A DNA stretch of 64,000 bases from Takakia lepidozioides (lineage: Eukaryota > Plantae > Bryophyta). Location: contig CM060732.1 in NCBI GenBank assembly GCA_030704615.1, positions 14,756,001 through 14,820,000 of the forward strand, given 5' to 3'. The notes beneath the pieces were generated by a model that saw only the letters and a list, made by a program, of their open reading frames with translations, was not told where the DNA came from and ran no database searches. Made by a program: the position numbers and the translations under genes. Positions 1 through 64,000 of the stretch are shown piece by piece (within the stretch, counting starts at the first letter, position 1; the number at the start of each line of letters is the position of its first letter).

Positions 1-235
1 CAGGTTCCAAGGAGAAGGGAGGATGCCTCAAGGATTGGACGTGCTTCTCAAGATTTTGCATTAGTAACCATGCTTTGCCCATTACTGGTTGCTTCCCATC
101 AAACTCCCGCAAAGACGATTAACACCGGCTCTACCATATAAACAAAGTTTTCACATTTCTTCCAAAAATCGCTGCGAATGTTATTTCGAACTTTTCGACT
201 TTTGCCCAATGACGTGTCTGCGTTGGGCCTATTAC
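1..235 (-). pseudogene. hAT (DUF659-type) transposase fragment, frameshifted, runs off window start
   Basis: Stitched minus frames read ..FWKKCENFVYMVEPVL / LREFDGKQPVMGKAWLLMQNLEKHVQSLRHPPFSL, resembling the FW..(V)EP+..LR..DG..P.MG segment of plant hAT transposases. Confidence 0.6.
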
Positions 236-619
236 TCTCATTTTGGAACTATTGTGTAGCGCGTAGGAAGAAGAGCCTGGAAACACGACCAAGATAGGGC
301 ATTCTTTTTTAAAGATGGAGGCGGTGGTAGGACAGAGTGTAGAATGAGGATTAATGAGCAAAAGAGAAAACATGTAGTGTACCGCTGAAGATCATGGTGT
401 GGAAAAAGAAGTGGAATATTGGGGTATTTGGGTTTTCGGAAGCGAGAGGGAGTTGGTCATGACAAACTTGTATGCATCCGGGTAGGGCAAGATTTACTTG
501 ACCACTGATGATGAAACCAGGGATAACACATTGTCTACTCAAGGTTGGGCCAGTGAGTTCAGGCTATGAGCTACCTACTGGGCTGACTACATCTCTTTGC
601 AAAAGTCTCAAAACATCTT

Positions 620-1800
620 ATCCTGCTCACCAAATCCTGGTCAACATTCTGAGATTAGTTAACTCGGCCCCTCAGAGCTGACCCGGGGTTATCAGCATGG
701 TATACTGACCATTTGCATTGCAGAGATGTTTGGGCAAGCACATGGTGTATGCAAAATGAAATTAAGCTCTTTGATTTCATGTGTGTGCTCCTCTGTGCTT
801 TTCTCTTCACTGCAATACAGGGTGCATGACAGTATCTTAGGTTTGAACTAAGGAACAATTTAAAGAACCCAATGGTCTAATGTTCCAAAGAACGAGTGCA
901 CTTCAGTGTATGCAGTGCCTAAGGTAGCTTGACTCAAAGAAGATAAGCTAAATGCAAGTAGCATGTGTCCTACTGACGGACAGGCCAATATACCCTCGTA
1001 CGTACTGGGACAATATTCTTCAGAGAGACAGAAAAGACTCTGGCAGAAGCTAGTGTAAGTAAGAGCCCCTTCCACAGTTTCCAAAGGTTAAAGTGGCAGC
1101 CCCAACCAATTCCAGTGTCAACATCTCTCTCCATGTATCCAGTCTGTCAACTTTCAAGTAGCCTCTTCACAAGGACTTCCAAATATACAATCACTTCTGG
1201 AATGCTTACTCAGATGTTGTGATGCAAGAGAATCTGGAGCTGGCCTCTTCATCCTTAGCTGCACAACAATATACAGAACATCGGTTTTACGGAGTTATTG
1301 AACACATGACTCAAAGAGCTCACCAAAATGCGCTATTTGGAAGAAAAGAAAAAAGGTGGGGGGAGGGGGCTTAAGAGAGGAGACCAGGAGACTTATTCCA
1401 TTTACCATCCCAGGAATGGCAAATGTAGTGCAGACACCACACCTGCAACCTTTCAGCAAAAAACACTTACGGGAGCACCATACTCACTTTCTGTTCTGTC
1501 CGCTCATAGAACTGCCTCAGAAGAATGTTTGTGGCTTCTGTTGATATCACTGCACCCCACATGTACTGTCAATTACCACAAGCACTCTTATGTTCAGCAG
1601 AATTACAATCCTATTGCCAGTGTGTTTTCTGAGAATAACATCAGCTGCAGGCATTTGGCTTTCAAGTTGCCAATCCCCTGGCACCAGATTCACAACAGAA
1701 GACATCTCAAATCCAGGCTAAGACCCAACAGCTACCTAGGGGTAAAGGACCCAAAAACACTAAATTACCACAATGGAGATGAACATAGGGGAGAATGCTT
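620..1800 (-). pseudogene. Highly degenerate LINE reverse-transcriptase region
   Basis: Weak remnants on minus strand (e.g. ..RKHTGNRIVILLN resembling PK..NWRPITLLN; GRVN near 660); many stops. Confidence 0.3.
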
Positions 1801-4069
1801 TTGACAAGCCAGCAGGAAAACTATCAAAAGTCAAGTCAAGCTTGTTACATCCAGTGTTGTGTGCATGTGGGGGTGTCAGAGAGAGATTGACCATTTGTGA
1901 ACTTTGGCTATGACATACCCTTGCGGGCAGAGCCCCTGCGGGGTATTATTACCCGGCAGTCAGTCATGCAGCTTCAGCCACTGTGCATGTTGTAGAGCCT
2001 TGGGCCATAGACCCGATTGCTCAGAACGTGAGGGGGGACAGGAGGAGACAGAAAGCCCTCGACCAGTCTATATATCCAGGAGTGTGACTTACCTTTAAAG
2101 TGAATTTTTGTTCTGGACAGTCTCCACCCAAGAATTAAGAACCAAAACAGCTTTCAGCATCCTCTTGAGGGTCTCCCGAGCAAACTTTTAGTACAAAGGT
2201 TTGCAACCTACTCTCAGCTTGAACTTCTCCCTAATGCCCAACGTGTGAAGGCCCTTTATGTGATCCTGTATTCATTAAAGACTCTAAAGAAGCTGAGAGT
2301 AGGTGATGCTACTGCAGCTTCTCCACTTGAGGAGCATTCCCTCAGCTGCCTTTACTAATGTTGGCTAAAATCTTGTCCACTGACTCCCTCAATTTCATCT
2401 ACCCTATAACTCAATCTGTTTGACAAGATTTTGCTTCTAAGCAAGTTCACAATTTCGGGGTGTCTTGCACCGAGTTTGGGGAGCAGCCCAATCTTACAGC
2501 AACACTAGCAGTCCTGGAGGAAGTTCAAAAAACTACCTAAGGGCACTATGTTGTATGGGTTTGAGCTACCCTATCCTTGGAGCTGACCTGGAGTACATAA
2601 GTGGTTTCAAGAGCTGGAGCAACACAGATCATTTTGCTCCTTGAACATTGCCCCTGCAGTGGAGCAACTAGATGGAGACATCTTAGTGATGGGTAAAAGG
2701 AGTCTCCCCAATCACAAAAATTATGCTTGCTAAGGAAGGCTTCCCCAAGGAATACCAGTAGGTGAAACTTCTCTTAACATGCAGCATCTGCAGTTCCAAG
2801 TGTCATGTGAGAAAGCTCCAAAAGCAGTCCGAGGCTCTGCTGACTTTGGACAAGTGTCATAGCATTGACATTATTGGCGGTATTTCAAGATGATTGGTAA
2901 AACATCCTACTCATGAATGGAAAAGTACACCTACGTGGAGCAGACCAGGATTGCCACAAGGTAGGACATCATCTAAGGACTACGCATGCACACAGACAGT
3001 ACTTGATGTTGTGCTCCTTCTATCCAGAAGACAACTTTGTCTACCAGGAAGCAGCACATGCCCCACAACCCTAGTCTTGTCACTTGCACAGAGCACTTCA
3101 GCAGGCAGGTGGAAGGAAATGAGGAGTATAGCGTATGTACCTTGATGGGGAGGAGGTGTTGTCCGATTATGGGTGGGACAGTAAGTGGCCGCTGTCAATT
3201 GCTGCACCCAAACCATGCTGCATATCATTCACCCTTCCTAAATTTGTGACATTCATAGACTTGCTACAGCCTATCCCATTATTAGCTGAAAGTGCCTCCT
3301 ACTGGGGATACAGCCTCAGCGAACGAAGCACATTTTGATTAAAAGATGAAACTCAAACATTTCACAAGAAACAGTGGGAAAGATGCTCTTCCATCCTTCC
3401 TGGTGATAGCCATACGTCCAGAATCTCAGGTGCTGATATTGCCTATGCTTTCTTCTATAACTTGGTCAACTTCTTGTGCATGTGTTGGTGAGACACACAG
3501 TCTCAGGAAAGCTTTTGTATGTTATTAAGATGACCCACTTGCTCGCAATTCTTCGTACTGTCCTTCAGAGTTCGGGCCCCACTTTCAGAGCGATAACGCC
3601 TCCGTTATGACGATACCCTAAACATACAGCTAAATATAAAGTGACATTTTCTTGGGTAACTCGCAGTCAACTAACATATGCTTATCATGTGGTGACCTTA
3701 AAACTCCACTAAAGTGCAAGAATGGAAGATGAACGATGCTAGGGTCAATTCACAAAGTGAACAACGATGACAATTCTAGAATCTCCACTGTGGGAACATA
3801 CATCGTAAGCGGGAATTCATTCGGCGAGCGAACAAGTTTCCACATCTTGGACAATACCCTTCAATTCACTGTTACCGCCTGCTCACAATCCAGGACAAAG
3901 AATGGACTCACCAAGGTATGAGAAGGATCAGAGGATCGCAATTGAGTAAAATTGTGTGGATTATACGATGGCCAATCTCCGAGCAACGATCCCATGTTTG
4001 CTCTCTTCTCTGCCTCCCACTCTTGCTCCTTAAAATGACCTCCGTACTACCCAGTATAAATCACATGCA

Positions 4070-4950
4070 TCATAGAACAGCTGGAAACCTGGGAAGATAC
4101 AATGAAAATTGGAGAAATATTGTGACCTGGCAGGTGATAATCATACTGGGTAACCCTTCCCCCCTTCTGAGTGTTGGTAGAGGGTGAGCGGGCCAAAATT
4201 TAGGTGAGAATAAGCCAAGAGTGAATATTATGTATAGGGGAAGAGCGGCTGGTGGGCCCTTCCACCGTTTAAAAGAAAGCGTGAATGCAAGGGCGGTAGC
4301 CCGAGTAGCCCGCCGGAGTTCACGTATAGGGTAATGCCCTGATTGGAGGGCATTCCAGGCTTTAACCCCTAATGGACGAGTCGACCTGAATCGGGTCAAT
4401 TGGATATTTCGACCGTACGGTGGGCCCCTTGGCTGAATCTGGCCTTGAATGGAAGTTGTAGCCCTTGAAATTCTGCGCCGGACAGAATTTTTTGGAGAGA
4501 GAGATGACTCCGGCCGAGGCCGGCGTAACTAAGAACCACTTTGCCTTGCGGCTATTGCCCCCTTTCGGGGGTGGGCCCTATACAAAAACTAATGGGTGCC
4601 CGGAGGGCACCCCGTAACTCAGGGGACAGGTGCTCGGAAAGGTACCCCAGGGGTATCGAGTTTCAAGAGCCTGAAGAGATATGGGATTCAAGCTGCCTTT
4701 TGTTGGTAATAATAGCAGTGAGGGAGCGTATCGCAACCAGGTGGATAGCCTTGAAGCATTTGTGTATAGGAGAGATATGAATTTTGAAGTTATTGTGAAG
4801 GGCAGAGATACTAGCATTGTGGATGTCGCTACAGGAAATCTGCGTGGGTAGATGGTCAACTGGAAACAACAGCGGCAGCAGCACTCATAGATCCATCATG
4901 TCGACGTAGGAGTAGCTTATGGATGTGCCAAACAACATGGTTATGTCGAG
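4070..4950 (-). pseudogene. Degenerate LINE ORF1-like remnant
   Basis: FTLSFKRWKGP...FTLGLFSPKFWP resembles plant L1 ORF1 (L.RW.P..L.GLP..W). PTLRR..LPSMIITCQV is echoed at ~490-555 (PTLSR..IPGFIISGQV). Confidence 0.3.
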
Positions 4951-4959
4951 TGACACGGA

Positions 4960-5175
4960 GGCCATATGTTTACGTTGGTGGCCCATGTATTGTGCATATC
5001 TGAATTTGAGGGTCTGTTTTATTTGGGCATCGGTGGCGAGATTAGTGTGCCAGAAGTGATTAGACAGCTTATGGTGTAGCACATCGGGTTGCGTCCATTT
5101 CTGGATGTGTAGCTTATTGTGGCTTGTAGAGGAGGAGGCTTGTTTGCTGGCTTCTCGAATAAGGGAATTTATTGC
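4960..5175 (-). pseudogene. Non-LTR retrotransposon C-terminal fragment (RandI/Dualen-like post-RNase H region)
   Basis: IQKW...HKLSNHFWHTNLATDAQIKQTLKFRYAQYMGHQRK, recalled as similar to algal/bryophyte RNase H-bearing LINEs; not search-verified. Confidence 0.4.
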
Positions 5176-6894
5176 ACTCTAATTAGACAAATCCTGCGCC
5201 GTCAGGATTTTTTGACGTGATGACTCGTACCCAAAATCCAATGGTTTTGGAACCTCCATGGGCTTTGACCTAGCCACATGGCAGGCAAAATGGGTGTCAG
5301 TGGCCCGATGCCAGCGATCGGGTGCATGCAGGGTTGGCATGTCCGCCCGTGCGGACACAGGGATGTCACCCTGTGGCCAGTGAAGGGTGGCGGCAGCGTG
5401 GAACGGTCTCTCTCTTCTCGCACACAGAGTTTTGGTTCCTGGAGCTTGCAAATTATGGCCCATGTCGTATTTCCTTGGTGCTTTTGTGTACATGTTTTGC
5501 TTGTTCTTCCGTTGATCACCCACATTCGCTTCGCAGGGGGATGTATTTCTTGTGCCATGCCGACTTTTGATTGTAATACAAGTTGTAATTTTTCCTGCAT
5601 GTCGTTTTGTGAACTGCTTTTATGCATTTGGGCTCTTGTGTTTTGTGTGGTAGGGGATGGTTGCAGGGGAGCGTGGTATTTTGGGGTTTCATTTTGCAGC
5701 TGGTTTTGGAGAGTTTGCAAAATTCGACGAGGTACACCTTTCTTTCCTGTGCTCGGGGAAGATGGGCCGTCTGCATTGATTCATTGTGAGGGCTTGCATT
5801 CATTTCATGTGATCTCTGTGCGGTCCCAGGGACTCGTATGGCACCAAAGAGGAAGGAAACTCCTGTGCCTGAGCCACCGTCGCCTCCACCCGAGCTTGCA
5901 GCTGCCGCGGAGGTTATAAGGGAGTGGGCGCTTGAAGAGCAGCACTGCACTCCCGAGCAGTGCAAGGTAATATTGGGGTGTCTGTCTCCTACCTTCCTCT
6001 GTAATTTGCCTCCACCACCATTCGCCAATCGTTGGCCTCGCCACCCTCGTCCTCACAATTTCCGTTTTTTCTGTTTAGACGCCAGGTGGCTCTAATTCTT
6101 GGTTGGAGAGAGAGAAGAGAGGAAGGTGATAAGGAGGGGTTCAGTGACAATGTGAATTATGTTCTTAGAGATGATGTCTGGCCCGATGCCGACAGTCAGA
6201 CGTCTCAAGGATTTGGCTCGTGCAAAGAGGTCGGTTCCTGCAAGTGTGACAGCACCTCCCAAGGGTGTGGTGAGGAAAAAAAGTAAGGGAGTGGTGAATT
6301 CGGGTGTTGTGGGGTGTGTTGGTGGGTCTCTGGGTGGTGCGAGCATGCTTGCCGTGGGTCGGGCTGCTTTGGGGGAGTTGCATCCCAATACTGGTGCACT
6401 GGTTCTTTTTGGGGAGGGGTCTTCTAATCCTTTTTTGGGCCACATTGAGGCCTCATCCGACATAGACGAGGATTTTGAGGGTGACGATGGGTACATGGGT
6501 GACTCTGCTGACGAAGTAGACTGGGAAAACGAGGTGGTTGATATGGAGTGTGATGAGGAACCAACAACATTGCAATCAACACAATCCTCTGCACACAGCC
6601 ACTGATCTTGCGAATGTGATTGAGATTGGATAACATACAGACCATCCCATCAAAGCACAAAAAGAAATAAACATGATGAAAAGCACGTGACATTGTATTA
6701 AGACAATATCTCAAAACCGTCCCTTACAATGCACAAACTCATGAGTCTGTAACGACCATGATTAGAACCAAAAAAAAACCTGTCGCATATGGTTCTTCTG
6801 CACCTAACTTAAACTTCACTCCAAGCCCTAGAATTGCCTCTAAATCAATAGAAATGTCTTCAGTGGACTGAGTTCAACACAAAGAAGTGTAGCG

Positions 6895-7097
6895 AACCTC
6901 AAAGCAGCTGCTTCAGGTTTTATAGGATCAGCAAGAGCAATTGCTCCAATTAGTTCCTTGCTAATTGCAACCAAGACGCCTATTCTTGGGAGAGTCTCAG
7001 TTTCTTGCAAGATATCATAGGCATCTACTGAGATCTCAATGCCAAACTCTGTCATAAGTTTTCGGTTACCAACTAGCACCTCTTTCCCCCCCACCAT
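6895..7097 (-). pseudogene. Isolated fragment of a P1B-type Cu-transporting ATPase (HMA5/RAN1-like N-domain to P-domain)
   Basis: VLVGNRKLMTEFGIEI...GVLVAISKELIGAIALADPIKPEAA matches the plant Cu-ATPase GNRKLM...G(V/I)LVA...G.+.+ADP+K.EA segment; no other exons recognised. Confidence 0.8.
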
Positions 7098-7545
7098 GCT
7101 GCTGCCGCTGCCGTTTCCATGTCTATGGCCATGGCAGTTAACGTCTTATGAGTACATTTCCCCCCCCTCTCCATTTTTTTTTAGTGTAGCTAAGTCCTCG
7201 TAGCACCACCCAGGAATTTGTAGATCCCATTGTTGTGTTGAGAAATCTATCAAAACGGAAGGGTGAATGGATGGACTCATTAGGATATGCCATAAGTAGT
7301 TAAGCTAAACAGCTTCCCTGTATCTTGAGAAGCCATGCCCATTCTTCTCATTTAGAACAGGGGTCATCAGGCCCTGCTTACAACTCTTTAGGCAAAACCC
7401 TAGGTAGCCAAAAATTGCAAGGTAGTGGAGCAGCAACATACCATTGAGGAAGAGAGCCCGGGTCTCAGAATGTGAAGCCACGCACTGTACCACCCAAACA
7501 CAACAAAACCTCACACTACAGCAAATGGGGGGGGGGGGGGGGGGG

Positions 7546-8100
7546 GTTTAGCGACGCCAGCCGCGCCCCCACGCCCCGCGCAGCGCTGAGCCTGCGACGC
7601 CATCCCCGCGCGGTGCCTTCTTGCAACGCCGAAGCGTCGCTACACAGTGCCGAGGACAGGCGGCGACGCCCGGACGTCGCAAGGTTGCATGAAGGGCAAA
7701 AAACAGCCCTTCCTTACGACGTCGGAGCGTCGCCCCCCCAGCGCCGGGGCCAGTCTGCGACGCCGGGACGTTGCAAGGTGGCATGAAGGGCAATAAGGCA
7801 GCCCTTTCTTGTGACGCCAGGTCGTCGCAAGCAAAACAACCCCTCCTTGCGACGCCCGGCCGTCGCAAAGTGGCATGAAGGGCAAAAAGGCCGCTGCGAC
7901 GTCTGGCAGGGCGTCGCAAGGGGGGTATTGCGACGGGTTTTTTCTGCTTGCGACGGATGGGGATCGCAAGAGGGGCTGCCTTTTTCTTTGAGTTAAGGGG
8001 CAGGGAGAGGGGGTGGGGACGGGGGATGGGACTCTAGGGCCCACCTCTCTATTTTTCTTTCTTTGCCCCCTCTCTCTCTCTCCCTCTCTCCATCTCTTTT
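7546..8100. repeat. GC-rich (TT)GCGACG/CGTCGC(AA) subterminal-type repeat block
   Basis: Many short direct and inverted GCGACG motifs; 7912-8095 recurs as a diverged direct copy at 11648-11850; related motifs at 11990-12070 and 18045-18270. Confidence 0.7.
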
Positions 8101-9389
8101 GTGCTGCTCACCAAAAACAAAAAAAACCAGATCTTGTAGATTGTGACCTTCATCGAGACCGCGATGGACATGTGATGGGTGTAATTTTCTGGATATCCCA
8201 TTAACATTTCCACCTCCATGTGATTTCCATAGCGTAGAATCTTGGTGCCAATTTGCATCACTTGCTCCAGTTGCACGTTGTTGCCTTTGTGGGAGTTGTT
8301 TGACATAATCACCTAAGTCGTAGCAGGCATCCATTGTCAGGAGACAACGTTGACATCTAGATACATCAGATAACTTCTAGAGAACCTCGGTGAGTCTTAT
8401 CTCAAATGACATGATCCCCACCATGAAGTGGTGTGTGCTTTGAACTGACAATCATTTTGAAGTTTGAAAGGATCTAGTAAACCTGTCGTTTCACTGGTCA
8501 ATCTGTCCAAAATGATTAGGCCATATTGTCTTTTACTGTTTTGACAAGGCAGACCCTATCTCTCTCTATCTGTCCCTCTCCCTCTTTCTCTCCCTCTCTC
8601 CCTCTTTCATGGTGGGGCGCTAGGCCATCGAACTTTGAAAAACCGTCTTAAGGAAGAAGTGAGACTTGCAACAAACTTCGTCGTCTCTTCCATCAAACCA
8701 TTCTCTTCTTCAAAAGCAAAGTCCATTGCCACTTTAATTACAACGTCTCTGTCATCACAACATCCTCTTTTCAAAAGAAATGTCTAATTCAACTTTCGTT
8801 GCAACAAGCTCCTCTTGGTGTTGTTGCAATGTACCATGGTCTGAGGGTGCACTGCAACTTCTTGTTGTTGTTGTAATGTACCATGGTCTGAGGGTGTGTG
8901 CACTTTAGCTTCTTGTTGTGGACCTTCTTGTAGATTGTGACATTCATATTTGATTATTCTCTTGACGCCACATTTGTATGCGTTGCTCCAACATATTCAT
9001 TGCCTCTGCCTTCTTTCTTGGAAGACTACCATCCACAACCATTGATCAATCATAGATATAAGTTACAATATGCATGTACATGTACAATCAATCGAATGGA
9101 TGGGTACAGTTTGGTCCGAGAATTATTATGTAGCTTTGATTACGTGTCTAATCAACTTGAACATCATCATCCGGAGCTTCTTCATCCTCATCAAGCTGCT
9201 AGTCTTCTTAGTCATCGGAGTCATCGTCATAAATGGCCCAGCCCTCAAAAGGCACCTCCAAATCATCCTCCACCTCGTTTTCAATGGCCGTGTCTTCATC
9301 TCCTTCTCCAACATCCGTATCTGCTGGAGCTTCATCATATAGGGTCCGGGATGCATTCTCCGGGGCGTCATCATCCTCTTATATCCTCT

Positions 9390-10110
9390 CTACCCAACCT
9401 CCAACATCAGCAATTGCCTCACCTCATGGAGATCCGAGACCATGATAGATACGTCTTCCTCTTGGCTAAGCATGCACAACCACCTTCCAATTTCCCCCTC
9501 TTGTTTTGTCATCGGATGCTCCATGTCTAAAGGCCATGAAAAATGCTCATCGGAGGGACGATGAGTAGGGTTGAGCCTATCTGCATTGACGCGCATGAAA
9601 CCACAATCATCTTGCACTAGTGTTGTGGAGGGCCCCACAAGATGTGGCTGGAACCATCTTCCCTTGAAGAGAAGAGGCTAGTACCTTGTATACTGAAGTT
9701 GGAGTATGCTCTCAAGCTCTCCAATGTACTCAAGTTTGCTCATAGCAGGTCGTGTATCTCCCTTGCCCCACACGGAGTCTTGCCAATATGTGGCACTCAA
9801 GCCAGAATCAAACGTTGTTTTGCGCTTCATATCAAGAGCACGAATGCGGAAATAATGACCGTGAACCCAAACCGCCGTGTATGAGGTCGCGAATTGAGAG
9901 GGGCCCCTTGCAATATTTTGCACCATATCTGAAACCACCTCACCTTGAGCAACGACGTCATAAACTGAAGTCCGAAGGCACTGTTGGAATGAACGTAGAG
10001 GCTGCAATGCCATGGGCAAATTTTGTGAAGGAACATTCCGGCAGCCCGCTCCTCGTCGAGGGCGTCTAGTAAGTGGCCTTGGATGGTTCCGCCTCCATGC
10101 AAGCAATGCT
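9390..10110 (-). pseudogene. CACTA/En-Spm TNP2 (TnpD) C-terminal fragment (DUF4216-like)
   Basis: ARGPSQFATSYTAVWVHGHYFRI..DMKRKTTFDSGL...EYIGELESILQLQY, then DDCGFMRVN...SDEHFSWP; matches the CACTA TNP2 C-terminal signature. Confidence 0.75.
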
Positions 10111-10513
10111 AGAGTGTGAGCCTAGCCACGCGAGCCCAGGAGCCTGTGAGCCCAAGAGCCTGACGTGAGCCCAGTCCACATGGCACGAGAATGGGGGGAG
10201 CAGGGTGTATTACCGCGGATGAGCACCTATTACCGCGGAAACACGGCAAACCCTAAGCGAACTGCCATGTTCGTGCAGGGAAACAGGCTTGAGTTAAGCT
10301 GGCGTCATTACCGCGGAAACACGGCAAACCGGCGAAACACTGCAAATCGTAACACCAAACCCTAACCCTAACCCTTAGCAAACTGCCATGTTTGTGGAGG
10401 GAAATAGGGCTGGGAATTAAGTGGACGTCAGGCACATGAGAATTCAAAAAACAAATTAAAAAAAAATTAAGGGAAAAAAGTTTTTTTGTTTTTTTGTTTT
10501 TTTTTGGCCCGGC

Positions 10514-10780
10514 CACTATCGTCGATGATCATCGTGAAATCATGATCATGAAGAAATTGAGTGCGTTGACGCACTCAGTTCTCCACGGGGGAGGGGGGGT
10601 GGAAAAAAAAACAAAAAAAAAACAAAAAAAACACACAAAACAAACAAAACAAACAAACTTTTTTTTCTTGTTTATTTTTTTTATTCCCACCCCCCCCTCC
10701 CCGGCCCGCGGAGAACTGAGTGCGTCAACGCACTCAATTTCTTCATGATCATGATTTCATGATGATCATCGACGACAGTG
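10514..10780. repeat. Foldback inverted repeat (~90-bp arms) with internal GAGTGCGTTGACGCACTC palindromes
   Basis: Left arm from CACTATCGTCGATGATCATCG..; right arm ends ..GATGATCATCGACGACAGTG; third (direct) partial copy at ~11135-11200. Confidence 0.85.
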
Positions 10781-10960
10781 TTGTGTGGGTCTGGATTTTG
10801 ACCCCGGGTACCCGGCGGGTTAGGGTCCGGGTTACCTATCCGGATCCGGACCCACACCAAAAACTCGGACCCTGACCCGGGCTCATTTTTAAGATGAATC
10901 CGGAACCGGACCCGGACCCACTAGCTAGGTCCAGAACCCGTTAAACCCGCTACTTGCGGG
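10776..10960. mobile_element. hAT-type terminal/subterminal fragment
   Basis: Starts CAGTGTTG, with dense ACCCG/CCGGA motifs like the element at 16038. Confidence 0.45.
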
Positions 10961-11026
10961 CCAGAGTTGGTATAGCCATCTTCCCTAGTTCACTAGTTGA
11001 CTTTCTAGAGAGTTCTACTATTGAAG

Positions 11027-11215
11027 GGAAACAGGGCTGGGAATTAAGTGGGCGTGAGGCACATGAGAATTCAAAAAAAAAATTAATGGATTTTTTTTTT
11101 TTTTTTTTTTTTTTTCCCGCCACTGTTGTTGATGTCGTCGATGATCATCGTGAAATCGTGATCATCAAGAAATTGAGTGCGTTGACGCACTCAGTTTTCC
11201 GCAGGGCGGGGGGGA
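11027..11215 (+). repeat. Direct copy of 10400-10590
   Basis: GGAAA(C/T)AGGGCTGGGAATTAAGTGG..GGCACATGAGAATTCAAAAAA and the downstream GATGATCATCGTGAAATC..GAGTGCGTTGACGCACTCAG are repeated. Confidence 0.85.
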
Positions 11216-12429
11216 TGTCTACCGCTCACATATAGGAAGTTGTTGAGTACCACGTTGAAAATTAATATCAATTCATTGTTGTGGTCAAAAAAATTGTAAT
11301 TGATAGGAGGACCTCTTTGTTCTGTTGCTAATCCAACGATATATATACATCTCTTTGCTAGACCTTTCGTACTATTAGAACTGTTTAAACGCACACATTT
11401 AGGTATTACTACCTTATAGGAACAATGACCAGAGAAGGTTGGGGCTTGGTGAGAGTAAGGCCAGGTGGGATCGCGGCTTGGGGCTGGTGGAGGGTGGGAC
11501 CAGCTGCGTGAAGTGCTTGGGGTGGGAGTGCTTACGAAGTAGGGCTGGGGGAATTGGGATCGTTGTGCTTCTAAAGGGGACTCAATATTGCCGTGTTTGC
11601 CATATATTGTCGTGTTTGTCATGTTTGGAAGTTTTTGTCGTGTCGGTCGTGGCAAGGGGGTATTGCGACAGGTTTTTTTTGGCTTGCCACGGCGGGGGGT
11701 GGCAAGGGGGGGCGGTCTTTTTCTTTGAGTTAAGGGGCAAGGAGAGGGGGTGGGGACGGGGGATGGGACTCTGGGGGGGGGGGGGGGGGGGGGCACCTCT
11801 CTGTTTTTCTTTCTTTGCCCCCCCTCTCTCCCTCCCTCTCTCCCTCTCTCTCTTGGTTGTTAATAGATTTGTTTGCAAGATGGCTGTCCCATCCAATATT
11901 TTCAAGGACTTCCACTAATGGAAGATGCGGACTAGTATTGTGAAGTGAGTGTTCTGGGTCAGCTCAAAAACACAAGTCGGAGAGGCATTTTCCCCCTTCA
12001 AACCACCTTGCCACGCCCGAGCGTGGCAAGTGGGGCCGCCCCCTTTGCAACGGCCAGGCGTGGCAAGAAAGGGCTACCTCCTATTCCCGTGGTAGCCTCC
12101 CGACTTGTTTGGAAGACCAGAGTATTGTGGAAGTCGACACCGACTTCCAGATTTAGAAGAACCCCCGAACCTACCTCCGCATCCGAACGTACCTCCAATA
12201 TCCTGTTATCCGGGGACATCTTGGATATTTTAACTGCAAAAATGCCAAAATGCAGCTCCACACGGGCTGAAATGAGGGAATATTCCCCAAACTATGCTCT
12301 GCTCATGTTTATTTTTGCTTCTGCTCATGCTTAAATGTGCTCATGGCTCATAGAAAATACAGACCCCAACGAATCGCACCACGGAGAAACAAAAGTGATG
12401 GTAAAGGGGAGGGGGAAGGGTTTATATAG

Positions 12430-13030
12430 CCAGCGTGGCGGTCGCTTCATTCTAATTAAAAACAAAAACAGCGACCGCCAATGTGGCGGTCGCTTCATTT
12501 TTTTTTAAAAACAAAGACACCGACCACCATTGTGGCGGTCGCTTTATTTACTTTTTTAAAGAATATGACACGACTACAAATATGGCGGTTGCCTCATATT
12601 TTAAAAAAACAAAAATAAGCGACCGCCATATTGACGGTCGCATGATAACTTGAAAATTAAACAATTGGCGTCCGCGATTATGGCGGTCGCTTCATATTTT
12701 TCAAATTAAATGTAGAAGCGACCGCCAGTGTTGCGGTCGCTTAATTGTATTTTAAAGAATGAAGCGACCGCCAAATTGGCGGTCGCTTTATTTTCTGTTT
12801 TGTTATAGTATGAAGCGACCGCCAATTTGGCGGTCCCTTATTTTTCTTAAAAAAAAAATGTAGGGAGGGACTGCCAAATTGGTGGTGGTCGCTCATTTTC
12901 TAAAATAAAAAAAGACAGCGAAAGACAGCTTCATTTTTTGAAATAATCATCATTTTATAGAATAAAACAAAAAAGCGTTCCCCAATGTGGCTATCGCTTT
13001 ATTTTCCTTTAAAAAAAAAAGATTTGCGGT
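12430..13030. repeat. Array of ~10 palindromes GCGACCGCCA-N3-TGGCGGTCGC at ~50-bp spacing (DNA transposon subterminal type)
   Basis: Units at ~12470, 12520, 12570, 12618, 12667, 12717, 12762, 12813, 12865, separated by A/T tracts. Confidence 0.85.
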
Positions 13031-13269
13031 CGCACATTATTAAAAGACTTAAAAAAATTAAATACTGTCCACGTGTGTTTTACACCGTGGATGCCATGTC
13101 ATTAAACAGGATAGAAGTAGATCGTAAAAGTTAAATGTAAAAAAAAATACATGGGTAAACGTCCGGTTTGGATATGACGTGACGTCCGACGCGACGTAAA
13201 CGTGTCAGCACCACGTCACGTCTGGAATGACAACTAGGATTGTGGTAGATTCTTTGGGCTACTTGCTAC

Positions 13270-15748
13270 AGAAAAACCAGACCTTCACGGGACTTAGAGT
13301 CACAAACTACATAATTCAGCAGCAAACCCACATTATAGACTCTATATTTGTGGACGACACATTTCTCATGCTGCAAGCCTCTTAGACGAACCTGGACAGT
13401 GGTATAGACTTTCTCAATTAATTCTGTGCAGCTTCTGGGTTTAAAGTTAATTGGAGCAAGATTAGTGCGCTGCTTATGAGGGACCTTTCTGCTTCTACCT
13501 TGGGGACCTCCCCCACCTGGGAAACTCAACACGGCCTGAAATGGCTGGGACATGGTCAAACTACCACCCTCCTTGGCTACACTTTCGGTATTGACCTCAC
13601 AGATGAGCAACGGTTCGCTCCAACCCTCACTAAACTCAAACATAAGCTGGCTTACTGGGGCTCCAAACACCTATCCATCACTAGAAGAGCCCTAACAGCC
13701 AACCAGATCTTGTCTGCAGGAATCTGGTACTTTGCTACCTCCTGGGCACACCAGGCTCAAGCCAAATCAAAGAGGTCAAAAGGCTTAATTTGGGGAGCAG
13801 AAACATCCTCCCAAAACAAACGACCTCAAGCAGCTTGGCATCAGATCTACCTTCCAAAAAAGATGGGAGGCCTAGGGATCCTCGACCCGGAAACACAGAT
13901 ATCAGCCCTCTTGGGTAAATGGATGGAAATTTCTCAATATGATGGAGGCATCCCCCCTTAAACAGGCCAAATGGCTACCATCCCTACATACTCCGTCATC
14001 TTCTCAAGAAGGCAGAACCCACCTCATACCATGAAATCATGCACCAACACTTTTTTTTTAACACCAACGTCTCACCCTCTGCCCTCCAACGTTCTCAGGC
14101 CAAACGCTGGTCAGCCAGGGACAATTTGGGGATTAACCAGATCTTTAACCTGTGGGGAGACAACAACCTCAGAAGTCAGGAATCCATCTCGCTCACTGTT
14201 GGAAAGACATGGGCTTCTCTAGGTTATGATGCCATTATCCAGTCCATCAGCCCTCAATGGATTCTATCCCTGCAAGCCGGCCCCCCTTCCCCCATCTCTT
14301 CCTTTTGGGGGCTCACCATTCTTGATGCCTAGCTCACTATCCTCTTTGTTCAATAGTCAACAAACCAAAACCACTTGGCCTACTCCTTCACTATTGGCAT
14401 TGTCACCTTGTCCCTCAATCTTGTTTCTACCCTACCCTCCATTCTACCCTCTCTCCCCCTCACTCTGGTTAGAATTTGTTGTTGGTCATCAACCTCCAAA
14501 GAAATGAACCCTCTGCCCCCTCCTGCAATCCCCATACACATCTGGTTGGCCACCAGTAGGTTTGTCTGGATTTCAGGAAGACCATTGGCAAAGCTTCACT
14601 TTGACCCAGACGAATGGTCATGGTCATTCTCGAGGACCCCAGAACCCTTCTTCACATATTCAACGAAAAAAGGTTACAAATTCCTCATTAATGCTCAGCC
14701 TCTTCAGGCCAAATGGGATGCTAGATGGGAACATAAGGGTTTCAGAGGGGAGAACTGGTCTTCCATTTGGAAATCTATCTCGATCAAAATACGCCCTGCC
14801 AAAATTGCAGCATTCCTCTGGCAAATAGCCAACGGAGTGCTCAAGGTAGGAGAATGGCTACAGTTCAATGACGCCCTCTTATGCGCCTGCTGCTCTTCAG
14901 GGATCATTGAATCAATCGAGCATAGCCTCATCTTCTGCCACGCCCCAGCAAACATCTGGCCTTTCATCAAAGACATATACCAACACTGGAACAATAGACC
15001 CATTTCCACCATCGACCTCCTTCTCAACTACGACACTGGCACCGAGCAAACTTCTATAAAATGTCTAGTATTCGAAACCCTCAGGAGTTCCACGCTATGG
15101 CACCTATGGAAGGCCAGATGCGCGAAGTGCTTCTCGGCTGAAACAACATCAATCTCTGCTTTGCTTTGCAGGTCTTTTACGATCTAGGCACTGAATCAGG
15201 AAAGCTCGGGCAAAAATGTGTGCAGATATCAAACGGAGGTCGCAGAACGGGGCTGCAATCCACAACATCTTTAGGAATACATGGGGCTGTCATGGAATCA
15301 TTTGCCACACTGCCTTGCAAGATCTCTGCGACTGGACCGAGCTCCCTCCCCCCCCCCCCCCCCCCCCAGTTGGCAAGGCCTCCGCTCCACAATCTAGAGC
15401 CTCCCCCGAGTTTGATCGTGAGATTAAAGCACCTTAAGTCTACCACGAAAGCCTCACGGCTTCAATACACATGGCCTTTCACAAGTCAATTTTTTATGAA
15501 TGATAGCTGCTACTACATCTAGGGTCCTTTCCAATGGCAGGCCCTTAGGGCATGTCTTTCTGGATCATCGGGTCGCTCCATTGCAACGTCCAAGTTGTCG
15601 TCAATACCTCTCGCGGGGTGATAGTTCGTTTTGGTGTGTGCCCCCTTATGGTGTGCCATGGGGTTTTAATGTTTTTCCCCAAATAATTCTAAACAAAGTT
15701 TCCCAGGGCCTCTGACCCTCGTTTTTTAATATTAAGAAAAAAAAAAAT
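13270..15748 (+). mobile_element. 5'-truncated L1/Tx1-like LINE (RT C-terminus, zf-RVT/CCHC, 3' UTR, poly-A)
   Basis: FVDDT, SGFKVNWSK-like, GGLGILDP, PAKIAAFLW..CACC..ESIEHSLIFC, WHLWKARC; A-tail at ~15735-15748; frameshifted. Confidence 0.9.
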
Positions 15749-16037
15749 GGACCATCGCCCCTACCTAACATGTGCTAAAAATGAAGAATAGTAGCGGGCC
15801 CTTGGCTGGACATGGCCCTCACATGTACACCCGCCCAACTTTATAGCTATACCATGTGTATAGTCCTTGTTTTTGCCCACAATTCGGGTATTGCAAGGGT
15901 ATCGCACTTGTCAACACCAGCCTATGTAGGGTATTGACCTAGGTATTGGAATTGCCAATACCAGGCGGCTCAATTATTTTAACACCCCGGTTGATACCCG
16001 GCCAGGCCTTGTATACCAGTCCAACACTGGTTGATAC

Positions 16038-16785
16038 CAGTGTTGGGCGGTTAACCGCCAGTTCCGGACCGGACCAGAACTTGACCCAGTCTGCAGAAGT
16101 GGATCCGGAACCGGACCGGCAAATAGGGATCAGCCTAGAACCGGAACCGGCGGTTCCTACCGGGAGCCACACCTGTGAGAACCGGCGACATGGGCTAAAC
16201 GCAAGTTCCGGTTCAGGTTCTTGGATCCTCCCAAAACCCTTGGTGGGCCATGCCATGGCATAAGATGGCCTGGAGACCTGGTGGCCCCATGGCAAAACTC
16301 TTAAGTCTCTCAAGCTCCATGAGATCCTAGGTTCAAATCCTGGACCTCCATGAGATCTTTGGTTTAATCTTCAGCTCCATGAGATCTTGGGTTCAACCCT
16401 TCAGCTCCCGGTGAGAGTCCTGGGTTCACTAATCAAATTACTAGTATATGCCGATACATCAAGATAGCTCAATTATATTCATAACTTCAAGCCACAAAAA
16501 TTTATCTATTTTTCTCTCACAGGTTTTTTAGTTTATTTTTGTTTCAATGAAAACTAACCAAATCCCAATATTTTAAAAACAATTAGATGAAATAAAAACA
16601 ATTTAAAAATAGAACCGGAACCTAACCGGAAACGATGGGTTTTTTCAACAACCAGAACCGCTAAAAGTTGGATCCGGGACCGGCTCAAGAAAAAAAAACC
16701 GGAACTTGATCCGGAACTTGAAATTATTTTATTGAGGAACCAAAACCGAAGGTTCCTTCACAAATGCAAGAACCGCCCAACACTG
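16038..16785. mobile_element. Non-autonomous hAT element (MITE-like)
   Basis: Perfect 15-bp TIRs CAGTGTTGGGCGGTT / AACCGCCCAACACTG; 8-bp TSD GTTGATAC (16030-16037 and 16786-16793); GAACCGG subterminal motifs. Confidence 0.93.
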
Positions 16786-19189
16786 GTTGATACCAACACA
16801 AGAAATCGACAAATTCATTTTGTTGGACACATTTAACATTATTTCATGTTTTAAATCTTGGGATGAGAGACCACCTCAAACATCCTTCTGGATATTATCA
16901 TTAAAGATTGAATAATGTTCCATTCTTTGGACCTTCTTCAACCAAACCAAACAAATATCTTTCAAGAAATATGCAAAGCCTTATTAACCACATACCAAAC
17001 TTTCCATACCTCTACACAACCGCTACCTATAGATTCTTACCTTTTCAAATTCCTCCCCACCTCCAGGTTCATCACCATTACCTACATGTTGAACTAACAC
17101 TGCGGCATGGCCTGAAACAGCTCTTCTCTTTTCTCAAGTAACTTATCAAAGATTATCCATTTCAAACAACACCAGCTCACCTGAACCGTTCGTCTATGCA
17201 GATTAGGTTTGTCCAACAACACTTTGTGGACCTTATTTAGTCATTTCTTAACATGGCTTCAAGAAGATTAAGAGACCATGCATATTTGTGCATCAACTGA
17301 TCTGAGGGCTGGACTAGAAGCTGACAATGCACTGTAACATTCCCTCTCACTGGGTCCTTCCACAAGATGTGCAGCACAAGGAAACATGATGAACCATTAA
17401 TATTTTCCAAAAAACAATAAAATACAAAAAGTCACAGAGCTGAGAAGACCCTAGAAACAACCAGAAAGACATGGCTATGATTGCTGTGAAATCAAGCACA
17501 CTTGAGCTGTTTGGCAGTCCTGGTTAATTAGAGTGGGGAAATTTACTATCCAACCCTGAACAGATATGACCACTGTAAATGGCAACAAAACCACATAAGG
17601 AAGTTCAACTCAATTGAACAATGGAATGGATCAGCCTGAGGATGGCCCTAGGTGAAAGGCTTAGACCTAGAGTGGACACAAAGGAAGCCATCACCCAGAA
17701 GACACCCCCGAATGGAACAATCCACTCCGGACAGGGCTAGGCCCTCACTAGAACGGCTGCTCAGTACCCTTTGTCAAGACTACATTTAACATCCATTTTG
17801 ATATCACATTTTCCCATTTAGCATAATCCATGTAATTCACAAGGGACACTCCAAATAGGATATCCACCTGATTTATGAGAAATCCTTAACAGGGAATTAT
17901 GCTAAGGACTGTCTAGAATAAAGGAACAACTGTATGGGATACATGCAGGCCTAACCAGCAGTATTATCAAGCTCTTATCATCTGAAATGGTCAATAGAAT
18001 CATCGAGAGGTTGAGACCTGTTTAATTCAAAGATTCAAGCACAATTGCCCTTGAGGCCACCTTGCCACGTCCCGGCGTTGCAGGATGGCCCCGACGCTGG
18101 GGGACGACACCTGGGCGCTGGGTTGCGACGCGGCGGCGTCACAAGAAGCGCCGGGGCATCGCCTTGCCACACCCCGGCGTCACAAATCGGCGTCGTGGCG
18201 CCGGCGTTGCACGCTCAGTGCCGTGCAAGGCGTGGGGGCGCGGCTGCCGTCACTAACCCCCCCTTTTTGCAGTAGTAGTTGGTTAAGGTATCAGTGTTGT
18301 GGTGCTGGTGGAGGCCTCCCCGCACGGCTGGGTTTGTGGAGCGATGACTGTCATCCCCCAAACAGTTAAAAATGTTCTCTTTTCTGTTTGTTTTGCTTCC
18401 TTGCAATCTTTGGCGTTCTCGTGCTTAGTTTCATGTGTATTTGACCTTGATAGCAAGTGTGGAAGCTTGCCATTCACCTCGTGCATCCTCACTAACTCGC
18501 AACGCTTTGTGGTTCTTTTTGGGACGGGCACATGTGAGGGCTTCCACTTAATATGCTGAATTTTAGGTGCTGCAGGATGCCAAGAGGGTTGCAGAGCTGT
18601 GGAGGTGGTTGCTGGCCATGGATTCATCTTAAAATGTTGAAAAACTAAACTACTCTATGGTTTTTCTTGATCCTACCTCTTTGTTTTATCTATGAAGAAC
18701 AAGTGTTTATGGTGGGCAACTTCTTCCCAGCCAGTGGAAGGCCTTTGTTATGCTGTGACAGCCGAGCATATGGTGGCTTGTGTAGGACACACATCTGATT
18801 TTTGGGCCTTAGTTTGCTTTGTTTACCCTCTGGTAGGTTAAACAGTAAAAATGGGGGCTGCAAGGAACATTTTGCTGCAGCCACTTGGGTACCCATGATG
18901 GTAAAATGCCCCTGCTTTGTTTAAACCTGGATGGCGTTTCTTAGCTGCATACTTAGGCCATGGTATGGTGAAGTTTATGCTAATGGCCACTTGGTTGACA
19001 ATAAAAAATGGCAGCAATACCTTTGGTGACTGGTTTTTGAAGCAGCCAGGGAGCTTAAGTGGAAGCACTCCCTGGGCATGGTGTAATGACATGGTCAAAT
19101 GTGGTGTGATGTAAATGTGGTATGTAGGCAATGTCATGTACTGTCATGGGATGTTTGTGCAGTGTCATATGCTTGCTTTGCTGTGTCAT

Positions 19190-19610
19190 GAACTTTGATT
19201 CTCAGCTGCAGCAAGGAATAATGGTATAGCGGTGATCTGCAAAATTAACCAGGGCTGTTCCCCTCCCCTGTATGGGCTGCTAGCATAGCAATTTGCCATA
19301 CTATGGCCTTGTAATGCAGCCTGTAGTCTGTAGTTGATTTGAAATGATAAAGGTACCAACACAAGGACTTTTTTCAAGTTGTGCTGCACACCAGTTTAAA
19401 CAAATACTGGCAGATAAATTTATTTATATCTGAGGTACCCAAGTTCTATTTTTTTAGTAAAAACCTCCATGACACCCATGGGGTTTGAGTAAGTACACTA
19501 GGATTCCAGCTTGTGGACATCAATCAACTCGGTTGTAAAATTTGTGTGACCATTTGACCTGCAACACATCAAGGCCAAAATATGGCCAAGTGCCCAACAT
19601 CCCACCCATA
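19190..19610 (-). pseudogene. Possible KDZ (Kyakuja-Dileera-Zisupton) transposase remnant
   Basis: Degenerate LALMCCRSNGH..IDVHKLE..Y, then ..DINKFICQY.., then LQGHSMANCYASSPYRGGEQPW, in the order expected for the KDZ CRH..D..GE / YD..C / H..H..C..SP..GE..E..W motifs. Confidence 0.3.
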
Positions 19611-19948
19611 CCTGTGAATGTATATCCTGATTATGACTGATGGTCAATTAGTATTTTTACTTACTCTTTGGGTTATGAAGATTACTGACATGAACACATT
19701 ATTGTGCATAGAGGTAATTTTGGATTTTCCAGCTTGATGATTGATGGATGGTGCCACTGAAAAGAGGCTGATATGTCTGATTATTCTTATTCTTCTTGAC
19801 AACGACCCTAGGGGTGTTGTCCTTGTCTTGACATGACAAAATTATCTTCCCTCACCATAGAGTCCATGGCCTGCCAGCTTAACGATCTTGGGGAGGCCAC
19901 AACAGATCGAGCAGTAATCACCAAGATTATTTGTAGTTTATCTCCTTA

Positions 19949-20530
19949 GTGTGCGGTGCCACTGAAAGAGGTGTGCGGTGCCGCACACCCCTTTTCAGGG
20001 TTTTGTTTTTCATTTTTTGGGGTTTTTTAGGGTTTTTAAAGGGTTTTTAGGGTTTTGTTTTAGTGTGCGGTGCCACTGAAAGAGGTGTGCGGTGCCACAC
20101 ACCCCTTTTCAGGGTTTTGTTTTTTTCATTTTTTTTAGGTTATTTTAGGTTTGGTAAAGGGTTTTTAGGGGTTTCTTAGGGTTTTTAAAAAAAAAGTGTG
20201 CGGTGCCATTGAAAGAGGTGTGCGGTGCTACACACCCCTTTTCAGGAGTTTTTGTTTTTCAGGTTTTTAAGGGTTCTTAGGGTTTTTTTAGGGTTTTTTC
20301 TTAGTGTGCGGTGCCACTAAAAGCGGTGTGTGGTGCCGCACACCCCTTTTCAGGGGATGTTTTTTTTTTCTTTTTGGGGGTTTTTTAGGGTTTTGTTTTG
20401 TTTTGTGTTTTTTTCTACACAGATGCCACTGAGATGCTGCACAGCATTTTCAGGGGTTTTTTTTAGGGTTTTTTTGGGGGTTTTTTGGCCTAGAAATGCT
20501 ACTGAAAGTGGTGCGTGCCCACCACTTTCT
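19949..20530. repeat. Tandem array (4 full + partial units, ~110-135 bp) with hairpin CTGAAAGAGGTGTGCG-GTGC-CGCACACCCCTTTTCAG and TTTAGGG-like spacers
   Basis: Units start ~19949, 20062, 20195, 20303. Confidence 0.9.
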
Positions 20531-20999
20531 GTGTTTTTTGGCAATTGCCGATCAAAATGGTGTCGTCTTGTTTGCAATATGCAGCATAGGTCAGGAGTTG
20601 ACGGTCCTACCTATTCATTGAAGCCATGTGCTCTTCTTTCGTAATGGTGTCTAATTTCATCATACTTTACATGCCTATTCCCACGGTTATAGGTCCAACG
20701 GGAATAGGTACTCTTTCTTCAACCGCAAGTCTTATGGCATTTGCTGACATGGCCTTCGCTCGCGCTGACGTGACATCCGCTCACGCTGACGTGGCCTAAG
20801 CGTGGGCTCACGCCGTAGCGTCGCTCCTCTTCCTGCTATATTTCCGCTCACTTCCCACGACGGGTCTCAGAGTTTGGTTTTTTTTTTGCCTTTAACTAAA
20901 ATCTTTTGCAGAGCTTTGACTTCCGGAGGCCTCTCTCTCTATAGGGGCGCCATCTGTCGCAATCAACATTTCGCCCATCATCTTTGGCTGCCCCGACGG

Positions 21000-23900
21000 C
21001 TCCCCCGTCCATTCTCATCTCAAGGCAGGTTCACACCGCAAAAAATCAGTCCGTCCCATCCGGACGTGGCGGCTGCAGCGGGTGTGGCGGGCCGGGGTCC
21101 ACCCTTGAGGAACGTGACGGCGAGGAAGGGACAAACGGCCTGGCCACTGTAGGTACTTCCCGCTGTCCATCGTTGTCCATCCCATCCCTCATTCCTTCTC
21201 CCTGGCTATCATGGCTAAAACATGTGTGTAGGGTTTAGCCGGAGGCTCTTTAGAGAGCTTTCTTGCTAAACTTATATGTTGCGTCACGTGTGTACTATCG
21301 CGTGTGAACATGTTGCACCGTCAGTCCCGTGCGTCCCCCTCCACACGTGCGGAGGGCCCACCACTATGGCTAGATGGGACGGACGGTTTTTTGCCGTTTG
21401 AACTTGCCTTCAAGCAGCAACAGATTCGCCTCCACTTGGATTTCCAGGAAGGACGTGCTGGCTCTCACACCGGGCAAGGAGCTGGAGCTCATTCTCAATA
21501 AAAATAAGGGAGCTTTTCTCTTCTCCCCTCCCCCACTGTTCTCTTTCCTCTGATTCGGCAATGTTCTTTGGCTCTCGACTTCATCAGTCGGCTTCTAATA
21601 GGAAATTGACTTATGTTGAAGTCTTATCGGTTATGAGACTTTCTGATGTTTCCTCTCTTCAAGCAGGTGACCCATGCCTAAAATGGATTTCGGGGCCTAC
21701 GGTCCCAATGGAGCTTGGAGGGGAGACGGGTCGCCCCTTCATGGTGGCCACCTACGAAGCAGGCATGATGCTGGTGGATGCGCTGCGATCCTCTCTGAAG
21801 TACACTTGCAACTCAGAAAGACCCTCGGCTTCCGACGATCTTGCGATCATCCCAATCCCGGAAACGGACAACTCGTCATTTTGCATGGCACCCCTGGACC
21901 TTGCCATCCCCTCCCCCCCTGCGGTGAGCTCTAGCTCACTCCTCTTGCCGCTTTTTATTTTCCATGAGGGAGCAAGCCCCGACTCGGGTTGGGTTTTGAC
22001 TGCTGACTCTACAAGCTCCATAGTCTCCCTGCCTGCTTTAAGCTGTTCGAGAGTGTGCACTTTCAAAAAGGGCTTGCTGTTCATTTCTAAATTTCTCGGA
22101 GTCTCTTACTAGTCTATACTGAATATCTTTAAGATTAGAGTAATTGATCACCCGGAATCTGGAGTATTTGGTTCCTCTTCTGACAGGGTGTCAATCTGGT
22201 TTGTTGGCTCTTTGGAAGTTCCGGCCCCCTCTGGATACAAATGGGTTCCTTCTATGCTTCTTGCTCACCCCCGATTGAGATTCAAGGTCACCCCCCTACA
22301 GCCATCAAATCGTGATCACATCACGGGCTTTGCAGTCATCCCTCCATGAGCTGGAAATTGATCTCTTGTAACATCGGGGGCATTGGCTCCACTCGGCATC
22401 CGTGCCTAAGCAATCTAGGATTAATTATATGGCTTCCTCTCTCGTTTCTTCAGATTGTATCATCTTCCTTCAAGAGCATAAGTTGGATTGTAGAAAAATC
22501 GCTTCCTTAGGGCAATCGCTTTGGCCTTCCGCGTCAGCTTGGTGGAATCGACTATTATAGACTCTAGAGGAGGTACATCAATTTTAATATCTCCTCTTCC
22601 TTTGATAGAGTTGAAATCTGGGTACTGGGAAGAGCCCAGTGTGCCTTCTCTAATTCTACGTCCAAGTTCGGTTCTTCTGCCTAAGTTGTAAATATTTATG
22701 CGGCCAACGCGGTGGGAGATCGCATAGATTTTTGGACCACTCTTCATTCCAATATTCTGAAGTTTCTGCTGATTTCCAACTGGGTTCTTTCCGGGGATTT
22801 TAACATGGTGGAAAGCTCTTCAGATAGGCTCAATTCAACCACCTTGCCTCTCTCTCCGGAGAAGCAATTGCAAGCTGTTTGGGATAGTCTCTGTTTTTCT
22901 GTAGGCTTTTCGGATGTCTTCCGGCATGACCGCAATGATCTTAGATTCACTTGGACTAATAATAGAAGCCCACCGCACATTTTTATGGCTAGGCTTGATA
23001 GATTTTACTGCTCTTCACTCATGGCATTTGGGCCACCTCTCCTCCCCTACCGCCAATTCTTCCTGACTTTGATCATGCCATGATCTCTCTTCAGCTAAGA
23101 CCCCCAGGACTTCACCGCAAGGGGAGAGGATTCTTTAAATTAAATCCGGCATTGCTTCGTTCTCTAGTCATGGTGCAAAATCTAGCCTCTGTTTGGAAGG
23201 ACTCTAGAAATTCCGTCATCTCTCCAACGTATAGGTTTCTTATTAAGCTAGCAGCTGCCAGGAAATTGGCCCAAGACCTTTCTAGCAAGATGGCTCTCGA
23301 GCGCTCCAGGAAAGAGAAATCGTTGCTTAAATGCATAGCCCATTGTCAATGGCTTATAGAATCCAACTTGGTTGGACCTGTCACCTTGCAATCCCTTCTC
23401 TGTGCCAAACGCGAGCTAGCTGAGCTACGTGCAGCTAATGAAATATATCTGAGAAGGAAAGCGAGGGTGAATTGGTCCTTGCAAGGGGAAAAGATGACAT
23501 CCTACTTCTTCCAAAAAACGAACCAAGAAGGGCAGCTACATCCATTTCTTCCCTGCGTGATAGGATGAATGTTCCTCAAAATAATCCTAAGCTCATGGCT
23601 TCCATAGCTGCAGATTATTTCGCTGAACTTTTTTCCCCTCCTCCCGTTCCTGTGTCATCTACCCCTAGTTTTGCCAGGGTGCTGGACTCGGTCCCCGTCA
23701 TATTCCTTGATGATCAGGATAGAGAGGCGCTTTCGGCCCCCTTCACCGCCTTGGAACTATTAGAGGCCACGGAGGCTCTCGCTTCCTTGAAATTGCCGGG
23801 CTTAGATGGTCTCCCAATTGAATTCTTTAAGTCCTTGTGGGAGCACTGGGGGGGTGATTTTCTTCTTATGCCAATGACATCTTAGCCAAGGGTATCATGC

Positions 23901-25605
23901 CCTCGCAGATGTCCCAAGGTGTCATTGCTCTCATTTTTAAGAAAGGGGACAAAGATTTGATTACCAATTACAGGCCAATAACCTTGCTAAACTCGTCTTA
24001 TAAGATTATTGCTAAAGCCTTGGCAATGAGGCTTCAGCCCTATCGAAAGACTTGTACGACGAGAGCAAACAAGCTTCATGAAAAACAGGCTAATCCTTGA
24101 CAATATTCTGCTTGCGATTGAGGAATTGAACCATGCCTATGTGGATGATCAACCCCTAGCCCTGATCATGCTTGATTTCAAAAAAGCGTTTGATAATGTA
24201 GATTGGTCCTTCCTACTGGGGGTCATGGCTAAGCTAGGCTTTGCAGGACCTTCCTCTCCTGGGTTCGCATTATGCTATCCTCGGGATCAAGCAAGGTATT
24301 GGTCAATGGTGTTCTCTCTACCTCCTTCCCACTGCATAGATCGGTGAGGCAGGGGTGTCTCTTGGCTCCCTTTTAATTTTTGTTGGCGGCAGATGCACTT
24401 GGCCAGCTGCTCCACAATAACCCGGACATTCAAGGGTTGAAGATACCCCGCTCCCTTTCTCCTCCCGCTGGTGGCAAATCGTCTATGTACGTAGATGACA
24501 CAGTGCTTCTCATTGATAACTCCCTATCTTCCAATGTAAGAGCCGGCATCCAGGACCTCAATTGTTTTTGTTCTGCATCTGGCCTAAAGGTCAACTGGGG
24601 AAAGACAGTCGCAATTTTATCCAAGATCAGATTGCAAGCTTCCTGTTCTCACTGTGATCCCTGGGGGGAAGATCTGGGCCTTATCTGGCTTCAAGAGGGG
24701 CAGGCCCATACTCTTTTGGGGCACCTTATCGGTCATGGGCTCTCTGATGAACAACGTTGTGAAGGTGTTGTGCGCATTGGTAAAAAGCAGCTAAGCTATT
24801 GGAGCTCGCTTTCCCTCTCCATCGTAGGAAGAGCCCTCATTGCCAATCAAGTAGTCTTGGCTTCTTCCTGGTTTTCCGCCTCAGTTTGGCACCCGGGCTC
24901 GCAGATAGTTGGTCAACTTAAGGTGCTCACCAGGAATTTCATCTGGGGAGCCACCCCTGATTCCCCAAAGAGGAGGGCGTTGGTTAGTTGGGCGCAGATC
25001 TCGCAGAAAAAGATAAATGGAGGACTGGGGATCATTGACCCTCAGTCCCAGATCCTCTCCTTGCTAGCCAAGTGGGTTCCAAGGATGCTCACTAATCTGT
25101 CTTCACCTTGGAGTATGCTAGTCAGAAACCATGTCATGGATGCATCCCCCTCCACTGGCCCATGGCCGTGCAGTCTCTCCGTTAGATAGTGCAGGGTGTG
25201 AGATCCACAAGAGCCTCGCCCTCGGGATCTAGGGCGTGGCAGTCATTGGTCTGCCTGGCTGAGGTTACGCCCCTTACTATTTCAAACAACTCCTTCTACT
25301 ATAGAAGAGGTCCTAGACCGCCAACCCCTCTTTGGAAATCTTAACTCGGATTCTGGAGAACTTATTCCCTGCTCGAAGAAATGGGCATTCTGGGAACAGG
25401 TAGGGATCTCGCATTTCTCTCACATCTAGGATGAAAGGGCCTTCGCTCTAAGGATACCATTTTGCCGTTCTTATGCTCTCGCAGAGCTGCAGCCTGGGAT
25501 CTTATTATCAACCAGATTCTTGTTCGTTGGACCAATGTTTGCTCGCTGCCTTCTGCCTTATGATCTTTTGCCCATATGGATGGGAGGTTGGGATCAGGAT
25601 CAGGC
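21000..25605 (+). mobile_element. L1-like LINE, degenerate: ORF1 remnant, APE endonuclease, RT; 3' end missing
   Basis: WKLISCNIGG (~22350), LQEHK, NIYAAN, GDFN, RLDRFY; PGLDG, NYRPITLLN, LDFKKAFDNVDW, YVDD (24488-24499), GGLGIIDP; multiple stops and frameshifts. Confidence 0.92.
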
Positions 25606-25634
25606 GAAGCTAGGATATAACCTTCTCAGACCCC

Positions 25635-27885
25635 AAAGCTGGTTGGTATCCGAGATAAAGAAGAACACTGGCAAGATCCGGTTTACCAGCTTCCATAGGA
25701 AGCCTGATACCTTGGAAGGTCTATCCTTTCGCCACACATCTTTCCAAACGGTGGACCAGTTCGCAAGCAAGGTGGGCAGATGCAACCATTTCGAACTCCA
25801 CTTAGCGCTGAATATCATAGGGGGTCTGAGAAGGTTATATCCTAGCTTCACCGTATACCCAAAAAGGCTTGTGATCAGAGGATGTCCAGGCCATTCAGCA
25901 GGATCAAATTGCAAGAGCTGAGGGGTGCTAAGAGAAACCAAGTAAATGAATTATCATAATGCGCTATGTTGACAAGGGGAAATGGGTTACAGGCCCAGTG
26001 ACTGAACTGAAAACACGGATTGCAACCATATCAGATTCATTTACAGCTGCTGGGTGAGGGCAAATAAAAACACCATCAAGGGAGACATGAAACCTCAACC
26101 CGTGCAGGGTAGGGCCATCGCGCAAAGTGACATAAAGGGCGAAGTACGCAGATGGCATGGCTGACGAGGCCTGATCCTGATCCCTACCTCCCATCCATAC
26201 GGGCAAAGATCGTAAGGTAGAAGGCAGCGAGCAAACATTGGTCCAACGAATAGGAATCTGATTGATAATAAGATCCCAGGCTGCAGCTCTGCGAGAGCAT
26301 AAGAATGGCAAAATGGTATCCTTAGAGCGAAGGCCCTTTCATCCTAGATGTGAGAGAGTTAAGATTTCCAAAGAGGGGTTGGCGGTCCAGGACCTCTTCT
26401 ATAGTAGAAGGAGTTGTTTGAAACAGTAAGGGGCGTAACCTCAGCCAGGCAGACCAAATTGACTGCCACGCCCTAGATCCCGAGGGCGAGGCTCTTGTGG
26501 ATCTCACACCCTACACTATCCAACGGAGAGACTGCACGGCCATGGGCCAGTGAAGGGGGATGCATCCATGACATGGTTTCTGACTAGCATACTCCAAGGT
26601 GAAGACAAATTAGTGAGCATCCTTGGAACCCACTTGGCTAGCAATGAGAGGATCTGGGACTGAGGGTCAATGATCCCCAGTCCTCCATTTATCTTTTTCT
26701 GCGAGATCTGCGCCCAACTAGCCAACGCCCTCCTCTTTGGGGAAGCAGGGGTGGCTCCACAGATGAAATTCCTGGTGAGCACCTTAAGTTGACCAACTAT
26801 CTGCGAGCCCGGGTGCCAAACTGAGGCGGAAAATCAGGAAGAAGCCAAGACTACTTGATTGGCAATGAGGGCTCTTCCTACGATGGAGAGGGAAAGCGAG
26901 CTCCAATAGCTTAGCTGCTTTTTACCAATGCGCACAACACCTTCACAACGTTGTTCATCAGAGAGCCCATGACCGATAAGGTGCCCCAAAAGAGTATGGG
27001 CCTGCCCCTCTTGAAGCCAGATAAGGCCCAGATTGTCCCCCTAGGGATCACAGTGAGAACATGACGCTTGCAATCTGATCTTGGATAAAATTGTGACTGC
27101 CTCTCTCCAGTTGACCTTTAGGCCAGATGCAGAACAAAAACAATTGAGGTCCTGGATGCCGGCTCTTACATTGGAAGATAGGGAGTTATCAATGAGAAGC
27201 ACTGTGTCATTTGCGTACATAGACGATTTGCCACTAGCAGGAGGAGAAAGGGAGCGGGGTATCTTCAACCCTTGAATGTCCAGGTTATTGTGGAGCAGCT
27301 GGCCAAGTGCATCTGCCGCCAGTAAAAATTAAAAGGGAGCCAAGAGACACCCCTGCCTCACCGATCTATGCAGTGGGAAGGAGGTAGAGAGAACACCATT
27401 GACCAATACCTTGCTTGATCCCGAGGATAGCAGAATGTGAACCCATGAGAGGAAGGCCTTGCAAAGCCTAGCTTAGCCATGACCCCCAGCAGGAAGGACC
27501 AATCTACATTATCAAACGCTTTTTTGAAATCAAGCATGATCAGGGCTAGGGGTTGATCATCCACATAGGCATGGTTCAATTCCTCAATCGCAAGCAGAAT
27601 ATTGTCAAGGATTAGCCTGTTTTTCATGAAGCTTGTTTGCTCTCGTCGTACAAGTCTTTCGAGATAGGGCTGAAGCCTCATTGCCAAGGCTTTAGCAATA
27701 ATCTTATAAGACGAGTTTAGCAAGGTTATTGGCCTGTAATTGGTAATCAAATCTTTGTCCCCTTTCTTAAAAATGAGAGCAATGACACCTTGGGACATCT
27801 GCGAGGGCATGATACCCTTGGCTAAGATGTCATTGGCCATAAGAAGAAAATCACCCCCCCCCCCCCCCCCCCAGTGCTCCCACAA
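25635..27885 (-). mobile_element. Second, inverted copy of the same LINE (RT to zf-RVT start)
   Basis: 26169-27885 is a near-identical reverse complement of 23835-25605; continues into RPSKVSGFLWKLVNRILPV; catalytic motif mutated to YANDT. Confidence 0.95.
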
Positions 27886-28248
27886 AAGCGGGGGTGAATT
27901 GGTCCTTGCAAGGGGAAAAGATGACATCCTACTTCTTCCTAAAAACAATACAGAGAAGGGCAGCTACATCCATTTCTTCCCTACGTGATAGGATGAATGT
28001 TCCTCAAAATAATCCTAAGCTCATGGCTTCCATAGCTGCAGATTATTTTGCTGAACTTTTTTCCCCTCCTCCTGTTCATGTGTCATCTACCCCTAGTTTT
28101 GCCAAGGTGTTGGACTCTGTCCTCGTCATCCTTGATGATCAGGATAGAGAGGTGCTTTCGGCCTCTTTCACCGCCTTGGAACTATTAGAGGCCACGAAGG
28201 CTCTCGCTTCCTTGAAATCGCCGGGCTTAGATGGTCTCCCAATTGAAT
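27886..28248 (+). repeat. Duplicate of LINE segment 23459-23823
   Basis: Direct sequence match (VNWSLQGEKMTSYFF...SPGLDGLPIE). Confidence 0.95.
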
Positions 28249-28489
28249 CTATTTTTCTGATTTGTTTTCTTTTTGTAGTTTTGACGAGGGCTGGAAAATA
28301 AGTGTGCGTCAACACACACTTGTTTTGCACAACACACACACACACCCAAAAAGTATAATAATAATAATAATAATTTCCCTTTTCTTGTTTGGACGGGGGC
28401 TGGAAAACGAGTGTGCGTCAACAACTACTTGTTTTGCAGCACACACATACACACACACCCAAAAACAAAACTATATATATATATATATA

Positions 28490-28580
28490 AAACTTGGTTG
28501 GACCTGTCACCTTGCAATCCCTTCTCTCTGCCAAACGCGAGCTAGCTGAGCTAAGTGCAGTTAATGAAAAATATCTGAGA
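28490..28580 (+). repeat. Duplicate of LINE segment ~23364-23453
   Basis: AACTTGGTTGGACCTGTCACCTTGCAATCCC...TATCTGAGA match. Confidence 0.9.
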
Positions 28581-29397
28581 CTTGTTTAAAAGTCCATAAT
28601 TTCTAACCATTTGTTTTTTTGGTGATGAGACTTGGAATAGGGGAAATATACAGTTGAGCCTTCATAGCTTAGTCTTTTTTTACTATCAGCATTGCCATTT
28701 AGGAGTATGATAATTTACAACTAATCAAGGTCCCAAAAAAACAGTGTTGTGACAGCATTTTTGGTCCACCGTAGGCTGCAACTACCCAAACCTAATTTTG
28801 GCTCAACTTCGTTGTCTTAAACGCCAACAGTAACAAGATTAGACACCCTTGCAAGCTGATGTGTGATAGAGAAATAAGATAATCGGTGCAGCCAATGGGT
28901 GGGCTGACCACATGTCTATAGAGATTACCCATTATTTTATGATAAAAACATGGGGAGCTTAGGCTCTCGCCAGCGTAGCTACGGCGTGAGCCCAGCCCCG
29001 TGAGCCTGGGAGCTGAGCTCACGCTTCAGGGAAGCGTGAGCGGCACAAATCTGCTGGAGAAGCACGTCCTATAGGCAAGGATTGCAGGAAGAGGGCCTAT
29101 TACCGTGGACAAAACAAATGGGGCCACCATGCACCATGTCTGCAATGCCTGCACAAAAAGTGGAATATGAAAATATGGCAGATTTGAGCTCAGAATGATT
29201 GACACACTTTATTTCAATTCACAGATAGACGCTTACAATGAATGGCATATGCATTTGCCCTGGTTCCGTGAACGAAATGTATGTGTTTGTCCTAAATGCA
29301 AAGTTTTCACACGATAACCTAGAAACCAGCATGGGAAGCGTGCATGGCTCGTATGTGTTCAAAGAAAATCTGGCGGAGCCCTACGTGAGGTGTCCCG

Positions 29398-32300
29398 CTA
29401 CAGAAGGGTGATGACTTCTCCGTAGCCTAGTGTGGCTTGGTGAATGAATTGGTCTCTCTTACCGTCGCAACACATAATTACAAGGTATATGTAATATTGA
29501 TGCTTGCAGGGGACCCACTTCCCTCTCATGCCGAGAGCGCCCTCACGCATCGTTACAAAATCCGGACAAGTGCACGTAGGGAAATTCCCCACGGTAACCT
29601 GATATTCTTTGCCATGAAGAACTGAGCCAATAGACAGCACTGTGTAAATCCATCTATACCCCGGGGCAGGGACTTTGGTGATACGAGTCACCCGAGCCTG
29701 CAAAATTCTAGCCGATTTCCATCTTGCAGTCGTGATCTGCACCCGAAGCGACACGGCGCACTATTTTTCCATCTCTTTTTGTTGGGTGGGAGTCGGCACT
29801 GGGTGGAGGCATTGCCGGAGCATGTGGCACATCTGTGCCCACAGTGCATGAGGGCACCACCCGGGACTATGCAAGACGAAACCCTCCCTCCTCCAGCATG
29901 CTTATCTCGGATGACAGCGAGGTCCCGAGTTTCACAGGCCAAATTGCGGGGGGAGGGGGCTTCATTATCACCAAAGGATGAATTGTTCCCTTGATGCATC
30001 GTGCCATATCGTCTGGGTAGAACCAGAACTTGTGGTCCTTTGACTCCCCACTATGATAAGGTCGGAACAACCCTGTGAATGTTGGAGCTGGAGTCCCCCT
30101 GGAGCCTTTGCATATTTTTGATTTGCATTTCTTGAAAGAGGGGGTCCGAATTGCCATGCAAGCCACTCTAGATCCTGGTGGGTGCGTTCTATATGCCACT
30201 CACTGTCAATGCAATCAGATTCATGCACCAAGGACACCACCTCCTCCAATGGGATTCCTGCTGCTGTGCTTGCATGATCTGCACCTACTCCACTGGAAGA
30301 GGACCCACATGGGAAGGGGCGGGCACACGACTTAGTCTGCACAGGAGACACCTTTGGTACATAGAAATTGACCCTGTCCGGCCGATGGGAATCTCCATCC
30401 GAACCTGGAGGAGTGTTCAATTTCCTTTTGCATGATCCAAATCTTTCCTCGCATTCCAAATGGGGGACCCTGGATTGCAAAAGGGAGCCTTTAGTGCACC
30501 TGTTCAGAGCTCTGGCCATCTTTGATGGGTCTCCAGACCTATTCGCAGCCCTTCCTTAGCATCAACAAAGTCGTAGCAGGGCCCTTGCCTCCGCCCCATC
30601 CCATCAAAAAATTGCAGTACCTGGTTTGTTGTGTAAGTGCCCGCACCATGTCATTAGCAGTGGCCACATACAAGTCACGTCCTGCTTTGGTAGACTGCTG
30701 CATCCAGGCGTTGTGAACAGTCTCCGCCAAATTACAGGATGGCATGTCGGCCAAGTCCTCCAAGGACATGTCCTGCATGAGGCATTGCATGCAAATGTGA
30801 GGAACGAAAGGAAATGGAAGAGGTTCTGCAAGTGACAATCCAACAACCCCAAACGAATAGGCACGATGCAAAGTGAAATTTGTGTTTCTGGGATTGAAGA
30901 GGCTTACCGTCGTCATGAAAGCTCCCCACTGTCTATACCTGAAGTGCCAGAAAACCAACCAGTCCTCCAACTCCTTTAGGTGGATACCAGTAGCAGCACC
31001 AGATGAGAACCACCAAGCCTGGATTGCTTGGTAAGTGCGCTCTCAGCTTCTCCCATTGAGGTGGCATTTTTGTACTTGAGGCAGAGCCTTCTGTGCTCCA
31101 ACTGGAGGTCAGGGCGAATGCAGCGCTTTGTATGACGTGCCAGAGATTGACTCCAATGGAAGAGGCATGTGCGCTCCCTATTTTCCATTGGGACCTTAGG
31201 ATCCCCGGAACCAAACACACGCCGCACTGCATTGAAATTTGCCTGTGCACTATCAGCCATGAAGCCCGCAAATTTGTGTTCTGCATTCCATTGCGCTGCA
31301 TGACAGTCAGGAGCGAATTCCACATGAGCATCTGGGATTCAATGTCCTCCGACTGCATATCACAATTTGCTATGGAGAGCACACGCTGGTATGTTGGATC
31401 GTACACATGGCACGCCATGGTTGTCCAACCCTTCACCCGTTTGCAGTGATCAAACATTAACCAACATTTAGCCAAATCTCCTCTCCTCCAGGTTGCATTC
31501 GGCGGACTATGCTCACACCACTGCCTTCGCCCACTGTGGACATCTTGAACAAATACACCTTGGACGAGCCCTGGCCAGGGAAGATACTGTTTTGAATGAA
31601 TTCATAGCGACTCCTCCGTTTGAGGTCCATAATGTTGTCCATGAATCCAGCATTGCCTGTGCCCATTCTAAGTGCATTCACCTGGTTTCGAATATTGGGA
31701 GAGCTCAATACAGAGAAATGGTCCATCATTGCATCAAGCGAATCTGCATCCAGCATTGGTTGTGTCGCATCCCCTTCACCCAGTATGTGTTTTCCAGGAA
31801 TGTCTTGCTAGCTGCAAGCGCTATAGCAGAAGGTGTTGCACAAGGGGCATTGTGGAACTCCTGCTTCAGCAGATTTCTAGCGATGTCCACGCTATCCCTG
31901 CAACTTCCTTTTGACACAGGATGCTCGTGTGTACCCATATGAATGCAGGCACGAGTCATTGTCTTGCATCGGTGTGCCACATACGAGTGTGGCACACAAA
32001 AACACAGGACGGGGAAAGTTTGCAGAACCTACACACAAAAGTATTGGTCTTGGGAGGGGCAATCCCTGGGGTGAAAGGATTCAGGGGCACACCTTCTCAC
32101 TCACTTTCGTTTGGTTTAGCGTTGTTTTTTAGGCAAGGGTAAGAAATATTCACGCACTTGCAATGCCCAACGCAAACCGATCTTCAAAATTTCAATCCAA
32201 TGTTGTTGTGGATGTTCGATGTTTTTGTCCTGCACCAAGGGTGCCCGTCATGTTTCTTGTCCATGCCCTGCAGAAGCCTAGCTAGTCCACTGGAAGACAT

Positions 32301-32880
32301 GGGAGGGTTGAGCTCAAACAAGATGTCCCCATCAAACTCTGCTGGCACATATTGAACCCGTTGCACCCGAAGGGACTCCCAATCAACAAAACGCAGCTCG
32401 CTCTTGCACCCAGGCACCCCCGCGAGGGCTTTCAATTTCGGAATGACACTTGTTATCTCCTGCAATTCATCATCATCCAAGAATGGAGTCTGCACTGGCG
32501 GAGGAATCTCAGAAACATCCTCCAAGGAGGAGTCTGAAAGAGTCACGAATGTGGTGGATGTGCTCACCTCTTGTTTCACATGAGCAAGGCCCTTCTGCTG
32601 CACAACCGATGCTGCAGTGCCAGGGGTGAGTACTGATCCTGCTGATTGTCTTTTCTCTTTTCCAAGGACGCGGTATGTGCCTGGAAGGACTCTCCACTTC
32701 CTTCCACACTCGTGCCCAGAATACTGTTCTTCTCTCCAAGTGCCCAGAATCCAAATTCCCATTGGAAGAGCCGGATTCTGGAGAAGAACAGTAGCCCGCC
32801 ATACTTCCGAGAACAGGTGAGGAGGAGACTGCATCCAAGGGAGAGTTGGACGCCAAAGATGATGTTGATGCTGGACTCAC
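29398..32880 (-). mobile_element. Mutator-like (MULE) transposase pseudogene #1: WRKY/GCM-like Zn finger, DDE, Cys-rich domain, SWIM
   Basis: DGHPWCRTKT..C..C..HMGTHEHP; WLMFDHCKR, FMADS, CLFH, CNLAETVH; CTCPDF...PCKHQYY; GT-AG intron 30907-30773; several frameshifts. Confidence 0.85.
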
Positions 32881-33019
32881 GAAGAAGAATTTAGTGGAAA
32901 AGACGATGGGGGAGATGCTTCAGAACATGCTCGGCGTAGAGAGCAGTCCGAAGCGCAAAGAGTCTCCGGCGATTGGGGAGTCTTCTAGAGAAGCTAAAAA
33001 AAAGGTACAAGTCACCGAT

Positions 33020-36000
33020 TTGGAAGCTCAAACAGAGTGCGGCAACGCACACTGTTTGAGACCCTGTCTTTGTGCTTCATTTTTTATGTGAAAATCGGTC
33101 AAGCTGGGCCTGTTTTTCTGGTTCAATCCACCACTGATTGGAATCTCAAATAGTGTACGGCAACGCACACAATTTGAGACCCCATTTGTGCTTCTCTTTT
33201 GATACGAAAATCGGCCACAAACGAGCTTGTCTGTCTGGTTCAATCCACCACTATTTGGAAGCTAAAATAGTGTGCGGAAACGCACACTGTTTGAGCCCCT
33301 TTTTTGATTTGAAATTCGGGCACATAGGACCACTCTGGCAGGTTGAATCCACCACGATTTGGAAGCTCAAACAATGTGCGGCAACGCACACTGTTATGAG
33401 CCCCCTCTCTGCTTGTTTTTTGATATGAAATCGGGCCCCTAGGGCCACTCTGAAAGGTTGAATCCACCCCAAACTGGAAGCCCAAATAGTGTGCAGCAAC
33501 GCACACTATTTTGAACCCAGTCTCTGCTTTGTTTCTTATGTGAAAATCGGGCCCCTGTGGCCACTCGTTGAATCCACCCCGAATGGGAAGCTCAAACAGT
33601 GTGCGGCAACGCACACTGTTTGAGCCCCCTTACTTGTTTGTTTTTAGATGTGAAAATCGGGCACCTAGAGCCACTCTGGCAGGTTGAATCCACTCCGCAA
33701 ACAATGTGCAGCAACGCACACTGTTTTGAGCCCCCTCTCTGCTTGTTTTTTGATGTGAAAATTGAGCCCCTAAGGCTACTCTAGCAGGTTGAATCCACCC
33801 CGAATTGTAACCTCAAACAGTGTGCGGCAACGCACACTGCCAGTGTGGCCCTATGTGCCCGATTTTCACATAAAAAAACAAGGAAAAAACGGGGCTCAAA
33901 CAGTGTGCGTTGGCGCACTCTGTTTGAGCTTTCAATAATGGGTGGATTCAACCTGTCAGAGTGGCCCTATGTGCCCAATTTTCACATCAAAAAACAAGCA
34001 AGTAAGGGGGCTCAAATTGAAACCACCCCTTATTGGAAGGTCAAACAGCGTGCGCCAACGCACACAATTTGAGCCCCCCTTTGTGATTCCTTTTTGTTGT
34101 GAAAATAGGCCACATAGGGCCACTCTGGCAGGTTGAATCCAACCCTTATTGGAAGCTCAAACAGTGTACGGCAACGAACACTGTTTTGAGCCCCGTGTAT
34201 GCTTGTTTTTTGATGTCAAAATCGGGCCCCTAAAGCAACTCTGGCAGGTTGCAACCACCCCTTATTGGAAACTCAAACAGTGTGCGCCAACGCACACTGT
34301 TTGAGCCCCCCTTTGTGATTCATTTTTGTTGTGAAAATAGGCCACATACGGCCACTCTGGCAGGTTGAATCCTTATTGGAAGCTCAAACTGTGTGCGGCA
34401 ACGCACACTGTTTTGAGCCCCGTCCATGCTTGTTTTTGATGTGAAAATCGGGCCCCTAAGGCTACTCTGGCAGGTTGAATCCACCCTTTATTGGAAGCTC
34501 AAACAGTGTGCGGCAACGCACACTGTTTGAGCCACGTTTTTAGCTTGTTTTTTGATATGAAAATTGGGCACATAGGGCCACTCTGGCAAGTTGAATCCAC
34601 CCCTTATTGGAAGCTCAAACATTGTGCACGAACGCACACTGTTTGAGCCCCCCTTAGTGATTCATTTTTGTTGTGAGAATAGGCCACATAGGGCCAATCC
34701 GCCAGGTTCAATCCAACCCTTATGGAAAGCTCAAACAGTGTGCGGCAACGCACACTGTTTGAGCCACGATTTTAGCTTGTTTTTTGATGTGAAAATCGGC
34801 CACATAGGGCCACTCTGGCAGGTTGAATCCACCCCTTATTGGAAGCTCAGACAGTGTGCGGCAACGCACACTGTTTGAGCCATGTTTTTAGCTTGTTTCT
34901 TGATGTGAAAATCGGGCACATAGGGCCACTCTGGCATGTTGAATCCACCCCTTATTGGAAGCTTAAACAGTGTGTGCCAACGCACACTGTTTGAGCCCCC
35001 CTTTGTGATTCATTTTTTATTTGAAAATAGGCCACATAGGGCCACTCTGGCAGGTTGAATCCAACCCCTATTGGAAGCTCAAACAGTGTGCGGCAACTTA
35101 CACTATTTTGAGCCCCGTCTATGCCTATTTTTTGATGTAAAATTCGGACCCCTAAGGCTACTCTCGCAGGTTGAATTCACCTCTTATTGGAAGCTCAAAC
35201 AGTGTGCGGCAATGCACACTGTTTGAGCCACATTTTTAGCTTGTTTTGTGATATGAAAATCGGGCACATAGGGCCTCTAGGCAGGTTGAAACCACCCCTT
35301 ATTGGAAGCTCAAACAGTGTTCGCCAACGAACTCTGTTTGAGCCCCCCTTAGTGATTCGTTTTTGTTGTGAGAATAGGCCATATAAGGCCACTCTGGCAG
35401 GTTGAATCCAACCCTTATTGGAAGCTCAGACAGTGTGCGGCAAAGCACACTGTTTTGAGCCCCGACTATGCTTGTTTTTTGATGTGAAAATTGGGCCCCT
35501 AAGGCTACTCTCGTAGGTTGAATCCACCCCTTATTGGAAGCTCAAACACTGTGCAGCAACGCACACTGTTTGAGCCACGATTTTAGCTTGTTTTTTGATG
35601 TGAAAATCGGGCACATAGGGCCCAGTCTGGCAGATTGAATCCACGCCCTATTGGAAGCTTAGACAGTGTGCGGCAACGCACACTGTTTGAGCCATGTTTT
35701 TAGCTTGTTTTTTGATGTGAAAATCGGGCACATAGGGCCACTCTGACAAGTTGAATCCACCCCTTATTGGAAGCTGAAACAGTGTGCGCCAACGCACACT
35801 GTTTGAGGCCCCCCTTTGTGATTCATTTTTAATGTGAAAATAGGCCACATAGGGCCACTCTGGCAGGTTGAATCCAACCCCTATTGGAAGCTCAAACAGT
35901 GTGCGGCAACGCACACTTTTTTGAGCCCCGTCTATGCTTGTTTTTTGATGTGAAATTCGGACCCCTAAGGCTACTCTGGCAGGTTGAATCCACCTCTTAT

Positions 36001-36625
36001 TGGAAGCTCAAAGAGTGTGCGGCAACGAACACTATTTGAGCCACGGTTTTAGCTTGTTTTTTGATGTGAAAATCGGGCACATAGGGCCACTCTGGCAGGT
36101 TGAATCCACCCCTTATTGGAAGCTCAAACAGTGTGCGCCAACGCACACTGTTTGAGCCCCCCTTTGTGATTCATTTTTGTTGTGAGTATAGGCCACATAG
36201 GGCCACTCTGGCAGGTTGAATTCAACCCTTTTTGGAAGCTCAAACAATGTGCGTTGCCGCACACTGCTTTGAGCCCCGTCTATGCTTGTTTTTTGATGTG
36301 TAAATCGGGCCCCAAAGGCTACTCTGGCAGGTTGAATCCACCCCTTATTGGAAGCTCAAAACAGTGTGCGGCATCGCAAACTGTTTGAGCCACGATTTTA
36401 GCTTGTTTTTTGATGTGAAAATCGGGCACATAGGGCCCACTCTGGTAGATTGAATCCACGCCCTATTGGAAGCTGAGACAGTGTGCGGCAATGCACACTG
36501 TTTGAGCCACATTTTTAGCTTGTTTTTTGATGTGAAAATCGGGCACATAGGGCCACTCTGGCTGGTTCAAACCACCCCTTATTGGAAGCTCAAACAGTGT
36601 TCGCCAACGAACTCTGTTTGAGCCC
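33020..36625. repeat. Tandem array of ~32 x ~116-bp units, each containing hairpin GCTCAAACAGTGTGCG-(G/C)CAA-CGCACACTGTTTGAGC; 7-unit higher-order repeat
   Basis: Hairpins counted from ~33026 to ~36587 at ~116-bp spacing; three unit variants; one inverted block 33843-34016. Confidence 0.97.
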
Positions 36626-37029
36626 AGAAGAAAAACAACAAGGGAAATGCAAGGAGCCCGTGGGCCATCTCATTATTATTCATAGAGGCGCAGGGCCAAG
36701 AATCAAACGTAGCCTAGACAACTTCTGCCATCCTTCAGGGTCATACTCATAGACAGGCACTAAACAGAAGTACCAGTTCAAACAAAATAACTATATCACA
36801 AATCCAAAGGTAATGGTCTGCCTCGAGGCCCCTGCCCTGTCACCTTCCACTTGTGCTGTGCACTCACCCAGTGCCAATCTCTATGCCCAAAACCCAAACA
36901 AACAACTCGCTGCAACAATTCCAACAGCCTGTGCAACGGCTGGTATCCGTGTGATCTCTTTAGACCTTTATGCCTTTGAATTGATACGGGCTGTTGGATT
37001 TATACGGGGATATTTAGCACGTGCCTTTA

Positions 37030-38520
37030 GAGAGTAGTGTTTGTGCCATGTTTGGGTATAGAGATTGGCAATAGATGATTGCACAACACAAGTGGGGGGT
37101 GCCTGGACAGGGTTCTTATGTAACACCAGTCCAATTAGATTTTTGCTATTAATATTTTGGTTGCACCACTTCAGCTGCATAATGCATGTTTGTGTTTGTG
37201 ATCTCAGGTCCTGGAGTTGGAGGTCAATGATAATTGCAGATGTGTTTGATAAGCCGCTGTAGCATTGGCTACTCCACATAGAACTTTGAGTGCCCCATCC
37301 CTGTCCTTCAACACAGGATGTTAGCTTTATTTCTTTGTTAGAGTGGATTGACTTGTTCAAGCAATTGCCCAAGAATTGCCTATCCCAGATTACTGCCACT
37401 TTGCTATGCTGGGCTCTTATGCTATGTCCGAGGAGCTTGACGAATTTTCGTGCATAGTGGTTACTCCATAGCTTTAGGGTAAGGGCAAGGTCCTTGAGGC
37501 GTATCCTTCCTTTTGGGTCTATGATATAGGATTTTTGTTCGAACAAGTTCAGCTGCTTATAAATGTATGCCTGTGAGAATGGCACCGAGGGTTGGCAGAG
37601 ACTGTCCAGGCAATGTTTGATCCTTGATCCTACGCCTCTTTGAGTAATACTGATATGGCCCAGAAGCCCCTGGCATTTCTTTGTTTGTTTATCATTTGCT
37701 GGCAACTGGTAACTGTGTGGACTCTCTAGACATTTGTGCTGTTGAGTTGGTACAAGTTGTTGGAATATGTGTGTAGAGTTGTTTAACACATGTCGTCAGA
37801 GTGGGGTAGTGTTTGTGGGATGTTTGGGTATCGAGGAAGGTAATGGATGAGTCCGTAGCAGAGGTGGGCAGTGCCTGGGCATGGTCATTGGGGGACACCG
37901 TTCCAATTAGATCTTTGATACTAGTGTTTTGATTGAGCCCGTCCGGCTGCATAGTGCATGGTTGTGATTGTGATCTGTTGTCCAGGCTTTGGAAGTCAAT
38001 GAGAGGAGCAAATGTGCTTGACATGTAGCTGCAGCATTGGTTACACCATAGAGAGCTTTGAGTGACACATATCTGTCTTTCAGCACAGGATGTTAGCGAA
38101 ATTTCTGGGTTAGGGTGGGTTGACTTATCTGGGCAAGTATCCAAGAATTGCCTATCCAAGATTACTGCCGCTTTGAGTTTTTGATCACAACAGTGAGGGG
38201 CACTTGGGGGCTTTGATTTTGTTTGGATAAAATTTGTCTTCGGCAGGGGTAGTGTTTGTGGAGTGGTTGGGTATAGAGGGTTGCAATGGATGAGTCCCCA
38301 ACAACGGTGAGAGGTGCCTGGGCATGGACCTTGTGGATCACCCTTCCATTTAGATCTTTGATATTAGTTCGATTGAGCCAGTTCAACTGCATAGTGCATG
38401 ATTGTGGTTGTGGGCTGTGGGAGTCAATTAGAAGAGCGGGTACGCATGATATGAGGCTGTAGCAGTCGAGGACTTTGAGTGGCACATATGCGGATGGGAA
38501 GTGCCTGGACAGGGTCCTTG
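37030..38520 (-). repeat. Three diverged copies of a ~250-370-bp module with open minus-strand frames
   Basis: Copies ~37030-37405, ~37803-38178, ~38246-38440; translations share DRQFL..SCxE..TQSS.W..ID..Q.C.MQ..N.N..K.L.G..QA..SSI..L.TQ..HKHY. Confidence 0.75.
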
Positions 38521-38599
38521 TGGGACACCATTCCAATTGTGCCTTTGAAGTTAATATTTTGTTGAGCCAGTTTAGTTCAGTATTTTGGTTGAGCCAGTG

Positions 38600-41500
38600 A
38601 TGCAAGTATTTCCACAGCCAGAAATCCCCACAACTCTTCATGTATCTTCTTTCGGAATTGGGCTATACACTCTCGTGGCAATCATAGCACACTAGCATTG
38701 TCGTGTGTTGTGGCAACATATGAAGTTCCTGGGGAGGTTTCATTAAAACTGGAGGAGCCAGTTTGCCCCTATCCAAATGTCCTGAATCCGCCTGTCCTAT
38801 TGTAGCTGGGATTGGGGTTACTATCGTCTTAAGTTTTTGGTCATAACAACAGGTGACAATTGTGGCTTTTGATATCGTGTTGATATCTCCCAACGTTGGA
38901 TTTTCAACTGGTAGGAGCAGCAATGGGTATGAACAGCAGCTGGTTCGATTTACAACTAGCATGAGCGGCAATGGGTGCAATAAGCTGCCTGAGTTTGAGC
39001 AATGTAGTGTTGGGGTACCTTTGTTGCGACATCTTGTGGCATGGGGTGGTCTTGTGGCCTCTGGCAACCCCGTAACCTTTTAGCATAATAAGGGCTGGCA
39101 TGTAGCCTGGCAAAACGCTTGGGCATGAGGTGCTTGTAGGCAGAGTGTTGAAGGCACCAGAATTTAATTGCGCAACAGTTCGTACAATCGGGCATCTGTG
39201 TCAGTCGGTTGTGTACCAGGGACTTTGATCTTGCTTTATTGCATTGATTAGTAGTGGTGGTGCCTTCTTGAGGTGGGGTTGTAGTTTTCAGAACCCTACG
39301 GAGCTAATGGCTTGGTTGTCCATACCTTACCTTTATTGCATAGTACTAGTGAGCTTACACCGGCGTAACAAGTGGGTTTGCGTGCATCAACGTGCCAGGA
39401 GATTTTGTTATCCCTGCTTGGTACCTGTATGCCCGATTTTTTTTTAAATTTGCAGGTTGTGTTGTTGGATGAGCTCTTATACCTAGTATGAGAACGTTGG
39501 TGGCTAGGGTGGCGCCACATGGGTTGAACACCTGGGTTGCTATGGTGGTGCCACATGGGCTGTTGGTGTCCGTAGATAACGTGCATGGAGGTTAGCATGG
39601 GGATGGTTGTAAATTGGGATTGGCCCTGAGCAGGGAGTTGGACGTGAATGGTCATGTGTGTGCAGGGCCTCCTGTGATGCTCAAGAGATCGGGTGGAATG
39701 CTGCAGCGGTAGATGAGTGTTGTGGTTGCTAGACGATCGAGGGGTGCGGTCCATGCTGGTGGTGTGGCTATCACAGGTTGTTTGTTTATCCATTAACATG
39801 CCCTCCTGACATTTCGCAGTCGTTCTGTGGGCTTCCTGTTAGCAGGCCCGACGGTGGTAGTTTGGCAAGTGCAGAGCTACTGGGTCCCGCTCCATTGAGA
39901 GTTGGGGGCTGCACCTCCCCAATGGTGAGGGTTTCCGGTAGATAATATTCAAAGTGTAATGGGACGTATGTCGTGGTCGCAGAGGCTTTGGCCAAGTTTG
40001 CAATGACTGCTAGTTGGCTATCGTTCAGAGGGAGCATAGCCCCCATGTATTCTGGCAGCTTGGAAAGTGTTGCATTTGCATGCGCTTGGAAGCTGCTCAG
40101 ATTTTGTGCCATATGATCAGAGATAGATTTCCTGAGCTTGAACATGTTGACTGCATTTTCCTGGGAGAAGGCTTGGGTAAAGTGATGCTCGAGGTTGAGC
40201 ATGTCGTTCTTGGTCGTGATCTGATGAGCAGCGAACTTTTCGTCCGTGACCAACGTAATCATCGCTTCCTTCACTGCCAGGAATTCATCTCGGCTGACCA
40301 CATCCTTTGTTGGCACATCCGCTGCTTGGATAGTGATGGAGTCGACCGTCTACACTAGAGCTTGGTTGATGCTGTCAGCTCCGAGTCTTTTGAGGATCGC
40401 ACCGCTCAACTGGGATAATGTCGTTGATGCTGTGCAGATGGGCAGAGAATTGGATGTACTTGCCATGTTGCAGGATGTACTTCCTCTTGTACCATCTGGC
40501 GTAGACTGCAGGATTGGTGCAAGTAAGGTTGACGATCCCTTCATGTCGGGTGGTCTTTGTCTTCGAAGTGTGGCAAAAGTAGATGTGCGCTACGTTGCTC
40601 GTGCCAATCAAACTTTTGAGGGCCTCCACTGTCTCAGCTTGTGTTCTAGCGGTGTTAAGATTTTTGATGATCACTGTAAGAGCGCTGTGTTCAGCAATGA
40701 TCTCCTTGGAGGTGGCAGGTAGGCCAAATGCACTTGCGTAGCGCTCCACTGGTTTGATTCTGGTGTTCTCAATCGTGACCCCGATGGACATGGAGCGTCA
40801 ACGAGTGTCATCTGATATGACGTACATGAACGCAAATTTGGAGTCGACCTTCGGTTTGGCTACATGCTGCAGTTCAAATTCGTCTTCCCTGAAGTATGCT
40901 TCCACCACAAAATGTGTAGCCAGCGTGTATCCGAGGTGGCCTTGCAGTGCTTCGCTAGTAATGTGCAGGGAGAAGTAGTCGTTTGTGGTTGCTATGTCGA
41001 AGCTCTTTTCAACCATACCGATGACATGTTCTCCTAATGCAAGCTCCAGTGCGAAAACTCGTTCATCTCTCAGGAGGGCGAGCCCATCTCGTTTTGGGTA
41101 CTGCAACTCGACTTTGAGCAGTCCATTCCATGTTGATGTTTTTGCCTTTGTGATGATGAGTATGGATGAGTACAGCTTGGAACCGAGAGGAATGTTCATT
41201 TTTGCAAACCTCCTCCTTGCTTTCTCCAAGACCACCAGCCGATCCATTTCTGTGTTGTGATCAAACCTGATCAATATGTGGTAAGACTCCGCAGCTAGCC
41301 CTGTCTGTGGATTGACCTTAGTGCCTTTGGGGAGTTGTGTCAGATGGTAGAATTGGCCTGTTCGACCATCGCACCGTTGTGCAGGGTATGGCCATTTGTG
41401 GCACTTTGGGAAAGGCACGGCGACAGACGATCATTTCTCTGCTTTCTAGCTGCGAGACTCCCAATTTCATGAGTTCTTCTTGTGATCGTAATTCTTGAAG

Positions 41501-41950
41501 TGGGGGAGTACCCACTGCCACTGCGCGCTCCTCCATTGTTCGGCACCCTAGCCAATTGCAGCTTATATCGATATGTGCACTGTAGGGGGGGCTTGGGGAG
41601 CTTCATTGTTGCTGTTGTGCTTGTTGAGGTGTGCTCGCAGAGGGGGAGCGACTTCGCTGAGCGGGGGAGGAGTGTTGTCACCGCTGAAGCATACCGGCGA
41701 AACTAGGACATTCTCTGAGTTGGTGTGCATTTCGGGTGGCAGGAACGCAGGCTTGTTGGTGTTTTCCTCGAGCTCGTTGGTATGCTCCATTTGTTGGGTT
41801 GACTGGTGTAACTGTTCAGGACCGTTGACAACTCCACAGGAACGCTTGGAGCTGCTCGGGGTGCTGGAGGTGCTCACGTTTCCACCGCTTGGAGCTCGTT
41901 TGGCAGATATTTTAGGCCCCAAAGTGGCGCTCCTCGTGCATGGGGTGTTG
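38600..41950 (-). mobile_element. Degenerate non-LTR retroelement 5' part (ORF1-like protein plus possible endonuclease remnant)
   Basis: Consecutive broken ORFs 41922-39786 (WNGLLKVEL..DGLALL..RVFAL; TVIIKNLN..HIYF..HEGIVNLTC, RRM-like); downstream SGHLD / SPIPKED remnants; similarity from memory only. Confidence 0.45.
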
Positions 41951-42104
41951 GCCTCACCGTTACCAAGGAACTGTTAGAGGGTTGTCTGGGACTTAAGACA
42001 GTTTTACGGGTTTTGTGGGGTACCCTTAATTTTTGCGCAGACTTACGGATGGTAGACTTGGACCAACACAGGCCTTAGGGATGGTAGACAGGCTTTCATA
42101 GTCA

Positions 42105-42330
42105 ATCACAGCCTTACACAGTTAGACACAGTTTGAAACAGTTTGTCACAGTCTGACACAGCCTTACACAACTTGTCACAGCCTGACACAGCCTATCACA
42201 ACCTATCACAGCCTATCACAGCCCAACACACACAGCCCGACACAGCTTCACACAGCCCGACACAGCCAGTCACAGCTCGGCACAGTCACAGCCCAACATA
42301 GTTCGGCATAGCCCGTCACAGCATTCACAG
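42105..42330. repeat. ~10-bp period minisatellite (CACAGCCNNN)n, ~20 copies
   Basis: cacagcctta cacagttaga cacagtttga ... cacagcctat cacaacctat ... cacagcccga. Confidence 0.9.
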
Positions 42331-44449
42331 GGAATGGTTATTATTGGCAGGGAACGACTGTGTGGGAACGACATCTGCAGAGGGAACGTGCATTCTGTCT
42401 TGAATGACAGTTAGTTAATTAGGCGGTTAGAATAGTTTGCAGATAGATTAGGCAGAGTAGCAACAATGGGGGGGACACTTCTTGGATCACGACTTGGTCA
42501 TCAGGGAGAGAAGGACGATCTTGAGCAGAGGGAGGGAGAGCGCAGTGGAGGAGAAGACACGATCTGTTGATGCTTGATGAATGCAAGTTGTAGAGTTGTA
42601 CTGTAGAGCAGATTAGATATTCTATGGCTACGGCCTGATACTTGATAGATATTAATCTGATAAATACTTCATCACACTGTGTAGAGAGACCTGAGTGAAG
42701 CTGTGGAATGAATAGATGAGTGGATGGAACCTGGTAGATTGCTGAAGCAATCTGATACTTAATTATAGACAGTAAGGTAACTTGCTAACATGAATGCGAG
42801 AAGGAATACAAAACGGAAGCACCCCCATGATACATTAGCTGTAGGTCATGACTGATTGTTCTGAGCGGGCTGAGTGCTTAGAGATTTCCAACTCTTCTAT
42901 CTTGGAGTTCCCACCTAGGATAGCGAAGGGATGGGTGAGTAAAAGCCGCTCGACATTTGGCGACCATACTGAGGAACTGGGTCAAGAACAAACAGATGTG
43001 ACATGCATCTAGTGGGATCATGGTGGTGGGAGAATCAAAGAATTTGATGTGAATCAAATTCCCTACGGAACTGAGAAAGAAAGATTGTCCAAATAATTCT
43101 TTCAGAGGTTCTTGGAATTGCCAGACGGTTGCAAAGAAAACATTCTTGAGAGAGTGCATGATGCTGATCCAGAGTGGGGTCTGGAGAAAGGAGTGATAAT
43201 GATTTATCAAGTGGCCTGTAGAGGGAGAGCAAGTTGGTTACCAACACTGGTTTATGTGATAGCATTGCTATCCATTAAACGAGTGGAGTTTGAAAGCTGG
43301 GACGAACGGAAGGTGAATGTTTATACTCACATGCATGAAGAACTTGTACTGGTAAAGAATTGGATTCCTAAGGATATCCTGTGGATCAAACTTACACCAA
43401 GAACAGCTTTTTAGACGTGCTTGCCATATGGTTATATGGTAACGAAGTCTTCTAATATAGCCAAGGGTGCATTAAAGCTTGAAAGAAATCCAGGCATATA
43501 CGAGAGATACTACAGAAGAGAGTTTTGGTTATTGCCTCATTAAAGATATGAAAGACATGGGACATTAGTGTTGAAAGAGAAGCTAGACTCCACAGATATT
43601 CAGCAAAAAAATAAAGTTATTTGAAAGCTAATTATCCATATCTTTGGGAGAGAGGAATAGACACAGGGGAATCATCTGGACCTCTCACACCATTAAGACC
43701 AGAGAGTACATCACCCATACTGGAAGAAACAAAGTTGGATGCCACTCCTTCTTATTCTTTACAAGAAAGATTAAGGGATTTAAAGAAGATCAGCCACGAG
43801 GGGAAAGATTTGAGGTACATCCCTGGATTAAAGATTTGACAGAAATATTTTATCAGAGTTGGCATGGAACACCAAAAGCAGGAACTCCAGTTTCTGAATC
43901 ACAAAGACAAAGAAGGAGAGGATGATGTGGCAAAGCCAACGGAGAGTTCAGACTCTCCAACACCACTTCAGTTGAGTTATATGAGTGAGGAAGAAGAAAT
44001 CCAAGAGAAGAACTTGGAAGATGAAAACAGAGAGAAGAATTTGGAAGATGAAGAGTATGAAGAAGTAGACCCAACAGTCGAGATTGAGACTACAACCAGG
44101 ACATCCCAACCTGTTGGACCTGGATCAAGTGGAGCACTTGGATCACAGGCTAACAAAGGTGTCGGCTCAGGGGGATAAGGCGGGCAGCTTGGATCTAGCT
44201 CTGGGGGGACAGGGAGTGTGGGAAGTAGTGCAACTAGAGCTGGGGATACTATAAGTACAGAGGGGCCAGTAGCAGGGAGTGCTCAGAAGTACAAATTTCG
44301 AAAATAAAAAACAATAAAAAAACAATAATTTAATGCAATGTGTCAGGAAAAACAAATATATTATTCGGCCCCTTGAAGGGAAAATTGCAGTTTTGACAGT
44401 TGTGCTCATGATATTTCGTCTTCTGCTGCCAATTCCCAGCGACATGTGC

Positions 44450-44890
44450 AAATATGGCGCCGAATTTCGCGGTAATAGGGTCCGTAACCTAAAAAAACGG
44501 CGACGTATTTCGCGGTAATAGGTCTCTTTGGCGAAAAATGGTGCCGAATTCCACGGCTATAGGTCCCCTCATGACAGGTAATTCGGCGCCATTTTTCCAG
44601 TGCATGTTCGGACTTAGCCAGTTTTCGGCGCAAAATAGGGAAATTCGGCGCCATTTTTCCAGACACTGTACAAGTGCATGTTGGGACTTAGCCAGTTTTC
44701 GGCCCAAAAAAGAGAAATTCGGCGCCATTTTTCCAGACACGGTACCAGTGCATGTTGGGACTTAGCCAGTTTTCGGCCCAAAAAAGAGAAATTCGGCGCC
44801 ATTTTCCCAGACACAGGTACCAGTGCATGTTGGGACTTAGCCAGTTTTCGGCCCCAAAAAGAGAAATTCGGCGCCATTTTTCCAGAAATG
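44450..44890. repeat. 74-bp tandem repeat with GAAATTCGGCGCC motif (3'-side subterminal region of MULE #2)
   Basis: Motif at ~44580, 44641, 44715, 44789, 44864; inverted motif at 44455 and 44540. Confidence 0.92.
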
Positions 44891-45040
44891 GCCCCACAAC
44901 TGCTTCTGTTGGATCTCAGTTTGAATGGAATATTGCCTCATTCCAGGAGTTTTGGGGTGCATTTCATTACACTGCAAAAAAAAGTCTGATACAGCAAAAT
45001 GCAATTGAAAATATCCATATGGAGGATTCCCTTTGCCCCA

Positions 45041-48000
45041 TCAATGATTTCTGGAATCCCTAAGGAGGAGTTTGTGTAGCTCGTTCACGCTCAACGCCGG
45101 TGCATGAATAAAGTCATCAATAGTCACGTTCATCCTCAACCTCTTCAGGTAAATGTAATACAGATGCTTGCACGGATAATACTTCGAACCCTTCTTTGCT
45201 TCCATCAACGAGAAGTCCGTACAATTGCAAGTCGGCTCCACTCCAATCGTAATTGTGTATACATCGTCGCGTATAGCCGAGCCGGCCGTTGCCATCCGAT
45301 ACACACGCCCAAGGCCGGGTGGGGGTACGTCCACGGAGCTCTGAATAGTGCAAGCCATCCCAAGAGCATTGGCAATCTGAGTCTCATTCAACTTGTTGGG
45401 AGGGTGTCGTCTCTTCACTCTTCCGAATCGCATTGTGGGATGTGCAGAATTGTCCAATCCGTCTCTACTGGACCGAGCAGTCTGCAATGGCTGGGTCTGA
45501 GGAACCGGAAATGCGTGGGCCGGGATGTCTGTGCGTTGCACCATTCGAAATCCTGCTGCAGATAGAGCATCCGCCTCATTCTAAGAGAGGCTGCAACCCG
45601 GTGCAACAGGCCAGACGCCCGGAGGCTCCGGCATTCCCTGAATCCCGTACTTGGGCTTGCCAAATATACAGGTCATTATGTCGTGCCTACAGAACCAAAA
45701 TGTCTGCGTTGTGACGTGAGCAAATGTGGGAGTCAAAAATCTGCCGCTGAAACAAGGTGCAGGTACAGCATCGTGTGGGTTCCTCCGAATCATCTCACCA
45801 CAGCGTGCTCTCGTATCCACCCGGATGGCGCAGCACTTCCCTCGAAATGCCGGCAATGTCCTCGCAATTCTCCACTGTGACTCCGACACTTCTGTCTCCA
45901 CAATGGGAATGTTGTACTGCGTTACTACAGATGGCTCGTTATGTTGCCGGGGCACGCGCCCTGTGCTTAAAGGAGATGGCGATCTTGAACGTGCAGGACT
46001 TGCGGTGCTCGACGAGACCTCCTCGGGCAACATCATCGGACCACGAAGGAGCGTGCGAATATTCTTGTCAGCTCGCCATGAATCCTCTTCTCCACCAGGT
46101 GCCTCGTCAAGTCTTCGTCTCACTGGACGGGTATGAACATCTCCTTCCAAATGTTGGCCTCTTCGCAGCAATGGCGTGTCCCGAAGGCCCTCTCGCAAGG
46201 CCACCGCCCACTTCCGAGGATTCTTCGATCTAAAGGCAGTCCGCATCAGCATTTCCTGCCTGTCCGGCCCCAAGCCCCATTGTTTCCCTTTCAAGAACTC
46301 GTTGTACCTGCATTGCTGCATAATTGACCTCACAATGTCCTCCGTTGTGGCAGTGAGGATGTCCACCAGATGCGCCGCAGAGGAGGCACACCAAGAAGAG
46401 TGCACTGATTCGGCCATGTTTGTCGTGGGCATGTCGGTGTCGGAGTCGAGACACATTTCCTGCACAAGCACATGTTGAGGTTACAAGCAAGTTACAAATA
46501 TGGCCAAGAATAATATTCAACGGGACGCGAATTCGTGCAACTCACCTCCCGCATATAGTCGCCGAACTGGAGGAAACGATAATGCCACCATGCTAGCCAA
46601 CTGACCATTGCTCCCTCGTCTGATTTCCTTACAGCACCTGACGATGTCCACCAAGCCCGTATACATGCAAACTGTGTCTCTGCATCATCCAAGGTGGGAG
46701 CGCGCTTCCACGCAAGACACATGGAACGGTGCTCCTCTCTGAAATCTGGCGCCACGAGCCTGGTTGTGTACTGCGAAAGGCTCTGCAGAAAATGGAACCC
46801 ACAAGATCTCTCCTTGCCTTCCATGGGAACATTGGGGTCTTGCCCGTACACCCTTCGGATGGCAGCCCAATTTGTTTGTGCGTTGTCCGCCATGAAACCA
46901 CGGAAATTCGGAGGGGGCAATCCCGCCTTGGCCATCTGTTCGTTTATTCCCTGCCAAAGAAGCATCTCCGATTGTGTGTCCTCTCCTTTCATCTCACAAA
47001 TAGCAATTGTAATTATCATCCTGCAGTGGGTGTCGTAGACATGTGCACCCATTGTCACCCACTGGTGATTTGTAATTCGCTTGATATGGTCGAACATGAC
47101 CCAACTGTTTGACAAGTCCCCACTTGTCATCCTGTCAACCAGTTCGACGCCGCTGCCAGGTCCACACGTGGACATTTTGAATACGAAACAACGATCTGCC
47201 TCAGTCCCTTGTCCAGGAAACCTACTTCCATGAATGTAGTCATATCCACATCGTCACTTCACCTCCAGAATGGAGTGCATATCCGAGCCACGCCCAATTT
47301 TCTGTTTGCATGAGACAACGTGGTTTCAGACATTCGGTGAACATACGTGGGACACCGACTCCAGCAATGCCTCCATTTCCTTCTCGTCGAGAGGAACTCT
47401 ATCGGAGCCGTCTTCTGACATAATTCTGGCCAATGCCATCTTATGGGCGGCTTGGAGCTGTATCTGTTTGGGTTTGGCACCCGGTCTCAACTTAACCTCC
47501 TCTTGAACGAGCTGCTCTGCTTCGTGGGTAGCCTCCCGCGAGTTCCCCCTCGCCAATTTGTGACAATGGGAACCAACGTGTATGCAAGTTCGGGGTGAGG
47601 TCAGGGAAACGGTGCAACACATAGAACTGCTTGGCATTACAAACAGACATGCAGTGTGGTGGTTCTTTGCAATGCGCACACTTAAATGTGGAGTTCGGAA
47701 CCTTCTCCTGAGCTCAAAATGGTTGATGAGCTGTGCCTGTCCAATCGGTCTCGTTCCTGTGACCTCTGGATTTAAAGTGGAAGCAAGTTGGGGAGAAACA
47801 CCGCAACGCGCCCGCACAAACAACGTAGCGCACCCGCACACCATCGAGCATCTTCATGCTGGTGGTTTTGGTAACGCACCAAGGATGACCGTCATGTTTT
47901 CTATCCATATCTGTCAACATTCCGGACGCCCTCGAGTAGTCCGCCCGAGGAGGGAACTCAAAGAAGATATTACCGTCGACGTCGGCGGGAAGACATGTAA

Positions 48001-48650
48001 CCGATTTAATTGCGAACTTGCTGTAGTCCAGCCCGGCCAGCTTCGACCGGTGTCCCTCCAGGTGAAGCCCTCGCAGAATTTCAAGAATAGATCGAACTGC
48101 GGTGCTCGTGCTGGGAATATGACTCCCTCCTCCACTGACGTCCATTGAGGACTTGCCTGATCTCCAGGACGACCTCGGAACTTCCATGACCTCGTCTGAG
48201 TCGAACAGGTTGTGAACAACCCGGTTCTCGCTCGTCTTCATGGATGGGTTCGGCTCTGGATTTACTTCGTTGCGGACTTCTCTCTTTGAGGTAGCCACTC
48301 TCTGATTCGCGGATTGTTTCGTGGAAGGCGCCAGGATAGAAGGTGCATTTGGCGGGCAAATGAAGTCCCCAACAGCCCCGTATATGACGCTGTCCGATGG
48401 TGGAACTCACCATTCCCTGCCATCGCCGAAATCATCGTGGAGCACAACAATACTCTCGACAACAAGGCCGTTCGAGTCCTTCCTTTCCTCCTCCAAAAAA
48501 ACCAACCCCGGTTTCAGGTGGTATCGAACGCACAGATATTTCTCCATCACCCGGCAGATGTCCCCTCTACACGGAAATGAAGCTCTATGCTCGTGAGGAG
48601 GGCAGTACACTGTAGCGCTCGGGTTTTCCGCCATGGGAGATGTGCACACA
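45041..48650 (-). mobile_element. Mutator-like (MULE) transposase pseudogene #2, same architecture as #1
   Basis: DGHPWCVTKT..CAGALRC..; HVGSHCH; WVMFDHIKR, FMADN, CGFH, TTNMAESVH; CNCTDF...PCKHLYY; GT-AG intron 46545-46460; internal stops and a frameshift. Confidence 0.87.
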
Positions 48651-48889
48651 AGACTGCCAGGATGGCGTGCGGGGAAGCTCCTTGGTAGAAGGGGGATGCA
48701 GCGATGGGAAGGAATGCGGTGCCGATTTGTCCGAGCGACGAAGCCTGATCCAAATCAAGGGAGCCAACTATCTCAAAAATCCACAGTCAGAGTGTTATTG
48801 AACCTTGTCTCCGGAATGCGGCCCCTGGTCTTTGCGCAATAACTGCCAACGGTATGTAGTCAGAAACTGGGGGGCCATCCGGATGATGA

Positions 48890-49385
48890 CGGCTGAAGGG
48901 GAGAAGCCGGCCACCGTGCCGTCACATTACTACCCCCGAATGGAAATTCGGCACCCAATATCCAACAGGGGCCGCACGGATGAAGTCGTCTGGGGCAGAG
49001 ATGCCGGCACCTGTCCGACAGAGAACATCCCCCGGACGGAAATTCAGCGCCGAATTTCCATTCGGATCCCCCCAAAGGAAGTCATGTTGGGGGGTCAGGC
49101 CGAAAACTGGCCGACATAAAAACCTACGCGGATGGAAAAACGGCGCCGAATTTCCATCCGAGGCCTTTCGGATGCAGTCGGCTCGGGGGAAAGGCCGCCA
49201 TCTGGCCCTCACATTACAACCCCCGGACGGAAATTCGGCACCGAATATACAACAGGGGAAGCCCGGATGAAGTCGCCTCGGGCGCAGAGGCCGGCGCGTG
49301 TGCGACAGAGAACATCCCCTGGATGGAGATTCGGCGCCGAATTTCCATCCGGGCCCCCCCAAAGGAAGTCGTGTCGGGGGGTCAA
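48890..49385. repeat. ~290-bp tandem duplication with palindromic GAAATTC(G/A)GCGCCGAATTTC motifs (5'-side subterminal region of MULE #2)
   Basis: 48895-49100 vs 49185-49385; motifs at ~48942, 49040, 49140, 49230, 49326. Confidence 0.85.
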
Positions 49386-50541
49386 CTCCTCTCCATGTAG
49401 GTACCAACTCATAGATCCATCAAACCAATAGAGCAAAAACAGCAGTAGTATGTGTACAATCAACACATACAAACAGATTTGAGGTTTGAGAGAGCTCAAA
49501 GCCTCACTCCCTTAGTCTCTTGCCCTTAGTAGCATTTCCTGCAACAAAAGACACGGCCTGCTAAGACCAAGTTGAGTCTCCCAAGAACCTTGTAAACATC
49601 AGGAAGAATACCGAATCATGGTACTAACAGGAGCCAAGAGCCCACTGCAGGATAGACAAATTTCTTCACATCGTACATTAAGAAAAAGCCACACCTTGCG
49701 ATTGCGATTGTCCCACCAACGTGATGGATCTGAAAAAAACTCATGCCAGCTCTACTACTTAGATACGCACAACCAAACAAATCCTAAACACAAAGCCACG
49801 CCTTGCGATTGCATTCACTCCCAAAAACTAAGTCTGCTCCTCTCCAGAAACCCCGCAACTTCCAAACTACCTATCACGAGCTTTCACGATGCTATCACGA
49901 TGCTTTGGCAGTAAGAAGACACAGACCCCCAAAAACACTAAGTCCCAGCATCACACGGCAACCTAGCACAATCCTCCTCACAATCGTCTAAATGAGTGAT
50001 TGTGAACTAAAAAAGCAAGAACCCTAAAATTTGAACTTGAATACTTTATATTTTACCTAAATAATATTACAATTATTTTGGAAATTACAAACACTGTAAT
50101 GCACGGCCACCATTTACACATAACCTCACATACAGAATGCGGTGCACAGTCGCCTCTCTAGCATGTTCGTTGTGTTCCATTGAACTCTCCACATAGCCCA
50201 AACGCCTTAGTAATCTGCTTCGTATGCAACCGTTAGATTCACTTCCATCCCCCGCACCACAATATCTCAACCACTTAACCAATCATATATAGACACCTCA
50301 TAAGTTGTTGTCACAGACTCACCCTGTCATTCATCCATGTGATGATCTGGCAAAATGCATTAGAGTGAGAGTCATGAAGTCATATGTGCGTCTAACAATA
50401 TGCATACGTCATTCCAGTACATAGCCATGACCGCGACTGGTAGTCATATCCGCCATGCCAATATTCGTGGTCAAACATGTTTGACTTGTGTTGAGCAGAG
50501 TCCGGAGTCATACAGTCGCATATACAACTTCCCCGTGATGA

Positions 50542-50576
50542 GCCCTGGGCGCGCGGCCAGGGCGACGACATACTAG
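50542..50576 (+). mobile_element. Helitron-like 3' terminus
   Basis: GC hairpin GCCCTGG-N8-CCAGGGC followed 9 nt later by CTAG. Confidence 0.45.
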
Positions 50577-50577
50577 C

Positions 50578-51402
50578 TAGGGGGGTTGTGGTAAGTTGCG
50601 GTAAGTTGCGGTATAGGTTGGGGGGTGCGGATGTTGCATGAGCGGTGAGCGGGATTAAGCATGAGCATGAGCAGAAATAAGCATGAGCAGAACATATTTT
50701 ATGGATTTTTTGCCAAATTTATCCCTTGTGGAGGTAGTTTTGGATTGCTTTTTCGGTAAAAAAAGTGCCAAATTCTCCATCATCATTGGCTTCGACCTTA
50801 GGTTCAGATCAGAAAATATAGGTTCGGCAGTTACCGAACCTGTGCCGATTATAGCACAATAGTGCTATGAGAGTTGGGTAGTCAGTGCCGATTATAACAT
50901 AATAATGCTCGGACGGATGGACAGCGACTACCGTGGAAATAGGCCCGTTTTCTATTATCGTGGTCCGGCCGAGCCGGCCGACCTTGTGGCCGACTATAGT
51001 TGGTGCCGGAAAAATATTAGAATATTTTATAAAAAAAACTATTAAAAAATTATAGTCGGTACCGACTATACACAACTTTCGCTCATCTACCTAGTTGATA
51101 ATTTTGTAAAGGTTGTTCTCTAAGATGTTCTTCCCCCCTATTTTGTATTATGTATTATAGTCTGTCACGACTATAACATCCAAGATTGGGGCACGGATAT
51201 AGACATTCTATCCCCTATTTCCGTTGCCTCTTACCAAGTTTAAAATAATGCAATTTATGTACATCGACATCCACACAATGGACTTCCGGGAGGTCCGTTT
51301 TTTGTTTTCAGGGTGGTTTGGTGTAGGTTCGGGGGAGGTTTGGAAAAGTCCGCTCATGCTCATGCGCTCACCGCTCACCGCTCATGCATTTGCAATCCCC
51401 TA
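50578..51402. mobile_element. Non-autonomous TIR element (hAT-like TAGGGG ends, GCATGAGC/GCGGTGAGC subterminal repeats)
   Basis: TAGGGG.. / ..CCCCTA with inverted GCATGAGCGGTGAGC blocks at both ends; related sequence at 12150-12370; no clear TSD. Confidence 0.55.
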
Positions 51403-54400
51403 GGTTGGGCTCGATGAACCACCTACCCGGCTGCGGTTAGTGCAGGGGTCCGCGGAATGCTACGGGGGTTGACTGACAATTTCTAGTTCCTACCGGCAAA
51501 GAAGAGCTCAACTACTCTACTTCATAGGGCGATTTGCGTTTCCTAGTCCTACGGTCTTTTTACGATTTTTAATTGTGATGTAACTGCCAAGTCTTTGTTT
51601 ATTAACTAACTCCTAATGCCTATGTCCCCGAGCCACTTGCAGCCGGGATATCCGTGCATCCCTTCACAAAGCACCTTCCAAACCTAGGGAGGAGAGGATC
51701 CAATTCCTTCTCCCATTGGGCCCCTCGTTCTCCGGGTGCTTGAGTCCAAGACACTCACGGGAAAGAGCTAGGCTCTCCCTCTCCAAAGCTCAATCTTTAG
51801 CTTAAGGGGAAAGGGTCATAAAACAATGTCAGTCAAATAAGTTCAAAACGTTCAATAAGTTGCCCACAAGTCACCTAAGTTCCCCAAGTTCAAAAAGTTC
51901 AATCAGGCGCCTTAATCCTATTTAGGAATTTTTCGCCCTCAGAAATACATTAAAAATATTTATTAAAAAAACATTAGGAAAAATACCTCCCAAGTAGAGA
52001 ATCCTGAGGGGGATCCAAGATGCCCTTGGCGACCCCCAATGGAACGTGGGAACCCCCTGGGAACCAAGCTAAACTTCTGGGAGGGAATCGTTCCCCGCCG
52101 CGGGGAATGGCGTGCCGCCCTGGATGAATGAAATCCCTGAGACAAGGAACTTTTTCGTTCATCTGTTAGTGCAGAATCCGCAAGCCTAAAATATAAAATA
52201 AGCCCATGGTGGGTCCAAGTCTGTTTCAACCTCTTTATATTAGTTTAAGGTGGCAAGGGTGCTTAAAAGGTCATCCCCTACCCTTGGCTATGACACGTGT
52301 TGTCACTGTAGCCTAGAATTCTGGACAGAGTACTTTTTGTTCACCCCTGTCTCCCGCTGCCTCTATCTATACCTCTGAGCTCATAGGTTTCCTCATGCTC
52401 TTCTCTGGTTTGAATGCAAGGCCCCTTCAGGGGCTCTCTATCCTCAAAAGCTAATGCTAACAGATCTCGAAATAACGCCCCCCAACCCCTTAGAGGGGTC
52501 TAAAATAAATGGAATAGTAGAAGGTCAAGAAAACCCCCCTTAAGAATTTGATCTCCGCTCTACCCGCGGGATAAAGACGTGGCGGGGCGTGGGACCGCGC
52601 GGGCCAGGCAGCGCCGCGGACCGCTGCGGTTTATACCAGCGATCGCTGGTCCGTGGGCCGAATGGTTTCCCGGCGGGTAATGGCCCTTTTTGGCACGCCT
52701 CTCTGGTCCCGCGTGCTCAGGCCACGCGGGTTTGTCCTTCTTGCAAGTACGACTCAAAGTCAGTGGGCCCGCCTCTCAGCGCCGTGGCGCGTGGCCACAG
52801 TTGCTCTCCGCGACTGTTTCCTCGAGCTCCGAGCTGCTGGCGGCCCAAGGGGGCAGCTCCTATGAACCGAAAAGCAAACCCCCAAAATAAAAAACATAAT
52901 CCCTCCCCCCTTTATATTCGAAGGGTCCCTATGATTGGGGAACTATTGGAGGTTAGTATGGCCTTCCTCGACCTTTTAGATCTTCATTCCAGCTCTGGTT
53001 ATAAGCTGCTGAGCTATATATCAGCTCTGCTACTTGACGTTTTTAAGAAAAAAAAAACATGACTCAATACTTCATTCTATCCACCATAGTGCAAATGGCC
53101 TTTTGGCAAATCATATCATGGGGTCTTCCCACATCTGTTATGAACTCAAGATGCATTCACGATGCACTTCACCTCTTCAAGATGGTTTTTTCTTCAATCG
53201 ACTTATAAATGACAAAGTGAGGAGTGTGTCAACCTTCCAATGTGCGAGGTGCCTGGGATGCTCTATCGACTCGTGGATTGGTACTCTATGCGGTCCTTAT
53301 GCGGTACTTGTCACAAGGTCCAAACCGGTCTCTCTTACTCGTCTCCAAATCCTCCTCTCCACATGAATTTGCACAAGCCTCCTTTATAAATTCTAAAGGG
53401 CCTCAAGGCCAACAATCTTGCCTTAGCTCTCCAACAACCTTCCTACACTAGGGAGCTTCAAGCTCCACTCCCTAGGACCTAGGCCTCCTCATGCAAGACT
53501 AGCAAAACAACACTACAACAAGCAAGAGGAAAACTATACAATGAAGCTAGGTGAAGAACTGAGAGAGCTTGGTCCTCTTTATATATTGTTTTTGGGCCTA
53601 AAAAACTAATGTGAAATATTGTTAAACTATTATAAACTTGAGGAATTTATAGTTTAAAAACAATAGAGTGAAATAAACTAATAATTTGGATGGAAAATCT
53701 TAGAGGCAAATGATAAATGCTTTTTCATCCATCCCTTAGATGGCTAGTTGGCGCTAGTTGTCATTTTTCATCCATCCAACCTCCAGGGCGATTTTATCAT
53801 TTTCATCCCATGGATGAAGTAGAAAATCAATTAATCGGTCTCCGCGAGTGCCGTTGTGAAAAGATACTTCAATCGCCGGTTTTCGTGGTTTCGCCATGTA
53901 GGAAGTTTGCCTCTTTCTGGAAAATAATTTGCCGATGGTGCCCCTGGGGTCCTTGGTCCTGCCACTGGGTCACAGATCGTCCGGAGTCATCTCTATGTAT
54001 CCTCCACCGCTAGGAAGTCATTGCCGCGCCTTGAAGCCGACGTGACTCGTCTATTGTCCTGATGCTACATCCTGTTTTTTCGCGATATCTCATCGTTGTA
54101 CAAACTGCTTCTAACAATTGCCAAGTCTTCTCCCGTATGAGCCTAATGGACTTGAGAGAGGAGAGAACAGTTAGATCGCAACCTATAATTTCAAACAGTC
54201 GCCCTGTATGTTTGAACAAATCCAATTGATGTTATGGGTATCGACTTGGTAACCTATCTTGCTGTCGATGCAGGTTCCTACGATCGTTTTGACGCTAGAG
54301 TCCCACTCCATGGTCGTCGCAAACGCTATCTAAATTCCTTAGTGCTTCACCAACGACTTCCCAATAACTAACAATTTGCCCTGCTTTGGCAATACAATGC

Positions 54401-54819
54401 CTAAATTGCTTGTCTAAAGATAAAAAAACGAGGGGGACAATGAGAAGCTGCAGAAGAGTCTCTAACATGGGAGAGGATGTCAATTGACTTTCTCCAATTG
54501 ACTTTTAAACCGGAGGCTTCACAGAAACTGGAGAAGGCAATAAGACGATCTTTGGCAAAGTTTTGTTAAGCCATACAGCTGAAATTGTGTATTATAGTTG
54601 CACCTCACAGATTCAAATGAGATGACTATATGGAAATCACCCTCAGAGGTAGGACTGAAAAGTGATACCGAAATACAGGTGGCAATGCCATCAAATTCTC
54701 AAGGTTTGGTTGTTGGAGGACAATCATGTAGGGAATTAATCCTCAGTCCGCAACCAATCCAGACAGCACAGCTGCCGTGCGAGTGCTGCAGTTGATGTCG
54801 TAGCGGCAGATCCTTGTGT

Positions 54820-56630
54820 AGATGCATATAATGGTACATTTTTGTGGGCAGGACATCAACTTGAACTGGCTGTTGGATGGCCAGTCACATGTGCTGTTGG
54901 GACACCACATTGGACATGACCCAAACGACCTGCATAGAAGTGAATCTGTCCTGGCAAAATTGAAGAAAAAACTAGCATATTGGAGCTCTGTGCACCTATC
55001 CATTATTGACAAAGCCTTGACCGTAAACCAAATTCTTTTAGCTTCCTGCTGGTTTATTTCTTCAGTCTGGTCATCTGGTGTGGCGATTTGTCAACAAAAT
55101 CAAGGTCCTGATTCGAAACTTCATCTGGGGAGCAACACAATCTAGACCTAATTGTCGAGCTGGACTCAGATCACGCAAAAAAGAAGTATGGAGGCCTAGG
55201 TATTTTGGATCCTAACACTCAGATATGTGCCGTGTTAGCCAAATGGATCCCAAGGATTTTTTGCATTCTCTCTGCTCCTTGGAGCATTCTTGTGAGACGA
55301 CACCTTATTCATGCCACACCTCCCCCCCGCCCCCCCGGATCTTTGGCCTGCGTCCCTCAGATGGGTTGTCCAAGGAGGGATTTCGAACAGCTCTCTGGAC
55401 GTTGGCTCCGCTGCTTGGAGGTCCATATGGACAGCCTGAATTAAAATTCTCTCTCAAAAAAGCCCATTGATTGCTGAAGAGGTTTTCAGACAACTCTTTT
55501 TTGGTAACTACAATAGAGACTCTGAGGAGTTAATTAAATGTACTTCGCGTTGGGCACACTATGAAGCTGCTAATGTGTGTCATTTCTCTCGTATTTGCGA
55601 CAATGGAGCTTTGCTCCCAATGCATGAGGCCACTGCTTCGCTTTCTGCAAGGCGTGCCATGTCTGGAGAAAAGATCGTGCAGCAAAAATTAGTGGCTTTC
55701 TTTGGAAGCTCGTTAACAAGATACTAACAAGATACTACCTGTGCGTGCTCATTTCCCTGATCGATCCGTTCAATGTATCTCCTGCCATTTGGGTGCCCAA
55801 GAAACTCTTGAACATTGCTTTGTTTCCTGCCCCCTCACTTCAACTATCTAGAATCTAGTCCTTGGCTTCTACTCCTCATGGAATAATCTGACTATGAACA
55901 GCCCTGCAATTCTACTTCTGAATTATAATCAGGGTCATTCTTGGACCTCATGCCAGGTGTGGGCTGCCCTTAGAGCCTACACTCTGTGGAATGTGTGGAA
56001 ATCTAGGTGTGCCTTCATCTTTGACGGTAGACCACTTTGTGTTAGAACTACTCTGTGTAGGGTTCACTCAGACCTCATGTTTGAGGCCCGCAAGGCATGG
56101 TGGGTTATGGGGGAAGCTTTTTGCAGGTGTGATCAAAGATAGAGAACTCAATTGCTCACTCAATTTGACAACACTTGGGGCAAGGGAGCAGTCATCTGCT
56201 CTGGAGATCCGACATCGGGGATTTGTTGGAATGACTCCATCCCACCAAGTTGGGCGCTCGCTTGCACGTCAATCCCCTATAGATGGTGAAGAGTCTGAAG
56301 TGAACTGGAGGCATCGCAAGTCCCTAAGAAAGACTCGCTCTAGAACCCACCTCTTATTTGAACCTTACAAAAGAAATCGTGGTAGTTATTAGAACCTTTT
56401 ATGCTTTCATGGCAGCCTTCGCTTTGTTATTAAGCTTTTATCTCTCCCTTTCATTCTTCACTGACTTGGCTACGAAGCATTGTCTTCTTGGATCAACCTC
56501 TATGGCACTTCAGATGAGGTTATTGTTTCCTCAATGTACTCCTTGGGCTTTTGTCCCGCTGTTATAAAGTACAGGGCTTCCATCCCCTTTCCTTAAAAAC
56601 CAAAAAAAACAAAACAAAACAAAACAAAAA
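54820..56630 (+). mobile_element. Degenerate 5'-truncated L1-like LINE with internal deletion
   Basis: LLGHHIGH..KKKLAYWSS..ALTVNQILLAS, GLGILDP, C..C..ETLEHCFVSC, LWNVWKSRC; A-rich tail ~56595-56630. An upstream piece FCEASGLKVNW lies on the minus strand at ~54475-54545. Confidence 0.85.
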
Positions 56631-57489
56631 TATCACATTGAGCTCCGGTAAGGCTAATAGATTTGGATGGAATCCCAGATTATGAATGAAATGTGGACAA
56701 GTCATGATGCATAAAGGTGGAAATGTGGGAAGAAGTGGCAAGGAGGTGGCTACCATGTGGCACGATCTTGAGTGATGAAGTAAAACGGATCGCAACCATT
56801 GGTATGTTTGGATGTAAGTCGTGAAGGATGAAGTTGTTTTGTCACGGACGAAATCTCAAACAGACATGGCATTTGTGGTGTTGAAGCGCCACTTAACAAC
56901 AAACTTTAATATTTTAGAGGCTTGTATTAACCCTTATTTTAGAGTATTAACCTTTTTGGTGGGGCCATCCTAAAATCGTATATAACCTTGATCTATATAA
57001 CCTTGGGGCCATCCTTTGATTTGTTGGCTTCTCTTTATTCTAAAGAGGAGACTACGCATCAGTGTCAAAAATTGCTAGGCCATTGTTGTGCCTCCCAAGG
57101 TGTACCTCCTCTCTTTTGCTGAAAACTACTTCCTGATTTGCCTTCTCCAGGTAACACTTCCCTCAGGTAACATCTCTCTTATTGAACAATCTATGAAAAA
57201 TAAATGAATAAGTCTTCAAGTTTATTATGGATGGAAGTAGATTTCACTATTCACAAAGAGGAGCCATACGCCACTAGCCGTCTATTTTCATAATAATTAT
57301 ACTAGGGCTATGCGTTGCTCTACACTACCAGTGACAACTTCTGAGAACAATGATTCGGGTGTGTATGCAGTGAGAGAGACTGTCGTGCGCATACATATCG
57401 CTACACAACTACATCGCTGTCCAAACCACACCATACATATATGCACAATAAAGTAGTCTGCCACAATGATAGAAATCCAACGAACACAC

Positions 57490-57901
57490 TGTGACACAAA
57501 ACATGAAAACCAAACCATCACTCTTAGAAAATAGTAGTCGAGCCAGGGGCACCCCAAGCTATGGGGACTCCACCCCACAACAACCTGTACCCCTACATAA
57601 GCACACTCAAATCTAAACACATGCAGGAGCTCGGTCGCGCAGGCTCAACTCGAGAAAGATGAGCCGCGCGACTGCCGCTCTCGTGAAGATAAGACGGACC
57701 AGGTGTCAAACTAAACTTGACACCTGATTTAACACTTGACCTAAATCCAAGTGTTAAATACAAATAACTAGTTTTATTCTAGCTGTTTTCACACTGTGCT
57801 TATTTAACTTGACAGCTGTCGTGCGCATACATATCGCTACACAACTACATCGCTGTCCAAACCACACCATACATATATGCACAATAAAGTAGTCTGCCAC
57901 A
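57490..57901 (-). repeat. Putative 3' LTR of the Gypsy element (412 bp)
   Basis: Minus strand begins TGTGGCAG and ends GTGTCACA (imperfect 7-bp inverted termini), immediately after a polypurine tract; the partner LTR is outside the window, so the distal end is inferred. Confidence 0.65.
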
Positions 57902-57913
57902 ATCGCCCCCCTA
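57902..57913 (-). promoter_or_regulatory. Polypurine tract (plus-strand primer)
   Basis: TAGGGGGGCGAT directly before the TG of the LTR. Confidence 0.75.
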
Positions 57914-58161
57914 GCTGGTGGATAGGTCCCTCTACCTCCAGATAGCTACAAGATGTAATAGCCACAGCCGTACTAAGTCCTCTATCACTGTCCCTATTGT
58001 ACTCAAACTCTATAGACCAAGAGGCCGGGTACAAGAGTAGCCCCATCGTTAGTCGCCATCTTGCAATCTGTGAACTTGAGCCAGGACCTCGTGTGTTCAA
58101 GGTCTCCTAGTAGCTGGGCCTTGCGTTGCTTGTTAGTCTCCCATGGTTGTATCCACTCCCA

Positions 58162-59472
58162 CTATCCAATGCATTGTGGACATAACCAATCCCCATCTGG
58201 AACCATCTCAAGAGGTGGAGTCAAGCACCCCATATGCCAACCTCTAGAGCATCGATCACACACCAGCATGGTGGCTGCCCCTTTAGCAGACCCACACAAC
58301 ATGCACCTCAAACCTGCAGATACCACTGCCAGGTTTGGGTCAATCCTGCCATCGACATTCGGAAGGTGACATGGCGCACAATTACGCACATGGTCCTTCC
58401 AAGTTATGCCATCCCGACCCTCCAAGACCAAGACGCCTGAGGGCAAGACCTCTCGAACCCTCAAAATAACACGTCTTGCAGTCACATCCAAGGTCGTAGG
58501 AGCAGTCTGCTGCAGATAGACATAGTCACCAGGGTTGAATCTCCGAACCCCAGGACGATAGCCCCCACCACGTATGGTAGCATACCTCAACGTATCACGG
58601 TGTTGTGCAATGGCAAGGTTCTCGAAAGCCATGGGCATGACTCTCTTGAACAACTCTGCACGCTGCTCACATGCACGTGCCCACACGTCCGGATCGTCAA
58701 GGTTAAGAACTGTAGCAGCTTCTCTGCGAATGGATGTAGGCAAATCCGGCTCTCGGCCAAAGAGAAGAAAGTATGGTGAGAAGGAGGCAAGTGATGCTTG
58801 CTTGCTGAACCTGTAGCCCATGGCTAACCAGGGTAACTGAAGGTCCCAATCTCCTAGGTGTCCCTTCTGCAAGCCATACTTGCGCAAACCCCTCTTTACT
58901 GTCTGAACAACTCTCTCTGCCAAGCCATCGGCTTCAGGATGATCCCGAGAAGTGGTGCGGTGGTCTATCAAGGCCTTGTCACACAAAGCCTGAAACTCCC
59001 CCAAGAACTCTCTCCCTTGGTCCGTGAGTACCTCAGCTGGAGCACCGAATCGGCTAAGCACACAATCCAGGAATGCATACGCAGCTCCCTCACTAGCCTT
59101 ATCAGGCAATGGAACCAATTCAATCCACTTGGAGAAGTGCTCCACCATCACCAACACGTACTTGTTGTGGCGCATGGTCAGTGGCAACGGCCCTGCGAAG
59201 TCAAGACTCCACCTGTAGCCCAATCCCATGATCGGAAGAGGGTGCAATTGTGGAGTAGGGGCGTTGAATGAAGCACGCACCCTGTCACACACCATGCACC
59301 TAGCCACAAATTGTTGCACCTCTGTGTGCATACCACGCCACCAATACTGCCCCTGCAGTAGACTATGAGTGCGTCGCACCCCAAAATGCCCCAACTCCTC
59401 ATGGGCATGCCGCACTAACCGTGCCCGCTGTGTTGGGTGAGGCACAATCCTCACTCGACCATCCTCCCACAC
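58162..59472 (-). CDS. Integrase (HHCC, DDE, SH3-like) with C-terminal PHD finger
   Basis: HEELGH..CMVC; SLDFAGP, LTDQGREF, DGLAER; CMLC..CDRC..WHMGC..WLCPQC (C4HC3). Confidence 0.95.
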   Translation of the reverse strand: MWEDGRVRIVPHPTQRARLVRHAHEELGHFGVRRTHSLLQGQYWWRGMHTEVQQFVARCMVCDRVRASFNAPTPQLHPLPIMGLGYRWSLDFAGPLPLTMRHNKYVLVMVEHFSKWIELVPLPDKASEGAAYAFLDCVLSRFGAPAEVLTDQGREFLGEFQALCDKALIDHRTTSRDHPEADGLAERVVQTVKRGLRKYGLQKGHLGDWDLQLPWLAMGYRFSKQASLASFSPYFLLFGREPDLPTSIRREAATVLNLDDPDVWARACEQRAELFKRVMPMAFENLAIAQHRDTLRYATIRGGGYRPGVRRFNPGDYVYLQQTAPTTLDVTARRVILRVREVLPSGVLVLEGRDGITWKDHVRNCAPCHLPNVDGRIDPNLAVVSAGLRCMLCGSAKGAATMLVCDRCSRGWHMGCLTPPLEMVPDGDWLCPQCIG

Positions 59473-59489
59473 TCGGAGCAGGTGTGTCC

Positions 59490-61265
59490 CCTAGGATCCG
59501 ATCCCTCTCCTTGGCAGTCATAGTGGCTGCCGTGTCTCCACTGCGGAGGTAGTCCAACACAACTGAATCCTCATGTATATCTTTGGCGCCACCCTGCTCA
59601 TTGCTGGCCTCAGGGTCCTCAGACACTTGATCTACAGTCATCCCTGTTGTAGGTCCAACCTGGCCTTCCGCTGCCAAGATACACAGAAATGCAGATGCAT
59701 GCCATCCGGGCACCATCTCCTCGTCCGTCTCACCATGCCACCGAGCTCCAGTGTCATCCTGCTGGCTCGTGCATGGATTGCGACTCAACCCATCTGCATT
59801 TCGATTGACCAAACCCGGTCGATGCACCACCTGAAAGTCATACTCTTGAAGGATGAGTGCCCACCGTGCAAGCTTCCCCGTAAGCGTGACTCCATCAACC
59901 ACTTGAGTGGTTGGTGATCCGTGACAAGGGTGAAGAGATTGCCGTATAGATAGCACCTGAAGTGTGCCACGGCCCACACTGCAGCTAAGCATTCTCCCTC
60001 ATATGAGCTATACTTAGACTCTGCAGCATTGTTCGAGCGGCTAGCATAAGCCACTACGAACTCTCTTCCCTCATCATCCACCTGTGTGAGCACCGCTCCA
60101 AGCCCCAGCATGCTCCAATCTGTATGCAGCTGAAAAGGACGCCCCCTGATAGGTCGTCTCAAGATGGGCGCCGAGGTCAACCTCGCCTTGAGCTCTTGAA
60201 AAGCTTGTTCTTGCTCATCTTCCCACTGCCACTCCTGGTCCACCTTGGTCAGCTTGGTTAGAGCCTTTGCAATGGCACTAAATCCCTTAACAAACCGTCT
60301 GTAATAGTTTGCTAACCCCATGAAAGCTCGAACTCGGCTCACATCCGTGGGGCGTGGAACCTGTGCAATGGACTCTACCTTAGTCTGCTGTACCCCCAAT
60401 CCTCCAGGATATATCATGTGACCCAGATACTCAATCTGGTTGTGGAAAAACTTGCACTTGCCCGGATGTAACTTCAATCCGTGCGTCCTCAAGCGCTCAA
60501 ATACCCCCTGAAGGTGTCTCTCATGCTCCTCCACCGTAGCACTAAAGATGATGATGTCATCTATGTAGCACCGAGCAAACTCCACCCCTGCTAGAATCCT
60601 GTCCATGACTCTTTGAAACTCAGCGGGAGCGTTTTTAAGCCCAAATGGTAAGAACCGCCACTGGTATAGGCAATCCTTCCCGTGCTCATTGATCCCCCAG
60701 AATGCCGTTTTTGCTTATCCGCCTCCTTGATCGGCAACTGGTGATATCCGGATCGTAAATCCAACGTGCTAAAGACCTTGGAATGCCCAATGGCATCAAA
60801 GATCTCCTCTGGTGTTGGCATGGCATACCTATCGGACTTGGTCTGACGATTTACAGGCCGGTAATCACCGCACATACGTCTCTCCGTCCAATTGCCATAG
60901 ACATCCTTCTTAGCTGGCATCACTGTGGCTGAAGCATACTCTCCACCAGAGAGCTCCACCAAACCTGCCTCCCAGAGATCTTGAGTCCTCATCTGAATCA
61001 AAGACCTCTCCATGTCACTGTATCTATAGGGTCTCCGAAAGATTGGCGTGTCAGTGGCCAACTCAATACGGATCTCTTGACCCTTCAGTGCTCCCAAGTC
61101 CTTCAAACTGAAGGCAAAGCAATTCCTGTAAGCCCTCAGGAACCGCCGTATACGTCGTCTCTCTCCTCCGGTGACAATGGGTCCAATGTCAGGCTCCCAA
61201 TTGTCCTCCGTAACTGCAACCTTAAGTCCAGTGGGCTTAGAGGTAGAGGACGCGTCCCGTGGTTG
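59490..61265 (-). pseudogene. Reverse transcriptase + RNase H (frameshifted)
   Basis: RMCGDYRPVN, LDLRSGYHQ, FGLKNAP, YIDD (60567-60556), YLGH, TDWS, YSSYEGE, TDHQPL, NADGLSR. Confidence 0.95.
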
Positions 61266-62630
61266 CTATGCTGCAACCTCTTGAGCAGTACCCCCTTCCT
61301 GCTCAGTCAATGACAAGGCCTCATCCTGCCCCATCATCTCATCATTGAGAACCTCCTCATCCCGAGAAGAATCCCCAACCTCATCCATCACAGCTGCCTT
61401 CGCTGCCAACTCCCTCTGAACCTCGAGCACCTCCCACATGTGCCATGGATGTCTACACCTCGTGGTCCTCACCGGCTCGCCCCCACTCGCTGCCTGTACC
61501 GTCTCGGTAGGCAGAGAGACCGTCAAGGGAAGTGCACTCCGCACTCTACGTTGCTCAGCCATAGCCAAGCTGACAATCCAGGTCAAGCAATTGAGATCCA
61601 TTGCTTGCCCCAACACCTGACGACGTGATGCCTCAGAAAGAGAAGGCACCGCCGTGGTCCCAGTGGAAAACCCCATAGCCCGCTCTCGCTCGTCGGCATT
61701 AGGCTCCACTAACTGCTGCAACTGAGCATCCCACAAGAGGCCAGGTCCACCATCCCGAAAAGCATGGGATCCTGGGAAGCTGAGCAGTGTAGGTAATGCT
61801 GCTCGTGGTTGACCCACCCTGTTGACCACTGCCAAAGGCGAACGGTCATCGTGTCTCACACGTTGAGACTGCCTTCCTGTGTCCAAAATGCCATCCACGG
61901 TGAGGTGTGCTGGCCGCTGCACCCCATCAAATGCACGCTTGAGCAGTGCGGGTGGCATCAAGTTAGTCCACCATAGTCGTGGACGATGAGCCCGTGACCC
62001 CACTGCAGCTGCATCCAGCAACACTGCTGACCCAAGCCACGACCGGACTTGATGCACACTGGCCATCACCCTGGCCCGAGAATCACCCATCAGTGGTACA
62101 TTCTCCAAGATGTATGCTGGAGATACAGCTTGATGAAGCTGCAAGCAGCGCAAAATCCGCACCATCTCCCAAAACAGACCCGTCCTCGAGTCTCGCAATC
62201 CATTGCCATGCCCGGCTGATGAATGCCCTTGGCAGGGCCAACCTGCCACTATCAGATCAATGGAGCCAACCTGCTCCAAATCTTGCGCCCCCAACAAGGA
62301 AATGTCTGCTGGCAAGGCTTGTTGGTATCCACGAACTGCAGACACAGGCAACAAGTCAGGGTACTGCTGTACCAACTGAGCCACATGGCGCAGTGAGACA
62401 CGTCGTGCAGTCTCATCCCTCTCCACATACAGGTAACGCCTTACCCGCACACCTGCCTGTAGCACAGCAGCCAATCCGGTGCTGATCCCGCCAAACAAGT
62501 CCAGAAGGCAAATGCCTTCATCCGGCCGCTGCCACACAAGAGGTGTGGTGTCCAATGGCGACAACTGAGGTGGCCCTGGTGCAATCACCGCACTCTCCTC
62601 CTCTCTGACGGTACAAAAGCTTCTTCCCAA
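61266..62630 (-). CDS. C5-cytosine DNA methyltransferase domain (DNMT3-like) within the retrotransposon polyprotein
   Basis: Motif I LDLFGGISTG, II YVERD, IV DLIVAGWPCQGHS, V DSRTGLF, VI ILENV, VIII AHRPRLWWTN, IX ERERAMGF, X RRQVLGQAMD; canonical order. Confidence 0.93.
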   Translation of the reverse strand: MGRSFCTVREEESAVIAPGPPQLSPLDTTPLVWQRPDEGICLLDLFGGISTGLAAVLQAGVRVRRYLYVERDETARRVSLRHVAQLVQQYPDLLPVSAVRGYQQALPADISLLGAQDLEQVGSIDLIVAGWPCQGHSSAGHGNGLRDSRTGLFWEMVRILRCLQLHQAVSPAYILENVPLMGDSRARVMASVHQVRSWLGSAVLLDAAAVGSRAHRPRLWWTNLMPPALLKRAFDGVQRPAHLTVDGILDTGRQSQRVRHDDRSPLAVVNRVGQPRAALPTLLSFPGSHAFRDGGPGLLWDAQLQQLVEPNADERERAMGFSTGTTAVPSLSEASRRQVLGQAMDLNCLTWIVSLAMAEQRRVRSALPLTVSLPTETVQAASGGEPVRTTRCRHPWHMWEVLEVQRELAAKAAVMDEVGDSSRDEEVLNDEMMGQDEALSLTEQEGGTAQEVAA

Positions 62631-62874
62631 GCTTGTTGCACCCGTCCATCAGCAGCTTGCTGCAAATCCTTGCTCGTACCCCACAACGGAGTGTGAGCAA
62701 CCATGGCAGGCAACTCCGCCGTACCATGCATGTCATCCTGCTCTGCTGGAGGTGGCACATCCTCTGCATGGGCATTGCCTTCCAGCAACTCTCCAGGCCA
62801 ACTAACGGCAGCTGTGAAGGCGGCTAGTGTTGGCATCTTGCCCCGCTGGGCAGCTGCAATACCCCCAATGAATG

Positions 62875-63570
62875 TCACAGGGAGCTGTGCACGGCGACCA
62901 TCCCCGACTGCCATCCAGGCCTGTAGGATGCTGACTCCTCCCAGAAATCCAGGGTGAAGCCCATGGGGTATAACACTGCCCCACCAACGAGGACATCGTA
63001 AGAGACCGCGTCTGTCACAATGGCCTTGGCTCGCATCACTGAGCCATCTACAGGATGATCCGGCTGCAGTCTAATAGCCAACTGATGTCGTGTCATGCCG
63101 CGAGCCTGCTCTGATCCTCCCAGAGATGTCTGTATCTGGAAAGGACAAGGCTCCATATCCGCCTCCATGAGGCCCAAACCTGCAATAGCAGCTCTGCCCA
63201 ACATCAGTGGCTGAGCTCCTGAGTCCAACAAGACCCGCAGTGGCCGGTACTTCTTGCCTGCCGGTCCACTCAAAGTGAAAATGCCTCCCTGGTTGTCTAA
63301 CAAGACAACTCCAGGTGTCACCATGGCGCGCTCAATGGCTGGCCTAGCTGGCAGCTCCGTCAACCTGGCAGCTGCAACTTGCCATGGCGCAGCCGTGGCA
63401 GTCTTGACCCTCAAATCCGAGGATCCCTCTGCCACTACACCTTCCACTAACTCCGCAGAAGATGAAGTGACCTCCCCACTCTCACAAGTGTTGCTGCTAG
63501 TCTGAACACTGCAGCTGGTCTCACCCCCGGCGTCGCAATCATTGTTGCCGAGAACAGTGGGGCCTGACAC
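62875..63570 (-). CDS. Retroviral-type aspartic protease region
   Basis: RVLLDSGAQPLML ... YDVLVGGAVL. Confidence 0.85.
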   Translation of the reverse strand: MSGPTVLGNNDCDAGGETSCSVQTSSNTCESGEVTSSSAELVEGVVAEGSSDLRVKTATAAPWQVAAARLTELPARPAIERAMVTPGVVLLDNQGGIFTLSGPAGKKYRPLRVLLDSGAQPLMLGRAAIAGLGLMEADMEPCPFQIQTSLGGSEQARGMTRHQLAIRLQPDHPVDGSVMRAKAIVTDAVSYDVLVGGAVLYPMGFTLDFWEESASYRPGWQSGMVAVHSSL

Positions 63571-64000
63571 ACAGAGGTGGCTGCCCCCAATAACACACCG
63601 GCCGCACTAGCCTTGGCAGCAGGAGTCAATGCTGCACGTGTAGCTCTCCCCAATGGCATAGTAACCTCCGCCTCGGTAACAGTCGGGCGAGAACTAGGTG
63701 CCATGGATGGCGTCGACACAGTCTCCGCCAATGTGAATGACTGAGGAAGCCTTGCCTGACGGCTTGCCTCCCCACGCTGTGGATCCAATTCCACCTCTGC
63801 ACCTCGTGGCTCAGGAACTCGTGCTGCTCCTCGAGTCACGGCTGCAGCAGACTCCACCTGCTCTAGTGGTAGTGCTGCTCCGCACATAAATCCCATGCCT
63901 CCCATATCTCCTCCCTCAGGAGCAGGAGGTGGACCATCCCGCCTGGGAGCCGGTACCGCCTGAGCTATAGCCATGGCAGCGAGCCTCTGCTCTAGCTGCT
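63447..64000 (-). CDS. Gag C-terminal low-complexity region (partial)
   Basis: Open Ala/Pro-rich frame directly upstream of the protease; positional inference. Confidence 0.55.
   Translation of the reverse strand, partial: QLEQRLAAMAIAQAVPAPRRDGPPPAPEGGDMGGMGFMCGAALPLEQVESAAAVTRGAARVPEPRGAEVELDPQRGEASRQARLPQSFTLAETVSTPSMAPSSRPTVTEAEVTMPLGRATRAALTPAAKASAAGVLLGAATSVCQAPLFSATMIATPGVRPAAVFRLAATLVRVGRSLHLLRS

Follow-up and report, generated by a model that had tools for sequence, protein, structure and literature searches.

A Gypsy retrotransposon family of mosses and liverworts with a DNMT3-like methyltransferase placed ahead of a conserved, probably leaky stop codon

We found that a Ty3/Gypsy retrotransposon family of mosses and liverworts carries a DNMT3-like cytosine methyltransferase (DNMT) as the last domain of its first open reading frame (ORF1), in front of the reverse transcriptase (RT). 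Compared with KnitGypsy-Dnmt3 of Klebsormidium nitens, the family is new, on sequence evidence, in its moss and liverwort hosts and in a DNMT that ends the Gag-protease (PR) ORF at a conserved stop. Retrotransposons carrying the enzyme that normally silences them have been a puzzle since 2018, and the family brings this puzzle into Marchantia polymorpha, a transformable model. A capture once thought to be Klebsormidium-specific now belongs to an ancient clade of the green lineage in which the domains are laid out in two ways, and the reading of bryophyte methyltransferase mutants may have to include these element copies. Because the stop is likely leaky, the expected dose of enzyme is altered, and with it the set of plausible mechanisms.

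In the window, the whole 64,000-nucleotide stretch of DNA that was analysed, the minus-strand frame at 61266-62648 is open over 460 codons between two stops, in agreement with the ~450 codons claimed in the initial annotation. All C5-methyltransferase motifs are present and canonically ordered, and the catalytic Cys codon is where that annotation had placed it (Table 1). The Pfam check it had proposed returned PF00145 as the sole family on the frame (E 2.8e-13). By sequence, the closest solved relative was DNMT3A (E 3.6e-10), followed by DNMT3B, a DRM, and HhaI, and the family profile scored DNMT3A at 99, DNMT3B at 87, DRM enzymes at 59 and 47, and HhaI at 35 bits. An AlphaFold2 model of the domain built from 86 sequences had a mean pLDDT of 96. 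The model matched DNMT3B with Z 29.1 (rmsd 2.6, 279 aligned), DNMT3A with 27.7, M.MpeI with 25.4, HhaI with 22.9, and DNMT2 with 21-22, and every top match listed by Foldseek was a DNMT3. These data indicate that, by sequence and modelled fold, the enzyme is DNMT3-related and without the DRM rearrangement. The proposed DNMT3 resemblance was thus upheld, as was the absence of a DRM permutation and of a CMT chromodomain insertion, whereas the motif words quoted for the resemblance proved to be those of DNMT3A and not of the window. We predict from its sequence that the enzyme is probably catalytically active on DNA.

The element containing this domain is, as judged from its domains, a Ty3/Gypsy retrotransposon on the minus strand with the order Gag-PR-DNMT-RT-RNase H (RH)-integrase (IN)-PHD. 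The RT-RH of a related complete element (L081) had Ty3 RT as its best match (E 2e-77). A chromodomain was detected neither in the integrase frame of the window (E 0.1) nor in ORF2 of L081 (E 0.01), and a PHD finger stands there instead; membership in the chromoviruses was rejected on these grounds. Membership in DIRS was likewise rejected, since a DDE integrase is present and no tyrosine recombinase was found in the frames scanned. The solved PHD fingers nearest to that of the element are those of CHD4, PHF12, KDM5A/B, ATXR5, DPF3, and PHF21A. PHD fingers of this grouping prefer unmethylated H3K4. Rfam matched nothing in the window, and the CpG observed/expected ratio was 0.54 in the element versus 0.57 in the rest of the window.

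The copy as assembled has six breaks (near 63486, 62901, 62604, 60708, 59886, and 59492), none of them within the DNMT. A tblastn comparison with the Marchantia ORF1 P0122 placed PR, linker, and DNMT in frames -2, -1, and -3, respectively, the shifts near 62901 and 62604 being indels at which further contigs from this organism diverge. Because other contigs differ at the break sites, the breaks are either private to this copy or assembly errors. The window copy is dead or mis-assembled, while the family as a whole is probably functional.

Table 1. Element features by position in the window
Feature	Position	Strand	Basis or remark
Gag, C-terminal part	63474..64000	-	tblastn with Marchantia ORF1 P0122, 42% identity, E 3e-21
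Aspartic protease region, LLDSGA at about 63225	62902..63561	-	Pfam gag-asp_proteas at E 0.0065, which does not reach the curated threshold; P0122 50% identical
PR-DNMT linker	62561..62905	-	frame unlike either neighbour in this copy
Complete DNMT3-like C5 cytosine methyltransferase domain	61539..62555	-	unbroken; Pfam, profile, fold model
Motif LDLFGG	62504-62487	-	motif reading of frame
Motif YVERD	62429-62415	-	motif reading of frame
Motif DLIVAGWPCQG	62258-62226	-	holds catalytic Cys
Catalytic Cys codon (GWPCQG), residue 139	62232..62234	-	motif reading
Motif ENV	62105-62097	-	motif reading of frame
Motif RAHRPRLWWTN	61994-61962	-	motif reading of frame
Motif ERERAMGF	61691-61668	-	motif reading of frame
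Motif RRQVLGQAMD	61625-61596	-	motif reading of frame
In-frame stop TAG plus CAACCA, closing ORF1 (Gag-PR-DNMT)	61260..61268	-	matches UAG-CAR-YYA
Possible stem-loop 3' of the stop	61155..61252	-	suggestive only
RT and RNase H, YIDD at about 60567	59869..61208	-	Pfam RVT_1 7e-24, RT_RNaseH_2 5e-34
DDE integrase, zinc-binding and core domains	58590..59460	-	Pfam Integrase_H2C2 8e-17, rve 3e-14
PHD finger, end of integrase frame	58165..58320	-	Pfam PHD 1.1e-10
G-run CCAGCTAGGGGGGCGA, polypurine-tract-like, conserved, just before B1	57903..57918	-	alignment of copies
Repeat B1, 88 nt	57816..57903	-	88/88 identical to B2
Internal B/A junction CGCACGACA-GC-TGTCA	57810..57825	-	TG and CA element ends around palindrome
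Repeat A2	57468..57814	-	by analogy: A1 and A2 match in L014, L041, L061, L066
Repeat B2, element end CA at about 57381	57380..57467	-	repeat comparison

The DNMT frame ends in a TAG at 61268-61266 that is in frame with RT. The initial annotation had placed the domain inside pol, which is correct as to its location between PR and RT and incorrect as to a reading frame shared with RT. A stop was present at the end of the DNMT in all 51 testable sequences (TAG in 36, TAA in 15); these represent four families and are not independent, since 48 come from the Sphagnum-type family, by which we mean the family of most metagenome loci, whose protein ends match Sphagnum-named records. The six nucleotides after the stop were CAACCC in 46, CAACCA in 2, and CAACCT, TAGCCA, and TAACCC in 1 each, that is, CAR-YY in 49 of 51. 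L081, a fifth family, is unbroken and consists of a 1346-aa ORF1 (Gag-PR-DNMT), TAG-CAA-TCA, and then 1047 codons in the same frame. Full-length Marchantia ORF1 models terminate at the matching place. In four sequencing runs, no variant at ≥2% was found at 61260-61268, while 61258, 61259, 61271, and 61272 vary. The stop-bearing families form one clade (UFBoot 90), apart from the single-ORF forms of Klebsormidium and Closterium. This result indicated that the TAG closing the DNMT frame is, by its sequence conservation, not decay.

The exact motif UAG-CAR-YYA occurs in three of five divergent families (the window, L010, and L081), and the Sphagnum-type family (CAA-CCC) and L048 are one base off. 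Only 5 of the 1459 TAGs in the window precede CARYYA. Readthrough by this motif occurs in the Copia element SIRE1. UAG-CAR-YYA is described as the type I readthrough motif of tobamoviruses in the pertinent part of PMC3542737. The first in-frame ATG after the stop lies 48-117 codons on, inside RT, in three families and within 5 codons in two (three codons past the stop in the Sphagnum-type family), so that reinitiation is possible in those two. A stem-loop 3' of the stop had z scores of -2.6 and -1.4 (two lengths) in the window, -4.5 in L081, and weaker than -1.5 in the three other families; the stem-loop is strong in one of five families and its weak consensus fold of -4.2 kcal/mol has an unfavourable covariation term, so conservation of the structure across families is suggestive only. 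Taken together, we consider programmed readthrough likely from these sequences; mostly Gag-PR-DNMT would be made, with a minor full-length Gag-PR-DNMT-RT-RH-IN-PHD protein. Since the DNMT lies at the end of the Gag ORF, ahead of the stop, the enzyme is predicted to be produced at Gag level. The conserved stop, the PHD finger, and the split repeats described below were absent from the initial annotation.

Protein searches returned 138 and 72 relatives, with named members from Marchantia polymorpha (up to 74% identity over the DNMT domain), Calypogeia, Riccia, and Sphagnum and remoter ones from Chromochloris, Monoraphidium, and Hariotina. A search of 50%-identity representatives with the profile gave 413 matches at E 1e-30, and Klebsormidium nitens, Closterium, and Tetraselmis came in addition from the best 120 of 2817 matches of a search seeded with RT. 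DNMT-element matches thus span streptophyte algae, bryophytes, and chlorophytes, and in the DNMT tree the window enzyme groups with liverwort and moss sequences, the one ground on which we take the host of the window to be a bryophyte. From the metagenomes, the best 80 of 103 DNMT-seeded matches were taken as loci, and RT was downstream of DNMT in all 50 of these 80 that hold both ends; the PR-DNMT-RT layout predicted for other copies is a family trait. DNMT-seeded searches are blind to members lacking the domain, and the RT-seeded search (best 120 of 2817) is the only test of this point: PR was found in six of its proteins, with DNMT after PR in five, the sixth (P0493) being distant. Five or more ORF1 models of Marchantia are full-length and have each of the six motifs that were checked; they are annotated as hypothetical proteins, and intact copies are Mp4g09160, Mp5g06330, Mp5g06860, MpVg00370, and MpVg00540. 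In the organism of the window the family is very large: contigs matching it in one run (X1) numbered 76,297, and summed contig depth in that run was about 1e6 on the element versus 70-100 on unique flank, a figure that is not a copy number. IMG/VR gave 14 pattern matches and 0 relatives. Among 27 GTDB matches the one relative was L081, a 9158-nt circular contig binned with a cyanobacterium; a bacterial origin was rejected because it is a complete eukaryote-type element, and we read it as mis-binned.

Synonymous divergence between families approaches saturation (pS 0.68-0.88). Among the window, L010, and the Sphagnum-type family, dN of the DNMT was 0.20-0.29, versus 0.10-0.19 for the integrase and 0.33-0.42 for the protease; against the more distant L048 it was 0.47-0.51. 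The dN/dS of the DNMT between families, where computable, was 0.06-0.17. Within the Sphagnum-type family it was 0.39-0.62, the other domains behaving alike, and mutations are frequent at Arg codons of motifs VIII and IX, indicating that most copies of this family are decaying. The catalytic Cys was kept in 75 of the 78 copies that cover it and the Glu of ENV in 76 of 81. For the 39 of 79 eligible elements used in the congruence test, DNMT and RT-RH trees agreed (Mantel rho 0.71, 0 of 999 permutations). The decay pattern included C-to-T changes at 12.7% of CG, 14.9% of CHG, and 4.2% of CHH; this fits host methylation and does not point to the enzyme of the element. These data indicate that the DNMT is a family trait under purifying selection, as read from the sequences of Marchantia, Calypogeia, Riccia, and Sphagnum. 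Members without the DNMT (sought among the best 120 of 2817 RT-seeded matches), a dN/dS near 1, and a catalytically dead consensus, named beforehand as results that would speak against such a family, were all unseen.

The 3' end of the element in the window carries two identical 88-nt repeats, B1 and B2, 436 nt apart, with A2 between them. The G-run preceding B1 is near-identical in the window and Sphagnum-type copies and similar in L081. The complete loci L041, L061, and L066 read A-coding-B-A-B. The 5' end of the window element, with its 5' repeat A, falls outside the window edge, where by analogy the partner repeat A1 is predicted to lie. The internal junction is common to L014, L021, L061, L066, and L081, and three families with otherwise dissimilar repeats have CGACA-GC-TGTCA in common; the junction could template both element ends. 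Elements start with TGTCA and end with GACA. Nine loci, all outside the window, have both ends; eight have a perfect 4-bp target duplication and the ninth matches at three of four bases. These duplications, with the TG..CA ends, indicate insertion by integrase. Four of the nine have a single B and no second A, for which assembly collapse, B-B recombination, or a short cDNA would each suffice. No TGG start of a tRNA primer site followed A1 in L066, the one copy inspected. The two full LTRs usual in Ty3/Gypsy elements were not found; because the repeats are split, ordinary LTR finders would miss the family. An insertion preference for NCGN is given for Phygy (REXdb) in the relevant section of PMC6317226; membership in Phygy was rejected, as NCGN occurred in none of the nine target duplications, which are from the Sphagnum-type family.

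Two layouts were found among DNMT-bearing elements. PR-DNMT-RT occurs in bryophytes, Klebsormidium, and Closterium, with DNMT before RT in Tetraselmis, while RT-RH-DNMT-IN-PHD occurs in Chromochloris, Hariotina, and many other records. Elements of the second layout form one clade of the DNMT tree (UFBoot 96) and are separate in the RT tree too, which suggests a single DNMT capture and a later move of the domain, with deep nodes poorly supported. Three phage Dcm enzymes reached 66-81 bits with the family profile, on which DNMT3A scores 99, and the trees were made without host DNMT3; the nearest clusters in the ESM Atlas tie at 0.96, and of these one is streptophyte and two are phage methylases.

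We propose that the DNMT is packaged through its fusion to Gag and methylates the cDNA of the element itself before or at integration, a reading which we give an even chance on the sequence evidence. Most ribosomes would halt after the DNMT, and occasional readthrough would yield the long protein bearing RT, RH, IN, and PHD. The Gag fusion would carry many DNMT copies into the particle, at coat-protein level, where the enzyme could methylate element cDNA prior to or during integration. The PHD finger may direct the integrase away from active promoters and toward inactive chromatin. Host enzymes would then maintain the methylation of the pre-methylated new copy, leaving it quiet, and a quiet methylated copy would do less harm to a haploid host and be less recognised as fresh foreign DNA. 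A precedent comes from SymbioDIRS-Dnmt3, whose domains methylate CG de novo in yeast and are the only such enzymes shown to do so in the part of PMC5890265 covering them. Against our reading, methylation was not obtained with the Klebsormidium Gypsy domain in yeast in the same assay section, a result called inconclusive by its authors, though the EHV-bearing protein that we retrieved may differ from the domain assayed. Also against it, the predicted Gag-level supply is far above the need of one 9-kb cDNA, which would suit a trans or structural role too, and bryophyte hosts possess a de novo DNMT3 of their own (PMC6453930, in part).

The main rival reading, unlikely in our estimate, is that the abundant DNMT acts mainly in trans on host chromatin once the family is derepressed, either on transposons (older copies of the family and competitors) or on host genes. 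Gag-level expression, as predicted, would uncouple most of the DNMT from RT, unlike in the single-ORF algal forms, for which cis action was argued by the authors in a passage of the peer-review file of PMC5890265. According to the pertinent sections of 10.1101/363937, transposons are up-regulated in Marchantia Mpmet mutants, whose up-regulated genes show enrichment of 'methyltransferase activity', and non-CG methylation is strongly increased at the transposons of these mutants and not in Physcomitrium Ppmet. Trans action is also favoured by the at least five full-length Marchantia ORF1 models with the six checked motifs intact and by the lack of Physcomitrium among the name-bearing matches, a minority, of the protein and RT-seeded searches (best 120 of 2817). 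However, an RdDM-like cause is favoured by the Mpmet authors in the same sections, and trans action would be hard for selection on the element to maintain. An extended form, which we hold to be doubtful, is that the transposon DNMT, made at Gag level in derepressed copies, acts in trans as a second de novo methylation system of bryophytes and drives the non-CG rise in Mpmet. If this extended form were true, a transposon would write some of the methylome of a land plant.

Doubtful too is a role in which the DNMT is retained to bind or coat nucleic acid (nucleocapsid-like, or shielding) or methylates genomic RNA and not DNA. A Gag-level supply would suit a structural part, the Klebsormidium domain was inactive on DNA in the yeast assay that its authors call inconclusive, and motif VI reads EHV in some of the algal members. 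Bryophyte members, however, keep PC, ENV, and the arginines of motif VIII across saturated divergence, and the fold is nearer to DNMT3 (Z 29) than to DNMT2. Still less probable is a copy-number brake, in which the DNMT would methylate the promoter repeat of integrated copies and not cDNA. This option is raised in a passage of PMC5890265, and the size of the family in the organism of the window agrees with it, but Pfam detects no targeting domain on ORF1 and the PHD finger is present only on the readthrough product. A one-off capture, chimera, or assembly artefact without function, to which the six breaks of the assembled copy might point, is already refuted by the same layout in 50 loci and in named liverworts, mosses, Closterium, and Klebsormidium, together with purifying selection and the congruence of DNMT and RT-RH trees.

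The nearest known system is KnitGypsy-Dnmt3 of K. nitens, described in 2018 by de Mendoza et al. (PMC5890265). As far as the searched text of that paper goes, it shares with the present family the Gypsy domains, an unrearranged DNMT3-related enzyme, purifying selection, and DIRS-like A..B-A-B repeats. In the K. nitens protein KFL_009030040, which we assume to be one of the copies in that paper, the domains run PR-DNMT-RT-RH-IN, and the DNMT shows 45% identity over 260 residues (E 1e-60). This identity and the same order make the present family a relative of KnitGypsy-Dnmt3. In KnitGypsy-Dnmt3, according to that paper, a single ORF encodes the DNMT together with RT and RNase H, whereas a stop lies between DNMT and RT in the present family, which is therefore set down as a variant. 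Motif VI reads ENV in bryophyte members versus EHV in the K. nitens protein. The hosts of the present family are liverworts and mosses, whereas the capture is presented in that text as specific to the K. nitens lineage. The searched text of PMC5890265 mentions neither PHD, nor target duplication, nor readthrough.

No land-plant family had been known to the initial annotation, and the literature searched, with subscription journals mostly outside its scope, yielded neither a land-plant description of DNMT-bearing elements nor a report of readthrough in them. The bryophyte family contradicts a 2019 review (PMC6338049), one passage of which holds that land plants 'such as tracheophytes' have no DNA methylases encoded by transposons. 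Two other papers, in the passages concerned, refer to the known class by streptophytes: 'streptophytes (Gypsy-DNMT3)' in 10.64898/2026.05.21.726589 and 'streptophytes', citing the KnitGypsy-Dnmt3 kind, in PMC12344493. In its pertinent passages, PMC11244446 offers nothing further on the class. The main text of 10.64898/2026.05.21.726589 mentions neither Marchantia, bryophytes, nor Klebsormidium. The EpiLTRs and DAM-carrying LTR elements treated there resemble the present family in combining a methyltransferase with a chromatin reader; they differ, according to that text, in a DNMT that is sister to DNMT4 and in having DAM and a chromodomain.

SymbioDIRS-Dnmt3 resembles the family in its retrotransposon-borne DNMT3 and A..B-A-B repeats, but is a tyrosine-recombinase element in the account of PMC5890265, whereas the present family combines a DDE integrase with TG..CA ends and 4-bp duplications. 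Gypsy-7a_cRei of Chlamydomonas is likewise a Gypsy element with a PHD finger, and has an intergenic insertion bias; in the section of PMC9940879 devoted to it, no DNMT is described and two ordinary LTRs are present. Finally, in type I readthrough of tobamoviruses and gag-pol readthrough of gammaretroviruses, as outlined in part of PMC3542737, a stop codon sets the ratio of two polyproteins, as we propose here; in the present family the stop follows the protease and the DNMT and not Gag.

Besides the PR-DNMT-RT layout, a second domain layout, RT-RH-DNMT-IN-PHD, was found among the related proteins P0186, P0374 and P0155 and about 100 further proteins, and occurs in chlorophytes, for example Chromochloris and Hariotina; no description of this layout was found in the literature searched. 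One of these proteins, P0186, additionally bears a G-patch. The related Gypsy polyprotein P0493 contains protease, RT, RH, PHD and integrase domains as well as a precomputed Dam (PF05869) match, and a C5 DNMT is absent from its domain content.

A complete DNMT-Gypsy element was also present at L081:1–9285 (CADCWO010000201.1), assembled as a 9158-nt circle within a cyanobacterial genome bin, where its presence likely reflects contamination of the bin.

The window itself contains several other repeats, listed in the table below, and the 3' end of the DNMT element adjoins sequence of the LINE-fragment type. The ~49-nt and ~74-nt arrays are possibly subterminal repeats of DNA transposons. We take the two transposase-like copies to be MULE-like. 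A Pfam scan of other frames gave no matches.

Repeats and transposon remnants in the window
Feature	Window position (strand)	Unit, arms or copies	Remarks
Tandem satellite	33000–36650	unit ~116 nt, ~30 copies	short inverted motif in every copy
Telomere-like T(n)AGGG runs	19948–20497		degenerate; internal position
Array	12429–13019	unit ~49 nt, 9 copies	GC hairpin in each
Array	44594–44896	unit ~74 nt, 4 copies	
Large inverted duplication	23513–28129	arms 1203 nt, 97% complementary	composed of L1-type LINE RT fragments
LINE fragments	13422–15187, 54743–56500		zf-RVT match at 14357–15184
Transposase-like gene	45041–48406 (-), 29968–32876 (-)	two broken copies	weak SWIM finger, E 0.0014

When element ends were compared, four DNMT-Gypsy loci from outside the window (L027, L033, L044 and L069) showed a 4-bp duplication and read A-coding-B only, the second A-B of the complete A-coding-B-A-B arrangement of split repeats being missing. 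These single-B copies could stem from collapse in assembly, from recombination between B repeats or from a separate, short form of the cDNA, and they provide a clue to the replication of split-repeat Gypsy elements.
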